The notes under the pieces: model-generated
Databases searched by the model: none
The model's input: the letters and a program-made list of their open reading frames with translations, nothing else
Told to the model about the DNA's origin: nothing
Part shown: positions 1 through 64,000 of the stretch, piece by piece
Layout: each line of letters begins with the position of its first letter
How positions within the stretch are numbered: the first letter of the stretch is position 1
Assembly (NCBI GenBank): GCA_026707145.1
Contig: JAPOXK010000021.1
Coordinates: forward strand, 169,588 to 233,587
Direction: 5' to 3'
From: Chloroflexota bacterium
Lineage (GTDB): Bacteria > Chloroflexota > Dehalococcoidia > Bin125
DNA length: 64,000 bases
Made by a program: the position numbers and the translations under genes

Positions 1-2
1 AT

Positions 3-806
3 ATGGAGATCGTGCAGGAGCGGCTCGAGCGCGAGTACGATATCGAGTTGGTTTTCACCGCCCCTTCCGTTGAGTACGAAATCCTCGCCAGCGACGGCTG
101 CGTCCACCGGATCGATAATCCGGCCGATCTGCCGGACCCCAGCCGCATCCATGAGGTGCGCGAGCCCTGGCTGCGCCTCAGCGTGATCACGCCCAACAGC
201 TACGTCGGCGCGGTGATGGAGCTAGTGATCGGTCGCCGGGGCCGCTTCGACAAGATGGAATACATCGATCGCGATGTCTCCGCCGTGGATGCCGGCCGCC
301 AACGCGTGCTTCTGGAGTTCGAGGCACCTCTGGCCGAGATCTTGGTCGACTTTTACGACGAGCTGAAGTCGGGGACGCAGGGCTACGCCAGCCTCGACTA
401 CGCTCTGATCGACTACCGCGCCGCCAAGCTCGTCAAGCTGGAGATCTTGGTCAACGGCGAGCCGGTCGATGCGCTTTCCAGCATCGTTCACCGCGCGCGC
501 GCCGATGCGAGCGGCCGGGCCTTGGTCCAGCGCTTGCGCTCCCTCATCCCCCGGCAGCTGTTCGATGTGCCGCTGCAGGCCGCCATCGGCGGCCGGGTCA
601 TCGCCCGCGAGACGGTCAAGGCGGCTCGCAAGAACGTGCTCTCGAAGTGCTACGGCGGCGACGTTACCCGCAAGCGCAAGCTGTTGGCGAAACAGGCCGA
701 GGGCAAACGGCGCATGAAGCGCGTCGGCAACGTGGAGATCCCGCAGGAGGCCTTCCTGTCCGTCTTGCGCTTGGGTGATTCGAAACCCCGCAACGCGCGG
801 ACCTAG
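3..806 (+). CDS. lepA: Elongation factor 4 (LepA), C-terminal fragment; the gene starts upstream of the window
   Basis: The translated ORF ends with the characteristic LepA C-terminus (…[32 protein letters not shown]). The ORF is open at the window edge. Confidence 0.9.
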
Positions 807-2353
807 CTTGGTGCTCTCTCTTCCGCTGCGACCGGCAGGGCCGTCTCGGTCGCGCCGTCGGAGCCATTGCCCTCGTTGGACCGGCCGGCGCTGGCCGCTT
901 GCGGGAGCGGCAGCGTTGGCTCCGCGGTCTCCGTCTCGGTTGCGACCTCCGGCTCTGCGGTCGCGCTCGCGGGCTCCTCGGGTACATTCTCCTCTTCCTT
1001 CTCCTCCTCCTCCGCTTCCTCTTCGATCACGACGAGCCCCTCTGCATCCAGAATGGTGCGGCGGATCGCCGCCAGGGTCTCCGCATCCGCCCCCTCCAAC
1101 GCATGTCTGACCAGTTGGAACAGCGCCTCGCCCGTGACGAGCGCGTAGCCGAAGTTGTCGCAGGCGTTGATCAGGGTCTGGGACAGCGCCTCGTCGCGAT
1201 CCTTGGGAGGCAGGAGTCGCTTACCGTTGACGACGATGATCCCCTTGCGCAGCACCCCAGTGCTGATGAACGCTGTTTCGATCCGACGCTGGAGCTGGAA
1301 GTAGCTCGATTCTTTGACCGTGTGCGACGATGCGTCCACCTCCAGCAGGGCGATCTCGTCGCCGTCGGCCAGCTCGACCGGATCCGTGAGTTCGGGTGTT
1401 ACCGTGAAGCCCAGCGCCCGGAACGCGTCCCGCACCAGCGGCTCGAAGGCGTATCGCCCTTCGCGCCACAGCAATCCTTGGTAGCGCGCAGCGTCGGCCA
1501 GTGTCGCGCGCACCTCTTGCAAACGGCTCTCCGCTTCCACGAAGGACTGCTCTGCCTGCTCAACCGTCTCCCGCAGTTTCCGCAGGTCCGGCAGGTCGTA
1601 TTCCTTGAGCCACGGCGGCGCCTTTTCCGTCACCGGACTCTCGATGCTGCGCAGCAGACTTTCCAACAGCGCCTCGGTCACATTTCGCCGCGCGGCGCCG
1701 CGCGGCTCGACGTGGGGCGGCGGGAGGAAGACGACCCGGCCCGCCAGCACGCGAAACTCCACGGCCACGGCCGCGCCGCCCTGGCTGCGCGCCAGCACCG
1801 TGCCCACGTGGTTGAAGTCGTTGATCGCGTTCACGTCCCACCAAGCTTGGAAACGCAGCCGTCCGGTGAGATCGTCGAGGTAGGCTGCGAAGGCGTGCGC
1901 GCGATCGAGTGGTACGAGCGTTCCGCCACCCGCACCGGCCAGCAGTTGCGGCGGGCGGTAGACGACCCCGGGCGGGGCCGGCAGGATCGTGTAGCGATCG
2001 GCGCCGGGAAGGGTCGAGACCGACGCATGCGGCACCGTGGGGTAGCCGAATACCGCTACCACCCCGCCCCCCTCCAGCAGCAGCAGCAGCTCCCGGCGGC
2101 GCTGCTCCAACAGCTCGCCGAGGCCGAAGTGGAAGGCGCCGCTGGCGCCGGGCAGCACCGGCGTGCCGCTCGGCGTCTGATAGATTCCGCCGCTGGTCGC
2201 GCCGGCTCCCGCTGCCAGCTCCTCGATCTGCCGCGAGACCACCGCTGGATCGATCACGCAGGCGTCGTATTCGAATAGCGCCGGCGCGTTCGCGATCGAG
2301 TGGTTATCCACTTGAGGATCGGGCAGGGAGAATCCAAGCGATACGATTCGCAT
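803..2353 (-). CDS. Uncharacterized 516-aa multi-domain protein: unknown N-terminal domain, coiled-coil, Mrr-cat-like restriction-endonuclease-fold C-terminal domain, poly-Glu acidic tail
   Basis: Long ORF with codon usage consistent with its neighbours. The C-terminal segment [20 protein letters not shown]…[19 protein letters not shown]…[11 protein letters not shown] resembles the Mrr catalytic-domain pattern (FExLV..LGY.V…DgGiD…vQcK). The central region [31 protein letters not shown] is predicted coiled-coil. The tail [12 protein letters not shown] is low-complexity. I recognised no match to a named family for the N-terminal domain. Confidence 0.6.
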
Positions 2354-2599
2354 TGCCGTTAAGCTCCCATTTCCATCCGCTCGCTGTGGTCCGCCCGAGG
2401 CCTAGGCCGAAAGCGACCATCTCGCGACTGTCTATCGTCCGTCTCCTGAGTTGATAAGTCTATAGGACCTCCGCTCTTTCCCCCGGTCCCAACGCGATCG
2501 TGTTTCCACCAGCGACCAGATGTCGGTTGATATAGACGCTTTGGGTAGCCTGCTTTTGTGGCGGTCGCATCATCCGGCCCCTTTTCCGATACGCTGATC

Positions 2600-2868
2600 A
2601 CGGTCGTGCTAGGCGGGGAGCTAGCGGTGCCCTGGACTCGCAATCCGCTTTAGCGAGGTCGAATTCCCGCCTGAGGGCGTCCACTGTGGGAACTGGCGCG
2701 GCTAAGCGGCGCTGAAGCTTGGGTCCCGTGCGGCGAGACGCTACGAACCCCGTCAGGTCCGAGAGGAAGCAGCGGTAAGTAGCAGCTTTCGGGTGCCACG
2801 GGAGTGCCTGGGCCGAGTTGGCTGGTCACGACAAGCCTGTGGCGGCGTTCGACGGCGGGTGCACGGCC
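2600..2868 (+). ncRNA. ffs: Signal recognition particle RNA, long (Bacillus-type, Alu-domain-containing) form
   Basis: Near-identity to the conserved SRP domain IV motif GUCAGGUCCG(A/G)GAGGAAGCAGC at ~2752-2775. The 5' Alu-domain block GUGCUAGGCGGGGAGCUAGCGGUGCCCUGGACUCGCAAUCCGCUUUAGCGAGGUCGAAUUCCC matches B. subtilis scRNA GUGCUAAGCGGGGAGGUAGCGGUGCCCUGUACCUGCAAUCCGCUCUAGCAGGGCCGAAUCCC. The 3' segment GGGUGCACGGCC can pair with the 5' GGUCGUGC. The ends are approximate (±10 nt). Confidence 0.85.
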
Positions 2869-2907
2869 ATTTTCACGAGCCTGGGCCGGTTCGATGGGGG
2901 AGCCGTT

Positions 2908-3834
2908 GTGCCAGCGACTGCACCGTTCAAGAGGGGAGAGCGAAGCAAAGGGCGGCGCAGGCGCGGCACGCAACGCAAGCGCGCAGCGCAGAGGTCCCGC
3001 AAGCCTCTTCTTGGGCAGCACTTTCTGCGCGATGCGGCCGTCATCGACCGCATCCTCGCCGCGCTCCCGGACGATGGCTTGCCGTTGATCGAGATCGGCG
3101 CCGGCGATGGGACGCTCACTGTGCCGCTGGCCCAGTTGGGCCGCCCTCTGGCTGCGGTCGAACTCGATGGCCGGCTTGCGCGCTCCACCGCCCGTGCGCT
3201 GGCTGTCTACCCCAACGCCCACATCGCACAGGGGGATATCCTCGATTTGCCTCCTATACGCCTCCTTGAGAGATTGGGCGCTGCTCCACCCTACGGACTC
3301 GTCGGTAATCTGCCCTACGCCATCACGGGGCCTATCTTCCGCCGCTTTCTTGCACAGTCCGAACATCGTCCGCGCTGGATGTTGGTCATGGTTCAGCATG
3401 AGGTGGCGCTGCAGGTCGTGGCGCCGCCCGGCAAGCGCTCCTTGCTCAGCCTGGCCGTTCAGCTCCATGCCGATCCACGTCTCCTCTTCCCCGTGGACCG
3501 TGCCGCGTTCGAGCCGCCGCCTCAAGTGCGATCGGCCGTGCTCTTCATCCCTCTCCGCGACGCCGTGCCGGTGACGCTCCCTTCCGAGGCTCGCTTCTTC
3601 GAGGTCGCACGGGCTGCTTTCCGCGCCCCGCGCAAACAGCTCCGCAACGCGCTTGCTCTGGGCTTCTCCATCCCCGCCGCTGCATCCGAAGCGTGGCTGC
3701 GCGCGAGCGGCGTCGATCCTCGGCGCCGTGCGGGCACGCTCACGCTTGACGAGTGGGCCGCGCTCGCCTGGGCGCGCGAGCGCGCCGGGGCACCGCCTCC
3801 GCCGCCTCTCGGTCCCGGCCTGGATCCATCGTGA
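2908..3834 (+). CDS. rsmA: 16S rRNA (adenine1518/1519-N6)-dimethyltransferase RsmA/KsgA
   Basis: Motifs KPLLGQHFL, IEIGAGDGTLT and GNLPYAI. The ORF track starts at 2818, but that extension overlaps the SRP RNA. The in-frame GTG at 2908 is proposed as the start; the exact start is uncertain. Confidence 0.85.
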   Translation: MPATAPFKRGERSKGRRRRGTQRKRAAQRSRKPLLGQHFLRDAAVIDRILAALPDDGLPLIEIGAGDGTLTVPLAQLGRPLAAVELDGRLARSTARALAVYPNAHIAQGDILDLPPIRLLERLGAAPPYGLVGNLPYAITGPIFRRFLAQSEHRPRWMLVMVQHEVALQVVAPPGKRSLLSLAVQLHADPRLLFPVDRAAFEPPPQVRSAVLFIPLRDAVPVTLPSEARFFEVARAAFRAPRKQLRNALALGFSIPAAASEAWLRASGVDPRRRAGTLTLDEWAALAWARERAGAPPPPPLGPGLDPS

Positions 3835-4745
3835 TCGCCGCTGCGCTTCGTACCGTTGCGCCGGCCAAGCTTAATCTCACCCTTGAGGTCCTCGGCCGCC
3901 GTGACGACGGTTTTCACGACCTCATCTCCGTCGTGCAGACGATCGATCTGTGCGATACGGTCACGATCGCGCCTGCCCCTCAACGCAGCCTGCGGTTCGA
4001 GATATCTGCCGCTCTGCAGCGTTCCCTGCCGCTGCCCGTCGAGGGCGAGCTTATTACCCGTACCTGGGACCTGTTGATCGAGCACTACGGCCCCGCCGCG
4101 ATCGATGACCGTGCTGCCGTGCACGTCGTCAAACGCATTCCGATTGCTGCCGGGCTTGGTGGAGGTTCCTCCGATGCCGCCGCCTTCCTGCGACTCGCCC
4201 GTGCCTTTTGGAAGCTACCCTTGAGCGACGCCGCCGCGATCGATCTGCTTGCCCAGGTCGGCTCCGATGCACCGCTTTTCCACGCGGCCGGCACCGTGCT
4301 GATGGAAGGGCGCGGTGAACGCCTCACTCCACTCCCCGATCAACCGACCGCTGCCTGGCGTGGCGTCCTCTGGACCCCCGAGTTGCCCTCCCCCGAGAGT
4401 AAGACCGCGACCATGTTCCGCGCGCTGCGGCCGTCGCATTTCGGCGGCGGCGATCGATCGTGCGCACTAGCCGCCCGCCTTCAGCAAGGCCTTCCGCCGC
4501 GCTCTGAGGACCTCGTCAACACCTTTGAACGGGTAGCCGATGAGGTTTTCATCGGTCTACGCGCCGCGCGCCGCCGCTTCGCTGCCGAGACTCGGTCACT
4601 GCCCCACCTAGCTGGTGCCGGACCATCGCTCTTCCTGCTCAACCCTCCCGATCACGGAGACGTTTCCTTCACGACCGTCGTGCGGCCGCTGCCGCGCGCG
4701 GCCTGTGCTGTCGAACCCGTGAGGCTGGTGTCCACCAATGCTTAA
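3831..4745 (+). CDS. ispE: 4-diphosphocytidyl-2-C-methyl-D-erythritol kinase (MEP pathway)
   Basis: N-terminus APAKLNLTLEVLGRRDDGFHDL and GHMP-kinase motif AAGLGGGSSDAAA. The GTG start overlaps the rsmA stop (GTGA), which suggests translational coupling. Confidence 0.85.
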   Translation: MIAAALRTVAPAKLNLTLEVLGRRDDGFHDLISVVQTIDLCDTVTIAPAPQRSLRFEISAALQRSLPLPVEGELITRTWDLLIEHYGPAAIDDRAAVHVVKRIPIAAGLGGGSSDAAAFLRLARAFWKLPLSDAAAIDLLAQVGSDAPLFHAAGTVLMEGRGERLTPLPDQPTAAWRGVLWTPELPSPESKTATMFRALRPSHFGGGDRSCALAARLQQGLPPRSEDLVNTFERVADEVFIGLRAARRRFAAETRSLPHLAGAGPSLFLLNPPDHGDVSFTTVVRPLPRAACAVEPVRLVSTNA

Positions 4746-4772
4746 GCGCCAGCTGACGTTGCGGGCTATCTA

Positions 4773-5183
4773 ATGGAGTCGTTGTTAGCTGGCTTCGTGG
4801 CGGGCTACGCGCTCGGTTTGCTGGCGCTCGTTCTCCTTGCCACAAGCCCGCGGACGCTCATCGACTGGAGCCGACGGTTGCAGGCCCAATTCCCGGATAA
4901 CGCCGCACTGCCCGCCGCCTTTGCCGGCGTTGCGCTCGTCGCGCAGACGGGCTGGGGGGTCCTCGGTCTGGTCTTCGGCGCCGTCTATTGGGCGCTGCGC
5001 GATACTGGCGGCGGCCTCGGCAGCCCCAGTCTCGCTTTCACGATCGCCGTTCTCGTGCTCGCGGCGGGTGGCGCCGTCGCGGCCTGGGTTGTGCAGCCTG
5101 CTTGGACGCGCCGCGCCCTCGTCTCCGCGATCTCCTTCGCCGCGATCATCGGCTGGTTTCTGCCCCATCTCGCAGAGGCGTGA
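4773..5183 (+). CDS. Hypothetical integral membrane protein (about 4 predicted TM helices)
   Basis: 136-aa ORF with hydrophobic stretches (GYALGLLALVLLA, AAFAGVALVAQTGWGVLGLVFGAVYWAL, AFTIAVLVLAAGGAVAAWVV). I recognised no family match. Confidence 0.5.
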   Translation: MESLLAGFVAGYALGLLALVLLATSPRTLIDWSRRLQAQFPDNAALPAAFAGVALVAQTGWGVLGLVFGAVYWALRDTGGGLGSPSLAFTIAVLVLAAGGAVAAWVVQPAWTRRALVSAISFAAIIGWFLPHLAEA

Positions 5184-5248
5184 CTGTGTGCCCGCGCGCG
5201 CTACGCTGATCGCGCGCGCCATTCGTTCGCGTCTAGGCAGGGGAAAGT

Positions 5249-8158
5249 GTGGCCACCCGCGCTCCCGCTTCCGCAGTACCGAAGCTTGTGGACTTTGTCG
5301 CACTCGATGTCGAGACTACCGGACTCGACCCGAGCCGCGACCGCATCATTGAGATCGGGGCCATTCGCTTCACTTTCGAGGGAGTTGCCGGGACCTACGA
5401 GACGCTCGTCGACCCGGGCGTTCCCCTGCCGGAAGCCGTGGTCCGCATCACCGGCATCGCTCCGGCGCTGCTCCGTGGCGCCCCCTCCTTCAATGCAGTC
5501 CGCCTCGACATTGAGGACTTCCTTGGCGACGCTGCCATCGTCGGCCACAACATCGCTTTCGACTTGGAGTTCCTCGCTCGTGCCGGAATCGAGCCGCCTG
5601 GCCTTGCGCTTGACACCTTCGAATTCTCGGCGCTTCTCGCCCCCAGCGAGCGCACGCACAACCTGGAAGCAGTGGCAGCGCGTCTCGGCGTTGGAGCGAG
5701 CACCTACCATCGCGCCCTCGCCGACGCCGAGACGAGCCGTCGTGTCTTCCTGGCGCTGGTTCGGCAGGCTCGCGCGCTGCCTCCGGATCTGCTGAGCGAT
5801 CTCATCGCGCTTGGCGCCGGCGCCGACTGGCCGCTGGCGCAGCTTCTGCGCTCCCTCTCCGCTGTGTCTTCCCTTGGCGGCCCGCCGACTCCGCCAAGAC
5901 GCCGTCCGGCGACCCCCGTTCCCCGTGAGGGCGAGGAGGCGTCGCCCTCACCGGCGGCGCCTTCGCCGAGTTGGGAAGGGCCACCCCCCAGCCTGGAGGG
6001 AGACGCTGGCGCCTCCCCCTCTCCGGAAGAGCAGATCGCGCTGGCGCTCGACACACTCGCCTTCGGCACGGCGCACCCCGAGATCTTCGGCAGCTTCGAG
6101 CAGCGCCCGGAGCAGGTCGGCATGACCCGCGCCGTCGCTACCGCACTCGCCCAGAGCCGCCATCTCGTGGTCGAGGCTGGCACCGGTACGGGCAAAACCC
6201 TCGCCTATCTCGTCCCTGCCGCGCTCCAAGCGCTGCGCGACGGCCAACGGGTGATCGTCAGCACCAACACGATCAACCTCCAAGAGCAAGTGCTGCGCAA
6301 AGACGTTCCTGCCTTGCAAATCCTGATCGCCGATGCGATCGGCGGCGAGGCCGCTGCGCAACTGCGCGTCACCGAACTCAAGGGTCGTCGCAACTACCTC
6401 TGTCGCCGGCGCGTCGCGACGGAGCGTCTCGCCGACGCCAATTCCATAGCGGATGCGGGCCTCCTCGCTCGCCTCAGCGTCTGGCTGCGCAATACCGAAA
6501 CGGGCGATCGCGCCGATCTGCGCCTGCTCCCCGGTGAAGATGCGATCTGGAACCGCTTCAGCGCGGAGAGCGAGGATTGCCTCTCCGACCCCAGCTGCAC
6601 CTTCGTGCGCAACGGCACCTGCTTCCTGCAGCGCGCGCGCAAGCGCGCGGAAGCCGCGCACGTCGTCGTTGTCAATCACGCCTTGCTGCTCAGCGATCTC
6701 GCTGCAGGCGGCAGTGCCCTTCCCGCCGCCGACACCGTCGTGGTCGACGAAGCACACCACTTGGAGGACGCCGCCACCCAGCACATGGGTGTGCGCTTTG
6801 GCCCTGAGTCCTTCCGAGAGCCGCTCGATCGGATCCAGCGCCCCGGTCCTCGCGGCGCCCCCGTAGGGCTTGTGCCCCTGATCGTGCGCAGGCTCGGCGC
6901 GGCTGAAGCTGGGGCCGGCGCTCCTGCCGGTGCGGCTGCTGTCGCAGCCTCCCTTCCTGCTCTCGCCGCACGCGTAGACGAAGCCCTTGATGCGCTCGCC
7001 GAGCTCCTCCGTCGCTTCGCCGCCGATCAAGCGGACGACGCTTTTGGACAAGAGCGGCGCCTGCGTCTCACCTCCGGCCGCCGCGTCCAGCCAGCCTGGA
7101 GCGAGATCGAGATCCAATGGGAGGTTGCCTGGGACGCGCTCCGTGCGCTCGACGCGCGTCTCGAGGCGCTGCACGATGCGCTGGTGCAGGCCGCTCTCGG
7201 CGCATCCGAACTCGAGGCACTCGCGGCCGATGTTGAGCAGTTGCGCGCGCTGCTTCTCGAGCGCGCGGAAGTGGCCGGCCGCCTCCTTACGCAAACCGAC
7301 GATGCCATGATTGTCTGGCTGACCGCTTCCGAGCGCACTGGCGCCGTCTCGCTTGCTGCCGCCCCTCTGCGCGTGGCTGAGCGTCTTGCCGAAGAGTTCT
7401 TCGGCCGCAAGCGCTCGGTCGTTCTCACGGGTGCGACGCTCTGCACCGAAGGCCGCTTTGACTATCTCCGGGGCCTCGTCGGCTTGGACGACGCCGACGA
7501 GGCCTGCTTCGGATCCCCGTTCGACTACCGCCGCGCCGTTCGGCTCTTGCTTCCCACCGACTTCCCTGCTCCGAACGAGCCTGGCTTCCAGGACGCATTC
7601 AGCGAGGCGCTGATCGACCTCGTCCTCGCGAGTGAGGGACGTGCTCTGGTCCTCTTTACTTCGCACGGTACCCTTCGCCGGACCGCCAAGGGCGTGCGCG
7701 GTCCGCTCGCCGAAGCGGGGATTCTCACCCTCGCACAGGGGGTTGATGGCTCTCCCGCGCGCCTCGTCGCCGAGCTGCAGCGCAACCCCCGCGCGCTCCT
7801 GCTCGGCAGCGCGGCCCTCTGGGAAGGCGTCGACCTCCCCGGCGACGTGGTTTCGCTCGTCGCCATCGCCCGGCTCCCCTTCACGGTTCCCAACGATCCG
7901 GTCTTCGCAGCCCGGGCCGAACTCTACGAGGACTCTTTCCGCGAGTACGCTCTCCCCCAGGCCATCGTGCGCTTTCGCCAAGGCTTCGGCCGCTTGATTC
8001 GACGCCGCGGCGACCGCGGCGTCATCGCCGTGCTGGATGGGCGCATCACGAGCAGGCGCTATGGCGAGCGCTTCCTGCGGTCGCTTCCATCCACAGATCA
8101 GCGCCGCGTCCAGGCCGCTGAGTTTGGTGCCCTCACCGCGGAGTGGCTGAACCGATGA
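5249..8158 (+). CDS. dinG: DinG-family ATP-dependent helicase with N-terminal DnaQ-like 3'-5' exonuclease domain
   Basis: N-terminal DEDDh exonuclease motif VALDVETTGLDP…GHNIAFDLEFL…YHRALADAE. A Rad3/DinG helicase core follows (VVEAGTGTGKTLAYLVPA, DEAHHLED, C-terminal motifs LWEGVDLPGD, VIAVLDGR). Total length 969 aa. Confidence 0.9.
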   Translation: MATRAPASAVPKLVDFVALDVETTGLDPSRDRIIEIGAIRFTFEGVAGTYETLVDPGVPLPEAVVRITGIAPALLRGAPSFNAVRLDIEDFLGDAAIVGHNIAFDLEFLARAGIEPPGLALDTFEFSALLAPSERTHNLEAVAARLGVGASTYHRALADAETSRRVFLALVRQARALPPDLLSDLIALGAGADWPLAQLLRSLSAVSSLGGPPTPPRRRPATPVPREGEEASPSPAAPSPSWEGPPPSLEGDAGASPSPEEQIALALDTLAFGTAHPEIFGSFEQRPEQVGMTRAVATALAQSRHLVVEAGTGTGKTLAYLVPAALQALRDGQRVIVSTNTINLQEQVLRKDVPALQILIADAIGGEAAAQLRVTELKGRRNYLCRRRVATERLADANSIADAGLLARLSVWLRNTETGDRADLRLLPGEDAIWNRFSAESEDCLSDPSCTFVRNGTCFLQRARKRAEAAHVVVVNHALLLSDLAAGGSALPAADTVVVDEAHHLEDAATQHMGVRFGPESFREPLDRIQRPGPRGAPVGLVPLIVRRLGAAEAGAGAPAGAAAVAASLPALAARVDEALDALAELLRRFAADQADDAFGQERRLRLTSGRRVQPAWSEIEIQWEVAWDALRALDARLEALHDALVQAALGASELEALAADVEQLRALLLERAEVAGRLLTQTDDAMIVWLTASERTGAVSLAAAPLRVAERLAEEFFGRKRSVVLTGATLCTEGRFDYLRGLVGLDDADEACFGSPFDYRRAVRLLLPTDFPAPNEPGFQDAFSEALIDLVLASEGRALVLFTSHGTLRRTAKGVRGPLAEAGILTLAQGVDGSPARLVAELQRNPRALLLGSAALWEGVDLPGDVVSLVAIARLPFTVPNDPVFAARAELYEDSFREYALPQAIVRFRQGFGRLIRRRGDRGVIAVLDGRITSRRYGERFLRSLPSTDQRRVQAAEFGALTAEWLNR

Positions 8159-8676
8159 TTAGCAAAGGGGAGGGACGATGGCCGCGCCAGCTGCGCTCCA
8201 AGCGCCTGCGCCTGCGTGCGATCATCCCTGCCGACCTGACCGACGAGCCGCCGGAATGGCTTGCCGCGGCCGAGGAGGAGATCTTGGGTAGAGAGCATCC
8301 CGTGGCTCTCCACGCCCAGGTGCAAGAGGACGCTGCCGCGTACTGGATCGACCTCCGCCCTCCCGGCGGCCCCTGTACCGTGGGCGCACTCAGCGCGCGA
8401 CTCACACAAGGCGACCTCGTCTGGGGTTGGCTCGCCGTCGCCCCCGCTTGGCGCGCGCGCGGCCTCGCCGCCGCCTCGGCGGCGCTGGTCGAACGCGCTG
8501 CCGTCCGCGCGGGAGCCGGGCGCGCGCGCGTGCGGGTATCCGCCGCCAACGGCGTTGCACTCTACTTTTGGTTGCGCCTCGGCTATCGTCCGCTTCCGCC
8601 CTCGCTCCCCGGCATTGCCCTGAGTCGTGATGGCGACGATCGCGGAGGCACGTGGATGCTTCGCGAACTCTCGTAA
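8155..8676 (+). CDS. GNAT-family N-acetyltransferase
   Basis: Acetyl-CoA binding motif WLAVAPAWRARGLAAA and the downstream ALYFWLRLGYRP. The start overlaps the dinG stop (ATGA). Confidence 0.6.
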   Translation: MISKGEGRWPRQLRSKRLRLRAIIPADLTDEPPEWLAAAEEEILGREHPVALHAQVQEDAAAYWIDLRPPGGPCTVGALSARLTQGDLVWGWLAVAPAWRARGLAAASAALVERAAVRAGAGRARVRVSAANGVALYFWLRLGYRPLPPSLPGIALSRDGDDRGGTWMLRELS

Positions 8677-8685
8677 ACGAAGGTC

Positions 8686-8976
8686 TTAGAGAACGCGCTC
8701 CCGCAGCAGCCGGTCCCGCTCCTCCTGCGCGCGTTGCCGGTCCAGCTCTGCCTGCCGCTGGCGGCGCCGGATCAGATCTTGCCGCACGAGCCGGGCGAGC
8801 CCAGCGCCCGTTCCCACCGCTCCCGCGATCAGCGCCCCGGCGCTCACGGTCTCCGTGAACGAGAGCGTTCCGCCCAGCCACAACCCGGCGAAGAAAGCGG
8901 TGAACACGCCAACGGTGGGGAGCCACCACGCGCGCCGCCCTCCCCGCGCCGTCGGCCGCGCCGCCTGCTCCTTCAT
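8686..8976 (-). CDS. Hypothetical small membrane protein with basic coiled-coil C-terminus
   Basis: An internal Met begins MKEQAARP… followed by one TM segment (WWLPTVGVFTAFFAGLWLGG) and an Arg/Gln-rich tail. No family recognised. This could be a spurious high-GC ORF. Confidence 0.3.
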   Translation of the reverse strand: MKEQAARPTARGGRRAWWLPTVGVFTAFFAGLWLGGTLSFTETVSAGALIAGAVGTGAGLARLVRQDLIRRRQRQAELDRQRAQEERDRLLRERVL

Positions 8977-9058
8977 GGGATCAGTGGTGGAGTCTACGGC
9001 GCGCTGTCGCGCTGCCGCTGGACGGTGTCGGCGCCGGCGACGCTGACGCGGCACGGCG

Positions 9059-9388
9059 CTATTCGATCTTGCGCCGCACGATGTCGCGCGCGCTCCCTGA
9101 TTGCCTGCGTGCGCGCCCCGGCCGGTGAGGCTCGTTCGCAACCTCACCGCTTGATGCGGATTCGTCGCTCAGCTGGGCGAGGCAGGGCTGGCAGCCGAAC
9201 TCCAATGCCATCGTGGAGTCGTTGATCCAGACGGTGCCGCAATCCTTGCCGATTGCGCCGCCTTCATCGCCGCCGGAGGTGTTCGTCAGCACCAGATGAA
9301 AGCGTTGACCGCATTGCGAGCAATACGCCGAGTTGGAGTCGTCCGATTCCTCCACGCAGACGTGGCAGTGTTCGCTCGTGCCGGTCAT
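9059..9388 (-). CDS. Hypothetical small zinc-ribbon protein
   Basis: Starts MTGTSEHCHVCVEESDD…YCSQCGQRFH…CGTVW…CQPC, with paired CxxC motifs. GGAG lies 4 nt upstream of the ATG. Sits 3' of cca on the same strand. Confidence 0.45.
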   Translation of the reverse strand: MTGTSEHCHVCVEESDDSNSAYCSQCGQRFHLVLTNTSGGDEGGAIGKDCGTVWINDSTMALEFGCQPCLAQLSDESASSGEVANEPHRPGRARRQSGSARDIVRRKIE

Positions 9389-9416
9389 CGTCTCCGCCTT
9401 CCCGTGCGTCCCGATT

Positions 9417-10706
9417 CTATCCGACCTGTTGCGCTGCTTTTTGGCGCACCCACCTTCGTGCTGCTTGCTTCTTGCTCCGCCCATCGGCGCTCTCTGAAAG
9501 CTCTCCGTCGAGCACGGCGTCACGGAGCGCGGCGCGCCAGGTACCGAGCGCGGCATCGCACAGACCCAGCGCCGCGAGCTCCGCGGCGCTCAGCGGCGAT
9601 TCGGCATCGCGCCAGGCGGATAGATACAGCCGCGCCCGCTCCCCCGCGCGCCCCGTCCATAGGGCCGCAGCAGCCTCGATCACCGACACCGGCTCCCCCC
9701 GGAAAGATGTCGCCGCTGCGCTGGGAGCGAGCGCGCGCGCCGCGATCCGTGAACGATGCTGTTGCAAGGACAGACCGCGTTCCAGCGCTCGCCCCTCCTT
9801 GCGCCGCAGTGCACAGTGTGTGGCGACGCGCTGTGCCAGGGCTGGCTCCTCCACTAGGCCATGCAGGGCCCAGAAGTGCTCGCCCTGGCGTCTTCCTCTC
9901 CCGCCCAGTCGCGCCCAGGCATGCCGCAGGCGCGGTGCCGGCCGCCAGCCCCGCACCGCTGCCTCCGTTAACCCCCACTCCACCGCCCGTCGCAGCGCAC
10001 CGTCTGCGGCCTTGTCCTCTAAGAGTCGGCGCCACTCTGCTCCAAAGCGCTCCTGGCTCAGTTCCTGCAATCCGCTGGCGTCGCGCCGCAGCAGCCGCAT
10101 CGTCTTGCGAGAGAGACGTCCTTCCAAGCGGGCGGCGTAACGGCAGGCTCTCAAGAGGCGTGCGGGATCATGGATGAACGAGCGCGTGTGCAGCACACGG
10201 ATCCGCCTCGCGCGTAAGTCGCGCAGCCCGCTGCAGGGGTCCACCAGTTCGCCCCGGCGTGCGTTGGTTAGCGCCAGCGCCACGGCGTTGATACTGAAGT
10301 CCCGTCGCGGCAGGTCGGCCTCGATCGCTGCGGGCCACACCACGGGTGGAGCTGTCGGTTCGGGGTAGCGCTCGCGTCGGGCGCTGGCAAGATCGACGGT
10401 CGCGCTGCCGAGCCGCAGACGTGCGGTCAGGAAGCGGGGAAAGAGCGTGAGATCCGCTTTGCTTGCTTGCGCGGCGGCGCGAGCGATGGCCTCAACCTCG
10501 CCTTCCACGACCAGATCGATCTCGCGCATCGGGCCTGGCTGGGCGCGCAGCAGATCGCGCAGCGCTCCCCCCACGAGATAGAGCGCCGCCCCGTGGCGCT
10601 GCGACTGGCCGACGCAGGCGCAGGTGAGCGTCGCTGCCTCGTGCGCGAATGTGCGTTCGATCTGCTCGATCAGATCCGATCGCAAGGCATGATCCATGCT
10701 CGTCAT
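9417..10706 (-). CDS. cca: tRNA nucleotidyltransferase (CCA-adding enzyme) / poly(A) polymerase family
   Basis: Polymerase-beta-like head LYLVGGALRDLLR…DLVV and the RRDFSINAVA motif. 429 aa. Confidence 0.85.
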   Translation of the reverse strand: MTSMDHALRSDLIEQIERTFAHEAATLTCACVGQSQRHGAALYLVGGALRDLLRAQPGPMREIDLVVEGEVEAIARAAAQASKADLTLFPRFLTARLRLGSATVDLASARRERYPEPTAPPVVWPAAIEADLPRRDFSINAVALALTNARRGELVDPCSGLRDLRARRIRVLHTRSFIHDPARLLRACRYAARLEGRLSRKTMRLLRRDASGLQELSQERFGAEWRRLLEDKAADGALRRAVEWGLTEAAVRGWRPAPRLRHAWARLGGRGRRQGEHFWALHGLVEEPALAQRVATHCALRRKEGRALERGLSLQQHRSRIAARALAPSAAATSFRGEPVSVIEAAAALWTGRAGERARLYLSAWRDAESPLSAAELAALGLCDAALGTWRAALRDAVLDGELSESADGRSKKQAARRWVRQKAAQQVG

Positions 10707-10801
10707 AATATGGACTCACGATGACGGGCTATCGAGTGCCACGATACGGGAAGATAAACTGCACATGTGTCTGAGCGGCTGATGGTTAACCTTTCGGAGT
10801 C

Positions 10802-11572
10802 TTGGCCGTGACCGCAGGGGTGGTTCTCGACCCTGCAGCCCTCTCGCGTGCCCATGGTGGACGGCGACTCGATGTGCTCACCCGCCGCCTTGGTTACCGC
10901 TTCGAAAACGCTGCCTTGCTGCGTCAAGCGCTCCTCCACCGTTCCTATCTCAACGAGAACCCCCACGAATTGCTCGAATCGAATGAGCGCTTGGAGTTCC
11001 TCGGCGACGCCGTTCTCGATCAGATCATCTCCCGCCGCCTCTATGATGATTATCCTGCGGCGGGCGAAGGTTGGCTGACCGAAGTGCGATCGCTTCTCGT
11101 GCGGAACGAAACCCTCGCCTTTCTCGCCGAACAATATGGCCTTGGTTCCTACATCGTGCTCGGCAAGGGCATCGACGCGCAGAACGGGCGTGAGCAACCG
11201 GCCATCTTGGGCCGGACCTTCGAGGCGCTGATCGGCGCCATCTACATCGACGGAGGGATCGGGTCCGCACGGCGTTTCGTTCTCCGCGCGCTCGCCGCCG
11301 AGCTTGATGCCATCGCTATCGCTGGTTTTGAGCGTGATCCGAAGACGCTTCTCCAAGAGGCTTGCCAGAGCCGCTGGCACGCGACCCCCACGTATCACAC
11401 GATCGACGAGCGCGGCCCCGCCCACGCGCGCGAGTTCACCGTCCTGGTTCGTTTGCAGGACCGCGATCTCGCCACCGGCGAGGGCAAGAGCAAGCAGGCC
11501 GCCGAGAAATTGGCCGCGGAAGCGGCGCTGCGCTCGCTGCCGACGGCCGCACCGGCTGGCGCGCAAGGGTGA
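10802..11572 (+). CDS. rnc: Ribonuclease III
   Basis: RNase III signature ERLEFLGDAVLDQIIS, N-terminal LGYRFENAALLRQALLHRSY and a C-terminal dsRBD. The start is TTG/GTG and its exact position is uncertain. Confidence 0.9.
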   Translation: MAVTAGVVLDPAALSRAHGGRRLDVLTRRLGYRFENAALLRQALLHRSYLNENPHELLESNERLEFLGDAVLDQIISRRLYDDYPAAGEGWLTEVRSLLVRNETLAFLAEQYGLGSYIVLGKGIDAQNGREQPAILGRTFEALIGAIYIDGGIGSARRFVLRALAAELDAIAIAGFERDPKTLLQEACQSRWHATPTYHTIDERGPAHAREFTVLVRLQDRDLATGEGKSKQAAEKLAAEAALRSLPTAAPAGAQG

Positions 11573-11579
11573 TGCGATC

Positions 11580-14500
11580 GTGCACCTGAAGCAGATCGAG
11601 ATCCAGGGGTATAAGTCGTTCGCCAGCAAGACGGTGGTGGAGATCGATCCTGGGATCACCGCCGTCGTTGGCCCCAACGGCTCCGGCAAGTCCAATATCA
11701 CGGACGGCATGCGCTGGGTGCTCGGTGAGCACAGTGGCAAGGCGATGCGCACACGCCGTCTGGAGGAAGTGATCTTCGCCGGCTCTGATCAACGGCCGCC
11801 TGCCGGCATGGCAGAGGTCCGGATTACCCTCAACAACGAGGACAGCTGGCTGCCGCTCGACTTTACCGAGGTCAACGTCGCCCGCCGTGTGCACCGTAAC
11901 GGCGACTCCGAATTCTTCATCAACAACAACCGGGTGCGCCTGCGCGACATCCAGGAGCTCTTCCTGCGCGGAGGCCTCGGTCCGAGCTCTTACGCGATCC
12001 TGGGCCAAGGTCTGGTCGAAGAGGTGCTCCGCCTCCGTCCTGAGGAGCGCCGTGCCTTGATCGAAGAGGTCGCCGACGTGCGCCGCCATCGCGCCCGGAT
12101 TGAAGAGGCGCAGCGTAAGCGGGGCGCGGCGCAGGAGAATCTTGGCAAGGTGCGCCTCTTGCTTGATGAGATCGAGCCGCGCATGCGCACGCTTGAGCGC
12201 CAAGCCAAGCGCGCGCTCAAGCATGCCGAGATCCAACGCGCCCTCCGGCGCGCCCTTGCGGATTGGTATGGCCGCGAGTGGCGGCATGCGGACAGTAAAT
12301 GCGCCCGTGATCGCGAAACCTTCGAACTCCGCGAGCGTCAACAGAGCGACGCCGCACAAGTCGTGCGCGATGCCGAAGAGGCGGCGACGGAAGCCGAGAG
12401 CCAGCAGCGCGCCGCGCGCCTTGAGACCGAGCGCGCTGCTGCTGAGCAGCGCCGCCGCGCCGATCACGTCCGTCGTCTCGAACAGGAGCAGGCGCTGGCT
12501 GCAGAGCGCCAGCGCTTGCTCACTGATCGCGCCGCCGAACTGCGGCGGGACCTGAGCGCGCTCGATCGCGACGGCGCGGCAGCGTCGCGTGATGTCCCCA
12601 TCGAGCTGGACCCCAGCTTGGAACGCTCCCTCAGGGAAGCCGAAGAGGCGCTCACCGCCGCCCGCGACCGCCTCGCTCAGGTCGATGCGGAGCAGGAAGT
12701 GGTCCGCGGTCGGCTGATCGAGATCGACGAAGATCTCGCTCGCCTCCGCGGTGCCCAAGCTGAGGACGGCGCGCGCTTGACTCATATCGCCGCCGAGCGT
12801 GAGCGCCTCCGCGCCGATACGGGAGAGGCGCGCCGATCACCCCTGCTAGCCGCGCTGGAGGAGGCTGAGGCCGTCGCCAGGGGCGCCGAAGAGGCCAGTA
12901 GCGCCGCCGCCGCTGCCGCCAAGCAAGCGCGTGAGAGTCGCGAGGGCTTGGCCCAGCGCTACTACGCCGTTTCCGCCTACATTCGCAATTTGGAGAGCGC
13001 ACGTGCCGCCCGTGAACGGCGCTTGCAGGCGGCGCGTGACCGACTCGAGATCCTGCGCGCGATGCAAGCGGAAAGCGAGGGCATGCGCCAAGGACTGCGC
13101 GCCCTCTTCGGCGGTCGCGGCGTGCCTCGCGGCGATGAGCCCACCGGTATTCCCGGCGTGCTGGGCGTGCTCCGTCATTTGATGCGCGTTCCCCGTGGCC
13201 TCGAGCGCGCGATCGAGGCTGCCCTTGAGGACTACGTGGACGCGGTCGTCTTCGATGACGCCGAGCAAGCGCTCCAAGTCATTGATGCGCTCTCGCGTGA
13301 GCACGCCGGACGGATCGTCACGCTCCCGCTCGATACGCTGCGGCACCGAAGCCCGCTCGCGCTCCAGCGCGAGCCCGGCGTGATCGGCACGGCATCCGCT
13401 CTCGTTCAGTGCGACGACCGCTTTCGTCCCCTCATCGACAGCGTGCTCGGTCGCACCATCGTTGTGGAGGACATTTCCGCCGCTCGTCAGATCCTTGGGC
13501 GGGGGCTGAGCAGCGTGGTGACTCGCGAAGGCCACCTGTTGCGTCCGCTCGGCGCCATCGTCGGCGGTGAGGTGGCCAGGAGCAGCTCGTTCGGCCGCGA
13601 GAGCGAGTTGCAGTCGTTGCCCGGGGAGATCGCCGATCTTGAACGATCTTTGCAGCAATCTGCCGAGTATGAAGAGCGGAAAGGGGAGTTGGCCGATGTC
13701 GAGCGCCAGCTCAGCGCTGCCGAGGCAGAAACCGAGCGCATCGCAGAGCAGCGCGCGGCCGCTATCGAGGATGCCGCTGCCCGCCGCACTGAAGCGCTTC
13801 GCTTGCGCGGCGAGTTCGAGAATATGGAGGCGGAGGGCGCGCGCGCCCGCGCGCGCCTCGCCACTCTCGAGGAGGAAGATGCCCGCCTCCGTCAGGAGGT
13901 CGCCGCCCGGGACGCCGAGATCGATGCGATCGAAGGCCGACGGCCGTCCCTTGCCGCGATCGAAGAGCTCGCCAGCCGCCGTCGTGAGTGTGCGCAGATC
14001 GCTGGAGAGGCGGAGGCTCGTCAGAGCGCGCTTGCGGGCCGCCACGAGACGATCGAAGCGGCCTTGCGCGCACGCGCAGCCGCCCAAGTCCGTATGCGTG
14101 AGCAGCGCCAAGCGCGCAACGCGCGGCTGCAAGAGGTTGATCATGAGCTCGCCGAGATCGCGGAGGAAGCCGTCCGGCGCGAGCGCGATCTCGTCCACCT
14201 GCGCGAGGAGCACGCTGCCGCTCTCGCCGCCAGCCCGGACCACGATGCCGTTTCCCGTCTCGCCGACATTGAGAGTGCCCGCCGCGAGACCGTGCAAGCC
14301 GCTCAGAGAGGGTTGCTCGCTGCGGATCGCGCCCTGCTGAACGCCAAGGCTGCGCTTGGGGAGAGCCACGCTGCTCGCGAGCGCTTGCGTGAGGCGATAC
14401 GTACCGACGGGTTCGACGCCGATGGCCGCGGCCGCATAGTCATGCTGGACGCGCTTCCCGAGGAGTCCCTCGGCCGGGGAGACGTGGGAATGGGGGAGAG

Positions 14501-15362
14501 TGCTCCTGCCGCCTCCGCCCCGATGAGCGCTGCCCGCTCCGCCGCGCGCACCGTGGTCGAGGGCGGCTCTGACGTTTCCGCTCCTGCGCGGGCGGGCGAA
14601 GATCAAGAGAACGGTGCGATCGTGGACGGGGCGCCTGTGGAGCGCTCCCTGGGATCACTGCCTGTTCCCGTCGCCGACGATCCCGAGATGGCCGGCCTCT
14701 CCGACGATGATCTGCGCGATCTAGTCGAGGAGAATCGTGCCCGCTTGCGCCGGCTCGGCAGCGTCAACGTTGATGCGGCGGCCGAGTACGAGGAGATCAG
14801 CGAACGGCACGCCTATCTCGCTGGCCAAGTCACCGACCTCGAAGCCGCTGAGCGCCGCATGCTGGAGATCGAGACCGAACTGACTGGCCTGATCCGCGTC
14901 TCCTTCCGCGCGACGTTCGAGAAAGTCGACGAGCAGTTCCGGCACTACTTCAAGACGATGTTCCGCGGCGGACACGCGCAGCTCACGATCGCGGACGACG
15001 ATTGGGATCAGGGGGGCGTCGAGCTTGAGGCGCAACCTCCCGGCAAGCGCGTGGAGGCGCTCTCCATGCTCTCCGGTGGGGAGCGCGCCCTCACTGCCAT
15101 CGCCCTGCTTTTCGCTGTGCTGGAAGTCAACCCCGCTCCTTTCTGCGTCCTCGACGAGGTCGATGCCGCTTTGGACGAAGCCAACGTCACCCGCTTCGTA
15201 GCGGCCCTTAAGGAGCTGGCCACGCGCACCCAGTTCGTCGTGATCACGCATAATCGCCGCACGATCGAACAGGCCGACGCCATCTACGGCATCACCATGG
15301 GGGAGGACTCCGTGAGCCGTGTTCTCTCCGTGCGCCTGGCCGAGCTCGACCTCGCCGAGTAA
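11580..15362 (+). CDS. smc: Chromosome partition protein SMC
   Basis: Walker A block KQIEIQGYKSFASKTVVEIDPGITAVVGPNGSGKSN, long coiled-coil arms, hinge, and C-terminal signature LSGGERALTAIALLFA…CVLDEVDAALD. GTG start 8 nt after the rnc stop. Confidence 0.92.
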   Translation: MHLKQIEIQGYKSFASKTVVEIDPGITAVVGPNGSGKSNITDGMRWVLGEHSGKAMRTRRLEEVIFAGSDQRPPAGMAEVRITLNNEDSWLPLDFTEVNVARRVHRNGDSEFFINNNRVRLRDIQELFLRGGLGPSSYAILGQGLVEEVLRLRPEERRALIEEVADVRRHRARIEEAQRKRGAAQENLGKVRLLLDEIEPRMRTLERQAKRALKHAEIQRALRRALADWYGREWRHADSKCARDRETFELRERQQSDAAQVVRDAEEAATEAESQQRAARLETERAAAEQRRRADHVRRLEQEQALAAERQRLLTDRAAELRRDLSALDRDGAAASRDVPIELDPSLERSLREAEEALTAARDRLAQVDAEQEVVRGRLIEIDEDLARLRGAQAEDGARLTHIAAERERLRADTGEARRSPLLAALEEAEAVARGAEEASSAAAAAAKQARESREGLAQRYYAVSAYIRNLESARAARERRLQAARDRLEILRAMQAESEGMRQGLRALFGGRGVPRGDEPTGIPGVLGVLRHLMRVPRGLERAIEAALEDYVDAVVFDDAEQALQVIDALSREHAGRIVTLPLDTLRHRSPLALQREPGVIGTASALVQCDDRFRPLIDSVLGRTIVVEDISAARQILGRGLSSVVTREGHLLRPLGAIVGGEVARSSSFGRESELQSLPGEIADLERSLQQSAEYEERKGELADVERQLSAAEAETERIAEQRAAAIEDAAARRTEALRLRGEFENMEAEGARARARLATLEEEDARLRQEVAARDAEIDAIEGRRPSLAAIEELASRRRECAQIAGEAEARQSALAGRHETIEAALRARAAAQVRMREQRQARNARLQEVDHELAEIAEEAVRRERDLVHLREEHAAALAASPDHDAVSRLADIESARRETVQAAQRGLLAADRALLNAKAALGESHAARERLREAIRTDGFDADGRGRIVMLDALPEESLGRGDVGMGESAPAASAPMSAARSAARTVVEGGSDVSAPARAGEDQENGAIVDGAPVERSLGSLPVPVADDPEMAGLSDDDLRDLVEENRARLRRLGSVNVDAAAEYEEISERHAYLAGQVTDLEAAERRMLEIETELTGLIRVSFRATFEKVDEQFRHYFKTMFRGGHAQLTIADDDWDQGGVELEAQPPGKRVEALSMLSGGERALTAIALLFAVLEVNPAPFCVLDEVDAALDEANVTRFVAALKELATRTQFVVITHNRRTIEQADAIYGITMGEDSVSRVLSVRLAELDLAE

Positions 15363-15388
15363 CGCGCGGACGCTGGCGAGGTTCTGCG

Positions 15389-16453
15389 GTGAGACTGCTC
15401 CGCATCGGTCGTAACGCCCGGTCCGACCTGGGAGCGCAGCAGGACGAGGCGGCCGAGCTGGCGCGCCGCATGGAGCGCGTGGCCGCCCCCAGCCGTCGCG
15501 CCGCCATCGGACGGATCGGGGCGGTGCTGCGCCGCCGCCCGATCAACGAAGCGCTTTGGGACGAGCTCGAGGAGATCCTCATTGAAGCCGATCTCGGCGT
15601 GCCGACCTCTACCTTCCTGATCGAGTGCCTGCGCGCCGCCGACGTTGCCGACGCCACCGCCCTGCGCGCGCGCTTGCGCGATGATCTGATCGCCTTACTG
15701 GGGGCGCCCGACCGCGGTGATTCTCCGGCCGCTCCCGGCGGTGCCCTCTGGGGTCCTGGAGTTGTGAGGGGGGATCGACCCGAGCCACCTTTTCCCCACG
15801 TGGTGCTGGTGGTTGGGGTGAACGGCGCTGGCAAGACCACTACCATTGCGAAGCTGGCTCACGCCTATGGAGGCGAGGGCCGTGACGTCGTCATCGCCGC
15901 CGCAGATACGTTCCGCGCCGCCGCGGTGGAGCAGTTGCGTCACTGGGGCGAACGCGTCGGAGCGGCCGTGATCGCGCACGCTCCCGGCGCCGATCCCGGC
16001 GCCGTCACCTATGATGCGCTCGACGCGGCCGTGGCCCGTGGCGCTGCTCTCGTCCTGATTGACACCGCCGGCCGTCTTCAGACCAAGCGGAACCTCATGG
16101 CCGAGTTGGCCAAGGTGCGCCGCGTGATCGCCGGGCGGGTGCAGGGTGCGCCCCACGAAGTGTTGCTCGTGCTCGACGCCAACACCGGCCGCAACGGCCT
16201 CAGCCAGGCGCGCCTCTTCCGTGAGGCGGTGGAGGTGACCGCCGTCTGCCTCGCCAAGCTGGACGGCTCCAGCAAGGGCGGCACCGTTTTCGCCGTGGCG
16301 CGGGAACTGGGGCTGCCGGTGCGCTTCGTCGGTACCGGCGAAGGGCTTGATGACCTCGCCCCGTTCGCTCCGGCTCCCTTCGTCGACGCGCTTCTCGTTC
16401 CCGCCTCTGCCGGCGCCGAGGGCGGCGAGGGCGGCGAGCCAGCCGGTGCATAA
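15389..16453 (+). CDS. ftsY: Signal recognition particle receptor FtsY
   Basis: NG domain motifs VVLVVGVNGAGKTTTIAKLA, DTAGR and LAKLDGSSKGG. Confidence 0.9.
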   Translation: MRLLRIGRNARSDLGAQQDEAAELARRMERVAAPSRRAAIGRIGAVLRRRPINEALWDELEEILIEADLGVPTSTFLIECLRAADVADATALRARLRDDLIALLGAPDRGDSPAAPGGALWGPGVVRGDRPEPPFPHVVLVVGVNGAGKTTTIAKLAHAYGGEGRDVVIAAADTFRAAAVEQLRHWGERVGAAVIAHAPGADPGAVTYDALDAAVARGAALVLIDTAGRLQTKRNLMAELAKVRRVIAGRVQGAPHEVLLVLDANTGRNGLSQARLFREAVEVTAVCLAKLDGSSKGGTVFAVARELGLPVRFVGTGEGLDDLAPFAPAPFVDALLVPASAGAEGGEGGEPAGA

Positions 16454-16549
16454 GGCACCGCTACCATTCAAGGTGGAAACGAGCGCCGGTTACACTAGGG
16501 AGGCGTTCTCCCGAAGCCGTCGGGGGCGCAAACGTAAGGAGCATCTCCC

Positions 16550-17083
16550 ATCGAGCGCATCGCCGGCCTGATTCAAGCGCTACCACGGAGGCACAGCCAG
16601 CTGCTACCCGCGCTGCATCTCGTCCAAGAGGAGCTCGGCTGGATTCCACGCGAGGGGATAACGATCGTCGCCAAGCACCTGCGCCTCAGTGAAGCCCAAG
16701 TGTACGGGGCCGTCACCTTCTACTCCGAGTTTCGTGAGATCCCGCCCCCCGGCACGCTCGTCGTCTGGTGCAGCGGTCCCAGCTGCCGCATCGTGGGCGG
16801 CGGCTCCATCAAGGCCGTGCTCGAAGCTGAATTTGGGTGCCGCCTCGGTGAGAACGCTCCTGGCGACGCTTACGGTCTCTGGTTGGGACAGTGCAACGGA
16901 ACCTGCGAGCGGGCGCCCCAAGTCTGGGTCAACGGCCGCGTGATCGGTCCGCTCACCGTTGCGGAGGCCGTGCGGTTGGCGCGCCGCGTCAAAGCCGGCG
17001 CGCAAGTTGTGCCGCCCCCCGCCGCTCCCGATGCCGATCTGCCGATCGCGCCTTGGCGCGGTGCCGCGGAGCAGCGCTCGTGA
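16550..17083 (+). CDS. NuoE-like thioredoxin-fold [2Fe-2S] subunit (NADH dehydrogenase 24 kDa subunit / HoxE family); start codon unresolved
   Basis: Conserved NuoE sequence …LLPALHLVQEELGWIPREGITIVAKHLRLSEAQVYGAVTFYSEF…CSGPSCRIVGG…GQCNGTCERAP with 4 Cys. An in-frame stop sits at 16535. No ATG/GTG/TTG exists between that stop and the conserved region; only ATC, ATT or CTG. An AAGGAG motif at 16536-41 lies 8 nt before the ATC at 16550. The first canonical start (GTG 16700) would remove the conserved N-terminal helix. Confidence 0.7.
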   Translation: MERIAGLIQALPRRHSQLLPALHLVQEELGWIPREGITIVAKHLRLSEAQVYGAVTFYSEFREIPPPGTLVVWCSGPSCRIVGGGSIKAVLEAEFGCRLGENAPGDAYGLWLGQCNGTCERAPQVWVNGRVIGPLTVAEAVRLARRVKAGAQVVPPPAAPDADLPIAPWRGAAEQRS

Positions 17084-19062
17084 GTGAGCGCTACGCCGCC
17101 CTGCGCGCCGCCGCCTGCGCCGGTTGGGACGATCGCCACGGGATCGATGCCGAGCGGACGGTGCTACGCGTCGATCTCAGCACCTCTTCCATTGCGGCCG
17201 GCGCCGACCGCACCCTTGCCGCGCTGCGCGCCGCCGTCGCTGCTCGCCGCTTGGACTGTGCGATCGTCGTGACCGGCACTACGGGCGCCTCCTTTGCTCT
17301 GCCGACGGTCGAGGTTCAGCGCCCGGGCGCGGCCCCAGTGCTCTATGGTCCCGTCCCGGCTGATTCGGTGGGCGAATTCGTGGCCGCCGTCGTTGCGGAA
17401 GGCGACCCCCGTGCCCGCTGGGCTTTGGGCTGGCGGGCTTGCCCCCTGCCCTTCTCCCCCGACTCCCCGCCCAATGAGCATGCCGACGTTCCTCTCCGTG
17501 CCGAGGATCAGAGCGAGGGCGTGTCGGCGCTCGCCGATCACCCGTTCTGGCGGCATCAGCAGCGGCGCCTGATGCGATGGATGGGCGTGATCGACCCCGA
17601 ATCGATCGATGACGCGCTCGCGACCGGTGCCTACGCCGGGCTGGATCGGGCCTTGACCATGGAGCCACTCGCGATCTGCGACCGTGTCGAGGAGGCCGGC
17701 GTCGGCGGCCGCGGCGGTGGCGGATTCCCCGCTGGCCGCAAATGGAAGTTTCTGCAGGGCGCTCCCGGTCCCGTCAAGTACATGGTCTGCAACGCCGACG
17801 AGGGCGACCCCGGCGCCTTCGTCAACCGCGTGCAGATGGAATCGGACCCCCACGCGCTGCTTGAGGGCATGATCATCGCCGGCCGTGCCACCGGCGCCGG
17901 CTACGGCTATATCTACATCCGCGACGAGTATCCACTCAGCATCGCTCGCGTGCAGCGTGCCATCGACCAAGCGCGCGCGGGGGGGCTCCTGGGCGACGAC
18001 ATCCTGGGGAGCGGGTTCGCCTTCGACCTCGAGATCACGCGCGGGGCCGGTTCCTACGTCTGCGGCGAGGAGACCGGTCTGATCGCTTCGATCGAAGGGC
18101 TGCGCGGCATGCCCAAGATCCGCCCGCCCTTCCCCGCCCAGCGCGGCGTTTTCGCCCAGCCCAGCAACGTGAACAACGTCGAGACCTACGCGAACGTGCC
18201 ACTGGTGCTGCGTCACGGCGCTGCCTGGTACCGCGAGGCCGGCGTTCAAGCGGATGCTGGCACCAAGATGTTCAGCATCAGCGGCCACATCGAGCGCCCC
18301 GGCGTCCTGGAGGTGCCTTTCGGGCTGCCTCTTTCCACGTTGCTCGTGGAGGCCGGCGGCGGCACGCCCGACGGCCGTCCCGTGAAGGGCGTGCAGCCCG
18401 GCGGCCCGCTGGGTGGGATTCTGCCCGCTGTCGATCTTGATCTGCCGCTGGAGCGGGCCCCTTTCAGCGAGCGCTCGTTGTTGCTGGGGTCCGGCGGCCT
18501 CATCCTATTCGACGATCGTACCTGCGTGCTGGATCTGGCCCTCTACTTCAGCGAGTTTTGCGAGGACGAGTCCTGCGGTCGCTGCACGACCTGCTTCGGC
18601 GGGGGCCAGCGCCTAGTGGAACTGCTGACCCGCATCGCTGCTGGCGGTGGTCGCGACGACGACCTCGATCGGATCGGCGCGATCGACCGCACGATGCAGA
18701 ACGCCAACTGCCTGCACGGACAGTTCACCCCTTATGCCGTCCGCAGCGTCTTGCGCTTCTTCCGCGAGGAGTTGGAGGCGCACGCGCGCGAGCGCCGCTG
18801 TCCGGCCCGTCGCTGTCGCGGTCTGATCCGTCACCGTATCAGCGCGCCGGACCACCCCGCGCTGGCCGAGGCGGCAGATCTTTGCCCCACTGATGCGATC
18901 GGCGGCCTTCCCGCCGGGAAGGGGTGGGCGATCGACGACGCGCGCTGCATCCAGTGCGGTCTCTGCCGCGAGCTGGCGCCCGCAGCGGTGGTCGTCGCGG
19001 ATCGTTTCGCATCGGTGGCTTCCCCCCGCGCCGTCCACGAGCCGGTTTCTTCTTCTGCTTAG
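17080..19062 (+). CDS. NuoF-like NAD(H)-binding flavoprotein with C-terminal ferredoxin-like extension (HoxF/FdsB-type diaphorase subunit)
   Basis: Motifs GVGGRGGGGFPAGRKWKF, CNADEGDPGAFVNR and the 4Fe-4S ESCGRCTTC. Extra C-terminal Cys clusters CPARRC…CPTDA…CIQCGLC. An N-terminal thioredoxin-like extension of ~200 aa is present. The GTG start overlaps the nuoE-like stop. Confidence 0.8.
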   Translation: MSERYAALRAAACAGWDDRHGIDAERTVLRVDLSTSSIAAGADRTLAALRAAVAARRLDCAIVVTGTTGASFALPTVEVQRPGAAPVLYGPVPADSVGEFVAAVVAEGDPRARWALGWRACPLPFSPDSPPNEHADVPLRAEDQSEGVSALADHPFWRHQQRRLMRWMGVIDPESIDDALATGAYAGLDRALTMEPLAICDRVEEAGVGGRGGGGFPAGRKWKFLQGAPGPVKYMVCNADEGDPGAFVNRVQMESDPHALLEGMIIAGRATGAGYGYIYIRDEYPLSIARVQRAIDQARAGGLLGDDILGSGFAFDLEITRGAGSYVCGEETGLIASIEGLRGMPKIRPPFPAQRGVFAQPSNVNNVETYANVPLVLRHGAAWYREAGVQADAGTKMFSISGHIERPGVLEVPFGLPLSTLLVEAGGGTPDGRPVKGVQPGGPLGGILPAVDLDLPLERAPFSERSLLLGSGGLILFDDRTCVLDLALYFSEFCEDESCGRCTTCFGGGQRLVELLTRIAAGGGRDDDLDRIGAIDRTMQNANCLHGQFTPYAVRSVLRFFREELEAHARERRCPARRCRGLIRHRISAPDHPALAEAADLCPTDAIGGLPAGKGWAIDDARCIQCGLCRELAPAAVVVADRFASVASPRAVHEPVSSSA

Positions 19063-19317
19063 ACTGCCGACGCCTGGACGCCGCCGCCGTCCCGCGGCGG
19101 CTTGCCGGGGTCGATGGAGTCCATAGCACGCTTTTATGTGAGCGCACGTTCGCTTTCAGGCGAGCCTTGCTAGGCTGAATCAACGCGCTCGCGCGCACGC
19201 TCGGCGGAGCGCGGGCGGGCGCCTTGTCAGTCGGGGTCGGCGCGTGGTGTACGTTTCCTTGCGTACGCGGTACCGTGTAGGATGATCGCGTAACTGGGCG
19301 TGTGAACGGGAGGCGTT

Positions 19318-22290
19318 CTGAGTACCCCGGTCCGTCGCCAGTATTTGGAGATCAAGGCGCGCCATCCGGACGCGATCTTGTTCTTTCGGCTGGGTGACTT
19401 CTACGAAACCTTCGACGAAGATGCCAAGCTGGTCAGCCGTGAATTAGGCGTGGCGCTCACGAGCAAGCCGCTTGGTAAGGGGATCCGTGTTCCCCTCGCC
19501 GGCGTGCCCGTGGCCAGCGTCGAGGGCCACCTGGCGCGGCTGGTTGCTAACGGGCATCGCGTCGCCATCTGCGAGCAACTGAATGCGGCCGGCGAGATCC
19601 AAGGCAAGGTGCCGGAGAAGGACTCCGCCGCGAAGCGCTTGGTACGACGTGGCGTCGTGCGGATCGTCTCGCCCGGCACCGCGCTTGAGCCGGCGCTGCT
19701 GGCGGGCGGTCGCAGCAACTACTGTGCTGCCCTGGTTGCGCTGCCGGAGTCGCGGCGTCGGCAGGAAGCCGGGACTCACCAAGAGTCCGCCGGAGGACGC
19801 TGGGGACTCGCGGCGGCTGACCTGAGCACCGGCGAGTTTCACTGCTGCGAGTTCAGGGGAGCGGACGCGGCCGCGCGCTGCGCCGCCGAGTTGGAGTTGC
19901 TGGGGCCCACTGAACTGCTGCAGCCGCAGTTGCTGCACCCTGTCGAGACAACGGCCCCGGCGAAGCCGCGACAGGAAGGCGCTGCGCCGCCGCTGGCGCG
20001 GGCGCTGGCGGAGTTGGAGCCGGCGCATACGCCGCGCCCGCCGGCGCAGTTTCAGCCAGAGGCGGCCGCGGCTGCCTTGCTCGCGCACTACCGTCTGGCC
20101 GCGATCGAGGGGCTGGGGTTGGGCGAGCGCCCCGCCGCGCTCGCCGCTGCCGGAGCCCTGCTCGCTTACTTGCAGGAGAGTCAAGCGGGGACACTGACGC
20201 AGTTAGAGCGGCCGCGCTTGCACGAGCCCGGAGCCCACATGCGCCTGGACGGCCCCACCTTGCGCGCGCTCTCCCTCTTCGAGGATGGGCCGGGCGGCGC
20301 TGCCGGGCAGGGTGGGGAGGGCTCGTCCACCACTCTGCTGGGAGTGCTGGATCGCACCCGTACCGCCGCCGGGCGCCGGCTCTTGCGCGATCGCTTAGCG
20401 CGGCCCCTTCTGGAGCTGGCGCCGATCGAGGCGCGCCTGGACCGGGTGCAGCTGTTCCGCGAGCGGCCGCTATTGCGGGCGGCCGTGCGGGAGGAGCTGG
20501 GCGCCGTTCCGGATTTGGCGCGCCTGCTGTCCCGGACGGTTGCCGGGCTGGCGCCGCCAGCGGAGATGGTGCGGCTGGGGGCGGGGCTGGCCGCCGCCGG
20601 CGGGCTGGGCCGGATCGTTGATCAAGCGCTGGGGGAGGACGGCGACGGAGTGGAGGGACAGGGAGGCGAGGGTGAAGGGGGAGCTCTGGCCGATCCGCTG
20701 CCCGGCGCGCGAGTGGCCGAGTTGCGGGAGGCGTTCGCCGACGAGTTGCGCCCTGCCACCGCTGCACAGGAGGCGATCACGACGCGGCTCGAGGAGCGTC
20801 CCGGCTCCTGTACGGAAGAGGGCGGGGTGCTGCGTCCCGGCGCGGACGGCGCTTGCGACACGTTCCGCGCCAAGCTGCGCGCCGCCCGCGCCGCCATCGC
20901 CGAACTCGAGGCGGAAGAGCGCCGGCGCAGCGGCATCGCCAACCTCAAGATCGGCTATCACCGGACTTTTGGCTACTACTTCGAGGTCAGCAAGAGCGGG
21001 CTCGCGCTCGTCCCTCCCGACTACGAGCGGCGCCAGACCTTGGCGGGAGGTGAGCGCTTCGTCACGCCACGGCTGCGCGCACTCGAGGCCGCAGCGCTTG
21101 AAGCGCGCGAGGCATTGGTGGCCCGGGAGCGCGAGTTGCTGGCACAGCTGCGGCGCGACCTGGGCGCGCAGGCTGCTGCCGTGCGCGCCCTGGCGCGGGG
21201 CGTCGCGCGCCTCGATGTCGATTGCGCCTTGGCCGAGGCGGCGGCGGAGCGCAACTACACCCGCCCGCGCTTGGACCGCTCGGGCGCGCTGACGATCCGT
21301 GCAGGCCGCCACCCGATCGTGGAAGCCGCCGTCAGCGCTTTCGGATCCTCCGGCCTCTTCGTTCCCAACGACATGGAGCTGCAGGCCGGTTCCGCTCCGG
21401 GGCCGCCGCAGGTGCTGGTCCTGACCGGTCCCAACATGGGGGGGAAGAGCACCTACCTGCGTCAGTCAGCACTGATCGTGCTCATGGCGCAATGTGGGAG
21501 CTTCGTTTCGGCCGCCGACGCTCGCATCGGGCTGGTGGACCGTGTTTTTGCGCGCGTGGGCGCGCACGACCGCCTCGCTGCTGGACAGAGCACCTTCATG
21601 GTGGAGATGCTGGAGAGCGCTGCCATCCTGGCTGCAGCCAGTGAGCGCTCCTTGCTGGTGTTAGACGAGATCGGCCGCGGCACGAGCACGTACGACGGAC
21701 TTGCCGTGGCGCAGGCGCTGCTCGAGTACCTGGTCGAGTTTCGACGCCAAGGGGGTAGAGGCGGACCCCGTACGCTCTTCGCGACGCACTTTCACGAGCT
21801 CACCGCGCTCGCGGGCGACCATCCGCGCGTCGCTAACGCGCACGTTGCAGTCGACGAGGAAGGGGTTTCCTCGCGGTCCGGGCGCGCCGACGGTGCCGCC
21901 TTGCCGTGGCCGCCGGCGGCGGATCTGCGCTTTCTCTACAAGGTGCAGCCGGGCGCGGCCGATCGCTCCTACGGGCTGCAGGTCGCGGCGATGGCCGGGT
22001 TGCCGGCCCCGCTGCTCACGCGCGCGGGCCAGCTGCTGCGGACGCTGGAGGCCGACGCGCGCGAGCCCGAGCGACCACCGGCTTTGCTGCGATCCGAGCC
22101 ATCCTTAACCCGGGTGACCAGCGTCGGGGCCGAACTCGCTGAGGAGCTGGCCGGACTCGATGTCGACGCGATCACCCCGCTCGAGGCGATCGCCGCTCTC
22201 TACACCCTGCGCGACCAGGCCCGCCAGGCGCTTGGTGATGCGCCCGCCGAGCAGGCCGCGTTGCCCTTTCAACCAAGGACGGGCACGTGA
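19318..22290 (+). CDS. mutS: DNA mismatch repair protein MutS; start codon unresolved (possibly CTG)
   Basis: N-terminus TPVRRQYLEIKARHPDAILFFRLGDFYETF (mismatch-binding domain), Walker A GPNMGGKST and DEIGRGTSTYDG. The conserved TPxxxQY lies upstream of the first canonical start (TTG 19345). An in-frame stop sits at 19303. GGGAGG at 19308-13 precedes the CTG at 19318. Confidence 0.85.
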   Translation: MSTPVRRQYLEIKARHPDAILFFRLGDFYETFDEDAKLVSRELGVALTSKPLGKGIRVPLAGVPVASVEGHLARLVANGHRVAICEQLNAAGEIQGKVPEKDSAAKRLVRRGVVRIVSPGTALEPALLAGGRSNYCAALVALPESRRRQEAGTHQESAGGRWGLAAADLSTGEFHCCEFRGADAAARCAAELELLGPTELLQPQLLHPVETTAPAKPRQEGAAPPLARALAELEPAHTPRPPAQFQPEAAAAALLAHYRLAAIEGLGLGERPAALAAAGALLAYLQESQAGTLTQLERPRLHEPGAHMRLDGPTLRALSLFEDGPGGAAGQGGEGSSTTLLGVLDRTRTAAGRRLLRDRLARPLLELAPIEARLDRVQLFRERPLLRAAVREELGAVPDLARLLSRTVAGLAPPAEMVRLGAGLAAAGGLGRIVDQALGEDGDGVEGQGGEGEGGALADPLPGARVAELREAFADELRPATAAQEAITTRLEERPGSCTEEGGVLRPGADGACDTFRAKLRAARAAIAELEAEERRRSGIANLKIGYHRTFGYYFEVSKSGLALVPPDYERRQTLAGGERFVTPRLRALEAAALEAREALVARERELLAQLRRDLGAQAAAVRALARGVARLDVDCALAEAAAERNYTRPRLDRSGALTIRAGRHPIVEAAVSAFGSSGLFVPNDMELQAGSAPGPPQVLVLTGPNMGGKSTYLRQSALIVLMAQCGSFVSAADARIGLVDRVFARVGAHDRLAAGQSTFMVEMLESAAILAAASERSLLVLDEIGRGTSTYDGLAVAQALLEYLVEFRRQGGRGGPRTLFATHFHELTALAGDHPRVANAHVAVDEEGVSSRSGRADGAALPWPPAADLRFLYKVQPGAADRSYGLQVAAMAGLPAPLLTRAGQLLRTLEADAREPERPPALLRSEPSLTRVTSVGAELAEELAGLDVDAITPLEAIAALYTLRDQARQALGDAPAEQAALPFQPRTGT

Positions 22291-24164
22291 GCGGGGCTGC
22301 GCCCGTTGCGCCCTCCGAAGCCGAGTTCGGAGCCGCCATCCGACGATTGCCGGCGTCCGTGGCCGCGCAGATCGCCGCGGGCGAGGTGATCGAGCGCCCC
22401 GCATCGGTCGTCAAGGAGCTGCTGGAGAATGCGGCCGACGCGGACGCCACGCGGATCGAGGTGGTGATCGAGGGAGCGGGCTTGGAGCGGATCCGTGTGA
22501 CCGACACTGGCCGTGGAATGGGCGCCGACGAGTTGCCCCTCGCTTTCGAGCGACACGCCACTTCCAAGCTGTACGCGGCCGATGATCTCTGGGCGCTACG
22601 CAGCTACGGCTTCCGTGGGGAGGCGTTGCCCAGCATCGTTGCGGTGGCGGAAGTCGATTGTATTAGCCGGCCTCGCGACCTCCATCCGGGACGACATGAC
22701 TCCGGCGCTGGCGTTCGGATCCGCTTTCGTGGCGGCGATGCCCAAGCGCTCGAAACCGCGGCCGCGCCTCCCGGGACGACCCTGGAGGTGAGGCAGCTGT
22801 TCGCGCGCCAGCCCGCCCGCCGTAAGTTTCTGAGCGGCGATCGGGCGGAGCGAGCAGCGATCGCGCGCGTCTGCGGCGATCAGGCGTTGGCACTTCCCCA
22901 CGTGGCTCTACAGCTGACGATGGAGGGGCGCCGGGCGTTGCGCAGCGGCGGTGAGGGCCAGCGCCGGGCCGTGCTCGCCGAGCTTTGGGGTGCGGCCGCG
23001 GCGGAGGCGGCCTGCTCTTTTGCCGGAGCCCAACCGCGGGCGGGAATTCGGGCGGAGGGGTTGGCGGCGCCGCCGCAGTACCACCGCGCCCACCGCGGCG
23101 AGCTGCGTCTCTTCGTCAACGGGCGCGCGGTGCAATCGCGCCGCCTGAGCTACGCCCTGCAGGAGGCCTATCGCGAACTGTTGCCGGCGCGTCGCTTTCC
23201 GCTGGTCGCCCTGTTTCTTGACATCGACCCGGCGCGGGTCGATGTCAACGTGCATCCGACCAAGGCGCAGGTCAAGCTATCCGATGAAGACGCGGCCTTC
23301 GGGCTGATCCAGCGCAGTCTGCGTGAGGCGCTGTTGACGGGGCGGACTTCCGCAGGGCAGGCGCCGCTCGCCGCCGCGACATCGGCGGTGCCGAGCGCGG
23401 TCCGATCCGCCGCCCGGCTGCTTTCTGCCCGGGACCGTGCCGGCCTGCCGATCCTGGAGCGCCCCGGCCCGCGGTCTGCGCCCGATCCCGCGGAGGCAGC
23501 CGCTGCAGAGAGGCAGTCCGAGTTTCCCGGTGCCGCCTCGCCCCCGTTGCGCGTTCTCGGCCAGATCGACGCTGCCTTTCTCGTGGCGGAGGGACCCGAC
23601 GGGCTCTATCTGGTGGACCAGCATGCGGCGCACGAGCGCGTGCTCTACGAACGGCTGCTGGAGATCGCGGCCGCCCCCCGCTCCGCTTCTCAGCAGGCGC
23701 TTCTAGACTTGGCCCCGATCGAGCTGAGTGCTGCCCAGGCCGGCGCCTTGACCGAATTCGCTCCCGCCTTGCAGGCGCTGGGTTGGGACGTCGAGCCCTT
23801 TGGAGAGCGGGCGCTGCGCCTGCGCGCCCTGCCGGCGGTGCTGGTCCGTGGACTCGGCGGAGAGAGCTCCGGCCGCGGACTCTCGCGTGATCCTGCCGGG
23901 TGCCTCACCGCGCTGCTGGATGAGCTGGCGCAGGCCTCGCCCGCTTCGCTCACCGCCGAGGAGCCGCAGCGCTTCGACCCCGTCGCCGCGGCCAGCGCCT
24001 GTCACAGCGCCGTGCGCGCCGGTGATCCGTTGGCGCCGGAAGAGCAACGCGCCTTGCTGCGTGCAGTCGAGGACTGCGCGCGCTCGCAGACCTGCCCGCA
24101 CGGACGACCCACACTGCTGCGGCTTCCGCGCGAAGAGATCCTGCGTCGATTTTTGCGGCGCTAG
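22287..24164 (+). CDS. mutL: DNA mismatch repair protein MutL
   Basis: GHKL ATPase motifs IERPASVVKELLENAADA and VTDTGRGM. The C-terminal dimerisation domain is present. The GTG start overlaps the mutS stop. Confidence 0.88.
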   Translation: MSGAAPVAPSEAEFGAAIRRLPASVAAQIAAGEVIERPASVVKELLENAADADATRIEVVIEGAGLERIRVTDTGRGMGADELPLAFERHATSKLYAADDLWALRSYGFRGEALPSIVAVAEVDCISRPRDLHPGRHDSGAGVRIRFRGGDAQALETAAAPPGTTLEVRQLFARQPARRKFLSGDRAERAAIARVCGDQALALPHVALQLTMEGRRALRSGGEGQRRAVLAELWGAAAAEAACSFAGAQPRAGIRAEGLAAPPQYHRAHRGELRLFVNGRAVQSRRLSYALQEAYRELLPARRFPLVALFLDIDPARVDVNVHPTKAQVKLSDEDAAFGLIQRSLREALLTGRTSAGQAPLAAATSAVPSAVRSAARLLSARDRAGLPILERPGPRSAPDPAEAAAAERQSEFPGAASPPLRVLGQIDAAFLVAEGPDGLYLVDQHAAHERVLYERLLEIAAAPRSASQQALLDLAPIELSAAQAGALTEFAPALQALGWDVEPFGERALRLRALPAVLVRGLGGESSGRGLSRDPAGCLTALLDELAQASPASLTAEEPQRFDPVAAASACHSAVRAGDPLAPEEQRALLRAVEDCARSQTCPHGRPTLLRLPREEILRRFLRR

Positions 24165-24353
24165 GGCAGCTGCGCCCGGCTTTGCCTGCGCCCGGTCGCC
24201 GCTGCGGCCGCTGGGAGAGACGCTGCACTGGGGATTACCCACCACTTGTAGCTGCTTGTATAGACCGCGACCGCTGCATTGCTAGGCTTTCTGCGTTGCC
24301 CCGCATTGCCAAGACAGCCCGAGCAAAGCCCTGAACGTGAATCGAGTTCCATC

Positions 24354-25988
24354 GTGATTGATTCGCCCAGCCCGAGCGCCGCGCCGCAGCCGATTCCGAC
24401 GAACGTTGCGGGAGTCAGCCTGCTGGCAGCGCCTCCGTCCGAGGCCGCTCACGTCCTCAGCGACGAGGCACTCGCCTTCGTGGCCGGTCTGCAGCGCCGC
24501 TTCGATGCCACCCGTCAGATGCTTCTGGAGCGCCGCCGCGATCGCCAGGCCCGCCTCGACGCCGGCCAGCGCCCCGACTTCCTCCCCGAAACCGCCGCGA
24601 TCCGCGAGGAACTCGGCTGGCGGGTTGCGCAGACGCCGCCCGACTTGCAGAGGCGCTGGGTGGAGATCACCGGTCCGGTTGAGCGCAAGATGATGATCAA
24701 CGCACTCAACTCCGGCGCCGACGTCTTCATGGCCGACTTCGAGGACGCGCTCTCGCCCAGCTGGGACAACGTCGTTCAGGGCCAGGCGAACCTGATCGAG
24801 GCCGTGCGTTGCGCGCTGGCGCTCGATATCCCCGGCGGGAAGTCTTACCGTCTGAATCCGCAGATCGCCACCCTGATGGTGCGGCCGCGCGGCTGGCAGC
24901 TCGACGAGCGTCACCTGCTCGTCGACGGCGCTCCCATCTCCGCCAGCCTCTTCGACTTCGGCCTCTACTTCTTTCACAACGCCCGTGAGGCGCTCCAGCG
25001 CGGCACGGGCCCCTACGTCTACCTGCCCAAGCTGGAGAGCCACTTGGAGGCACGGCTCTGGAACGACGTCTTTGTTCACGCGCAAGAGACGCTGGGTATC
25101 CCCCAGGGCAGCGTGCGCGCCACGGTTCTGATCGAGACGATCCTGGCCGCTTTCGAGATGGAGGAGATCCTCTACGAGCTGCGCGACCACGCCGCCGGTC
25201 TCAACGCGGGCCGTTGGGACTACATCTTCAGCCTGATCAAGAAGTTCCGGACCGACGACGCCGGCATCCTTCCCGACCGCGCCCAGATCACCATGACCGT
25301 TCCCTTCATGCGCGCCTATACCGAGCTGCTTGTCAAGACGTGTCATAAACGGGGCGCGCACGCGATCGGCGGGATGGCCGCCTTTATTCCTAGCCGCCGG
25401 GACGCCGCCGTGAACGAGGTGGCGCTGGCGAAGGTGCGTGAAGACAAGCAGCGCGAGTCCGGCGACGGCTTCGACGGCACCTGGGTTGCTCACCCGGATC
25501 TGGTGCCCGTGGCCGGCGAGATCTTCGCTGCCGCCCTGCGCGAGAACGACCACCAGAAGCAACGGCTGCGGGCCGACGTCGCCGCGGACGCGGATGCGCT
25601 TCTCGCCCTCCGCGTCCCCGACGGCGCCGTCACGCTCGGCGGCCTGCGCAGCAACATCAGCGTCGCCCTGCAGTACCTCGACGCCTGGCTGCGAGGCAAC
25701 GGCGCCGTCGCGATCTTCAACCTCATGGAGGACACGGCGACCGCCGAGATCAGCCGCGCCCAACTCTGGCAGTGGGTGCGGCATCGCGTCGCCCTGGCGG
25801 ATGGCGAGGGCGCTGAGGCGAAGGTCACGGCCGAACTCTACGCCCGCGTTCGCGACGAGGAGATCGAGAAGCTGGGCGGGCGCGAGAGCGGTGAGTTGGG
25901 CCAAGCCGCCGACCTGCTCGACAGCCTCGTCATGGGCGATGACTTCGCGGATTTTCTTACGCTCGGTGCGTACGAGAGGCTGCAATGA
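24354..25988 (+). CDS. aceB: Malate synthase A (glyoxylate shunt)
   Basis: Strong match to the AceB family ([36 protein letters not shown]; [11 protein letters not shown]; CGRWDYIFS; [18 protein letters not shown]; DGTWVAHP). The ORF is open from 24279; the start is chosen at GTG 24354 and is uncertain. Confidence 0.88.
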
Positions 25989-27343
25989 CCTCCATCACCC
26001 CAATCGACACTGATCGGACAGCCGCTATCGCCGCGCTCGAACGCCGCTGGATGGAGGAAGCGCAGGATCTCGCGGTGCGGCGTGACTACACGACCGCCGA
26101 TGTGCTGCGCCTGCGCTCCTCTCTCCCTATTGAGCACTCCCTCGCGCGCCACGGCGCCCAGCGCCTGCGCAGACTCTTCCAAGAGCGATCCTATGTGCAC
26201 ACCTTCGGCGCGCTCAGCGGCGCCCAGGCAGTGCAGATGGCGCGCGCAGGCCTCGACGCCATCTACCTCAGTGGGTGGCAGGTCGCCGCCGACGCCAACC
26301 TGGCTGGCCAGACCTACCCCGATCAGAGCCTTTACCCCGTCAACAGCGCGCCCGCCTTGGTGCGGCGTATTAACAATGCCCTGCAGCGCGCCGATCAGGT
26401 CGAGCGGGCGGAGGGACATCACTCGCGTGATTGGTTCGTTCCGATCGTCGCCGACGCGGAGGCCGGCTTCGGCGGCCCTCTCCATGCCTTCGAACTTACG
26501 AAGGCGATGATTGAGGCGGGCGCTGCCGCCGTGCATTTCGAGGATCAACTCGCCGCCGAGAAGAAATGTGGCCATCTCGGCGGCAAAGTGCTCGTGCCCA
26601 CCGCCCAGCACATCCGCACGCTCACCGCCGCCCGCCTCGCCGCCGACGTGCTTGACGTTCCCACGGTGGTCGTGGCGCGTACCGACGCCGTTAGCGCCAC
26701 GCTCCTCACCTCCGACATCGATCCCTGCGACCATCCGTTCATCAGCGGCAGCCGTACCCCCGAGGGCTACTTCGTGGTCGCCGGGGGCATCGAGTCCGCG
26801 ATCGTCCGCTCGCTGGCCTACGCTCCCTACGCGGATCTCCTTTGGTTCGAATCCTCTACACCCGACCTCGATCAGGCCCGGCACTTCGCCAGCGTGATCC
26901 ACGAACACTATCCGGGTAAGTGGCTCGCCTATAACTGCTCGCCCTCCTTCAATTGGAGCGCCCACCTCGATAGCGATGCCATCAACGCTTTCCAGCACGA
27001 GCTTGGGGCTCTGGGGTACAAGTTCCAGTTCATCACGCTGGCCGGCTGGCACGTTCTCAATCTCAACAGCTTCGAACTCGCCAATGACTACGCCGCTCGC
27101 GGTATGAGTGCCTATGTCGATCTGCAGCAGCGGGAGTTCACGGCGGAGCCCGCCGGCTACAGCGCCACCCGCCATCAGCGTGAGGTCGGCACCGGCTACT
27201 TCGACCGGATCCTTGAGGCGGTGGCCAACGGCCAGAGTTCTACCACAGCGCTTGCCGGCTCCACGGAGCAGCAGCAGTTCGCCGCGAAGGGCGATCCGAA
27301 CGACCAGAGCGCGGCCCTACCGAAGGCGGCGAAAACGTCTTAG
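25985..27343 (+). CDS. aceA: Isocitrate lyase (glyoxylate shunt)
   Basis: ICL signature [31 protein letters not shown] and SGWQVAAD. The ATG overlaps the aceB stop (ATGA). Confidence 0.9.
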
Positions 27344-27430
27344 ACCGGATCCGGCCGGTGCTGGCATCGCTCTTGAGAGAACCGGAGTCTTGGTGAAACG
27401 CGCAACGTTCAATCCCGTGCAAGGAGACAC

Positions 27431-28009
27431 GTGATGACCACTCCATCGATCCTCTCCCTGGGCGCTGAGGCGATCCTGTCGCGTTACCCCAAACGCGGCG
27501 CGCTTGCCGACGGCCAGTCCGTAGAGCTGCGACTCATGGACGCCGGCGATCACGAGGCCGTCCTCACGTTTGCCCGCGCCATCCCGTCGGACGACCTTCT
27601 CTTTCTCCCCGCCACCATCACCGAGCCGGCGGCGGTCGATGCCTGGATCGCCGCTATCGAGGCAGGGCGCACGACGACTGTGCTCGCCTTCGTCGACAAC
27701 CGACTCGTCGGCGAAGGCACGTTGCTGCGCAACGCCACGACTTGGACCCGCCACCTTGGCGAGATCCGCCTGCTGATCACGCCTGAGGGGCAGGGTCGGG
27801 GGCTAGGCCGCCTGCTGGCCGGTGAGATCGAAGCGATCGCCCAGACACTCGGCTTGCGTATGCTTACTGCGCGCATGACTCTCGACCAAGCTGCTGCACA
27901 GGCGGTCTTCCGGCGCCTGGGTTTCCAGCGCGAGGCCGTTCTGTTCGACTACGTGATCGATGCCGAGGGCAGTACTCGGGATCTTCTCGTCGCTACCAAG
28001 CATCTGTAG
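27431..28009 (+). CDS. GNAT-family N-acetyltransferase
   Basis: 192 aa with motif A RLLITPEGQGRGLGRLL and GNAT-like secondary-structure periodicity. Lies downstream of aceA. Confidence 0.6.
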   Translation: MMTTPSILSLGAEAILSRYPKRGALADGQSVELRLMDAGDHEAVLTFARAIPSDDLLFLPATITEPAAVDAWIAAIEAGRTTTVLAFVDNRLVGEGTLLRNATTWTRHLGEIRLLITPEGQGRGLGRLLAGEIEAIAQTLGLRMLTARMTLDQAAAQAVFRRLGFQREAVLFDYVIDAEGSTRDLLVATKHL

Positions 28010-28030
28010 CTTGTGCGGGGGGGGGCGTCT

Positions 28031-30343
28031 CTAGCCGGGGTCCAGCGGCCGGTCGAAGTTCGCCCGCAGGAAGTTTACCAGGTCCCAGCGCTCCTGCTCG
28101 CTCAACTCGTCGCTCCAGGCCGGCATCCCCGTGCCGCGGATCCCGTCGCTGATCCAGGCGAACAGCACGCCGTCGGGATGGAAGGGCACGTGCACGCGGA
28201 AGTTGGCTGGCGGCGCGGGCAACGTCCTTGCCAGCGGCCCGTCCCCCAACCCGTCTTCGCCGTGGCACTGCGCGCAGTTCGTCGCGAACAGCGCGGCGCC
28301 GTTGGCGATCGATTCCGCGGTCCGCTCCACTGGGTTCTCCTGCGTCCGCCCCGGCTCCACTTCCAAGCCCCAGAGCAGGACCACCGCCGTCGCCATGCAC
28401 AGGGCTCCCGCCGCCAGCGACAGATCGCCCGCGCGCGACGATACGCGCTTGCGCAGCGGCGCCCGGTAGGCAATCAAGAGACCGGCTCCCACCGCCGCCC
28501 ATAGGGCCCCGATCCCGTTCCAGTCGAACTGTGTGATCGGCAGGCTCAGCGCGCCCGGCTGCGCCTGCCCGAAGGGCAGCACTTCGATGAATCCTTGCTC
28601 GACGCTGGTCGTGATCCCGCCGATCACGTCGTCTGAGCGCTCGCGCCGGACCTCAATGTCGACATCCCAGGAGCCGGCCAACCCGAAGAACGCACCCTCG
28701 ATCACGTAGCGGCCGTCCTCCGGCTCCGCGGGTATGATCACGGGGCCCACGCTCGGATCTTCGTAGCGGAAGTGGAGCCGGACTTCCGTGACTCGATCGG
28801 CCGTGTCGCCGCTTTCCCGTTCGAGATCTATCGCGTAGCGGTTTATCCCCACAAGATTCGGCTCGATCGTCAACCGCGCCGTCAGATCGCTGAGCGCGAT
28901 CGTCTCGCTGATCGCGCGTTCCTTCTGGACCGCAGCGACCGCCGGCAGCTCGCTCCGAGCCGACGGTAGCTGCGTCAAGGCGGCGCTTGCTGCGAGCACG
29001 GCCAGCGCCAGCCCCAGCTCTATCCGCATCAGCGTGCGGAAGCGGCGCTCCAGCCGCGAATTCTCGAGCCCCGCGGTCCCCGCCCGCTGGGATCGCGGGC
29101 GCAGCGCCAGCCCGTTCGTCGCCGCCACCAAGAACAAGAGAGCCAGCAGCCCCAGCTTTGCCAGCATCGCCACGCCCCAGGATGTGTCGATGAAACCGCG
29201 CAGGATCGGTACTTCGGCCAGCAGGCTGAGGAGACCCGCCGTGATCAAGATCGGGACACAGCCCGCCGCTGCCCAGGAGAAGCGGCGCACGGCTTCGATC
29301 TGGAACGTGCGCCGCTGCTGTGGCTCCGCGGCTCGGCGTGTGGACCACAGCGTCCACACCAGCGCCGCGAGCATTCCGATCCACACGGCCGCCGCTGCCA
29401 GGTGCAGCGCGTCGAACAATGTGGCCCAGATCCAACCTTGGTCCAGCGCCGCGCCGTGGCTCACGCTCGCAAAGCTTCCGATCAGTCCTGCGCCCAAGAA
29501 CAAGAGCGTGAGCAGCGCCTCCCGTGATGTCCGTAGCCATGGTCGCCATTGCGTCGCCAGTAGCAGCGCCGCCGCCATGATGAGGAACAGCCAGCGGATC
29601 AGCAGCCACAGCCCGTTGCGTGTGTCGAACAGCGCTTCGTCCAGGAATGCCAAGCCACCCAGCCGCAGCGCAGCGGAGGCCGCGTCGTAGCCCGTCGTGC
29701 AGATCAGCAGCACGACCGCGAGGGTCGCTCCCTCCCAGGCGTAGGTCAGCGCCGCCCCCGCGAAGCGTGGCCCGGCTCCTCCGACCAGGCGCGCGGCCGG
29801 GCGCGCGGCCCACAACGCGAACAGCGCGCCGCCCACCAACCCGATGAGTGCTGTGAAGCTGAACCACTTCACCGCCGCGTCGGCACCGGCTGGCGGTCCG
29901 GGCCGGGAGAGATCCGGCGCGAAGACCGTCCCGGCCGGTGTGTTCCCGTCCGGATGCAGCACCGTGAACGAGAACGAGCCCGTCCAGGTGTGCCCGTCTA
30001 CCTCGGACAGCGTTCGCCAAGCGACGGTGTAGATCCCCGGATCGAGCGGCTCGACCCGGGTGCTCATCTGCGTGGCATCCTCGGGGTTGAACAGCACGCT
30101 GCCCCGATCCACGCGCCGCCCCAGGCTGTCGAGCACCTCGATCCCCGAGAAGTCTTGCTGGAGGGGCTCCGTCATGATCAGGTTCACGAGCCGTGGGGAT
30201 TCCCGCAACGTAGCGTTGATCGGTGGATCCGAGCGCTCTAGCAGCGCGTGGCTGGCGGCCGGCTCGGCGGAGAGCCAGAGCCAAGCGACGAGGCCGCCGA
30301 GCGCCACTAGCGCGAAGAGCGCGCGGGCCGCGCGAGTGGTCAC
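28031..30343 (-). CDS. Copper resistance/transport fusion protein: CopC - CopD (multi-TM) - YtkA/FixH-like domain - class I cytochrome c
   Basis: N-terminal signal + CopC motif AASHALLERSDPP…, a CopD-like polytopic membrane region, a soluble beta-rich domain (RLTIEPNLVGINRYAIDLERESG…), and a C-terminal CAQCHGEDG…GTGMPAW (CxxCH haem site plus Met ligand). 770 aa. Confidence 0.8.
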   Translation of the reverse strand: MTTRAARALFALVALGGLVAWLWLSAEPAASHALLERSDPPINATLRESPRLVNLIMTEPLQQDFSGIEVLDSLGRRVDRGSVLFNPEDATQMSTRVEPLDPGIYTVAWRTLSEVDGHTWTGSFSFTVLHPDGNTPAGTVFAPDLSRPGPPAGADAAVKWFSFTALIGLVGGALFALWAARPAARLVGGAGPRFAGAALTYAWEGATLAVVLLICTTGYDAASAALRLGGLAFLDEALFDTRNGLWLLIRWLFLIMAAALLLATQWRPWLRTSREALLTLLFLGAGLIGSFASVSHGAALDQGWIWATLFDALHLAAAAVWIGMLAALVWTLWSTRRAAEPQQRRTFQIEAVRRFSWAAAGCVPILITAGLLSLLAEVPILRGFIDTSWGVAMLAKLGLLALLFLVAATNGLALRPRSQRAGTAGLENSRLERRFRTLMRIELGLALAVLAASAALTQLPSARSELPAVAAVQKERAISETIALSDLTARLTIEPNLVGINRYAIDLERESGDTADRVTEVRLHFRYEDPSVGPVIIPAEPEDGRYVIEGAFFGLAGSWDVDIEVRRERSDDVIGGITTSVEQGFIEVLPFGQAQPGALSLPITQFDWNGIGALWAAVGAGLLIAYRAPLRKRVSSRAGDLSLAAGALCMATAVVLLWGLEVEPGRTQENPVERTAESIANGAALFATNCAQCHGEDGLGDGPLARTLPAPPANFRVHVPFHPDGVLFAWISDGIRGTGMPAWSDELSEQERWDLVNFLRANFDRPLDPG

Positions 30344-31389
30344 GGCGCCTCAGCCGGATCTGCCGGAAGCGATCCGCGCCAGTCGTGCGTCCCGTGAAGT
30401 TCACCCGGAACGAGAATCGTCTGTGTTCTGCGCGTGCTCACTTCGGCGAGGTAGCTTCCGAATGTTCCGCGCAGGAGGATGTGCCGCCCGTCTTGGGACC
30501 AAGCGAAGTCGGGCTGATCCTCCTGCACGCCCGTGAGCCGGTGCAGTCCACTGCCGTCCGGGCGGATCAGCCAGACGTCCTGGACGCCGTTGCTGCGGCT
30601 GTGCACGGCGGACTTCGGCTGGCTGGACACCACCCGCCCCTCTCCCGAAGCCGCTACCGCGATCCATGCGCCATCGGGCGAGAACTGGGGCAGGCGGAAG
30701 ACGGCCAGACCGTCGCTGAGTGTGAGGAGCGGCGTCCGCTCGCCCGTCTCCAGGTTCAGCACCGAGAGCTTGTGTGCAAGCGCGGGGTCGTCGACGAACA
30801 CCAGCAGCCGTCCGTCGGGCGAGAGCGCCGGATCTCGCGCGTTCGTCACCAAGATCTCGCTCTCACCCGTTGTCAGGTTGACCCGCTCGGCGTTGACCTG
30901 GAAGGCGCGGCCTGCGTCGTCCGGTTGATTCAGTTGGTGTGCGTAAACGAGCGATTCCTGATCGGGTGACCACTGCGGCGTCCACACGAACGATCCCTCG
31001 CCTCTCGGTGTGACGACGACGCGCCCTCCGTCATCAAGGCCGGCTACCCGAATGTCGCTGAGTACCGTGACCCCTTCGCTTCCACTGAAAATCGCCAAGC
31101 GCACATAGGCCACCGCTTGGCCGTCGGGCGAGATCCGCGGCGATAGGTACGAGACGTTCAAGCTGGGCGCGACCACCAGTTTCCGCAGGTCGCCGTTCCG
31201 TTCCAGCTGGAGGTCCCCTCCGACCGAGTAGATGCTGAGCCCGGGTACGCCGAACGCCTTGCCCTCATCGACGGTCAGCGTCTGCGGGGGCGAGGGAGCG
31301 CTCTGCTCGGTTGGAGGCGCATCGCTTCCGCAAGCGGCGGTTGTCGATCCCGCTACGAGCAGCGCCGCCGCTGCGAGGAGAGCCCTCAC
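30340..31389 (-). CDS. PD40/TolB-like beta-propeller lipoprotein
   Basis: Lipobox LLVAGSTTAAC. Repeated SPDG/PD40 motifs (RISPDGQAVAY, WSPDQESLVY, LSPDGRLLVF, FSPDGAWIAV, SQDGRHILL). 4-nt overlaps with both neighbours. Confidence 0.7.
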   Translation of the reverse strand: MRALLAAAALLVAGSTTAACGSDAPPTEQSAPSPPQTLTVDEGKAFGVPGLSIYSVGGDLQLERNGDLRKLVVAPSLNVSYLSPRISPDGQAVAYVRLAIFSGSEGVTVLSDIRVAGLDDGGRVVVTPRGEGSFVWTPQWSPDQESLVYAHQLNQPDDAGRAFQVNAERVNLTTGESEILVTNARDPALSPDGRLLVFVDDPALAHKLSVLNLETGERTPLLTLSDGLAVFRLPQFSPDGAWIAVAASGEGRVVSSQPKSAVHSRSNGVQDVWLIRPDGSGLHRLTGVQEDQPDFAWSQDGRHILLRGTFGSYLAEVSTRRTQTILVPGELHGTHDWRGSLPADPAEAP

Positions 31390-32114
31390 GATCTCCGATC
31401 CTTCCTGGCCTTGATCAAGCGACCCCCGGCTAGCCCTGCTACCGTCACTGCACTCACGATCGCCAGCGCGATCGGTCCCGCGCTGATCCCGCCCTCGTCC
31501 GGCTCCACGGCCGGCGGCAGGGTGACCGGATCGAGGGCATCCACTGTCCTCTCCTCAGTCGCTTCGGTTTGCCCTTGCCCGGGTCCGTCACCGGGGTATG
31601 GAATCAAGAGCTCTTCGGCGAGAGCACGGTCGCTCGCCCTGTCGGCAGCTGTGGGAGGATATAGGACATAAAAAGAATAACGACCAGAATCGGCGTCGCC
31701 ATCCTCAGCGGAGAGGTTGGTCCACTCGACGATGTAGCGGCCCGGCGGGAGCGGCTCCGCGACGCTGGAGAAGAGGTGCTGGCGGTCGGCGCTATCGATC
31801 AGCGCTTCACTCACAAGCCTTGCGGTCCCGCTGGAGTCCAGCAGGCGGATCGTGTTCGCGCCCTGGCGGCGGAACAGCTGCTGGCTGAACCAGAGATCGA
31901 TCCGATCCGGCGCTGTCGCCAGCTCAGCGGCGAACGCGGGCTCGGAGCGGACGTAGCTGGCGTGCGCCTCGACATGGCTGGGCCAGAGAAGGCCGCCGAT
32001 CACGACCGCGATGGCGGCGATGCTGAAGAGGAGGCGCGCCAACGTCCGATCTGAGCCACCAATGGCCCTGACCTGGGGTGAGTGTCTATTCGTGTCGGTT
32101 CTCCTCGTGCTCAC
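31386..32114 (-). CDS. CopC-domain copper-binding protein with C-terminal membrane anchor
   Basis: Signal/TM followed by HASYVRSEPAFAAELATAPDRIDLWFSQ (CopC-like His-x-x-Leu-x-x-S-x-P start), a beta-rich domain, and a C-terminal TM (GPIALAIVSAVTVAGLAGG). Confidence 0.65.
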   Translation of the reverse strand: MSTRRTDTNRHSPQVRAIGGSDRTLARLLFSIAAIAVVIGGLLWPSHVEAHASYVRSEPAFAAELATAPDRIDLWFSQQLFRRQGANTIRLLDSSGTARLVSEALIDSADRQHLFSSVAEPLPPGRYIVEWTNLSAEDGDADSGRYSFYVLYPPTAADRASDRALAEELLIPYPGDGPGQGQTEATEERTVDALDPVTLPPAVEPDEGGISAGPIALAIVSAVTVAGLAGGRLIKARKDRRS

Positions 32115-32793
32115 TGTTCTGGTCGCTCTCCTCGCCGTCCCCGTCTGTCATGCCGTCAGCCTCCATGTCATGCTCCTCGGCGGACTGCTCGTGACTCGGT
32201 ACGGCTTGGTGATCGTGTGTGGGCGGCTCTGTGGAATCGCTGATCGCGGGCGGGGGCGGCACTGCTTCTCCCGCCAGAAAGGCGTTCACTGATTCCTCGA
32301 AGGCGTGGGCATGGGCGTGCACGACCCGCGCGGGGCGTCCGGCCGCTTGCGCGTCGTCGTCCAAGATCGGCCCCTCCAGGGTTTGCAGCGCGGCGAGGAA
32401 TCCCGCTACGTGCGCATCCAGATCGGTCGGCCAGATCGGCGCCTGCAGGGTGTTGATAGCGCGGATCACGATCCCGGGATGGGTGGCGTGGATCGTGCGC
32501 TCGTTGTTGATCACTTCGTCCATCGAGTGAAACTGCGCCACTTGGAGCGCCGGCAACGACGACACCAGCAGCGCACGGTCCGCCGTCTCGCCGGCGCGCT
32601 CCAGCAGGCCGCGCAGCTCCGCCACCTCTTGCTGAAGCGCCTCGAACTCCGATCTATTCACCTCGCCGCCGCCGCAGGCTGCAGCCAATACAGCCGCCGC
32701 GGCCAGCATTCCGCAAGCCGGCAGCATCAGCCGCTTCCGCAGCTTCGATCCAAACAGAAACGGTTCCATGAGTGAACAACTCTTTCGTCGCAA
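32086..32793 (-). CDS. His-rich acidic lipoprotein, probable metal-binding protein
   Basis: Lipobox LAAACGG after the internal Met (MEPFLFGSKLRKRLMLPACGMLAAAAV). C-terminal VVHAHAHAFEE…HDHQAVPSHEQSAEEHDMEADGMTDGDGEESD is rich in His, Asp and Glu. Lies in an operon with CopC/CopD genes. Confidence 0.55.
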   Translation of the reverse strand: MRRKSCSLMEPFLFGSKLRKRLMLPACGMLAAAAVLAAACGGGEVNRSEFEALQQEVAELRGLLERAGETADRALLVSSLPALQVAQFHSMDEVINNERTIHATHPGIVIRAINTLQAPIWPTDLDAHVAGFLAALQTLEGPILDDDAQAAGRPARVVHAHAHAFEESVNAFLAGEAVPPPPAISDSTEPPTHDHQAVPSHEQSAEEHDMEADGMTDGDGEESDQNSEHEENRHE

Positions 32794-32866
32794 AGGTAGA
32801 GCCCCTTGCCGGTGCGCAGGGTTGAGGTGCAGCTGGGACGGCTGCTCCGCGAAGCGGGTGGGGGAG

Positions 32867-33274
32867 CTATCGCGGCGGGGGCGTCGGAGGCCGGACTGCT
32901 GGCAGCCCAGCCCAGTGCTTGGCTGTGGTGATCGCTGCCAGCACCGGCACCGGCAGCTCGGGAGCCGGCGTGGCCGCGGCGATCATCAGAGGCACTGCAC
33001 TGGATCCCAACCCGCCGCTGTCACCGTGGCCGTGCGCGTGGTGACTGGCCGTCGTTGGACCGTGTGTGGCAGTTGGTTCGCTGGCGTTGGGACCGTGGTG
33101 GCCTTGGAGAATGGCGGTCGGCCCCAAATCGAAGACGGCGGGGGCCGGCAGGTGGTCTAGATAGGACAGTGCCGGTAGCCAGGCCAAGAGCAAGATCGTC
33201 GCGATCCAGGCAGGTCGCCTCAGCAAGGGAGATTGCGCGCGAGGGAAGGCCCGGATCGCGAGCGTGGCTGCCAT
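32867..33274 (-). CDS. Hypothetical His-rich membrane protein
   Basis: Two hydrophobic helices and a His-rich loop QGHHGPNASEPTATHGPTTASHHAHGHGD. First gene of the apparent copper cluster. The start is chosen at the internal Met; it could be shorter or longer. Confidence 0.4.
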   Translation of the reverse strand: MAATLAIRAFPRAQSPLLRRPAWIATILLLAWLPALSYLDHLPAPAVFDLGPTAILQGHHGPNASEPTATHGPTTASHHAHGHGDSGGLGSSAVPLMIAAATPAPELPVPVLAAITTAKHWAGLPAVRPPTPPPR

Positions 33275-33514
33275 GCTTTGCAGCGTACACTCCCGCGATT
33301 CAGGCGCGCCAGACGATGGCTGGAGAGCAGGACGTTCGTCATCTCGCCATCCGGTGCGTGCGCCGTCTCCGTCGTTGGTCAATGATTCCGAGAGCCGCGA
33401 TGCCGCTAGGTTCGCCCATTAACGACTGGAATGCCGCCGCCCCGGCGCCTTGGAGCGGGATGCCCCCCCGGGGGGGGCTGGGAGCGTGTCCCGACCGGGC
33501 AAGCGGCGGCTTGT

Positions 33515-34672
33515 TTACTGCACGCCGTAGAGGCTCTCGAGGGTGGCGTCCTCGGGGGCGCCGGGGAAGACGGAGCCGGTGACGCGGTTGGCGACGCGCT
33601 GGCGGATGGCGGTGTAGAAGTTATCGGGCAGTTGGATGTAACCCACCTCGGGCGAATCGATGATGGGCCGGCCGTCGGAGAGATAGTAATCCACGAAGGC
33701 GGCGACCTCCGGCCGGTCGAGGCTGCTGGCCTTCACGTAGATGAGGAGCGGCCGCGAGAGGGGAGCGTAGGAGCCATCGTTGACGGTGGCGGTGGTGGGG
33801 AAGACGGGGCCGGCGCCGCCGTCGATGGGGACGGCTTGGAGATTCTCCTGGTTGTTGATGTAGTAGGAGAAGCCGAAGTAGCCGATCCCGCCGAGCTCGT
33901 TGGCGACGCCGATGACCAGAACGTTGTCATCTTCGGAGAAGGTGGTGTTGTCCTGGCGCTGGACGCCGCTCTCATCGTTGATGGTTTCGGTGAAGTAATC
34001 GAAGGTGCCGGAGTCCACACCGGGGGAGAAGATCACGATCTCCTCGTCGGGGAAGCCGGCGCGTACGGCGGCCCAGGTTTCGGCGTAGTCGTCGGGCCGG
34101 AAGATGTGATGGAGTTCGGCCACGGTGAGGTGGTCGGCCCAATCGTTCTCGGGGTTGACGACGACGGTGAGGCCGTCGAAGGCGACGGGGACCTCGATGA
34201 AGTCGATGCCGTTCGCGGCGCACTCTTCGATCTCGCTCTCCTTGATGATGCGCGAGGCGTTCGAGACATCGGTCTCGCCGGCGCAGAAGCGCTTGAAGCC
34301 GCCGCCGCTGCCGGAGACACCCACGGTCACCCGCACATCGGTGATGAGGCCGAACTCTTCGGCGATCCCCTCGGTGATGGGGAAGACGGTGCTAGAGCCG
34401 TCGACCTCGACGTTGCCGCTGAGCTCCGAGAGGTCCATCTCATCCATCATCTCGGATTCGTCGGCAGGTTGGGTCAACTCTTGGGTGGCGGCCGTCGTGC
34501 CCCCGGCTGGCGCTGAACTGGGCGCAGCTTCCTCATCGTCGCCGCCACAGGCGACGAGCGCGATCGAGAGCACCGCCATGGCTGTGATCAATAGCAGCCA
34601 CGGGTACCGTCGCGGTTGCTGGATAGGGCCCGCCCGGCAGGCCAACCTTCGATAGCCAATCGCTCGTTTCAT
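33515..34672 (-). CDS. PstS-family phosphate-binding lipoprotein (orphan, no pstCAB adjacent)
   Basis: PBP motifs [22 protein letters not shown] and TFDYFTE. Lipobox LVACGG. An acidic Ser/Glu-rich linker follows the signal peptide. Confidence 0.75.
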
Positions 34673-34821
34673 GGATCCTCCTTCTGGCAAGAGGCTATGA
34701 ATCCTCTTTCTCGGATGGGTTAGGGAAGGATTAACGCCCTATCAACGAACAGTTAACGCTCAGGAAGTCGAATATCCGTCCGGCTCCGGTGCCTGTAGTG
34801 ACCCTAGCGTTGACGGTGGGA

Positions 34822-35589
34822 CTACTGAGGCGCCATACGCAGGGCTGCGTCGAGCCGGATCACCTCGCCGTTGAGATAGCGATTCTCGATGATCTGCCGC
34901 ACCAGCAGGGCGTATTCCGGCGCGTCGCCGAGTCGCGATGGATACGGAACCGATTCTCCCAGCGCCTGCCGTACCTCATCCGGTACGCGCGCGAGTAAGG
35001 GCGTGTCGAACAGTCCGGGCGCGATCGTCACGTTGCGGATCCCGTGGCGCGCCAGATCTCGGGCGATCGGCAACGTCATTCCCGCGATCCCGCCCTTCGA
35101 GGCCGCATAGGCGGCCTGACCGATCTGGCCGTCGAAAGCAGCGATCGAGGCCGTGTTGATGATCACGCCCCGCTCTCCGTCGGCGCCCGGCTGGTTCTCC
35201 AGCATCGCCGTCGCCGCCAGCCGGATCGTGTTAAAGGTCCCGATCAGGTTGACCTCCACGATCTGGCGGAACCAGTCCAGTGGTGCGGGCCCGCGCTTGC
35301 CTGTGACCCGCTGCGACCCTCCGATGCCGGCGCAGTTGATCGCGATCTCCAGCCGTCCGAATCTATCGGCCGCCTCTTTCACGGCGGCCTCCATCGCCTC
35401 CGGCGACGTCACATCGCCCCGCAGGTAGTGTCCTTGCTCGCCCAGCTCGTCCGCCAGCGCCTCGCCCTTGGCATCGTCGAGATCCACCAACACCAGGCGC
35501 GCCTGCTCTTCCGCCAACATCCGCGCCGTGGCTGCTCCTAGCCCGGACGCTCCGCCCGTGATCAACGCGACTCGCTGTTTGAGATCCAC
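34822..35589 (-). CDS. Short-chain dehydrogenase/reductase (3-hydroxyacyl-CoA dehydrogenase type-2-like)
   Basis: TGGASGLG Rossmann motif, NCAG, catalytic YAASKGG, and PG. 255 aa. Confidence 0.85.
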   Translation of the reverse strand: MDLKQRVALITGGASGLGAATARMLAEEQARLVLVDLDDAKGEALADELGEQGHYLRGDVTSPEAMEAAVKEAADRFGRLEIAINCAGIGGSQRVTGKRGPAPLDWFRQIVEVNLIGTFNTIRLAATAMLENQPGADGERGVIINTASIAAFDGQIGQAAYAASKGGIAGMTLPIARDLARHGIRNVTIAPGLFDTPLLARVPDEVRQALGESVPYPSRLGDAPEYALLVRQIIENRYLNGEVIRLDAALRMAPQ

Positions 35590-35741
35590 TTCTTGTTCCT
35601 CCTATCGGAAGCTGCCTTGAGGCGCTGCTGCCCACGATGCCAACTCCCGGCGCTTCGGGCCACTACCGGCCGCCGTCTGGTGATACCTTCGACGCTGATT
35701 GCGACGGCTGGCAGGCGGCGAGAGGGGCCCGGGGGTGATCT

Positions 35742-36812
35742 ATGGCCATGGGCGCGATCGTCATGCTCCTCGATGCCTGCTCTTGGGCGGTCGCGGGCAC
35801 GATCATCACCGCCAAGCTGGCGCGGGTCGACTTCCTCTCCATCGCCACCTCCCGCAGCGTGTTCGGCTTCCTCTTCGTCTTTCCCGCCATGTTCGTCTTA
35901 GGGGCGCAGGCCGACCTCTGGGGGATGAGTTTCCACACGATGTGGCAGCTCGTCGTTGGCGGTCTGGTCGCCTACGTGCTGGCGGAGCCGGGCTACGTGC
36001 TCAGCCTGGGGCTGCTTGGCCTCACGCGCGGCTACACCGTGGTCATCGGTCTCTTCAGTCTGTTCTCCTACGTCTTCCCCGCCGTCTTCCTCGGTGAGCC
36101 GATCGGCCTGCAGGAGGCCCTGGGCGGGGTGGTGATCATCGTGGGCGTCTACATCGTCGCCCTCTACGGCCGCCGCAGACCCCTGCGCGTGGGTGAGGAA
36201 CGGGGGGAGCCGCTGGCGAGCTCTGGAGATCATGGACCCCGCTGCCGGCGCTGGCTCTCGCGTTCCCGGCGGCGATCGGGCGGCGGTCTCCGTCCCATCA
36301 GCGGCGGCAGCGGCCTCACCGAAGCGGTTGCCCCCGGTCCCTCCTCATCCGTCCGCATCCCGGGCACGCCGATCCGCCTGTCGCGCATTCTCCTCGGATC
36401 GCTCGTGGCCCTGCTCACCGCCATCGCCTGGGCGGGAGACACGACCTTGCTGCGCGCCATCGCCGATCCCTTCGACGCCTCCGCGGTAGCCGTGATCCAG
36501 ATCGCTCCGGGCGCCTTGGTGATCGCACTGGTGCTCCTCGTGATCCGCCGCGGACGCGTCTTCCAAGGCGCTTTCACGCCGCGGGCGGGTCTCGTGCTCG
36601 GTCTCACCGGGGCGGCCACGACGGGCCTCGGTACTATCCTGCTGGTATTCGCGATCGGCGAGATCGGCCCCGGCCCGGTCGCCGTGCTCTTCGCCATGTC
36701 GACGATCTTCGCCATGCCGCTGAGCGCGATCGTCCTCAAGGAGCGCGTCACGATCTGGGGCGTGCTCGGCGCCGCCGTCGCGGTTGGCGGCGTCGCCCTG
36801 CTGGCCCTCTAG
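35742..36812 (+). CDS. DMT-superfamily (EamA-like) transporter, paralog 1
   Basis: 10-TM EamA-like architecture (two 5-TM halves) with a ~70-aa Arg/Gly/Ser-rich cytoplasmic linker. Confidence 0.75.
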   Translation: MAMGAIVMLLDACSWAVAGTIITAKLARVDFLSIATSRSVFGFLFVFPAMFVLGAQADLWGMSFHTMWQLVVGGLVAYVLAEPGYVLSLGLLGLTRGYTVVIGLFSLFSYVFPAVFLGEPIGLQEALGGVVIIVGVYIVALYGRRRPLRVGEERGEPLASSGDHGPRCRRWLSRSRRRSGGGLRPISGGSGLTEAVAPGPSSSVRIPGTPIRLSRILLGSLVALLTAIAWAGDTTLLRAIADPFDASAVAVIQIAPGALVIALVLLVIRRGRVFQGAFTPRAGLVLGLTGAATTGLGTILLVFAIGEIGPGPVAVLFAMSTIFAMPLSAIVLKERVTIWGVLGAAVAVGGVALLAL

Positions 36813-36848
36813 CGGCGCTCGGGCCGAAGACGGATCGGAGCGCGCAGC

Positions 36849-38285
36849 GTGGGCGTCGTCGCCATCCTCTCCGATGCCGTCATCTGGGCCGCGACCGGCA
36901 CCTTCCTCACGGCCAAGCTGGCCAAGATCGACTTTCTCACGATCGTTACCTTCCGCTCGATCTTCGCCGTCACTTTCATCGTCGCCGCCACGTTCGCGCT
37001 GGGCGCGCAGGACGACCTTTGGCACATGGACCCGAACATCGTCTGGCAGCTGGCGCTGGCGGGTCTGGCCGCCTACGTGATCGCCGAGCCGGCCTATACG
37101 CTGACGCTCGCCTTCTTGGGGCTGACCCGCGGCTACACCGCCGTGATCGGCCTCAACAGCGTTGCCTCCTTCGTCTTGCCCGCGATCTTCCTCGGCGAGG
37201 CGATCGGCTGGCGCGACGCTGTGGGCGGAGTCGTCATCCTCAGCGGCGTCTATCTCGTTGCCTTTTACGGCCGCGCCGCCGTACAGGCCAGGCCGACTCC
37301 GCCACCGCCACGACGTTTGCCTTGGCTCCGCCCCGCTACGGCCCAGTCCCTCGCCGTGCTCCAGTCCCGTCCTTCGCGTCCTTTAGAACCGCCCGCTGCT
37401 GTGCCTCAGCAGGGTTCACTCCCGATTGTGCGCTCGGCCGTCGCCGCGCGAGCAGGACGCGCAGCGGAGTCCGGGATCCCGATTCCTGGGATTGGGAAGA
37501 CGCTGCCGTGGCGCGCTGTCGGGCTTGCTCTCGCCGCCGTCATCCTCAGCGGCATCTATCACCTTGTTGTTTTTCATGGGCGCCCCGCACGGAATGAGCA
37601 GAGCGGGGCATCCTCGCGACGCGGCGTGCGGTTTGCCTTCGCTCTCCTCATCATCGGTGGTCTCTACCGCTTCGTTTTCCATGGGCGCGCTGGCGCGCGG
37701 AGCGTGCAGGCCGCGTCGCCGCCGCGCCGTCTCCAGTGGCCCAACGCCGCGTCCCGGAAACCAGCGTCCCCGGCTACACGCTCGGCCGACGCCGCGCAAG
37801 CAGGGCGCTCGGTGTCGGGGGGCGTCCGGATCCCCGGCATCGGGATCACGCTGCCGCGCCTCGCAGTCGGGCTCACGATCGCTCTCATCACCGCCCTCGG
37901 TTGGGCGGGAGACGCGACGATCCTGCGGGCCGTCGCCCCCGGCATCCACGTCGCTCCTGTTGCACTGGCGCAGCTCTGGCCAGCGATGATCGTCTTTATC
38001 GTCTGGTTCACGATCGCGCGCCGGGGGAGGCCGCTGGTGGGAATCCCGTCCAAGGGCACGGCGTCGCTGATCGGCGGGACGGGGGCGCTCACCACCGGTC
38101 TCGGCACCATGCTGGTCATCATCGCGGTGAAGGACATCGGCGCCGGCCCTACCGCTGTCCTGTTCGCCATGTCCACCATCTTCGCTTTGCCTCTGGGGGT
38201 GATCTTCCTCAAGGAGCGGGTCACTATTTGGGGCGTGCTGGGCGTCTGCGTCGCGGTGGCGGGAGTCGCCATCCTCGCCATCTGA
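36849..38285 (+). CDS. DMT-superfamily (EamA-like) transporter, paralog 2 with internally duplicated linker/TM6 region
   Basis: ~55-60% identical to paralog 1 over both halves. The ~200-aa middle insertion contains repeated units (PPRRLPWLRPATAQS / PPRRLQWPNAASRKP; IPGIGKTLPWRAVGLALAAVIL / IPGIGITLPRLAVGLTIALITAL; GIYHLVVFHGRPAR / GLYRFVFHGRAGAR). Confidence 0.75.
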   Translation: MGVVAILSDAVIWAATGTFLTAKLAKIDFLTIVTFRSIFAVTFIVAATFALGAQDDLWHMDPNIVWQLALAGLAAYVIAEPAYTLTLAFLGLTRGYTAVIGLNSVASFVLPAIFLGEAIGWRDAVGGVVILSGVYLVAFYGRAAVQARPTPPPPRRLPWLRPATAQSLAVLQSRPSRPLEPPAAVPQQGSLPIVRSAVAARAGRAAESGIPIPGIGKTLPWRAVGLALAAVILSGIYHLVVFHGRPARNEQSGASSRRGVRFAFALLIIGGLYRFVFHGRAGARSVQAASPPRRLQWPNAASRKPASPATRSADAAQAGRSVSGGVRIPGIGITLPRLAVGLTIALITALGWAGDATILRAVAPGIHVAPVALAQLWPAMIVFIVWFTIARRGRPLVGIPSKGTASLIGGTGALTTGLGTMLVIIAVKDIGAGPTAVLFAMSTIFALPLGVIFLKERVTIWGVLGVCVAVAGVAILAI

Positions 38286-38328
38286 TCCGCCGCCCGCAGC
38301 CGAGGCATAGCAGACTGCGAGGCTGCCC

Positions 38329-38715
38329 ATGCGCTATCACCAGCCGACGCGCGCCGTCCGCCCTCCCGGCTGCTACGTGTTCGTCTACGACGGCGACTGC
38401 GGCTTCTGCACGCGCACGGCCCGCGCCCTCGCTGCCCGCGCCCGGCGAGAGATCCGGCTCGTCCCCTTTGCCGAGGTGCCGGCGGGCGAGATCCTCGGCG
38501 CGCTCACTCCCGAGCAGATCCGCGCCAGCTCCCACTGCATCACCCCGGACGGTCGCGAGTACCACGGCGGCGAGAGCGTCACCCGCCTCTTGCGGCTTTT
38601 CCCCGGCGGCCGGCTTCTCGCTCCCTTCGACCTGCCCGGACTGTCGCTGCTGCGCGAGCTTGGCTATGCGGTAGTCGCCCGCAATCGCGCCCTCGTCGGC
38701 AAGGTCTACCGCTAG
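38329..38715 (+). CDS. DCC1-like thiol-disulfide oxidoreductase family protein (DUF393)
   Basis: Signature VFVYDGDCGFCTRTARAL near the N-terminus. 128 aa. Confidence 0.7.
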   Translation: MRYHQPTRAVRPPGCYVFVYDGDCGFCTRTARALAARARREIRLVPFAEVPAGEILGALTPEQIRASSHCITPDGREYHGGESVTRLLRLFPGGRLLAPFDLPGLSLLRELGYAVVARNRALVGKVYR

Positions 38716-38796
38716 AGGTCTGCCGCAGCCCGCTCCCCGCGATCCGAGGGGCACGGCGGTGGCGCGTTGTAAGCGATCAAAGATCCAGAAGGGAAA

Positions 38797-39154
38797 TGGT
38801 GGAGACGGGGGAGAATCGAACTCCCCGTCCAGACGACGGGCCGCCGGTATCTGCTACGCGCGTAGTCGGGCTTGGTGTCTCGTCCCGAGGCCCGTCGCCC
38901 GACGGGCTGGCCCCTGGACCAGCCGGAGTGGGTCTTAGCGGCCTCTTCCCGGCGTCAGAGACCGAGCAGCCGGACTGATTGACGCCCCCTCACCGGCCGT
39001 CCGGCCGAGCGCGGCGGGGAACGCTCACCGCCTAGCTAGGCAGCGAGAGCGAGTTCTTTCTCGCCAGTTATTTCAGTTGCCGCAGTTTTACGAGGGCACG
39101 GCACCTCGGCACGCAAAACCGATCAACCGATCGCTGTCGAGTCCTTTCGTCCCC
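38797..39154 (-). ncRNA. ssrA: tmRNA (SsrA), ~358 nt, predicted tag peptide ending …ELALAA
   Basis: On the minus strand the 5' end is GGGGACGAAAGGACUCGACAGCGAUCGG…UGCGUGCCGAGGUGCCGUGCCCUCGUAAAACUGCGGC, which matches the conserved tmRNA 5' region (GGGG…GGAYUCGAC…GCAUGCCGAGG…CCUCGUAAAA). The 3' end CGGGGAGUUCGAUUCUCCCCCGUCUCCACCA is a tRNA-like T-arm plus CCA. An internal ORF GGC GAG AAA GAA CUC GCU CUC GCU GCC UAG encodes GEKELALAA. Immediately downstream of smpB. Confidence 0.88.
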
Positions 39155-39195
39155 TTTCACCGTCCCAGTATAGGGCCGCCTCCCGCCAGCCGCGG

Positions 39196-39726
39196 CTACT
39201 TGCGCACGCTCTGCCGCATCCGCCGCTCCGCCTCCCGCTTGGCGATCGCCTGCCGCTTGTCGTACTGCCGCTTGCCCCGCCCCAGCCCGATCTCCAGCTT
39301 GGCCAGCCCCCGCTTGAGGTAGAGGTGGATCGGAACGACCGTCAGCCCCTTCTGATCCGCCCCTTCCGTGAGCACCCGGATCTCCCGGCGATGCAGCAGC
39401 AGCTTGCGCTCCCGGGTGGGATCGTGGTTACCGTAACTGGCGGCCTCGTAGCGGGCGATCGTCGCCCCTACCAGCCATAGCTCGCGGTCGCGCGGGCGCA
39501 CGTAGGCCTCGGCGATGCTCGCCTTGCCCTCGCGGATCGCCTTGATCTCGGTCCCGGTCAGCGCCAGCCCCGCCTCGAAGCGCTCCAGGATGGCGTAGTT
39601 GAAGGTGGCGCGCTTGTTGCGCGCGATCGTTCGGAAGTTCGCTGCCGCTTTGGCCGCGGCATCCGCCTCCCCGTTCCCGGCGCCGTCCCGCGCCCGCCCC
39701 TTTCGCTTCGACTTGCTCCTCGCCAT
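39196..39726 (-). CDS. smpB: SsrA-binding protein SmpB
   Basis: The conserved core IARNKRATFNYAILERFEAGLALTGTEIKAIREGKASIAEAYV…GNHDPTRERKLLLHRREI matches the SmpB family. A basic N-terminal extension is present. Confidence 0.9.
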   Translation of the reverse strand: MARSKSKRKGRARDGAGNGEADAAAKAAANFRTIARNKRATFNYAILERFEAGLALTGTEIKAIREGKASIAEAYVRPRDRELWLVGATIARYEAASYGNHDPTRERKLLLHRREIRVLTEGADQKGLTVVPIHLYLKRGLAKLEIGLGRGKRQYDKRQAIAKREAERRMRQSVRK

Positions 39727-39872
39727 CAGTGTCAGTCTACGACCGGCGGGGCAGGCTGGACAGAATCGAGGACCGGAATCTCCTGTCGGTCACAGCCAGA
39801 GCGTACGGCCCGTCTCTCGCAGGCGTTGGCGCCGCCGTTGCGCGTCACGGTCCGCCGGGACCACACGCCGGT

Positions 39873-41204
39873 CTAGGGCTCCGTGCGCTCCGCATCCTGG
39901 AGCGCTCCTTGGGGCGCCGTCAGTGACGTCTCGATCGGCAGGCCGCGCAGGTAGTTGATCGCCGCGAAGAGCTGCACGTCGCGCCGCTGCTCGAAGTCGA
40001 TGTCCGAGGGCTCGATGATGAAGTCCGGGATCAAGCCGACCCCCTCGATCAGCTCGCCGTCGGGCGTGAGCCAGCGGGCGGTGCTCACGTAGAGCACGCT
40101 GCCGTCGGAGAGATGGCGGGGGATGCTGACCGTCCCCTTGCCCAGCGTCTGCTCGCCCAGGATGACGGCCCGTCCGTAGTCCCGCAGGGCCGCCGCGAAC
40201 ACCTCCGAGCCGGAGGCGGAGCCGCCGTTCACGAGGACCACGAGGGGGATGTCGAGGGCGGCGCCGCCGGGCTGGTCGCTGAAGGCCTGCTCCTCGCCGT
40301 TGCGGTTAACCTCCGTCAGCACCACGCCACCGTCCAGGAACTCGCCCGCCACCTCCACCGTCGCCGTGAGCAGCCCGCCCGGGTTGCCGCGCAAGTCGAT
40401 GATGAGCCCGTCCACCTGCGCCGCCCGCACGCCCTCCAGCACCGCCACCAGCTCCTCGCGGGTGTTCTCCGTGAACTGCGAGATGGCGATGTAGGCGAGG
40501 TCCTCGACGGCGAGGCCGGCGGCGTCCTCCACCTGAATCGCTTGCACGCTCGGGATCACGATCACGCCGCGCGTGACCGTAATATCCTCCACTTGGCCCG
40601 TGCGGTGGCGCACCGTCAGCACCACGTCCGTGCCGGCGTGGCCGCGGATGCGCGCGACCGCGAACTGCACCGACCAGCCCGCGGTCGGCTCCCCGTCCAC
40701 CGCCAGGATCAGGTCGCCGCTGCGGATGCCGGCCGCCTCGGCCGGCGAGCCGCGGAAGGTCCCCGTGATGAAGATCCCCTCGCTCTGCTGATCAACGGTC
40801 GCGCCGATCCCCTCGAACTGTCCGCTGATGCTCTCGCTGCTGAGGTGGAAGGTCTCGCGGTCGATGTAAACCGAGTGCGGGTCGTTGAGCGCGCCGACGG
40901 CGCCGTTGATCGCCGCCGTCCGCAGCCCTCCCAGCTCGACCCGGTCCGGCTCCACGAACTCGCGGCTGAGGATGTCGTAGACCTCGTCCAGCAACCCGAA
41001 GCGCGAATCACGCTCTTCGTTCGCTTGAAAGTCGATCACCGCCGGGGCGGAGCCGCCGCCTCGCAGGGCGCGCACCGCGCCCGTCGCCGCCGCGTCATCG
41101 TCCAGCAGCCCCTTGACGCCGATCCCCAGCGCGAAGCCGGCGACGGCGAGCAGCGTGATCGGAGCCAGGAGCAACAGCCGCCAGCGGTTGCGCGGATTCG
41201 ACAT
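39873..41204 (-). CDS. ctpA: Carboxyl-terminal processing protease (S41 peptidase), membrane-anchored
   Basis: N-terminal TM, PDZ domain (GIRSGDLILAVDGE), and S41 catalytic region (IIDLRGNPGGLL…GSASGSEVFAAAL…TLGKGTV). Confidence 0.85.
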   Translation of the reverse strand: MSNPRNRWRLLLLAPITLLAVAGFALGIGVKGLLDDDAAATGAVRALRGGGSAPAVIDFQANEERDSRFGLLDEVYDILSREFVEPDRVELGGLRTAAINGAVGALNDPHSVYIDRETFHLSSESISGQFEGIGATVDQQSEGIFITGTFRGSPAEAAGIRSGDLILAVDGEPTAGWSVQFAVARIRGHAGTDVVLTVRHRTGQVEDITVTRGVIVIPSVQAIQVEDAAGLAVEDLAYIAISQFTENTREELVAVLEGVRAAQVDGLIIDLRGNPGGLLTATVEVAGEFLDGGVVLTEVNRNGEEQAFSDQPGGAALDIPLVVLVNGGSASGSEVFAAALRDYGRAVILGEQTLGKGTVSIPRHLSDGSVLYVSTARWLTPDGELIEGVGLIPDFIIEPSDIDFEQRRDVQLFAAINYLRGLPIETSLTAPQGALQDAERTEP

Positions 41205-41351
41205 TCACCCTCCCTCAGAATCCCTGTACGGTTCAGTGTAGGGCGATGGATTCCCGCCAGCGATCGCGAGGGCGGCCGCTGCCGGATTCTGTAGTGGTCG
41301 TCGCCCGTCCGCCTGCCGCGGATCGCAGCCGAATCGAGAGCAGGAGCGCCG

Positions 41352-42284
41352 ATGTCCTCGCTTCCCCCCCGCGCCGCGCTGCTGTGTCCGGGGCAAGGAT
41401 CGCAGAGGCCCGGCGTGGTCGCCTCGCTCGATCGCGATGACCGGGCCGTATTCGATCGCGCCTCCGCCGCCATCGGCGTCGATCTTTGGGAACTCGGCCT
41501 CAGCGCTCCGGCTGTGGAGATCGCCAAGCCCTCCGTGGTGCAGCCGCTGCTTGTCGCCTGGGCCCAGGCCGACCGAGAGCGGGCCGGGCGGGAGGGGCGC
41601 GCCTTGCCCGCCTTGCATCTCTACCTGGGACACTCGTCCGGCCAGAATTCCGCCGCCGTCCTCTGCGGTGCCCTCTCCTTCGAGGACGGCGTCCGCTTCG
41701 CCTACGAGCGCGGTCGTCTCATGGACCGCGACTGCGCGGCCGCGCCCACCACGTTGCTCGCTCTGGCGGGCGTGGGCCGCCGTATCGCCGAGGAGATCGC
41801 CGCCGCCGCCGGATGCACGATCGCCAACTGGAACGCCGCCGATCAGTTCGTCGTGGGCGGGGGCGCGGAGGCCGTCGGGGAGGCGCAGCGGCTGGCCGCG
41901 GCGCGCGGCGTGAAGGCTGTGGCATTGCGTGTGGCCGGCGCCTTCCACACCAACTACTTTCGCGAATCCGACGCCGCCGCAGAGCCGCTAATCGAGGCGC
42001 TTCCTCTGCGCGAATCCTTCAGGCCGATGATCGGCAACGCCTGCGGGCAGCTGATCGAAACCCCGGCCGCCCTCCGCGCCGAGCTGCACGGCCAGTACAG
42101 CCGTCCCGTCCGCTGGGTCGACGCTCTGCAGACCGCCTACGACCAGGGCGTGCGGATCGTTGCCGTCACCGGGCCCGGCAATGCGCTGGCCGGCTTGCTT
42201 CGCCGTTTCGCGCTCACCGTGGAAGAGCCGATCGACATCGTCCGCCTCAACCAACCGGTCGCCGATGCCAGAGCCAGGGCCTAG
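41352..42284 (+). CDS. FabD-like acyltransferase (malonyl-CoA:ACP transacylase family)
   Basis: LCPGQGSQRPG (cf. FPGQGSQ) and GHSSGQNSAAVLCGALSFEDGVRFAYERGRLM (cf. GHSLGEYSAL…RG..M). This is a standalone gene, not in a fab cluster. Confidence 0.65.
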   Translation: MSSLPPRAALLCPGQGSQRPGVVASLDRDDRAVFDRASAAIGVDLWELGLSAPAVEIAKPSVVQPLLVAWAQADRERAGREGRALPALHLYLGHSSGQNSAAVLCGALSFEDGVRFAYERGRLMDRDCAAAPTTLLALAGVGRRIAEEIAAAAGCTIANWNAADQFVVGGGAEAVGEAQRLAAARGVKAVALRVAGAFHTNYFRESDAAAEPLIEALPLRESFRPMIGNACGQLIETPAALRAELHGQYSRPVRWVDALQTAYDQGVRIVAVTGPGNALAGLLRRFALTVEEPIDIVRLNQPVADARARA

Positions 42285-42881
42285 CCGGTGGGGCAGCGCA
42301 GTGCGAGGACATCCTGTAGTGCGAAGTTCAACAGAAGGATCTCTCCTGCGCGCGCGTCGCAGCGCCCGCGCGCGCATCCGTGGCTGCGGGCCATGCCTGG
42401 CGCGCTCCGGTGGACGGCGCCAGCGGCCGGTAGGGCAGGGATCAGATTTATAGTGCGATCTTCGGCGATGCTGCGACAACGCAGTCTGCCATACGGCGGC
42501 GTGCTCGCCGGTGGCTATCGTGAAGCTGCGAGCCGGGCGTGGAGGATGAATGACGAAGCAGGTGGAGCGCGTGAAGCGCGCGGCTGCTCCTCGTGTTCCC
42601 GTACCCGGTGTGCCGTGCTGGTGCACCGCATGGATCTGCGTCGCGGGCTACAGCCGTTTGCGGCCCGTGGCGTCCGCGAAAGCACCCCTCGCTGTGCCGT
42701 ACGGCTTTCCCGGGAGCGTCTCGATCTCACTCCGGTGTCGTACATAACAGGTATAGGGCGATCGTATAAGCGAGGCCGTTGATCCGGGCTCGCGACCGAG
42801 TCCAACGACCGGAGGTGGCTTACGCCTGCTCATCCACGCCAGTCTTGGCAAGCCGATCGCTACACCGAGCATGCCGGCTTC

Positions 42882-43586
42882 GTGTCCGGCTTCGGCCTGG
42901 CCGCGCTTGCCCTTTTAAACCCCCAGCCCGGCGAGCGCATCCTCGACCTGGGCTGCGGCGAAGGCGCGCTGACCGCAAAGCTCGTGGAGGCTGGCTGTAC
43001 GGTCGTCGGCGTGGACGGCGCGGCGGCCATGGTCGAGGCGGCCCGGCACCGGGGATTGGACGTGCGGTTGATGGACGGTCAGCGGCTCCAGTTCTCGGCC
43101 GAGTTCGACGCCGTCTTCTCCAACGCCGCGCTGCACTGGATGCCCGACCCAGACGCGGTCATCGCGGGCGTCCGTCGCGCGCTGAAGCCCAGCGGCCGCT
43201 TCGTGGCCGAGTTCGGCGGTCATGGCAACGTCGCCACGATCGTTGAAGCCCTGCGGGCTGTCTTGGCGCGCCGCGGCGTCGAGGGAGGCGGCTCGATGCC
43301 GTGGTACTTCCCGAAACCCGAAACCTACGCGGCCAAGCTTCGGGCTGGCGGCTTTGCCGTCGAGAACATCGCACTATTCCCGCGCCCCACGCCGCTCCCC
43401 ACGGATATGGCGGGCTGGCTCGACACCTTCGGCGAGAGCTTCTTCTCTCAGCTTCCCCCCCGCGACCGCGACGACGCCCTTGCCGAAGTGATCGAGCGCC
43501 TCCGGCCGAGCCTCTACGATCACGCGGGCCACTGGACCGCCGATTACGTTCGCCTGCGCTTCGCCGCGCACCTTCCCCGCGCGTAG
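42882..43586 (+). CDS. Class I SAM-dependent methyltransferase (Methyltransf_11/Tam-like); true start probably upstream
   Basis: SAM-binding motif ILDLGCGEGALT, DAVFSNAALHW and PSGRFV. In-frame upstream sequence SWQADRYTEHAGFVSGFGLAALALL fits the conserved N-terminus of this family but has no canonical start. GGAGGTG lies at 42811-17. Confidence 0.75.
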   Translation: MSGFGLAALALLNPQPGERILDLGCGEGALTAKLVEAGCTVVGVDGAAAMVEAARHRGLDVRLMDGQRLQFSAEFDAVFSNAALHWMPDPDAVIAGVRRALKPSGRFVAEFGGHGNVATIVEALRAVLARRGVEGGGSMPWYFPKPETYAAKLRAGGFAVENIALFPRPTPLPTDMAGWLDTFGESFFSQLPPRDRDDALAEVIERLRPSLYDHAGHWTADYVRLRFAAHLPRA

Positions 43587-43685
43587 CGGGAACAGAGAGG
43601 CTTGACTGCCCGGATGCCAAGAGCGGCCGGGCTTGTTCAGACCGCCGCCTTATGATCGCACTATCAATCGACTACAGACGAACTC

Positions 43686-43991
43686 TTAGGGACCGTGCTC
43701 GCTTCTCTTGGTGAGCTTCTCGGTGAGATCGAACCGCATGTTGCCGTCGGAGGGCTGCTGTAGGTTGGTCACCTCCCCCTCGGCTGCGAGGTGCGCGATC
43801 ACCGCGTAGATGTCGACCTGCCGCAGCGGCTCCGTACTGTGCTCCAGCAGCTGCGTCATGGAGAGGCCCGCGGGCTCTCCCCGCCGCCGCGCTTCCATGC
43901 GGAGCGCCCGCCGCACCCGCGCGATCTCCGTGGGCGTGGGGCCGCTCGCGGGTCCGCGCGTCGCCCGCCGCAGTCGCTTGAGCAGTCCCAT
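43686..43991 (-). CDS. Hypothetical small basic protein (possible winged-helix)
   Basis: 101 aa beginning MGLLKRLRRATRGP…. A very strong Shine-Dalgarno sequence (GGGAGGGAGGAGGG) lies 7 nt upstream of the ATG on the minus strand. Confidence 0.45.
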   Translation of the reverse strand: MGLLKRLRRATRGPASGPTPTEIARVRRALRMEARRRGEPAGLSMTQLLEHSTEPLRQVDIYAVIAHLAAEGEVTNLQQPSDGNMRFDLTEKLTKRSEHGP

Positions 43992-44163
43992 GGCCGCGCC
44001 CTCCTCCCTCCCAATGTAGCGTCCGGCATCGGGCTCCGTGGTGAGCGGCTCAAGATCTTTCCGCAATGCAGGACCGCTTCCTCGACCGTGACACGCGACC
44101 TGAAAAGCGGGAGCGCGCCTCTCACAGACAAGGATGCCAGCAGGGCTACCAAGCCACCCGCAC

Positions 44164-44781
44164 CTAGCGCCGCCGCTTTGCAGCGGACTCCACCACCTCG
44201 ACTACTCGCGGGTCACCGCCCGCTGGGGGCAGCGCCTTCAGCGCTTGGATACGGTCCTTGACGCTATCGGCGGCATCCCAGGCCCTGATCAGGAGATCGC
44301 CCGCCTTCGCGTAGTCTTCAGCCGTTTCCATCCCCTCGACGGTCCACTTTCCCCGCGCCAGCGTGACCGCCAGCAATCCCGCCTTGGCATCCGAATCGCC
44401 GCCGAACTCCTCTAGCACGCTCTCGAATTCGTGTGCCGCCTCGTGCAGCTCTCCCAGAGCCAGCCGCACATGTCCGTGTACGATCCGGCTATCGACATCG
44501 TACGGGCGCGCACTCGCCGCCCGGTGCGCGGGCGTGCGTGCCTCTTCGGGCTTGCCCGACAGCAGCAGGGCTTCTCCCATGCGCAAATCCAGGTGGGCAC
44601 GGTCGCCGAATCCGGCCCGCTCGGCGGCCGCGAGCATCTTCGCCGCCTGGCTGCCTCCCCGTCGGGCTGCTTCCCGCTCGCCGCGCTCGCTCAGCCGTCT
44701 TGCCGCTTCGAGCAGCCATTCCGCCTGCTGAAACGCGTCGCCGCCCGCCGCCCGCCTGCGCCACCAACTCAACAATCCCAT
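44164..44781 (-). CDS. TPR-repeat protein
   Basis: Repeated ~34-aa helical-hairpin units with Ala/Leu/Gly periodicity (e.g. ARLAEAGRHLEALRRLSE… on the minus strand; MGEALLLSGKPEEA). 205 aa. Confidence 0.5.
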   Translation of the reverse strand: MGLLSWWRRRAAGGDAFQQAEWLLEAARRLSERGEREAARRGGSQAAKMLAAAERAGFGDRAHLDLRMGEALLLSGKPEEARTPAHRAASARPYDVDSRIVHGHVRLALGELHEAAHEFESVLEEFGGDSDAKAGLLAVTLARGKWTVEGMETAEDYAKAGDLLIRAWDAADSVKDRIQALKALPPAGGDPRVVEVVESAAKRRR

Positions 44782-44875
44782 GATACGTTATGTCGCATTA
44801 ATTACTTGCTGGTGATCCGCCTGCGGCGAGATCTACTCCCGTCGCAGTGCTGCACACGGCTGCTACCGTGCAAGC

Positions 44876-46063
44876 ATGTCCCTCCGGCACATCATCCACG
44901 CTGATATGGATGCGTTCTATGCCTCTATTGAACAGCTTGATCATCCCAAACTACGCGGCAAGCCTATCTTAGTGGGCGGCTCGCCCGAGGCGCGCGGCGT
45001 AGTCGCTGCCGCCTCCTATGAGGCTCGCGCCTTCGGCTGTCGTTCTGCGATGCCCATGAAAACGGCGACGCGTCTCTGTCCGCAGGCGCAGCGCATCCCG
45101 CCGCGCTTCAGCCGCTATCGCGAGGTGAGCGATCAGGTCATGGCGATCTTCCGCCGGCTCACTCCTCTCGTCGAACCGCTCTCTCTTGACGAGGCCTTCC
45201 TTGATGTCAGCCAGCGTGTGGAGAGCGGGCGAGCACCGGAGGATCTCGCTCGCTGGATCAAGCGCACCGTCCGATCCGAGACGCGGCTCACCGTCTCCTG
45301 CGGCGTCGCTACCTCGAAATCGCTCGCCAAGATCGCCTCGGGCATGGACAAGCCGGACGGTCTCACGGTCGTATCACCGGGCACAGAGCGTACCGTGCTG
45401 GCGCCGCTTCCCGTACGCGATCTTTGGGGCGTGGGCCGCAAGACCGCCGCGCGGCTGGAGCGGGCGGGCGTCACCACTGTTGGCCAGCTGGCCGAGCGGC
45501 CCCTGCCCTGGCTGATCGACCGCTTCGGCGCCCGCGGCGAGTGGTTTCATCAGCTGGCGATCGGGGCGGACGACTCCGCCGTCAGTCCTACACGAGAGCG
45601 CAAGTCGATCTCTTCCGAGACTACCTTCGCAGAGGACTCGCGCGATCGCGGCCATCTAGAGGAGGTAGTCCGCGAGCAAGCGGCGTCCGTCGCGCGGCAG
45701 CTCAGAAGCGGCACACTGCGCGCTCGCACCGTGCAAGTCAAGCTTCGGCTGGAGGACTTCACCACGTTCACCCGTCGCCACACCCTGTCCCTCCCTACCG
45801 ATGAGGAAGCGGTGATCGCGACGGAAGCCTTGGCTCTCTTGGGGCGGGAACTCACGCCCGGACGCCAGTTCCGTCTGGTGGGAGTTGGAGTTTCCAATCT
45901 CAGTGAGCCCGAGCCTGCAGGCCAGCTTGGCCTTTTCGATCAGGTCGAGGCGACGACGGGTGAAGAGTTTCAGCACGCGGCAGCGCTTGATAGCGCTGTT
46001 GCCCGCATCAAACAGCGCTACGGCGACGCCGCCATTGGCTGGGGCGAGGTGGAGCCATCATGA
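44876..46063 (+). CDS. dinB: DNA polymerase IV (Y-family, DinB)
   Basis: N-terminus IIHADMDAFYASIEQLDHPKLRGKPILVGG, SYEARAFGCRSAMP and SLDEAFLDV. Confidence 0.9.
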   Translation: MSLRHIIHADMDAFYASIEQLDHPKLRGKPILVGGSPEARGVVAAASYEARAFGCRSAMPMKTATRLCPQAQRIPPRFSRYREVSDQVMAIFRRLTPLVEPLSLDEAFLDVSQRVESGRAPEDLARWIKRTVRSETRLTVSCGVATSKSLAKIASGMDKPDGLTVVSPGTERTVLAPLPVRDLWGVGRKTAARLERAGVTTVGQLAERPLPWLIDRFGARGEWFHQLAIGADDSAVSPTRERKSISSETTFAEDSRDRGHLEEVVREQAASVARQLRSGTLRARTVQVKLRLEDFTTFTRRHTLSLPTDEEAVIATEALALLGRELTPGRQFRLVGVGVSNLSEPEPAGQLGLFDQVEATTGEEFQHAAALDSAVARIKQRYGDAAIGWGEVEPS

Positions 46064-46773
46064 CTCTCTCCCGCCCGGCCCGTGCGTTTACGTTCGACTG
46101 CTACGGCACCCTCATCGACTGGGATGCAGGAATCCATGCTGCTCTGCAGGCGATCCCTGCTCTCGATGGCCTCGACCTCGACGCTTTCGTCCTCAGGCGC
46201 GAGCGAATCGAGATGGAGATCGAAGCGGGCGCCTACCTTCCCTATGAGACGGTCCTGGCTCGCTCGCTGCAGCAAACCGCAGAAGCCTTCGGTGGCTGCG
46301 TCAGTGATTCCGAGGCTCGTGAATTCGCCACCTCTGTTCCGAACTGGCCTGCCTTCTCGGACGCTTCATCCTTTTTGCGCCGCCTCCGCGCTCTCGACAA
46401 GCCGCTCCTCATCCTCTCCAACATTACGAACGCTATTCTCCGTCAAAGCATCCGCAAGCTCGAAGTCCCTTTCGATGCGTTGGTCACCGCTGAGGACGTG
46501 CGCAGCTACAAGCCAGCCGCTGCTCACTGGACTGAGGCGCTGGCGCGACTCGGTCTACGGTCGACCGATCTGCTTCATATCGCCGCATCTCCCTATCACG
46601 ACATCGAGCCTGCTGCACGGCTCGGAATCCCTTGTGTCTGGGTGAACCGGCGAGACGTCTCTTCGCCGCTTGCTGCGGGCGCCGCCCTCACCGTGCCCGG
46701 CTTGGAGGCTCTTGCCGCTTCCCTCGATCTCCCGCCGGCCTCAGAGGTTGCCGCGAACCCCCGAGAGCGTTAG
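46060..46773 (+). CDS. HAD-superfamily hydrolase (haloacid dehalogenase type II-like)
   Basis: Motif I FDCYGTLIDW, motif II ILSNITN, and the C-terminal motif WVNRRD region. The start overlaps the dinB stop (ATGA). Confidence 0.7.
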   Translation: MTLSRPARAFTFDCYGTLIDWDAGIHAALQAIPALDGLDLDAFVLRRERIEMEIEAGAYLPYETVLARSLQQTAEAFGGCVSDSEAREFATSVPNWPAFSDASSFLRRLRALDKPLLILSNITNAILRQSIRKLEVPFDALVTAEDVRSYKPAAAHWTEALARLGLRSTDLLHIAASPYHDIEPAARLGIPCVWVNRRDVSSPLAAGAALTVPGLEALAASLDLPPASEVAANPRER

Positions 46774-46962
46774 CCACACGCTACCCCCACCGCAGGAGGG
46801 CGCATGAGCAGTCACTACCACCGCGTTGTCTGCCACGCCCACACATAGGCATTGCCGCCGGAGCCGGAATCTCTCTCCACCACGCGTCTGAAATGGAACT
46901 GTCGCCCGCACCCCACCCGGGCCGCACGGTTGCGGCACTGCCCGCCCCGTCACAGGGACCGT

Positions 46963-47283
46963 TCAAGATCCGGGAGGACGGTAGGGCACGCTCCTGGCGA
47001 TGGCCTCGTCCACGGTCTCCGCGGTGACCAGCACCGTGACGCTGACCGTGAGGGCGCCGGCGGCACCGAGGGCGAGAGACACGGCCGTCGCCGCCGCGTC
47101 ATCGGGCAGGTCGGCGATGATGAAGAGATCGTCCTTGCCGAAGGCGTAGTAGAACGACTCCAGGGTGCCGCCCGCGCCCTCAATGGTCTCCGTCAGAGCT
47201 GCCCTCCGGCTCGTCCCCCCCTCCTTGCTCAGGCCGGCGAGACCTTCCTGCGTGTAGCTCGCCTGCAGCAAGTATTTACCCAT
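46963..47283 (-). CDS. GYD-domain protein
   Basis: MGKYLLQASYTQEGLAGL…GGTLESFYYAFGKDDLFIIADLPDDAAATAVSLAL matches the GYD family. Confidence 0.7.
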   Translation of the reverse strand: MGKYLLQASYTQEGLAGLSKEGGTSRRAALTETIEGAGGTLESFYYAFGKDDLFIIADLPDDAAATAVSLALGAAGALTVSVTVLVTAETVDEAIARSVPYRPPGS

Positions 47284-47561
47284 CCAGCAACCTCCTCAGT
47301 GTGCTAAGGGATCCCCATCAGCGGCCAATATCGCGGCCGCGTATTGCCGTGTCAACGCGGCCTGCCGCGAGGCACCCGTTCCCCACGCTGCAACAATCTT
47401 CCCGCGGCGAGCGGTCAGCGCTGCCATCCACTATGCCCGCCCGGCGTCCCGCGTCCTGGCGCTGTCGCATCCCGTCGCCGCCCCTAGAATGGGGCGCCAG
47501 AGCGCACGGAGTCGTGCTGGCCCGCAGCCTGCGACGGGCGCTCGGACGGGAGAGCGTTGCG

Positions 47562-49313
47562 ATGACACCGCCGGCTTCGGAGAGCCCGCGGTACGAGGCG
47601 GACGAGCAGTCTCCTCTGCTGCCGACGCTCGGCTACGGCCTACAGTTCAGCCTGATCGCCGCCGCCACGCTCTTGGTCACCCCCGTGATCGTCGCCAACG
47701 CCGCGGAGCGTGGCGAGCCATATGTGACCTGGATGGTCTTCGCTTCGCTGGTGGTGGTAGGGATCTCCACGATCATCCAGGTGCGGCGGCTGGGCGGCGT
47801 GGGCGCGGGTGCGGTGCTGCCGATGTTCACCGCCGCCTTCTCCATCCCCTTCTGCATCACCGCCCTGGTGGATGGTGGCCCCGCCACGCTCACGACGCTG
47901 CTCCTCGTCGCGGCGGGGGTCCAGCTGGTCGCCTCCCGCTGGCTGTTCCTCCTGCGGCGTTTCGTGACGCCGACGGTGGGCGGCACGGTCATGATGATCC
48001 TGTCCATCACGCTGGCCTCGGTCGTGTTCGACCTACTCGATACGGCTACACGGGCAGAGCCGGATGCGGCGGCGGTGACCGCCCTCGTAACACTGGGGGT
48101 GGCAGCGGCGCTCATGTTGCGCAGATCGGCGGTCCTGCGCTTCTGGGGTCCGCTGGCGGGTATCGTGGCGGGCTGCATCGTGGCGGGGGGTCTGGGCATC
48201 TACGACACAGCGCGGATCGCCGAGGCGGCGTGGATCGGGCTACCGGCCGAGGCGCCCGGACTGGCTTTGGACTTCAGCATCGACTTCTGGACGTTAGTGC
48301 CAGCCTTTCTCTTTCTCGGCGTGATCATCGCCATCCAGGCAAACGGCGCGGCGATCGCCATGCAGCGAGTCGCCTGGCGGGACGACCGTGCTGTCGACTT
48401 CCGGCAAGTGCAGGGCGCCGTGGCGGGGGCGGGCGCCAGCAACGTGTTCGCCGGACTCGCGGGTACGGTGCCCAACGCCATCAACCCGGCCGTCATCCCG
48501 TTCACGCAGATCACCGGCATCGCGGCTCGCCGGCTGGGGTACGCCATTGGGCTCCTCCTGTTGGGAGTGGCGTTCCTGCCTAAAGTGTCGGCGGTGCTGA
48601 GCAGCATCCCGGGGCCCGTGATGACGGGGTATCTGATCATGGTGACGGGCGCTCTGTTCGTCGACGGCGCGCGCACGGTCATCCAGCATGAGCAACACCA
48701 GGAGAAGATCGTGGTGGCGGGGGTGTGTTTCTGGATCGCGGCGGCGTTTCAGTTCGATCTGTTCGCCCTGCCCGACGTGGGCGCGGTCGGAGGGGCACTG
48801 CTGGAGAGTGGCATTACCACGGGGGGATTGGCCGCGATCGTGATGATCCTGTATCTGGAGTTTACGAATCCTCGCCGCCTGCGCTTCCAGGCGCCGCTTG
48901 ACGTGGCGGCCCTGCCGGAACTCAACGCATTCCTTGCCCGGTTCGCGCAGCGCCGGGGCTGGGACACGGCGATGCAGGAACGGTTAGGCGCGGTCGCGGA
49001 AGAGACGCTCCTCACACTCGCGCCACTGGATCTGAGCCCGGACGGCGCGGAGGAGCAGCCGCAAACGGCGCGGCAGCTGGTGGTGCTCGCCTCGAGTGAG
49101 GGAACCGCGGCGGACCTGGAGTTCATCGGCGGAGGGACCGGCGTCAACCTCGAGGATCAGATCCGACAGATCCAGCAGCACGATACGCTGACCGTGGTCG
49201 AGCAGGAACTCTCGCTGGTGCTGCTGCGGAGCTACGCCGCCTCCGTTACGCACCAGCAGTACCACGATACGGACATCATCACCGTGCGGGTCCTGCCGCC
49301 CGACCCGCGCTGA
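47562..49313 (+). CDS. NCS2-like (nucleobase:cation symporter-2 / xanthine-uracil permease family) transporter with ~170-aa C-terminal cytoplasmic extension
   Basis: A polytopic membrane core about 410 aa long. LGYGLQFSLIAAATLLVTPVIV resembles the NCS2 TM1 motif. The C-terminal soluble region (LPELNAFLARFAQRRGWD…VAEETLLTLA…) weakly resembles an anti-sigma-factor-like GHKL-fold domain; this is low confidence. Start chosen at ATG 47562. Confidence 0.6.
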   Translation: MTPPASESPRYEADEQSPLLPTLGYGLQFSLIAAATLLVTPVIVANAAERGEPYVTWMVFASLVVVGISTIIQVRRLGGVGAGAVLPMFTAAFSIPFCITALVDGGPATLTTLLLVAAGVQLVASRWLFLLRRFVTPTVGGTVMMILSITLASVVFDLLDTATRAEPDAAAVTALVTLGVAAALMLRRSAVLRFWGPLAGIVAGCIVAGGLGIYDTARIAEAAWIGLPAEAPGLALDFSIDFWTLVPAFLFLGVIIAIQANGAAIAMQRVAWRDDRAVDFRQVQGAVAGAGASNVFAGLAGTVPNAINPAVIPFTQITGIAARRLGYAIGLLLLGVAFLPKVSAVLSSIPGPVMTGYLIMVTGALFVDGARTVIQHEQHQEKIVVAGVCFWIAAAFQFDLFALPDVGAVGGALLESGITTGGLAAIVMILYLEFTNPRRLRFQAPLDVAALPELNAFLARFAQRRGWDTAMQERLGAVAEETLLTLAPLDLSPDGAEEQPQTARQLVVLASSEGTAADLEFIGGGTGVNLEDQIRQIQQHDTLTVVEQELSLVLLRSYAASVTHQQYHDTDIITVRVLPPDPR

Positions 49314-49423
49314 GGGCCCCGCCGTAGCCGCCCAGTCGACCGCGCCGCTCCGGCGGGGTCAGGCAAGTTCCCCTATGATCCGCGGGGAAGCTGCATACCC
49401 CGTCCTGAACGAGGAGCCCAGGC

Positions 49424-49795
49424 ATGATTATTCACCGCATCTACACCGGCGACGACAACGAGTCCCACCTTGAGACGATCGAGGTGCCGATGGAGGCCTC
49501 GGAGCTTGGGCATGTTTCCAAGATGGAAGGCGCGACCGGCGTGATCTTCCGCGAGACTCCCGCCGACTTCTTCTTGGACTACCACAACGCCCCTGCTCGC
49601 CAGTTCGTCGTCAACATGGGTGGCCAGACCGAGATTGAAGTTGCGGATGGTTCGAAGGTGACCATCGGCGACGGGGACATCATCTTCGCCGAAGACGTTA
49701 CCGGCCACGGTCACATCAGTCGCGGCCTCACTGGTCCCCGCCACTCGCTCTTCATCGTCATGCCCGACAGCTTCGACATCACACGGTGGAAGTAA
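49424..49795 (+). CDS. Small cupin-fold protein, paralog 1
   Basis: 123 aa; YHNAPARQFVVNMGGQTEIEVADGSKVTIGDGDIIFAEDVTGHGH. Roughly 60% identical to the following ORF. Confidence 0.55.
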   Translation: MIIHRIYTGDDNESHLETIEVPMEASELGHVSKMEGATGVIFRETPADFFLDYHNAPARQFVVNMGGQTEIEVADGSKVTIGDGDIIFAEDVTGHGHISRGLTGPRHSLFIVMPDSFDITRWK

Positions 49796-50184
49796 TCTGG
49801 ATCTACGCGGGGGAGGATGGCGAGTCGCGGATCGAGCGGGTCGAGATTCCCCTAGAGCCCTCCGGTGTCGGGCTGGTCTCGCGGCTGGAGCAGGCCACGG
49901 GCGTGCTCTTTCGTGACACGCGCGCCGACCTCCGCCTCGGCTACCACAATGCCCCGCGTCGTCAGTTCGTCATCAACATGGGCGGCGAAACCGAGATCGC
50001 AGTAGGGGACGGCAGCAGCGTCCGCGTTCCCGATGGCGGCATCATCTTCGCCGAGGACGTCACGGGCCGCGGTCATATCACCCGCAGCCTCGGCGCCGCA
50101 TGCCGAACGGTCTGCATCGAGATGCCCGACAGCTTCGACATCACCAAGTGGCGCACGTCACTGCCGGGTGCGGGCTCCGCCTAA
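49786..50184 (+). CDS. Small cupin-fold protein, paralog 2
   Basis: 132 aa; YHNAPRRQFVINMGGETEIAVGDGSSVRVPDGGIIFAEDVTGRGH. GTG start overlaps the 3' end of paralog 1. Confidence 0.55.
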   Translation: MEVIWIYAGEDGESRIERVEIPLEPSGVGLVSRLEQATGVLFRDTRADLRLGYHNAPRRQFVINMGGETEIAVGDGSSVRVPDGGIIFAEDVTGRGHITRSLGAACRTVCIEMPDSFDITKWRTSLPGAGSA

Positions 50185-50185
50185 A

Positions 50186-50752
50186 CTAGTCGCCGTCCCA
50201 GAGCGGCCTCTTGTGATAGCGCGCGTGCAGCTGGAAGGCGCTCACCGTCAGTGCGTGCGTGATCTGACCCTCCGCGAATAGGCGTGGGATCTCGGCCAGC
50301 GGTATGCGCACGAGTGCGTCGATCGCTTCACTTCCATCGTCGCCGCGCGGCGTGCCCGCCCGATCCAATCCTTCGGCCAGAAAGCTGTAGCAGCGGTTCT
50401 CGAGGATCGCCGGATTGGGATAGACCCAGCCCAGCTCCACCGCGTCCGCTGCGATCCAGCCTGTCTCCTCGTGCAGCTCCCGCAGCGCTGCTTCCTTGGG
50501 CGACTCGCCTTCGTCAACCGTGCCCCCGGGAATCTCGATCGTGGACTCGCGCGCGCCGTGGCGATACTGCCGCACCATGAGCAGCTCCCCATCCGCCGTT
50601 ATCGGGAGGATGTTCACCCAGTCGGGGAACTCGATCACGTAGAACTCGTGCGGCGACCCCCGGCGCGGGTGGACGCTGGTGTCGCGGCGCACGCGGAAGA
50701 ATTGGTAATCGGCCAGCGGCTCGCTGGCGCGTCGTTCCCAACGGGCGCCCAT
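50186..50752 (-). CDS. NUDIX hydrolase (ADP-ribose pyrophosphatase-like)
   Basis: Nudix box GGTVDEGESPKEAALRELHEETG. Confidence 0.8.
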   Translation of the reverse strand: MGARWERRASEPLADYQFFRVRRDTSVHPRRGSPHEFYVIEFPDWVNILPITADGELLMVRQYRHGARESTIEIPGGTVDEGESPKEAALRELHEETGWIAADAVELGWVYPNPAILENRCYSFLAEGLDRAGTPRGDDGSEAIDALVRIPLAEIPRLFAEGQITHALTVSAFQLHARYHKRPLWDGD

Positions 50753-50783
50753 GTCGCCGGCCTACAGGAGAGTGGCGGGCGCC

Positions 50784-51947
50784 TTAAAACTGACGCTCTT
50801 GGATGTTGCGGCTGATGGTCAGCCGTTGAATCTGATTCGTCCCCTCGAAGATTTGAAAGACCTTGGCGTCGCGCATCCACTTCTCGCCTGGGTTATCGCG
50901 CATGTAACCGGAGCCACCGAGTACTTGGACGGCGTCCGTGGTGACCTTCATTGCAGCGTCGCTTGCGAAAGCCTTGGCCTTGCTCGCCTCTTCCAAGGTG
51001 AGCTCCTCGCCGCGGCTCAACATCCACCCGGCGCGCCAGCACAACAACCGTGCCGCATCCAGCGCGATGTCCATGTCCGCCAACATGAAGCCGACGCCTT
51101 GATGCTCAATAATCGGCTTTCCGAACGACTGACGCATCTTGGCGAAGACGGCCGCGTATTCGAATGCGGCGCGGCCGATCCCGAGCGCCATGATCCCGAT
51201 CTGCGGCCGAGTGCCGGTCAGCGTTCCCAGTGCGCCCCGGCCGCCACTGCGGTGCTCGGGATCCGGCGGACCAAGCCGATGATCGGCCGGGACCCGGACC
51301 TCGTTGAGCATCAGGTCGGCTGTGTGGCTGCAGCGCAGCCCCATCTTCTTCCAGACGTGGGTTTCCTCCAATCCCGGCGCCTCCTTGGGCACGGCGAACG
51401 CCGAGACGCCCTTCCAGCCCATTCCCGGGTCTTCCGTGGCAAACACCACTGTGAGATCCGCGATCCCGCCGCCGGTGATCCAGCGCTTCTGGCCGTAGAG
51501 GATGTAATCGTCGCCGTCGCGCTTGGCGATGGTCTTCAGTTTTCCGGCGTCCGAACCCGATTCGGATTCCGTTAGTGCCAGCGCTCCGATACGAAACTCG
51601 TCGTCATGCGGCAGCGCCATTGGAAGGAAGCGATCACGCTGCTCCTCCGTGCCGATCAGGTTGATCGCCGTCGCCGCGAGACCTCCGGCCAGCATCCCGA
51701 GCGCCATGCCGCCACAGCCCCAGGCAAGCTCTTCACCGATGATCAGGCTGCCAATCCCTTCGTCGAGATCTGGTCCCGCCAGCGGCTCGCCGTGCAAGCC
51801 CAAAGCCGCGCCCCTCTTCGCGATGTCCCAGGGAAACTCCTCGCGCTCGTCGTACTCGAGCGCGCGCGGTGCCATCTCCTTGACGGCGAAGTCGTGCGCC
51901 ACCTTCTTGATCATGCGTTCGGTCTCGGTGAGGGCGAAGTCGGTCAT
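50784..51947 (-). CDS. Acyl-CoA dehydrogenase
   Basis: ACAD N, middle and C domains. ALTESESGSDAG, and the C-terminal QIFEGTNQIQRLTISR with catalytic Glu. Confidence 0.88.
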   Translation of the reverse strand: MTDFALTETERMIKKVAHDFAVKEMAPRALEYDEREEFPWDIAKRGAALGLHGEPLAGPDLDEGIGSLIIGEELAWGCGGMALGMLAGGLAATAINLIGTEEQRDRFLPMALPHDDEFRIGALALTESESGSDAGKLKTIAKRDGDDYILYGQKRWITGGGIADLTVVFATEDPGMGWKGVSAFAVPKEAPGLEETHVWKKMGLRCSHTADLMLNEVRVPADHRLGPPDPEHRSGGRGALGTLTGTRPQIGIMALGIGRAAFEYAAVFAKMRQSFGKPIIEHQGVGFMLADMDIALDAARLLCWRAGWMLSRGEELTLEEASKAKAFASDAAMKVTTDAVQVLGGSGYMRDNPGEKWMRDAKVFQIFEGTNQIQRLTISRNIQERQF

Positions 51948-51985
51948 CGTGGCTCCGATCCGTGTCGCCTGCTGGGGGCGAGTTC

Positions 51986-52819
51986 CTAGGAGGGGATAAA
52001 GCGATCCATCACGCGCCGGTACGCGGCCGCCTGGAGGAACTCGTCGATGCCGGCGTCGCGGAACTGTGCGTCCAGATTGTCGGTCAGCGTGTCCTTAAAT
52101 TCTTCGATGTCAATGCCGATCGCGACTGCGTGCGGCTTCGCCCGCCGCAATCCGACGCTCACCGCGCTGACGAGCAAGAGCTGGCTCTGCCACAAGTAGA
52201 TCCGTCCTATCCGTGAGAGGTTCCCAATCAGGCCTGGCAACACCGTATGCAGAAAGTTCACGTGGCGCACTTCGTCACGCAGGATGAATCGGAAGATATC
52301 CGCCGCCAGCGGGTCGATGTCCGGGAGGCCGCGGCTCATCTGCAGGAACAGTGCCGCGAAGTTCTCGCTGAAGAGTGTGGACGTCAGCCAATTCTCCACG
52401 CGAAAGAAGCCGAAAGAGGCGATTGTGCCGAACTTGTCGATTAGGCCGGATTCCAGCCCGCTGAGCATGCCCTTCCCGTCGGCCGTCTCCAGATAGCGAT
52501 CCAGCACGTAGGCATGCCGCGCCTCATCCTGGCATTGGGCAGCCAGGTAGAGGTTGAGGTTGGGATCGCGGAGTTGATGGGTGGCCTTGCTCATCATCAC
52601 CTGAATGGTTTCGAGGCCCATGTACTCGAGTCCGTAGAAAACATTCACGAGTTTCAGCCAAGGCTCACGCTTTTCAGGCGGGATCTTGGGTCCAAGGCTC
52701 CAGTCGACATCGCGATCTGCGTTCCAGAGACGATCGCCCTGCTGTCGGAACAGATCGCGATAGAGGTTCCGCTGCTCTTCCGATGCTCCCAGCGCCACTG
52801 CTACCGGCGACCGCCGCAT
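51986..52819 (-). CDS. Ferritin-like diiron-carboxylate protein (AurF / acyl-ACP-desaturase-like oxygenase family)
   Basis: Two ExxH motifs in helical context (QDEARHAYVL and RDEVRHVNFL). 277 aa. Lies immediately upstream of the acyl-CoA dehydrogenase on the same strand. Confidence 0.55.
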   Translation of the reverse strand: MRRSPVAVALGASEEQRNLYRDLFRQQGDRLWNADRDVDWSLGPKIPPEKREPWLKLVNVFYGLEYMGLETIQVMMSKATHQLRDPNLNLYLAAQCQDEARHAYVLDRYLETADGKGMLSGLESGLIDKFGTIASFGFFRVENWLTSTLFSENFAALFLQMSRGLPDIDPLAADIFRFILRDEVRHVNFLHTVLPGLIGNLSRIGRIYLWQSQLLLVSAVSVGLRRAKPHAVAIGIDIEEFKDTLTDNLDAQFRDAGIDEFLQAAAYRRVMDRFIPS

Positions 52820-52920
52820 CGGGCTTCCCTCTCTGTCCCGAGCCTATTCGAAGCGCAGCATGCCGGCGCTGCGCTTCGAAGTATACCGGCCATTTCTCAC
52901 CGACCCAGCGACTCGCGCGC

Positions 52921-54498
52921 TCAGAAGCCGATCGCGGCGCCTTCGCGGCGCAGATCACTGACGCCCTCCCAGCCACCGCTTGGGAGACGCGCAACCGCTT
53001 GCACCGACCCCAGCCCTGGGATCCAGTCGCCTTGGCGTTGGAGCACGTGCCCGCGCCGTTCCAGATTCTCTAATGTAGACGCGAGGATCCGCTCTTCCAC
53101 CACGACTTCACGACTCGCTGTGTGCCCCCAGCGCGCCGCGTCGATCGCCGCCTGGAGGCTCAGGCCGTAATCGACGAGTCCGGTGATGATCTGCATGTTC
53201 GTTTGCACCTGGAAGTCGGCGCCCGGCGTCCCGGCCGCCAGCCAAAATTCTCCGTTGCGGAACAGGGTGAAGGTGTTGAGCGTGTGAACTGTCCGCTTGC
53301 CTGGTGCCATTACGTTCGGGTGACCCGGCGTCAGGCTGAAACCCAGCATGCGATTGTTAAGCAGCACGCCGGTCTTTCCGGCCACCGCCGCGCAGCCGAA
53401 CGGATGGTACACGCTTTGGATGAAGCTGACCGCTCTTCCATCGCGATCCCCAACTGCGAACTGAGTCGTGTCGGTGGGCCTACTGTCGGCGGCAGGCTGC
53501 AGGTTCGCGCGCTCCGGGTCGATCGCTCTCGCACGATCCCGGGCGCGTTCAGCCGAGAGAAGGTCCGCCCAATCGACGCTGAGGAAGCGGGGGTCGCCGG
53601 CTGCTGCGGAACGATCGGCGAACGCCAGCTTTTTGGCCTCGATCATTATGTGGATGGAATCGCTGGAGAGGTGTCCCTGCGAGGCGAGGTCGAACGACTC
53701 CAAGAGGAGGAGCTCTTGCAGGAGCACGTGTCCCTGCGAGATGGGGGGCTGCTCGGTCACGACCACGTCCCGATACGGCGCCCGGAGCGGCTCGCCAACG
53801 ACGCACTCGTGCGCCAGGAGGTCGGCGGCGGAGATCAAACCAGCGGCTTGTTCTGCAAAGGCCAGCGCTAGCTCCGCACCGATCGGTCCGCCATAGAACG
53901 CGGCGCGTCCCCCTGTCGCGAACGCTTCGAGCGTTTGCGCCAATTGAGGCTGGCGCAGCCGCTCGGCGGCCTGTGGTGGCCGGCTGTTCGGTAGGAAGAT
54001 CGCCGCTGCCGAGGCCGATTTCGCCAGCCGCGCTGCATGCTCCGCCAAGGCGCCCGCAACACCGGCCGACACGGGGAACCCGTCCCGCGCGAGGTCGACC
54101 GCGCGCGCGAACAAGCGATCAAGGGGCATGCTCCCATGCGCTTCGTGCAACGCTGCCCACGCATCGGGCAATCCCGGCACACATGCCGACCCCAGCCCGT
54201 CGCGAGGGACCGCCCCCCCGTACCGATCCGGTCGCGCCTCGCTGCCCGCCGTGCCGCCGGAGTTGTAGGCGAGCACACGGCCATCGGGTTCTACGACCTG
54301 CACGAAGCCGTCGCCGCCGATCCCGGTCATATGCGGAAGCACCACACAAAGCACTGCCGAGGCCGCAAGCGCGGCATCGACCGCGTTCCCGCCGTCCGCC
54401 AGCACTTCCACGGCGGCTGCGGTCGCCGCAGGGTGGCCGGTGGCGGCCATCGCCTGGGAGCCATACACGGGACTGCGCGCATCCGTTCCTGGTCTCAT
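52921..54498 (-). CDS. ggt: Gamma-glutamyltranspeptidase family protein
   Basis: Motifs MTGIGGDGF, the autoprocessing site TTQFAVGDRDGRAVSFIQSVYHPFG, and GVLLNNRM. Confidence 0.85.
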   Translation of the reverse strand: MRPGTDARSPVYGSQAMAATGHPAATAAAVEVLADGGNAVDAALAASAVLCVVLPHMTGIGGDGFVQVVEPDGRVLAYNSGGTAGSEARPDRYGGAVPRDGLGSACVPGLPDAWAALHEAHGSMPLDRLFARAVDLARDGFPVSAGVAGALAEHAARLAKSASAAAIFLPNSRPPQAAERLRQPQLAQTLEAFATGGRAAFYGGPIGAELALAFAEQAAGLISAADLLAHECVVGEPLRAPYRDVVVTEQPPISQGHVLLQELLLLESFDLASQGHLSSDSIHIMIEAKKLAFADRSAAAGDPRFLSVDWADLLSAERARDRARAIDPERANLQPAADSRPTDTTQFAVGDRDGRAVSFIQSVYHPFGCAAVAGKTGVLLNNRMLGFSLTPGHPNVMAPGKRTVHTLNTFTLFRNGEFWLAAGTPGADFQVQTNMQIITGLVDYGLSLQAAIDAARWGHTASREVVVEERILASTLENLERRGHVLQRQGDWIPGLGSVQAVARLPSGGWEGVSDLRREGAAIGF

Positions 54499-54588
54499 GT
54501 GTCGATGCTGGCAGTGCTGCCTTCACGGCGTCAAACCTATCGAGCGCTCACCCAAGGCTGAGAGGGGTGCGCGCGGTATACTGTCCGC

Positions 54589-55041
54589 ATGATGTCCGAA
54601 CCTTCAGGCTCTAGCAGTTTCGACTCCGACGACGCCCTGCGCGTCATCGATGAAGCGGATGTGGTCGTTGTCGGTTTCGCGTGGCTCTCCGACCGCTTGC
54701 TTGTCGATGCCCGTCGCTCCGCTTCGGCAGGCCCCTACGTCCGCGTCGTCACGCCCGTGCGCACTCCCCAAGAGCGGATTCGCCAGCTTCGCGAGCTTCG
54801 GCCTGGCTTCAACGATCCCGACTCCTTCGTTTTCCTGCCTTGGAGCGGGCGCGTCGACAGCTTTGTCCAGGCCGGTCTTTACGACCGCATCCTTGGCCGC
54901 TGCGCGGACGATGAATCCGCTTTGAGCGACTGCCGAACCGCGCTGGAAAAGCTGGAGCAGCTCGACCGCGCGGATCTCCGTCAAGCGATCCGTGGTGGCG
55001 AGAAATACCACACGCTCTACGAGTATTCGCCCGCCGACTGA
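54589..55041 (+). CDS. Hypothetical protein
   Basis: 150-aa ORF with good codon usage. No family recognised. Confidence 0.45.
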   Translation: MMSEPSGSSSFDSDDALRVIDEADVVVVGFAWLSDRLLVDARRSASAGPYVRVVTPVRTPQERIRQLRELRPGFNDPDSFVFLPWSGRVDSFVQAGLYDRILGRCADDESALSDCRTALEKLEQLDRADLRQAIRGGEKYHTLYEYSPAD

Positions 55042-55149
55042 GCTACAGGCCGGCTGTCGCTTCGCTCAGGCTGCCCTCGCTGAGGGGAAACCTGTAAATC
55101 CACTTGCAAACATATCGTTGCCTTGATTACACTCCCAGCCGGTGGCGGG

Positions 55150-55174
55150 GCTTCAGGGTGAGTTCTCTTCCGGG
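55150..55174 (+). promoter_or_regulatory. Perfect 8-bp stem-loop (GAGTTCTC-N9-GAGAACTC) in a 5' leader / intergenic region
   Basis: The inverted repeat is read directly from the sequence. It is preceded by a possible sigma70-like promoter TTGCAA-N18-TACACT (55106-55135). Confidence 0.35.
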
Positions 55175-55286
55175 TTGAGAACTCGGCTCTTGCGAAGCCG
55201 ATGGCTCGTTGTCACTTCAGCTCCGTCAGGGAAGGAGTGGTGGCTTGGCACAGCGGTCGGCAACTGAGGGCGTGTCCCTGCGTACC

Positions 55287-55436
55287 ATGAGACGGAATTG
55301 CACTCACCACTGGCAGCTCACCCGCCCGGATGCTCAGTACTCTCGTGGGACCTGCGTCAAGTGCGGCATGAGCAAGCGCTTTATGAACTACGGGGAGGAG
55401 TTACGCGTCCCCTTTGGCCGCAGGCGGCGGAGCTAG
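55287..55436 (+). CDS. Hypothetical very small zinc-ribbon protein
   Basis: MRRNCTHHWQLTRPDAQYSRGTCVKCGMSKRF…; CxxH…CxxC. Low confidence; could be spurious. Confidence 0.3.
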   Translation: MRRNCTHHWQLTRPDAQYSRGTCVKCGMSKRFMNYGEELRVPFGRRRRS

Positions 55437-55519
55437 CAGCACGTTGCGCCTGCCGTTGAACAGGCCGGGGAACCATCCCGGCCTTCTTGCGAGTTCTCCT
55501 GTCGTGGGCTCGTCCAGCG

Positions 55520-56392
55520 TTACTCTTTCGGCGTGTTCTCTGCCGCGGCCTCTTCGTCACCCTCCGCAAGGGGCGCCAGACTACCCTCGGGCGCGTCGAT
55601 TACTTCCATTCGCAGCGCGATGATCGGCTCAATCGGCAGCGCCAAGTTGTGGTAGGCCGCCGGGCTCAGTTGCAGCTCCGTCGGGAACGAGCCCGTATCG
55701 ACCACTGTGACCTGAATAGTCTTCCCGACGAGTTCCGCCGCCTCCTCCGCACTCAGGAGAGGCCCGCCTGGCAGTCGTGTAATCTCAAGCACCGTGCCGA
55801 TCGCCCATACGCTTGAGAATGCCAGCGCCGGATCCGCCGGATCATACGGACTGCCGTTGGACAAGGTGGGGTTGGACTCAATGGATGGAATGGGCGTCGC
55901 GCCCCCGCGCTCGATCAGCACGGGTGCGCCCCCTAAATCGACTGGGGTAATGATCTCGGGCGCCACCAAGCTCTCCTGGATGGGATCGGCTGCCTCTTCC
56001 ACAGCCCCTGCCGCCGCATCGGTAACCGTCGCCGGCTCTAGCGCCGATCCGGCTGGCTCTTCGACCGGCGTCGGCGTTTCCTCCACCACTACCTCTTCGG
56101 CGCTAGCCGGCGCACTAGTGATCGGCGTGTCTGCAGCCGGCGATTCGCCTCCGTTGCTTTCGCTGATCAGCACGCTCGCGAGGAAGAAAATCCCCACCCC
56201 ACTCCCGGTTAGTATCAGCACGACCCCTAACACCCGCCCTAAGGGGCTGAGGTGAGGCAATTTTTTCCTGCGCTTAAGCTGTTCGTCCGGGAGAAGTAGC
56301 GGTTTTTGGGGATTGTAAGGCATTCCACGCGAGCCACGAACCTCTATAGAGGTGGGTGGGATGTCGCGCAGCGGTTCGCGGACAGCGTCCAT
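55520..56392 (-). CDS. Membrane-anchored RlpA-like / 3D-domain (double-psi beta-barrel) protein
   Basis: One TM (LGRVLGVVLILTGSGVGIFFLASVL), a Pro/Ala/Glu-rich linker, and a C-terminal region SPYDPADPALAFSSVWAIGTVLEITRLPGGPLLSAEEAAELVGKTIQVTVVDTGSF that resembles the RlpA/3D domain. Start chosen at MDAVREPL. Confidence 0.5.
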   Translation of the reverse strand: MDAVREPLRDIPPTSIEVRGSRGMPYNPQKPLLLPDEQLKRRKKLPHLSPLGRVLGVVLILTGSGVGIFFLASVLISESNGGESPAADTPITSAPASAEEVVVEETPTPVEEPAGSALEPATVTDAAAGAVEEAADPIQESLVAPEIITPVDLGGAPVLIERGGATPIPSIESNPTLSNGSPYDPADPALAFSSVWAIGTVLEITRLPGGPLLSAEEAAELVGKTIQVTVVDTGSFPTELQLSPAAYHNLALPIEPIIALRMEVIDAPEGSLAPLAEGDEEAAAENTPKE

Positions 56393-56528
56393 GCGCGTTT
56401 TCACACGGCTATCGTAGGGGCCTCTTTCGAGGGATGTCCATGAAACGACGCGTCGGAGATTCGCGTGCGTGCCGGTGGTACGCGGGATCGGGCAATCCCC
56501 CTGCGAGCGACCGAGCCGATAAGATCGT

Positions 56529-56990
56529 GTGACTGCGATGACTCTGCCCGACGAGAACCGCGAGCCCGAATCCGATGACGCAAGCGCCATCGCAGGCAGC
56601 TCCTCTCCCGGCGCCCCCCCGTCAACCCGCTCTCCACAAACGAAGCGTATCCGTTGTCCGCACTGCTCGGAACGCACGCACGTGGGAGTCCCTCCGCCCG
56701 AAGGCCGCCCGCGCCGCGTCGTTACTCAGTGTCCCCACTGTCGCTACGATCTAGTCGTCTCCCGCGCGACCAGCGGGCAGATGCTGATTCGGGCCTGCCT
56801 CCGCTGGGAAGTTACCTGTCCCTACTGCAAAAAGCCCGCCGTCGCGCGCGTGCCGCCCGCCGGCGCGCTCCGTCGCAAAGAGTTGACCCCTTGCACCTCG
56901 TGTCGCAAGCCGCTGGTCGTCGAGCGGCGCGAAGAGGGGAAGCTCGTGCTGCGCGCGCATCGTGGCATCATTGAAGGCACACTGTTCTAG
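56529..56990 (+). CDS. Hypothetical double zinc-ribbon protein
   Basis: CPHC…(19 aa)…CPHC and CPYC…(22 aa)…CTSC. 153 aa. Divergent from the RlpA-like gene. Confidence 0.5.
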   Translation: MTAMTLPDENREPESDDASAIAGSSSPGAPPSTRSPQTKRIRCPHCSERTHVGVPPPEGRPRRVVTQCPHCRYDLVVSRATSGQMLIRACLRWEVTCPYCKKPAVARVPPAGALRRKELTPCTSCRKPLVVERREEGKLVLRAHRGIIEGTLF

Positions 56991-57039
56991 CGCCGCAGTG
57001 GATCGCTGGGGCTAAACCGGTCTTATTCAGGGAGAAGCC

Positions 57040-57429
57040 ATGACCGTGCTCAGGGGAATCGCGCTGGACCACATCGTCTTGCCCGTCGCCGATGTTGACC
57101 GCAGTCTCGGCTTCTATCGTGATCTCCTGCAGCTTTCCGTGGAGCGCGAGGCCGATTTTCGCGCCGGCACGCGCCCGTTCCTTTCCGTTCGCATCGGGAC
57201 ATCGCTCATCGACCTTCTTCCGACCGGCACGCAAGGCCGGGTCCTCGACCATATCTGTCTCGCGGTCGAAGGCTTCCAGGGTGAGGAGCTCGTGGCTTGG
57301 CTGCGCGATCACGATGTGCCTGTGGTGCGCGGGCCTGTGCAGGTTGACGGCGCCCGCGGCAGCGGTAGCGCCGTCTACGTCACGGATCCGGATGGCCATA
57401 CCGTCGAACTGAAGAGCTATCCGTCCTAG
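57040..57429 (+). CDS. VOC/glyoxalase-bleomycin resistance family protein
   Basis: IALDHIVLPVADVDRSLGFYRDLL…DHICLAV…DPDGHTVEL. Confidence 0.8.
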   Translation: MTVLRGIALDHIVLPVADVDRSLGFYRDLLQLSVEREADFRAGTRPFLSVRIGTSLIDLLPTGTQGRVLDHICLAVEGFQGEELVAWLRDHDVPVVRGPVQVDGARGSGSAVYVTDPDGHTVELKSYPS

Positions 57430-57462
57430 CGCGTGAGCTCGAGCGTGTTTCGGGCTCACGCG
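57430..57462 (+). terminator. Terminator-like hairpin (9-bp perfect stem CGCGTGAGC / GCTCACGCG) immediately after the VOC stop codon
   Basis: The inverted repeat is read directly. There is no strong U-tract, as is common in high-GC genomes. Confidence 0.4.
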
Positions 57463-57603
57463 ACGCGTTGGCGCTACTCCGGGAGAGCGGTACCATAATC
57501 CCTCTGTTGCCTGCGGTCGTCGTGGTCCTCTGGTCCTCTGGGGTCGCAGTGCGCATCGGTGTCAATGCCGCTGCCTGTCTGCGGACGCATAGGGAGCCTA
57601 ACG

Positions 57604-58770
57604 ATGAACGTGGATGCCGCGAGGTACGACCAAGAGGCGATCGATGCACACCGCCGCTGGCGGGGCAAGATCGACTATCGCAGCCGTCCTGCCGTAAGCA
57701 ATCAGCACGATCTCAGCGTCGTGTACACGCCTGGCGTGGCCGCGCCGTGTGTGGAGATCAACAAACACCCCGAGTTGGTCTGGGAGCTGACCGGTCGCGG
57801 TAACCTCGTCGCCGTGGTCACCGACGGCAGCGCCGTCCTTGGCCTCGGCAACATCGGCCCTACCGCAGCACTTCCCGTCATGGAAGGGAAATGCGTCCTC
57901 TTCAAGGAATTCGCCGGTGTCGACGCCATCGCTATCGCGCTCGACGTACACGAGGCCGACCAGATCGTCGACGCGGTCGCTGCCATCGCACCTTCACTCG
58001 GCGGCGTCAATCTCGAGGACATCTCCGCGCCGCGTTGCTTCGAGGTGGAGCGCAAGCTTCAAGAGCGTGTCGCCATTCCCATCATGCATGATGATCAGCA
58101 CGGTACCGCCGTTGTGGCGCTGGCTGCCGTGATCAACGCGCTCAAGCTCACGAACCGCGAGCCCGCAGGCACCCGCACCGTCATCACTGGGGCCGGAGCG
58201 AGCGGGATCGCGGTGGCGCACCTTCTGCGTTCCTACGGTGTGCAGGAGATATCGCTCATCGACAGCAAGGGCTTGATCACGCCCGAGCGCGAGGACATCA
58301 ATCCATATAAGCGTGAAGTCGCCAGCTGGAGTGGTCGCGGCCTCAATCCGGATGGATCGCTGCCCCAGGTCGCGGATCTCCTTCCTGGCACGGATCTCTA
58401 CATCGGGCTGAGCGGCCCCGGTCTCGTCACTCCCGCAATGATCGCTACCATGAATCGTGATGCCCTTGTCTTTCCGATGGCCAATCCCACGCCGGAGATC
58501 ATGCCAGCCCTCGCTGCGGAAGCCGGTGCGGCGGTTATTGCAACGGGCCGGTCCGACTTCCCCAACCAGATCAACAACGCGCTTGCTTTCCCCGGTATCT
58601 TTCGTGGGCTACTGGACGGCAAGATTCCCAAGATCACCGATGCGCATAAGCTCGCTGCCGCCGAAGCGATCGCCGCCTTCGTAGGCGATCCCACTCCCGA
58701 CCGCATCATCCCGTCGATCTTCGAAGAAGGCCTTGGCCGTGCCGTGGCCGATGCGGTGATGGAGGTCTAA
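57604..58770 (+). CDS. NAD(P)-dependent malic enzyme (short form)
   Basis: DLSVVYTPGVAAPCVEI and VAVVTDGSAVLGLGNIGP, the dinucleotide-binding GAGASGIAVA, and NNALAFPGIFRG. Confidence 0.88.
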   Translation: MNVDAARYDQEAIDAHRRWRGKIDYRSRPAVSNQHDLSVVYTPGVAAPCVEINKHPELVWELTGRGNLVAVVTDGSAVLGLGNIGPTAALPVMEGKCVLFKEFAGVDAIAIALDVHEADQIVDAVAAIAPSLGGVNLEDISAPRCFEVERKLQERVAIPIMHDDQHGTAVVALAAVINALKLTNREPAGTRTVITGAGASGIAVAHLLRSYGVQEISLIDSKGLITPEREDINPYKREVASWSGRGLNPDGSLPQVADLLPGTDLYIGLSGPGLVTPAMIATMNRDALVFPMANPTPEIMPALAAEAGAAVIATGRSDFPNQINNALAFPGIFRGLLDGKIPKITDAHKLAAAEAIAAFVGDPTPDRIIPSIFEEGLGRAVADAVMEV

Positions 58771-58845
58771 GCAGCGCTCTTCGCCAGGCGGTCACTCACT
58801 GCCGAGCAGCGATGCGGGCTTGCGTTCGCCGCATGTCGATGGCCG

Positions 58846-60705
58846 CTACTCGGGCGTTGCGGCTCCCTCGATCCAGACTCGTTCGAAATGGTGGCCATCC
58901 CAGCCGTAGCCGAAGCGCGGGAGGTGGATCGACGACCGGCTGACCGTCCGCTGAACGCCGATCCCGATGTTCACGAGCCAAGACGGGCGCTCCAGTAGCA
59001 GGGGCTGCACCGTTTCGTGGAAGATCCGCCGTCGCTCCTCGCGCTCCAACGTTGTCCGCATTCGTTCGATGCCCACATCGATCGCCGGATCCTGCAGCCC
59101 CCCCCGGTTATCCGGTCCAGCCGTATGTATCGATCGCAGCAGGTCTGCCGTCGGGTCCGCATCGGTCGGCGGCTCGCCCCATCCCAGGCTTGCCGGCGGG
59201 TCCCCTTCCCGCATGCCGGTCAGGATCGCGTTGTACCCCAATGTCGACACCTCTACCGGCAGTTCCAAATTAGCTGCGAGAGTCTCGGCGATCAGCGCGC
59301 TAACGCCCGGATGGGTCGCTTCGAACACGTCCGGCACCGCGATCGGCACGGATCCCGTGAACGCTGCTGCGCTGAGCAGCGCGCGCGCTTCTGCGATGTC
59401 CTCGCTCTTCTCCGGCCGGTAGCCTGGTGTTCCCGCGAGTGTTTCCTCTTCCATCGCCCAGCCGAGCGCGAAGGGCGGGACCGGGCCGCAGATGCGCCCA
59501 AAATCCCCATACGCAAGTGCCAGGATCGCCGGGCGGTCCAAGGCGAGATGCACTGCCTGCGCCACTCTTTGGTCACGAAAAGGGTTCAACGCCGATCCCT
59601 GCGAGAACGAGAACGCAAGTTGGATGGTGAACGGCAGGAACCGTTCTCCGATCCGATGGGTTGGAAGATCCGGCAACAACGGCTCGATCTGTAACGGATC
59701 CGCTGGCGTCCAGAGGTCGAGATCACCGTCCAGATAGGCGTTCGCCTGCGCCGCCGGGTCGATCATGTGCCGCAGCTCGATCGTGTCCAACCACGGGAGG
59801 CCGACTCGGAAGTAGTGAGGATTGCGCTTGAACGCAATCACGCGCTCGGCGGCGAAGGTATCGATCTGGAACGCTCCCGTACCGCTGTAGGTAGAGGCGC
59901 GGAGCGGCCGGTTTCGCAAAGCGTCGCCGCCCTGTTCCCATACTTCCGGTGCTTGGATGAATGCCCAAGGGCCTGCGAACCCTGTTCCTAGGAAGGTCCC
60001 GTCCGGCTCTGTGGTGCTGAGTACCAGAGTTCGCTCATCAACGACATCCATCTGCGCGATCGCGCGGTACTGGGCTTGGCGCTGGAATAGCGGATCGGGC
60101 TCTCCGGATGCGTCGACAGCAGCGATCTGCCGTGCGAAGTTGGCCCGGACGTCGTCGGCCGTGCAGGCGCGACCGTGCGTTGGGCTGCGATCCCACCAAT
60201 GCGCCTCTGGCTGCAGCTCGATCACATACGTCGTTTCGTCCGGCAGTTCTGGGACCGCGGCAAGGTCTGGCTCTAGCCGTCCGGCGTTGATATCCGCGTA
60301 GCGCAGCAGCTTGCTTTGTTGCAGCGCTGAGAACAGCTGCGTAGTTGGGAATCGCGAACGATGGATGTCGAAGAAGTCCAAGAGATCGAGTGCGGCATGC
60401 ATGCGTAGCGTTCCGCCTTGCTCCGGTTCCCCTTCGGACGGGCGTGGTGGCGCGAGCACCCGTGCCGGCGCTGGCGTCGTCTCCAGCTCCGTACCGGCCG
60501 CTATGGACGGGTCGTGATCACGTACCGCTTCGTCTTTGCCTTCGCTGTCGCCCTCATCGCCGCAACTGACTAAGCCCAGGGCCGCCGCGCCGACTGTGGC
60601 AGTTGCGGAGGCGCGCAGCAGCGCCCGCCGGCTTATCTGCCGGGCCAAGGGTGCCCGCCTGGGCGATGGGGGATTGGAGGCAAGATGACGGGTGGTGCGC
60701 GGCAT
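58846..60705 (-). CDS. ABC transporter substrate-binding protein, family 5 (peptide/nickel/opine type), Tat/lipoprotein signal
   Basis: Twin-arginine motif ISRRALLRASATATVGAAALGLVSCG. Family-5 region FKRNPHYFRVGLPWLDTIELRHMIDPAAQANAYLDGDLD. Start chosen at an internal Met (MPRTTRH…). Confidence 0.75.
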   Translation of the reverse strand: MPRTTRHLASNPPSPRRAPLARQISRRALLRASATATVGAAALGLVSCGDEGDSEGKDEAVRDHDPSIAAGTELETTPAPARVLAPPRPSEGEPEQGGTLRMHAALDLLDFFDIHRSRFPTTQLFSALQQSKLLRYADINAGRLEPDLAAVPELPDETTYVIELQPEAHWWDRSPTHGRACTADDVRANFARQIAAVDASGEPDPLFQRQAQYRAIAQMDVVDERTLVLSTTEPDGTFLGTGFAGPWAFIQAPEVWEQGGDALRNRPLRASTYSGTGAFQIDTFAAERVIAFKRNPHYFRVGLPWLDTIELRHMIDPAAQANAYLDGDLDLWTPADPLQIEPLLPDLPTHRIGERFLPFTIQLAFSFSQGSALNPFRDQRVAQAVHLALDRPAILALAYGDFGRICGPVPPFALGWAMEEETLAGTPGYRPEKSEDIAEARALLSAAAFTGSVPIAVPDVFEATHPGVSALIAETLAANLELPVEVSTLGYNAILTGMREGDPPASLGWGEPPTDADPTADLLRSIHTAGPDNRGGLQDPAIDVGIERMRTTLEREERRRIFHETVQPLLLERPSWLVNIGIGVQRTVSRSSIHLPRFGYGWDGHHFERVWIEGAATPE

Positions 60706-60791
60706 TTGCTTCAGCGTACCCCCGCGCCTCCAGCATATCGCCTTGCGTCGCGGCTGGCTCCGGGGAGGCCGGCTGCCGATAGGATGCGGAG

Positions 60792-61502
60792 ATGCGCTGC
60801 TCCTTCGGTTCGGTTCACCGATTGGGCGCTGACGTCTGGCTCGCCGCCACCTGGCTGGCACTGCTCTGTGGTGCGATCGCGCTGTCGGTGTGGGCGGCCA
60901 TCGACGACCGCTTTCCCGGCGATGCTGCCGTTGGCCGGTGGATTCAAGCGAATGATCTCCCTGGTCGCACGCTCTCCCAGTTCTTGCGCGATGTGGGCTC
61001 CACGCCCGCTGCTGCGATCACGCTCATCCTCGCCGTGATCGTCCTCCTTGCGCTCGGGCGGCGCCGTGCTGCTCTCGTGAGCGGCTGCTTCGCAATCGGA
61101 TTCGGCCTCCAGCACGGGATCAAGCTGCTCGTTGACCGACCGCGCACCTCAATTCTGCTCCTCGATCAGCACGGCAGCTTCGATTCCCCAAGCTTTCCCA
61201 GTGGCCACGTCATGAGCAGCATGATCGCCGGCCTCGTGGTTGTTTATCTTTGCTGGCGTATCCCGGGACCGCTCTGGCTGCGCGCTCCGATCGCGGCCTG
61301 GGGGGCCGGCGTGGGCCTTCTCCAACCCTGGGCGTCGATCTCAGCGGGCGTGCATTGGCCATCGGATACCCTCGGGGGCTTTGTTTGGACGGCCGTGATC
61401 GGCGTCCCGTTGATCTTCGCGCTTGAACGGTGGGCGCTACCCGCTGACAACCGCGACGACCGCTTCCCTGGTTGGCGCCGTCCCTTTCCGCGCCTCCGCT
61501 AG
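60792..61502 (+). CDS. PAP2-family membrane phosphatase
   Basis: PAP2 motifs KLLVDRPR, SFPSGH and GVHWPSD. Confidence 0.8.
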   Translation: MRCSFGSVHRLGADVWLAATWLALLCGAIALSVWAAIDDRFPGDAAVGRWIQANDLPGRTLSQFLRDVGSTPAAAITLILAVIVLLALGRRRAALVSGCFAIGFGLQHGIKLLVDRPRTSILLLDQHGSFDSPSFPSGHVMSSMIAGLVVVYLCWRIPGPLWLRAPIAAWGAGVGLLQPWASISAGVHWPSDTLGGFVWTAVIGVPLIFALERWALPADNRDDRFPGWRRPFPRLR

Positions 61503-61596
61503 GCGGACGCTGGCACGCCATGGGCGCGACCCCGTGGTAGGCTGGCTCTGCCATTCTTATGTTGCAACTGGCGAGTGTTTGTGCAAGATCCGTGAG

Positions 61597-61887
61597 ATGA
61601 AACTCTTCCTCCCCGCTGCGACCACGATCGAGCTTGGCCGCTTCGAGAGCGATCCTATCGAGACCGACTTCGGTAGCGTGCACGTTGCGGCGCGCGGCTT
61701 ATTCTGCGAAGCGCCCTGGGGGGCGGTCCGCATTCTTCGTCCTCAGAGCGCGATCGTGCACTATTCCGACGGTCGTGTGGTGCGTGCTGCAGTAGGCGAC
61801 ATCACAGGCCGTGCGACGTTGGCGCTTGTGTTGGCTGGGATCATCGTAGCCTGGGTCGCCTGCCACTTCTCTCCCGGAAAGGACTGA
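61597..61887 (+). CDS. Hypothetical protein, possible YtfI-like partner of the downstream YtfJ/GerW-family gene
   Basis: Starts MKLFLPAATTIELGRFESDPIETDFGSVHV… with a C-terminal TM (LALVLAGIIVAWVA). It ends 3 nt before the next gene. Confidence 0.4.
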   Translation: MKLFLPAATTIELGRFESDPIETDFGSVHVAARGLFCEAPWGAVRILRPQSAIVHYSDGRVVRAAVGDITGRATLALVLAGIIVAWVACHFSPGKD

Positions 61888-61890
61888 ACG

Positions 61891-62268
61891 ATGTCGCTAG
61901 AGGCGGATCAGGACGCCGACCACGTCGGCGAGATCGGCCGCAACGTCTCGCGACTGGCGGGAGTCGCCAGCGCCGACGCGGTCGTAGGCCCCGTGCAGCA
62001 GGTCGAAGGCCGGCTGATCGTTCCCCTTGCCTCCGTCTCGACTGGCTACGGTTTCGGCGGCGGTTGGGGTAGCTCGCCGGAGGAGGATCGTGGCGGCGGG
62101 GGCGGGGGCGCCAAGGCCCGTCCCGTCGCGACGCTTGAGATCACTGCCACCGAGTTCCGAGTCCATCAGGTTGTGGACAGCACGCGCATCACGATCGCCT
62201 CGCTGCTCCTCGCGGGGTGGACGGTCTTCTGGATCACGCGCACGATCCGCGCTTTCCGGCGCCGCTAG
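61891..62268 (+). CDS. YtfJ/GerW-family protein (Spore_YtfJ-like)
   Basis: IVPLASVSTGYGFGGGWGS…GGGGGGAKARPVATLEITATEFRVHQVVD matches the GerW/YtfJ pattern (…IIPVAKVSFGFGAGGG…PVAFIEI…). Confidence 0.65.
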   Translation: MSLEADQDADHVGEIGRNVSRLAGVASADAVVGPVQQVEGRLIVPLASVSTGYGFGGGWGSSPEEDRGGGGGGAKARPVATLEITATEFRVHQVVDSTRITIASLLLAGWTVFWITRTIRAFRRR

Positions 62269-62316
62269 CGATCGTCTCGAAGCGGCCTCGCGCAGCTCGG
62301 GCAGACGCTGGGACAA

Positions 62317-63447
62317 CTAGGACCAGATCCCCGGTAGTACCGTGCCGCAGTCCGGACAGGCGCCGTCCGCCTTGAGCCGCTGTTCGATCACCTGAAACCC
62401 GTACCGTTGAATGACTGTCGAGGCGCACCGCGGGCAGCGGGTGTGCTCCGTCTCGCCCACTTGCCCAGGTAGGTTCCCGGAGTAGACGTACTGTAGGCCC
62501 GCCTCCCGGCCGATCTGTTGCGCGCGCCGCAAAGTGTCCACCGACGTTCGTTCAGGCCCCAGCATCTTGTAGTCCGGATGGAACGCCGTCACGTGCCAGG
62601 GAATCTCCGGCGACACGCTCGCTAGGAATTCCGCCGCATCCCGCAGCTCTTCGTCGCTGTCGTTGAAGCCCGGCACGATGAGGGTCACAACCTCCAGCCA
62701 GAATCCACGCTCGTGCACGGCCTGGATCGTCCAACGCACATGCTCTAAGAGTCCACCCAGCTTGCGATATGACCGGTCCCGCATGGCCTTCAGATCAATC
62801 TTGTACGCATCGACATGCGGCCGGATGTAATCAAGGACTTCCGGCGTCGCATTGCCGTTGGAGACATAGGCCGTTCGCAGGCCCAAGGCCCGCGCCTCCC
62901 GGAAGACTGCCATCGCCCATTCCGAGGTGATGAGGGGTTCGTTGTAGGTGCTCACGACGAGCTGGCTGTCCCGCTCTCGCGCCAAGCGCGCAAGCTGTTC
63001 AGCGCTCACCGGCATCGCGGAGCTCTGCGCCTTCGGGTCGCGTAGCGCCTGTGAGGTCACCCAGTTCTGGCAGTATCCGCAGTGGAAGTCGCAGCCCAGC
63101 ATGCCAAACGAAAGCGCCGTCGATCCCGGCAGGAAATGGAAGAACGGCTTCTTTTCCACCGGGTCGACCTGCAACGCGCCGACGTAGCCGAAAGGAACCC
63201 GGAGCATGCCGTCTTGGTTGAAGCGCACCTTGCACACGCCAACCGCGCCGGGCGGCATCAGACAACGGTGTCCGCAGGCCACGCAGCGCAGACGGCCCTT
63301 GGGCAACTCCTCGGCCAACTCGCCGGCCGCGGTCAGCTCGCTTAGGAGTGCCCCGAGCGATCGGGACGATGGACGTGGTTGACTAACGAGCCGTAAAGGG
63401 ACGACGCGCATCTCGTTGAGTCTCTCGCGTGCCCTGTCAGCGGCCAT
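62317..63447 (-). CDS. AmmeMemoRadiSam-system radical SAM enzyme (AmrS-like; PFL-activase-related)
   Basis: N-terminal Cys cluster CVACGHRCLMPPGAVGVC, DPVEKKPFFHF, and the radical-SAM CDFHCGYCQNW. A C-terminal CPRC…CPDC is present. Confidence 0.8.
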   Translation of the reverse strand: MAADRARERLNEMRVVPLRLVSQPRPSSRSLGALLSELTAAGELAEELPKGRLRCVACGHRCLMPPGAVGVCKVRFNQDGMLRVPFGYVGALQVDPVEKKPFFHFLPGSTALSFGMLGCDFHCGYCQNWVTSQALRDPKAQSSAMPVSAEQLARLARERDSQLVVSTYNEPLITSEWAMAVFREARALGLRTAYVSNGNATPEVLDYIRPHVDAYKIDLKAMRDRSYRKLGGLLEHVRWTIQAVHERGFWLEVVTLIVPGFNDSDEELRDAAEFLASVSPEIPWHVTAFHPDYKMLGPERTSVDTLRRAQQIGREAGLQYVYSGNLPGQVGETEHTRCPRCASTVIQRYGFQVIEQRLKADGACPDCGTVLPGIWS

Positions 63448-63493
63448 GATCCCAGACTACACCGCTTGCAAATCCTGCCGGCCCCGCCCAGCT

Positions 63494-63859
63494 TTAGCCC
63501 GATGGCTTTGCCGCGCGCTTCTCTGCCTCCCGCTTCAGATTCGCCAATCCTTGTGTTAACGCGAGTTGGTACGGCGTCGTCCCTCGTCCGAACGAGATCA
63601 AGTTCGCCATTCGGTGCCGCAGTCCGTACGGCCGTACCCGACATGACACTTCAGTATGTTCCTCTTTCACTGCGATCCCGTACTCGTACTCGATCTGTAG
63701 TCCCCACCCCATTTGGACCGTCAGCACCATGCGGCGCGGCGCCTCCTGATGCAGAATTCGCGCCCGCCCACTTTCCACCCCCTCCTGCGCCTCTTGGCGC
63801 AGTAACCGCCAGATCACCTCGGGCGGCGCTTGTACGGCGAATGCGCGATCATCAGCCAT
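63494..63859 (-). CDS. SRPBCC-fold (polyketide-cyclase/AHSA1-like) hypothetical protein
   Basis: MADDRAFAVQAPPEVIWRLLRQE… resembles the N-termini of SRPBCC family proteins. 121 aa. Confidence 0.45.
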   Translation of the reverse strand: MADDRAFAVQAPPEVIWRLLRQEAQEGVESGRARILHQEAPRRMVLTVQMGWGLQIEYEYGIAVKEEHTEVSCRVRPYGLRHRMANLISFGRGTTPYQLALTQGLANLKREAEKRAAKPSG

Positions 63860-64000
63860 GACACGGCCTAGCAATCATCGGTGAGCGACCGCGTCAGCGC
63901 TGCAAGATCCGCGCAGCGCGTTACTCTCTCCGGGAAGACCAACCCGCGATTCCCTGGCCAGTCGATCAGATCAACCTCGACTCCCGCTCGCGCCACTAGG

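Follow-up and report, generated by a model that had tools for sequence, protein, structure and literature searches.

What could a CopC-CopD fusion protein that carries its own c-type cytochrome do for the cell, and which of the genes beside it belong to the same system? The question was raised by five open reading frames on the minus strand of a 64,000-nucleotide stretch of Chloroflexota DNA (the window). All five ORFs reported by a first-pass annotation were present: gene A (32867-33382), gene B (32086-32793, 235 aa), gene C (31386-32114, 242 aa, or 218 aa from TTG 32042), gene D (30340-31389, 349 aa) and gene E (28031-30343, 770 aa), with Pfam matches to CopC in C and PD40 in D, and Pfam matches and an AlphaFold2 (AF2) model for E. 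The operon structure that it had proposed was borne out by the C/D (31386-31389) and D/E (30340-30343) junctions, which are both 4-nt GTGA start/stop overlaps. The start of C is ambiguous, as GTG 32114 gives a 29-nt overlap with B and TTG 32042 gives a clean signal peptide. A gap of 73 nt separates A from B.

Of 60 independent Dehalococcoidia loci, in which E is 49-92% identical, all but one kept the order B-C-D-E (59 of 60); the exception is a 2.9-kb contig. Annotated contigs showed this order as well. This recurrence is far beyond chance. For gene A, on the other hand, orthologues could be detected in no more than four of the 60 related loci (L001, L012, L004 and L005). The suggested co-conservation of five genes thus holds for B, C, D and E and fails for A; the conserved unit is four genes, with A as a variable add-on. 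This copper-handling cluster is conserved among aerobic Dehalococcoidia. Gene A probably starts at ATG 33274 (32867-33274, ~135 aa), since in L012 a stop codon precedes that methionine. It encodes a small protein with a single transmembrane (TM) segment, LLLAWLPxLxxxDHxP and HxHGHG motifs and no Pfam match. Its coding statistics are weaker (GC by codon position of 0.70/0.62/0.72-0.75), and the comparison with L001 showed an excess of third-codon-position differences (25/27/47). Gene A is a lineage-specific accessory gene.

The E protein comprises, in order, a signal peptide, a CopC domain, an eight-TM CopD domain, a beta-sandwich, a two-TM hairpin and a mono-haem cytochrome c. The earlier domain calls of CopC, CopD and cytochrome c in E, CopC in C and PD40 in D were all supported by Pfam matches above the gathering thresholds. 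The signal peptide (aa 1-31, 30251-30343) has a hydrophobic segment at residues 4-28 and an A-x-A motif directly before H32, and cleavage after AAS is predicted to leave His32 as the N-terminus. The CopC domain (aa 32-130, 29954-30250) matched PF04234 at aa 32-128 (E-value 4e-16, 60.2 bits against a cut-off of 23.3), and Foldseek gave TMt values of 0.84 to 9c14 and 0.78 to 5icu; its score was below the NCBIfam CopC equivalog cut-off (58.7 vs 95). The histidine brace is formed by H32 and D116-G-H118, and both D116-G-H118 and the A-x-A motif followed by H32 were invariant in 46 homologues. A Met-rich Cu(I) loop is absent from this domain. The CopD domain (aa 150-461, 28961-29896), delimited by Pfam, NCBIfam, hydropathy, the AF2 model and invariant columns, matched PF05425 at aa 350-456 (E-value 9e-18, 65.1 bits against 32.1). 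The NCBIfam CopD model aligned to aa 157-458 with 93.7 bits against a cut-off of 195, and E is therefore not an equivalog of proteobacterial CopD. S295-H296 (in an S-H-G motif), D311 and H314 were invariant in the 46 homologues.

The closest parallel is YcnJ, encoded with its partner YcnI in the ycnKJI operon of Bacillus subtilis, in which an extracellular CopC domain, a membrane CopD domain and an extracellular YtkA-type beta-sandwich follow one another in the same order. In phmmer alignments, H32 of E corresponds to residue 1 of the mature YcnJ CopC domain (PDB 9c14), which shares the DGH motif, and H32 and D116-x-H118 align with the YcnJ brace residues H24 and H110, which are essential in vivo (PMC12362106, PMC13344008). 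In addition, the CopD domain of YcnJ contains a histidine, H295, that is essential for function (PMC13344008), and the invariant H296 in the CopD domain of E is a candidate counterpart. The residue-for-residue alignment of the brace supports the copper-handling role put forward initially. On our preferred reading, to which we give about even chances, B-C-D-E, with the variable A, constitute a membrane-tethered, cell-surface system for copper acquisition and delivery of the YcnJ/CopCD type. Unlike YcnJ, however, E adds the two-helix hairpin and the c-type cytochrome, and its YtkA-like domain falls below the Pfam threshold and lacks conserved His or Met. Furthermore, no YcnK-type regulator was found here, and B and D have no Bacillus counterparts.

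The eight-stranded, presumably extracytoplasmic beta-sandwich of E (aa 476-585, 28589-28918) was placed by the AF2 model, with strands at aa 478-583, and by sub-threshold YtkA matches. YtkA (PF13115) was not found in the whole E protein at E ≤ 0.1. When the middle domain was isolated, YtkA was the sole recurrent match, in six of seven homologues, all below threshold (E-values of 1e-4 to 0.26; 12-23 bits against a cut-off of 25.9), and a 1114-aa relative of E carries a precomputed weak YtkA match. No invariant His, Met or Cys was present between aa 470 and 600 in the 46 homologues, whereas the CtaK domain was reported to have conserved His and Met residues as putative Cu ligands (PMC9145763). 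The YtkA label given to this region at first thus overstates a match that recurs but stays sub-threshold, in a domain without the putative ligands of CtaK.

A two-helix membrane hairpin follows (aa 606-660, 28364-28528), with AF2 helices at 608-633 and 636-659, hydropathy peaks at 638-663 and, more weakly, 608-628, and an RKR-rich inner loop in the sequence; it is predicted to bring the chain back to the outer face. The CopC domain, beta-sandwich and cytochrome c are all predicted to face outward, because the eight TM helices and the hairpin alternate with loops of which every second one is rich in Arg/Lys (positive-inside). The AF2 model of E is of moderate confidence (pLDDT 72.8, pTM 0.51).

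The C-terminal domain (aa 668-770, 28034-28342), predicted to be a class I cytochrome c with a single haem, matched Cytochrome_CBB3/Cytochrom_C at aa 679-760 with an E-value of 3e-13, and the scores for PF00034 and PF13442 were 50.2 and 48.2 bits against cut-offs of 27 and 21.3. The single CxxCH motif (C690/C693/H694) and the axial M740, the distal methionine about 45 residues after it, were invariant in the 46 homologues. The domain also contains H718-x-P-x-H722, with H718 invariant. The closest solved relative (42% identity, E-value 6e-19) is CytC552 of Thioalkalivibrio paradoxus, a species that also has a tcdh-copCD cluster; E and CytC552 share an H-x-P-x-H-x-DG motif. CytC552 exchanges electrons with a copper centre, and its electron-transfer residue His83 (PMC9456337) aligns with the invariant H718 of E. 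However, CytC552 is soluble, takes up electrons from thiocyanate dehydrogenase and forms no fusion with CopCD (PMC9456337), and thiocyanate dehydrogenase is absent here.

The first-pass annotation had described the fusion in E as unusual, but it is not rare: when the 149 best cluster representatives at 50% identity were checked, 134 had this architecture, including CxxCH, and more than 120 full-length homologues share the same four Pfam domains. All the source names seen were Chloroflexota (Dehalococcoidia, SAR202, Chloroflexia and Anaerolineales); E belongs to a large family that spans the phylum. A few relatives have a degenerate haem motif (CVGGH, CVACN) or no haem domain, indicating that the haem is not indispensable to the scaffold. 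Distant members of the family retain an anchored partner with an N-terminal His. One distant member adjoins a multicopper oxidase and a cupredoxin.

Genes B, C and D are co-inherited with E, and for all three products an anchor on the outer face is predicted. C is a CopC paralogue (Pfam CopC, E-value 3e-14, 54.1 bits against 23.3) with a signal peptide, an N-terminal His, a DR..A..LL..YPGD extension and a C-terminal TM anchor. The orthologue alignment places the N-terminal His, which is invariant, after the predicted cleavage site (AHA). In the window D-G-D replaces D-x-H, and the consensus line shows the same for at least 95% of the orthologues aligned; the Asp aligns with His85 of Pseudomonas fluorescens CopC (6nfq). 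Judged from these alignments, C is a CopC-fold paralogue with an altered brace site, the second His being replaced by Asp. YcnI is similarly a second protein of the Cu(II)-binding type with an N-terminal His and a C-terminal TM anchor (PMC12362106, PMC13344008), although YcnI is a DUF1775 protein and the partner here is a CopC paralogue with D-x-D. Cg1884 of Corynebacterium glutamicum, like C, is a separate CopC with a C-terminal TM anchor on the outer face of a Gram-positive-type envelope (PMC9145763).

B is a four-helix-bundle lipoprotein (lipobox C40) with a disordered tail rich in His, Asp and Glu. H89, D92, W121-P122, H159-x3-H163 and F165 are invariant and E166 nearly so; B is an orphan, and its three invariant histidines form a putative metal site. 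D is a PD40 beta-propeller lipoprotein (E-value 6e-11). The earlier TolB/PD40-like label stands for its PD40 part (42.4 bits against 20.9); TolB was rejected, with TIGR02800 scoring 54.4 bits against a cut-off of 343 and aligning to repeats 181-252 alone. The lipobox Cys and a C-terminal PGEFHGxxDWxG motif were conserved in 60 orthologues. The D-family HMM matched the C-termini of E-type proteins of 1114-1120 aa (E-values of 4e-31 and 4e-16), and the D family thus occurs as a C-terminal fusion on E-type proteins in other Chloroflexota.

No function is assigned to B or D, and the locus might accordingly be read as a non-copper system, in which a CopC/CopD-like scaffold and a cytochrome c form an extracytoplasmic electron-transfer module for another substrate or metal, with the D propeller and B binding the substrate or catalysing. 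A histidine brace also forms the active site in the LPMOs, which are oxidative enzymes (PMC7529816), and the copper enzyme that works with the homologous CytC552 has a beta-propeller as its catalytic scaffold (PMC9456337). However, D orthologues have only one conserved His and lack a metal-cluster ligand set, every characterised CopC binds copper (PMC12362106), and the brace and CopD His of E match those that YcnJ needs for copper uptake (PMC13344008). We regard the non-copper reading as highly improbable.

The surroundings of the operon bear on the direction of copper handling. We scanned 29 ORFs outside the operon, those ahead of the eleven predicted ORFs from 50784 onward. A CsoR/CopY/CueR-type regulator or conserved operator, which the first reading had led us to look for, was not found, and no copper-responsive regulator, operator or cuproenzyme gene was detected in the scanned part of the window. 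Neither CopA multicopper oxidase nor CopB or CopRS was encoded in the scanned ORFs or in the annotated relatives L061 and L062. The CopABCD/PcoABCD systems of Pseudomonas and E. coli and yobA-yebZ-yebY of E. coli share CopC and CopD family domains with this locus; in contrast to them, it has no CopA, CopB, CopRS or YebY, and its proteins are fused and tethered. These comparisons concern the possibility of copper detoxification, in which the cytochrome c would take the electron of Cu(I) at the cell surface, as a cuprous oxidase does, and pass it to a terminal oxidase while B and C sequester Cu(II). CopC and CopD were indeed first described in resistance operons (PMC8689200), but the two alone give hypersensitivity rather than resistance (PMC8689200). 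The closest solved homologue of the haem domain accepts electrons from a copper centre (PMC9456337), a cytochrome of ~+250 mV is thermodynamically a better Cu(I) oxidant than Cu(II) reductant, the His/acidic tail of B suits sequestration, and in L064, a Chloroflexia locus, genes for a multicopper oxidase and a CDF transporter lie close by. However, no CopA/PcoA, CopB, P-type ATPase or copper sensor occurs among the scanned ORFs of the window or in L061 or L062, and the architecture and brace residues of E match those of the importer YcnJ. Detoxification is, in our judgement, quite unlikely.

A role in oxidase assembly seems rather unlikely, and it is compatible with copper acquisition by a YcnJ-type system rather than exclusive of it. 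Here the cytochrome c would not reduce copper; it would dock E on respiratory partners such as a caa3-type oxidase or alternative complex III, or sense redox state, and nascent CuA/CuB sites would be loaded directly with the copper that CopD and the YtkA-like domain let through. Similarity of the haem domain of E extends to CcoP and to the mono-haem subunit of alternative complex III. In B. subtilis, CuA assembly is supported by the YtkA domain of YcnJ and by CtaK (PMC13344008, PMC9145763), although the conserved His/Met reported for CtaK (PMC9145763) are missing from the YtkA-like domain of E. CtiP of C. glutamicum, like E, fuses a CopD module to a respiration-related one (PMC9145763); the fused module there, however, is the assembly factor CtaG (Caa3_CtaG), not a cytochrome c, and the CtiP/cg1884/PCuAC (cg1883) system has no PD40 or B-like proteins. 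In L065, E is followed by a DsbA-like gene; in L061, the distance from E to a downstream DsbD_TM (CcdA-like) gene is 5.3 kb. Against assembly, no oxidase, Sco or PCuAC genes were found among the scanned ORFs of the window or in L061 and L062.

If the cluster is indeed a YcnJ-type acquisition and delivery system, Cu(II) would be captured outside the cell by B, through its His/acidic tail and three-His site, and by C, through its His1/Asp/Asp site, much as by YcnI in Bacillus and cg1884 in Corynebacterium. It would then be handed to the histidine brace of the E CopC domain. The respiratory chain would feed the tethered cytochrome c, one electron would be delivered to the copper, and the metal, now Cu(I), would enter CopD or be passed on for the assembly of cuproenzymes. 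The D propeller may dock next to the haem domain and act as its scaffold or partner. A Cu(II)/Cu(I) redox role of the tethered cytochrome, as first suggested, is a reasonable inference. By proposed function alone, it may be likened to CcoG of Rhodobacter capsulatus, a membrane-bound Cu(II)-to-Cu(I) reductase of cbb3 assembly (PMC13344008), except that the electron donor here would be a c-type haem located on the outer face. The potential of T. paradoxus CytC552 is roughly +250 mV (PMC9456337), and a cytochrome with the ~+250 mV of this homologue would be a modest reductant for tightly bound Cu(II).

According to the literature, it is unknown whether Cu(II) reduction in YcnJ-type import is enzyme-catalysed (PMC13344008), and the E haem protein is a candidate for such a copper-reducing step ahead of uptake. 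More tentatively, and with somewhat less than even confidence, we propose that the haem domain is an integral cupric reductase, D its obligatory docking partner, and B a new family of His-ligated, copper-binding four-helix bundles. If so, the E family would be the first copper importer known with its own electron input, and at the CopD mouth it would couple electrons of the respiratory chain to the conversion of Cu(II) into Cu(I).

The first-pass annotation had placed a five-gene copper operon on the minus strand, and all five ORFs were present exactly as it described them: in 5′ to 3′ order, A (32867-33382), B (32086-32793), C (31386-32114), D (30340-31389) and E (28031-30343). At the C/D and D/E junctions the genes overlapped in GTGA, the GTG start sharing bases with the TGA stop. 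Genes B to E showed the codon-position pattern of real genes, with a GC3 of 0.76 to 0.86 and a GC2 of 0.45 to 0.54 in a genome of 67% GC. The pattern of gene A was weaker (0.70/0.62/0.72-0.75), and its start is probably the ATG at 33274. Its substitutions showed an excess at the third codon position in a comparison with the related locus L001 only, as L012 was unusable owing to an in-frame stop. Gene A was detected in only four closer relatives among 60 Dehalococcoidia loci and is a real but variable accessory gene. B, C and D lay upstream of E in one order in 59 of these loci (E identity of 49 to 92%), the sole exception being a 2.9-kb contig, and in annotated contigs the B-C-D-E unit was kept amid unrelated flanking genes. 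The co-conservation proposed for five genes thus holds for a four-gene core but not for A. Judged from its sequence, this core is a copper-handling operon of the CopCD/YcnJ kind.

Pfam searches of the 770-residue fusion protein E detected CopC (residues 32-128), CopD (350-456) and Cytochrome_CBB3/Cytochrom_C (679-760), all above the gathering thresholds. Hydropathy, the AF2 model (pLDDT of 72.8) and loop charge gave one concordant arrangement for the whole of E. A signal peptide and a beta-sandwich (43-128) are followed by eight transmembrane helices (152-456) and then by a second beta-sandwich of eight strands (478-583), a hairpin of two helices whose inner loop is RKR-rich (608-659) and a helical cytochrome c domain (676-763). 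Taking the CopC domain as outside, the even helix counts predict that the second beta-sandwich and the cytochrome are outside as well; covalent haem attachment needs the outer side. The second beta-sandwich had been assigned to YtkA, which was not detected by Pfam on the whole protein. With the domain excised, YtkA was the sole recurrent match, in six of seven homologues and every time below threshold. The CopC, CopD and cytochrome c assignments, and that of PD40 in D, were therefore borne out, whereas YtkA is a weak match only. Across 46 homologues this YtkA-like domain had no invariant His, Met or Cys, in which it differs from CtaK (PMC9145763).

The same 46 homologues shared invariant H32, D116-G-H118, S295-H296, D311 and H314, and, at the haem end, C690, C693, H694, H718, H722 and M740. 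H32 is the first residue past the predicted A-x-A cleavage site. Over its full length the CopC domain aligned with that of mature YcnJ (PDB 9c14), a copper importer of Bacillus subtilis, with H32 on residue 1 and D-G-H on D-G-H. In YcnJ, mutation of H24 and H110, the two histidines matching the histidine brace of E, abolishes function, and H295 in the CopD domain is likewise essential (PMC12362106, PMC13344008). E has the scaffold of a YcnJ-type importer, keeps the residues of the copper site and carries a haem c domain predicted on the same face.

Three co-inherited partners, all predicted to be surface-tethered, accompany E. B is a lipoprotein with an invariant C40, and its core was confidently modelled as an up-down helical bundle (pLDDT of 81.6), followed by a disordered tail that was rich in His, Asp and Glu across orthologues. 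H89, D92, W121-P122, H159-x3-H163 and F165 were invariant and E166 nearly so. The homologues of B, about 127 clusters, were all unnamed Chloroflexota proteins without a Pfam domain; sequence and fold searches of the PDB returned no specific relative of B, and neither A nor B had a match in the domain search. C matched Pfam CopC above the gathering threshold, and its signal peptide ending in A|H-A, CopC fold, DR..A..LL..YPGD extension and C-terminal transmembrane anchor were kept across the orthologue alignment. Where CopC has D-x-H, C has D-G-D (in at least 95% of orthologue rows), and the Asp sits at the position of His85 in Pseudomonas fluorescens CopC.

D matched PD40 above the gathering threshold and fell far below the TolB cut-off. 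A lipobox and SPDG repeats were conserved in D, as was the motif PGEFHGxxDWxG towards the C-terminus. We ruled out a copper enzyme like thiocyanate dehydrogenase, as D has only one conserved His. An HMM of D orthologues matched the C-terminal 300 residues of E-type proteins of 1114 to 1120 residues (E-values of 4e-31 and 4e-16), namely P0297, P0398 and P0399 (1120 residues) and P0391 and P0419-P0429 (1114 residues; one cluster member named Anaerolineales); one such fusion lies at L066 6001-9345. This natural D-E fusion in other Chloroflexota physically ties the propeller to the cytochrome end of E.

Copper is bound as Cu(II) by CopC and used as Cu(I) in cytoplasmic and assembly pathways. We propose that B and C would gather Cu(II) and hand it to the brace of E (H32, D116-x-H118). 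Such a route has parallels in the Cu(II) exchange of YcnI with YcnJ in B. subtilis (PMC12362106) and in the CopC that Corynebacterium anchors to its membrane (PMC9145763). From the tethered cytochrome, one electron may then be given, and copper would go on as Cu(I) through CopD or to cuproenzyme assembly. For B. subtilis, whether copper reduction is enzyme-catalysed was not known in a 2026 study (PMC13344008). The haem domain of E was 42% identical (E-value of 6e-19) to CytC552 of Thioalkalivibrio paradoxus, a cytochrome of roughly +250 mV to which the tri-copper enzyme thiocyanate dehydrogenase passes electrons, and the invariant H718 aligned with the electron-transfer residue His83 of CytC552 (PMC9456337). 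With so high a potential, the cytochrome of E might just as well oxidise Cu(I) in detoxification, or it might act in oxidase assembly by docking or sensing.

The fusion had been taken as unusual and proved instead to be common. More than 120 clusters came up in a first search with E; they shared the same set of four Pfam domains, and every named one was from Chloroflexota or Dehalococcoidia. The exhaustive search of 1.84 billion cluster representatives yielded 787 proteins at an E-value of 1e-30 or below, and among the 149 best representatives checked, 134 had one CxxCH motif only, some 79 residues before the C-terminus. Together with source names of Dehalococcoidia, SAR202, Chloroflexia and Anaerolineales, this indicates a large, phylum-wide family. 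The first interpretation thus holds in part: it is supported on copper handling, with a four-gene core, and not on the rarity of the fusion or on a firm YtkA domain. Family members carried generic annotations ("CopD family protein", "c-type cytochrome", "copper transport protein"), and the full-text literature searched described neither a fusion of CopD with cytochrome c nor copper systems of Dehalococcoidia. A few relatives departed from this pattern (P0270, P0282, P0309, P0389): some, of full length, had degenerate haem motifs (CVGGH, CVACN), and others stopped after the membrane hairpin and lacked the cytochrome domain.

HMMs of B, C and D had no match among the neighbours of distant members in L063 and L064, indicating that the accessory set is clade-specific. 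A different partner, secreted and C-terminally anchored by a transmembrane segment, precedes the fusion in SAR202, Chloroflexia and Anaerolineales loci (L063 6943-7956, L064 6904-7749, L066 5378-5944). It starts after the signal peptide with A-H-[ED]..G.Y...(V/I)G(F/W)..EP, is unannotated without a Pfam match, and is possibly another N-terminal-His copper binder. In L063 (SAR202), the fusion gene ends in a 4-nt overlap with the gene of a 511-residue polytopic membrane protein without a Pfam match (10232-11767). At a distance of 2.5 to 5.5 kb from the Chloroflexia member in L064, which has 1210 residues, lie genes for a multicopper oxidase, a cupredoxin, a ZIP-family transporter (a weak hit) and a cation-efflux (CDF) protein on the opposite strand (2467-5522). 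A Dehalococcoidia locus with 42% identity (L065 882-6133) encoded a small His-rich membrane protein, a canonical transmembrane-anchored CopC (D-G-H) and the fusion, followed by a DsbA/thioredoxin-like gene and a Fur-family regulator; it had no PD40 gene and no B homologue. Its small His-rich protein resembled A in layout, but the match was not significant (E-value of 0.22).

The genes of the window are those of a housekeeping region of the chromosome (LepA, KsgA, SMC, FtsY, MutS, MutL, malate synthase, isocitrate lyase, a phosphate-type binding protein, an SDR and two EamA transporters). Its scanned ORFs included no cuproenzyme and no copper regulator of the kind that the first-pass annotation suggested looking for, and no conserved operator was found. 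A promoter scan gave no sigma-70-like sites. Gene A is separated from the binding-protein gene by 132 nt, and this gap holds a perfect C8G7 palindrome (CCCCCCCCGGGGGGG, 33463-33477). Its form is like that of a CsoR-type operator, but 55 related loci had no equivalent upstream of B. All that the search for conserved upstream k-mers recovered was the beginning of a divergent neighbour's coding sequence (MYLAMNRF on the reverse strand, recurring in 14 to 19 loci). We take this to be the ABM-domain (antibiotic biosynthesis monooxygenase-like) gene that in L061 (7178-7537) sits next to B, upstream of it and on the opposite strand. Malate synthase and isocitrate lyase (KKCGH motif; 24279-27343), identified from translations rather than by Pfam scan, are encoded on the strand opposite to the operon, a short way past its downstream end, and overlap by 4 nt. 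The pair points to a glyoxylate shunt in this Dehalococcoidia lineage of high GC content. The EamA transporters are tandem paralogues (35742-36812 and 36849-38285), each with a long Pro/Arg/Ala-rich insert between its two EamA halves.

The three partner families (B, the propeller D, and C with its altered CopC site) lack functional annotation, and their strict linkage to E makes them tractable. A c-type cytochrome fused to the importer, and predicted on the side of the Cu(II) site, is a concrete candidate for the missing reduction step. The E family is also a pointer to the copper supply for respiratory enzymes of monoderm Chloroflexota, among them SAR202, which is abundant in the sea, and lineages associated with sponges.
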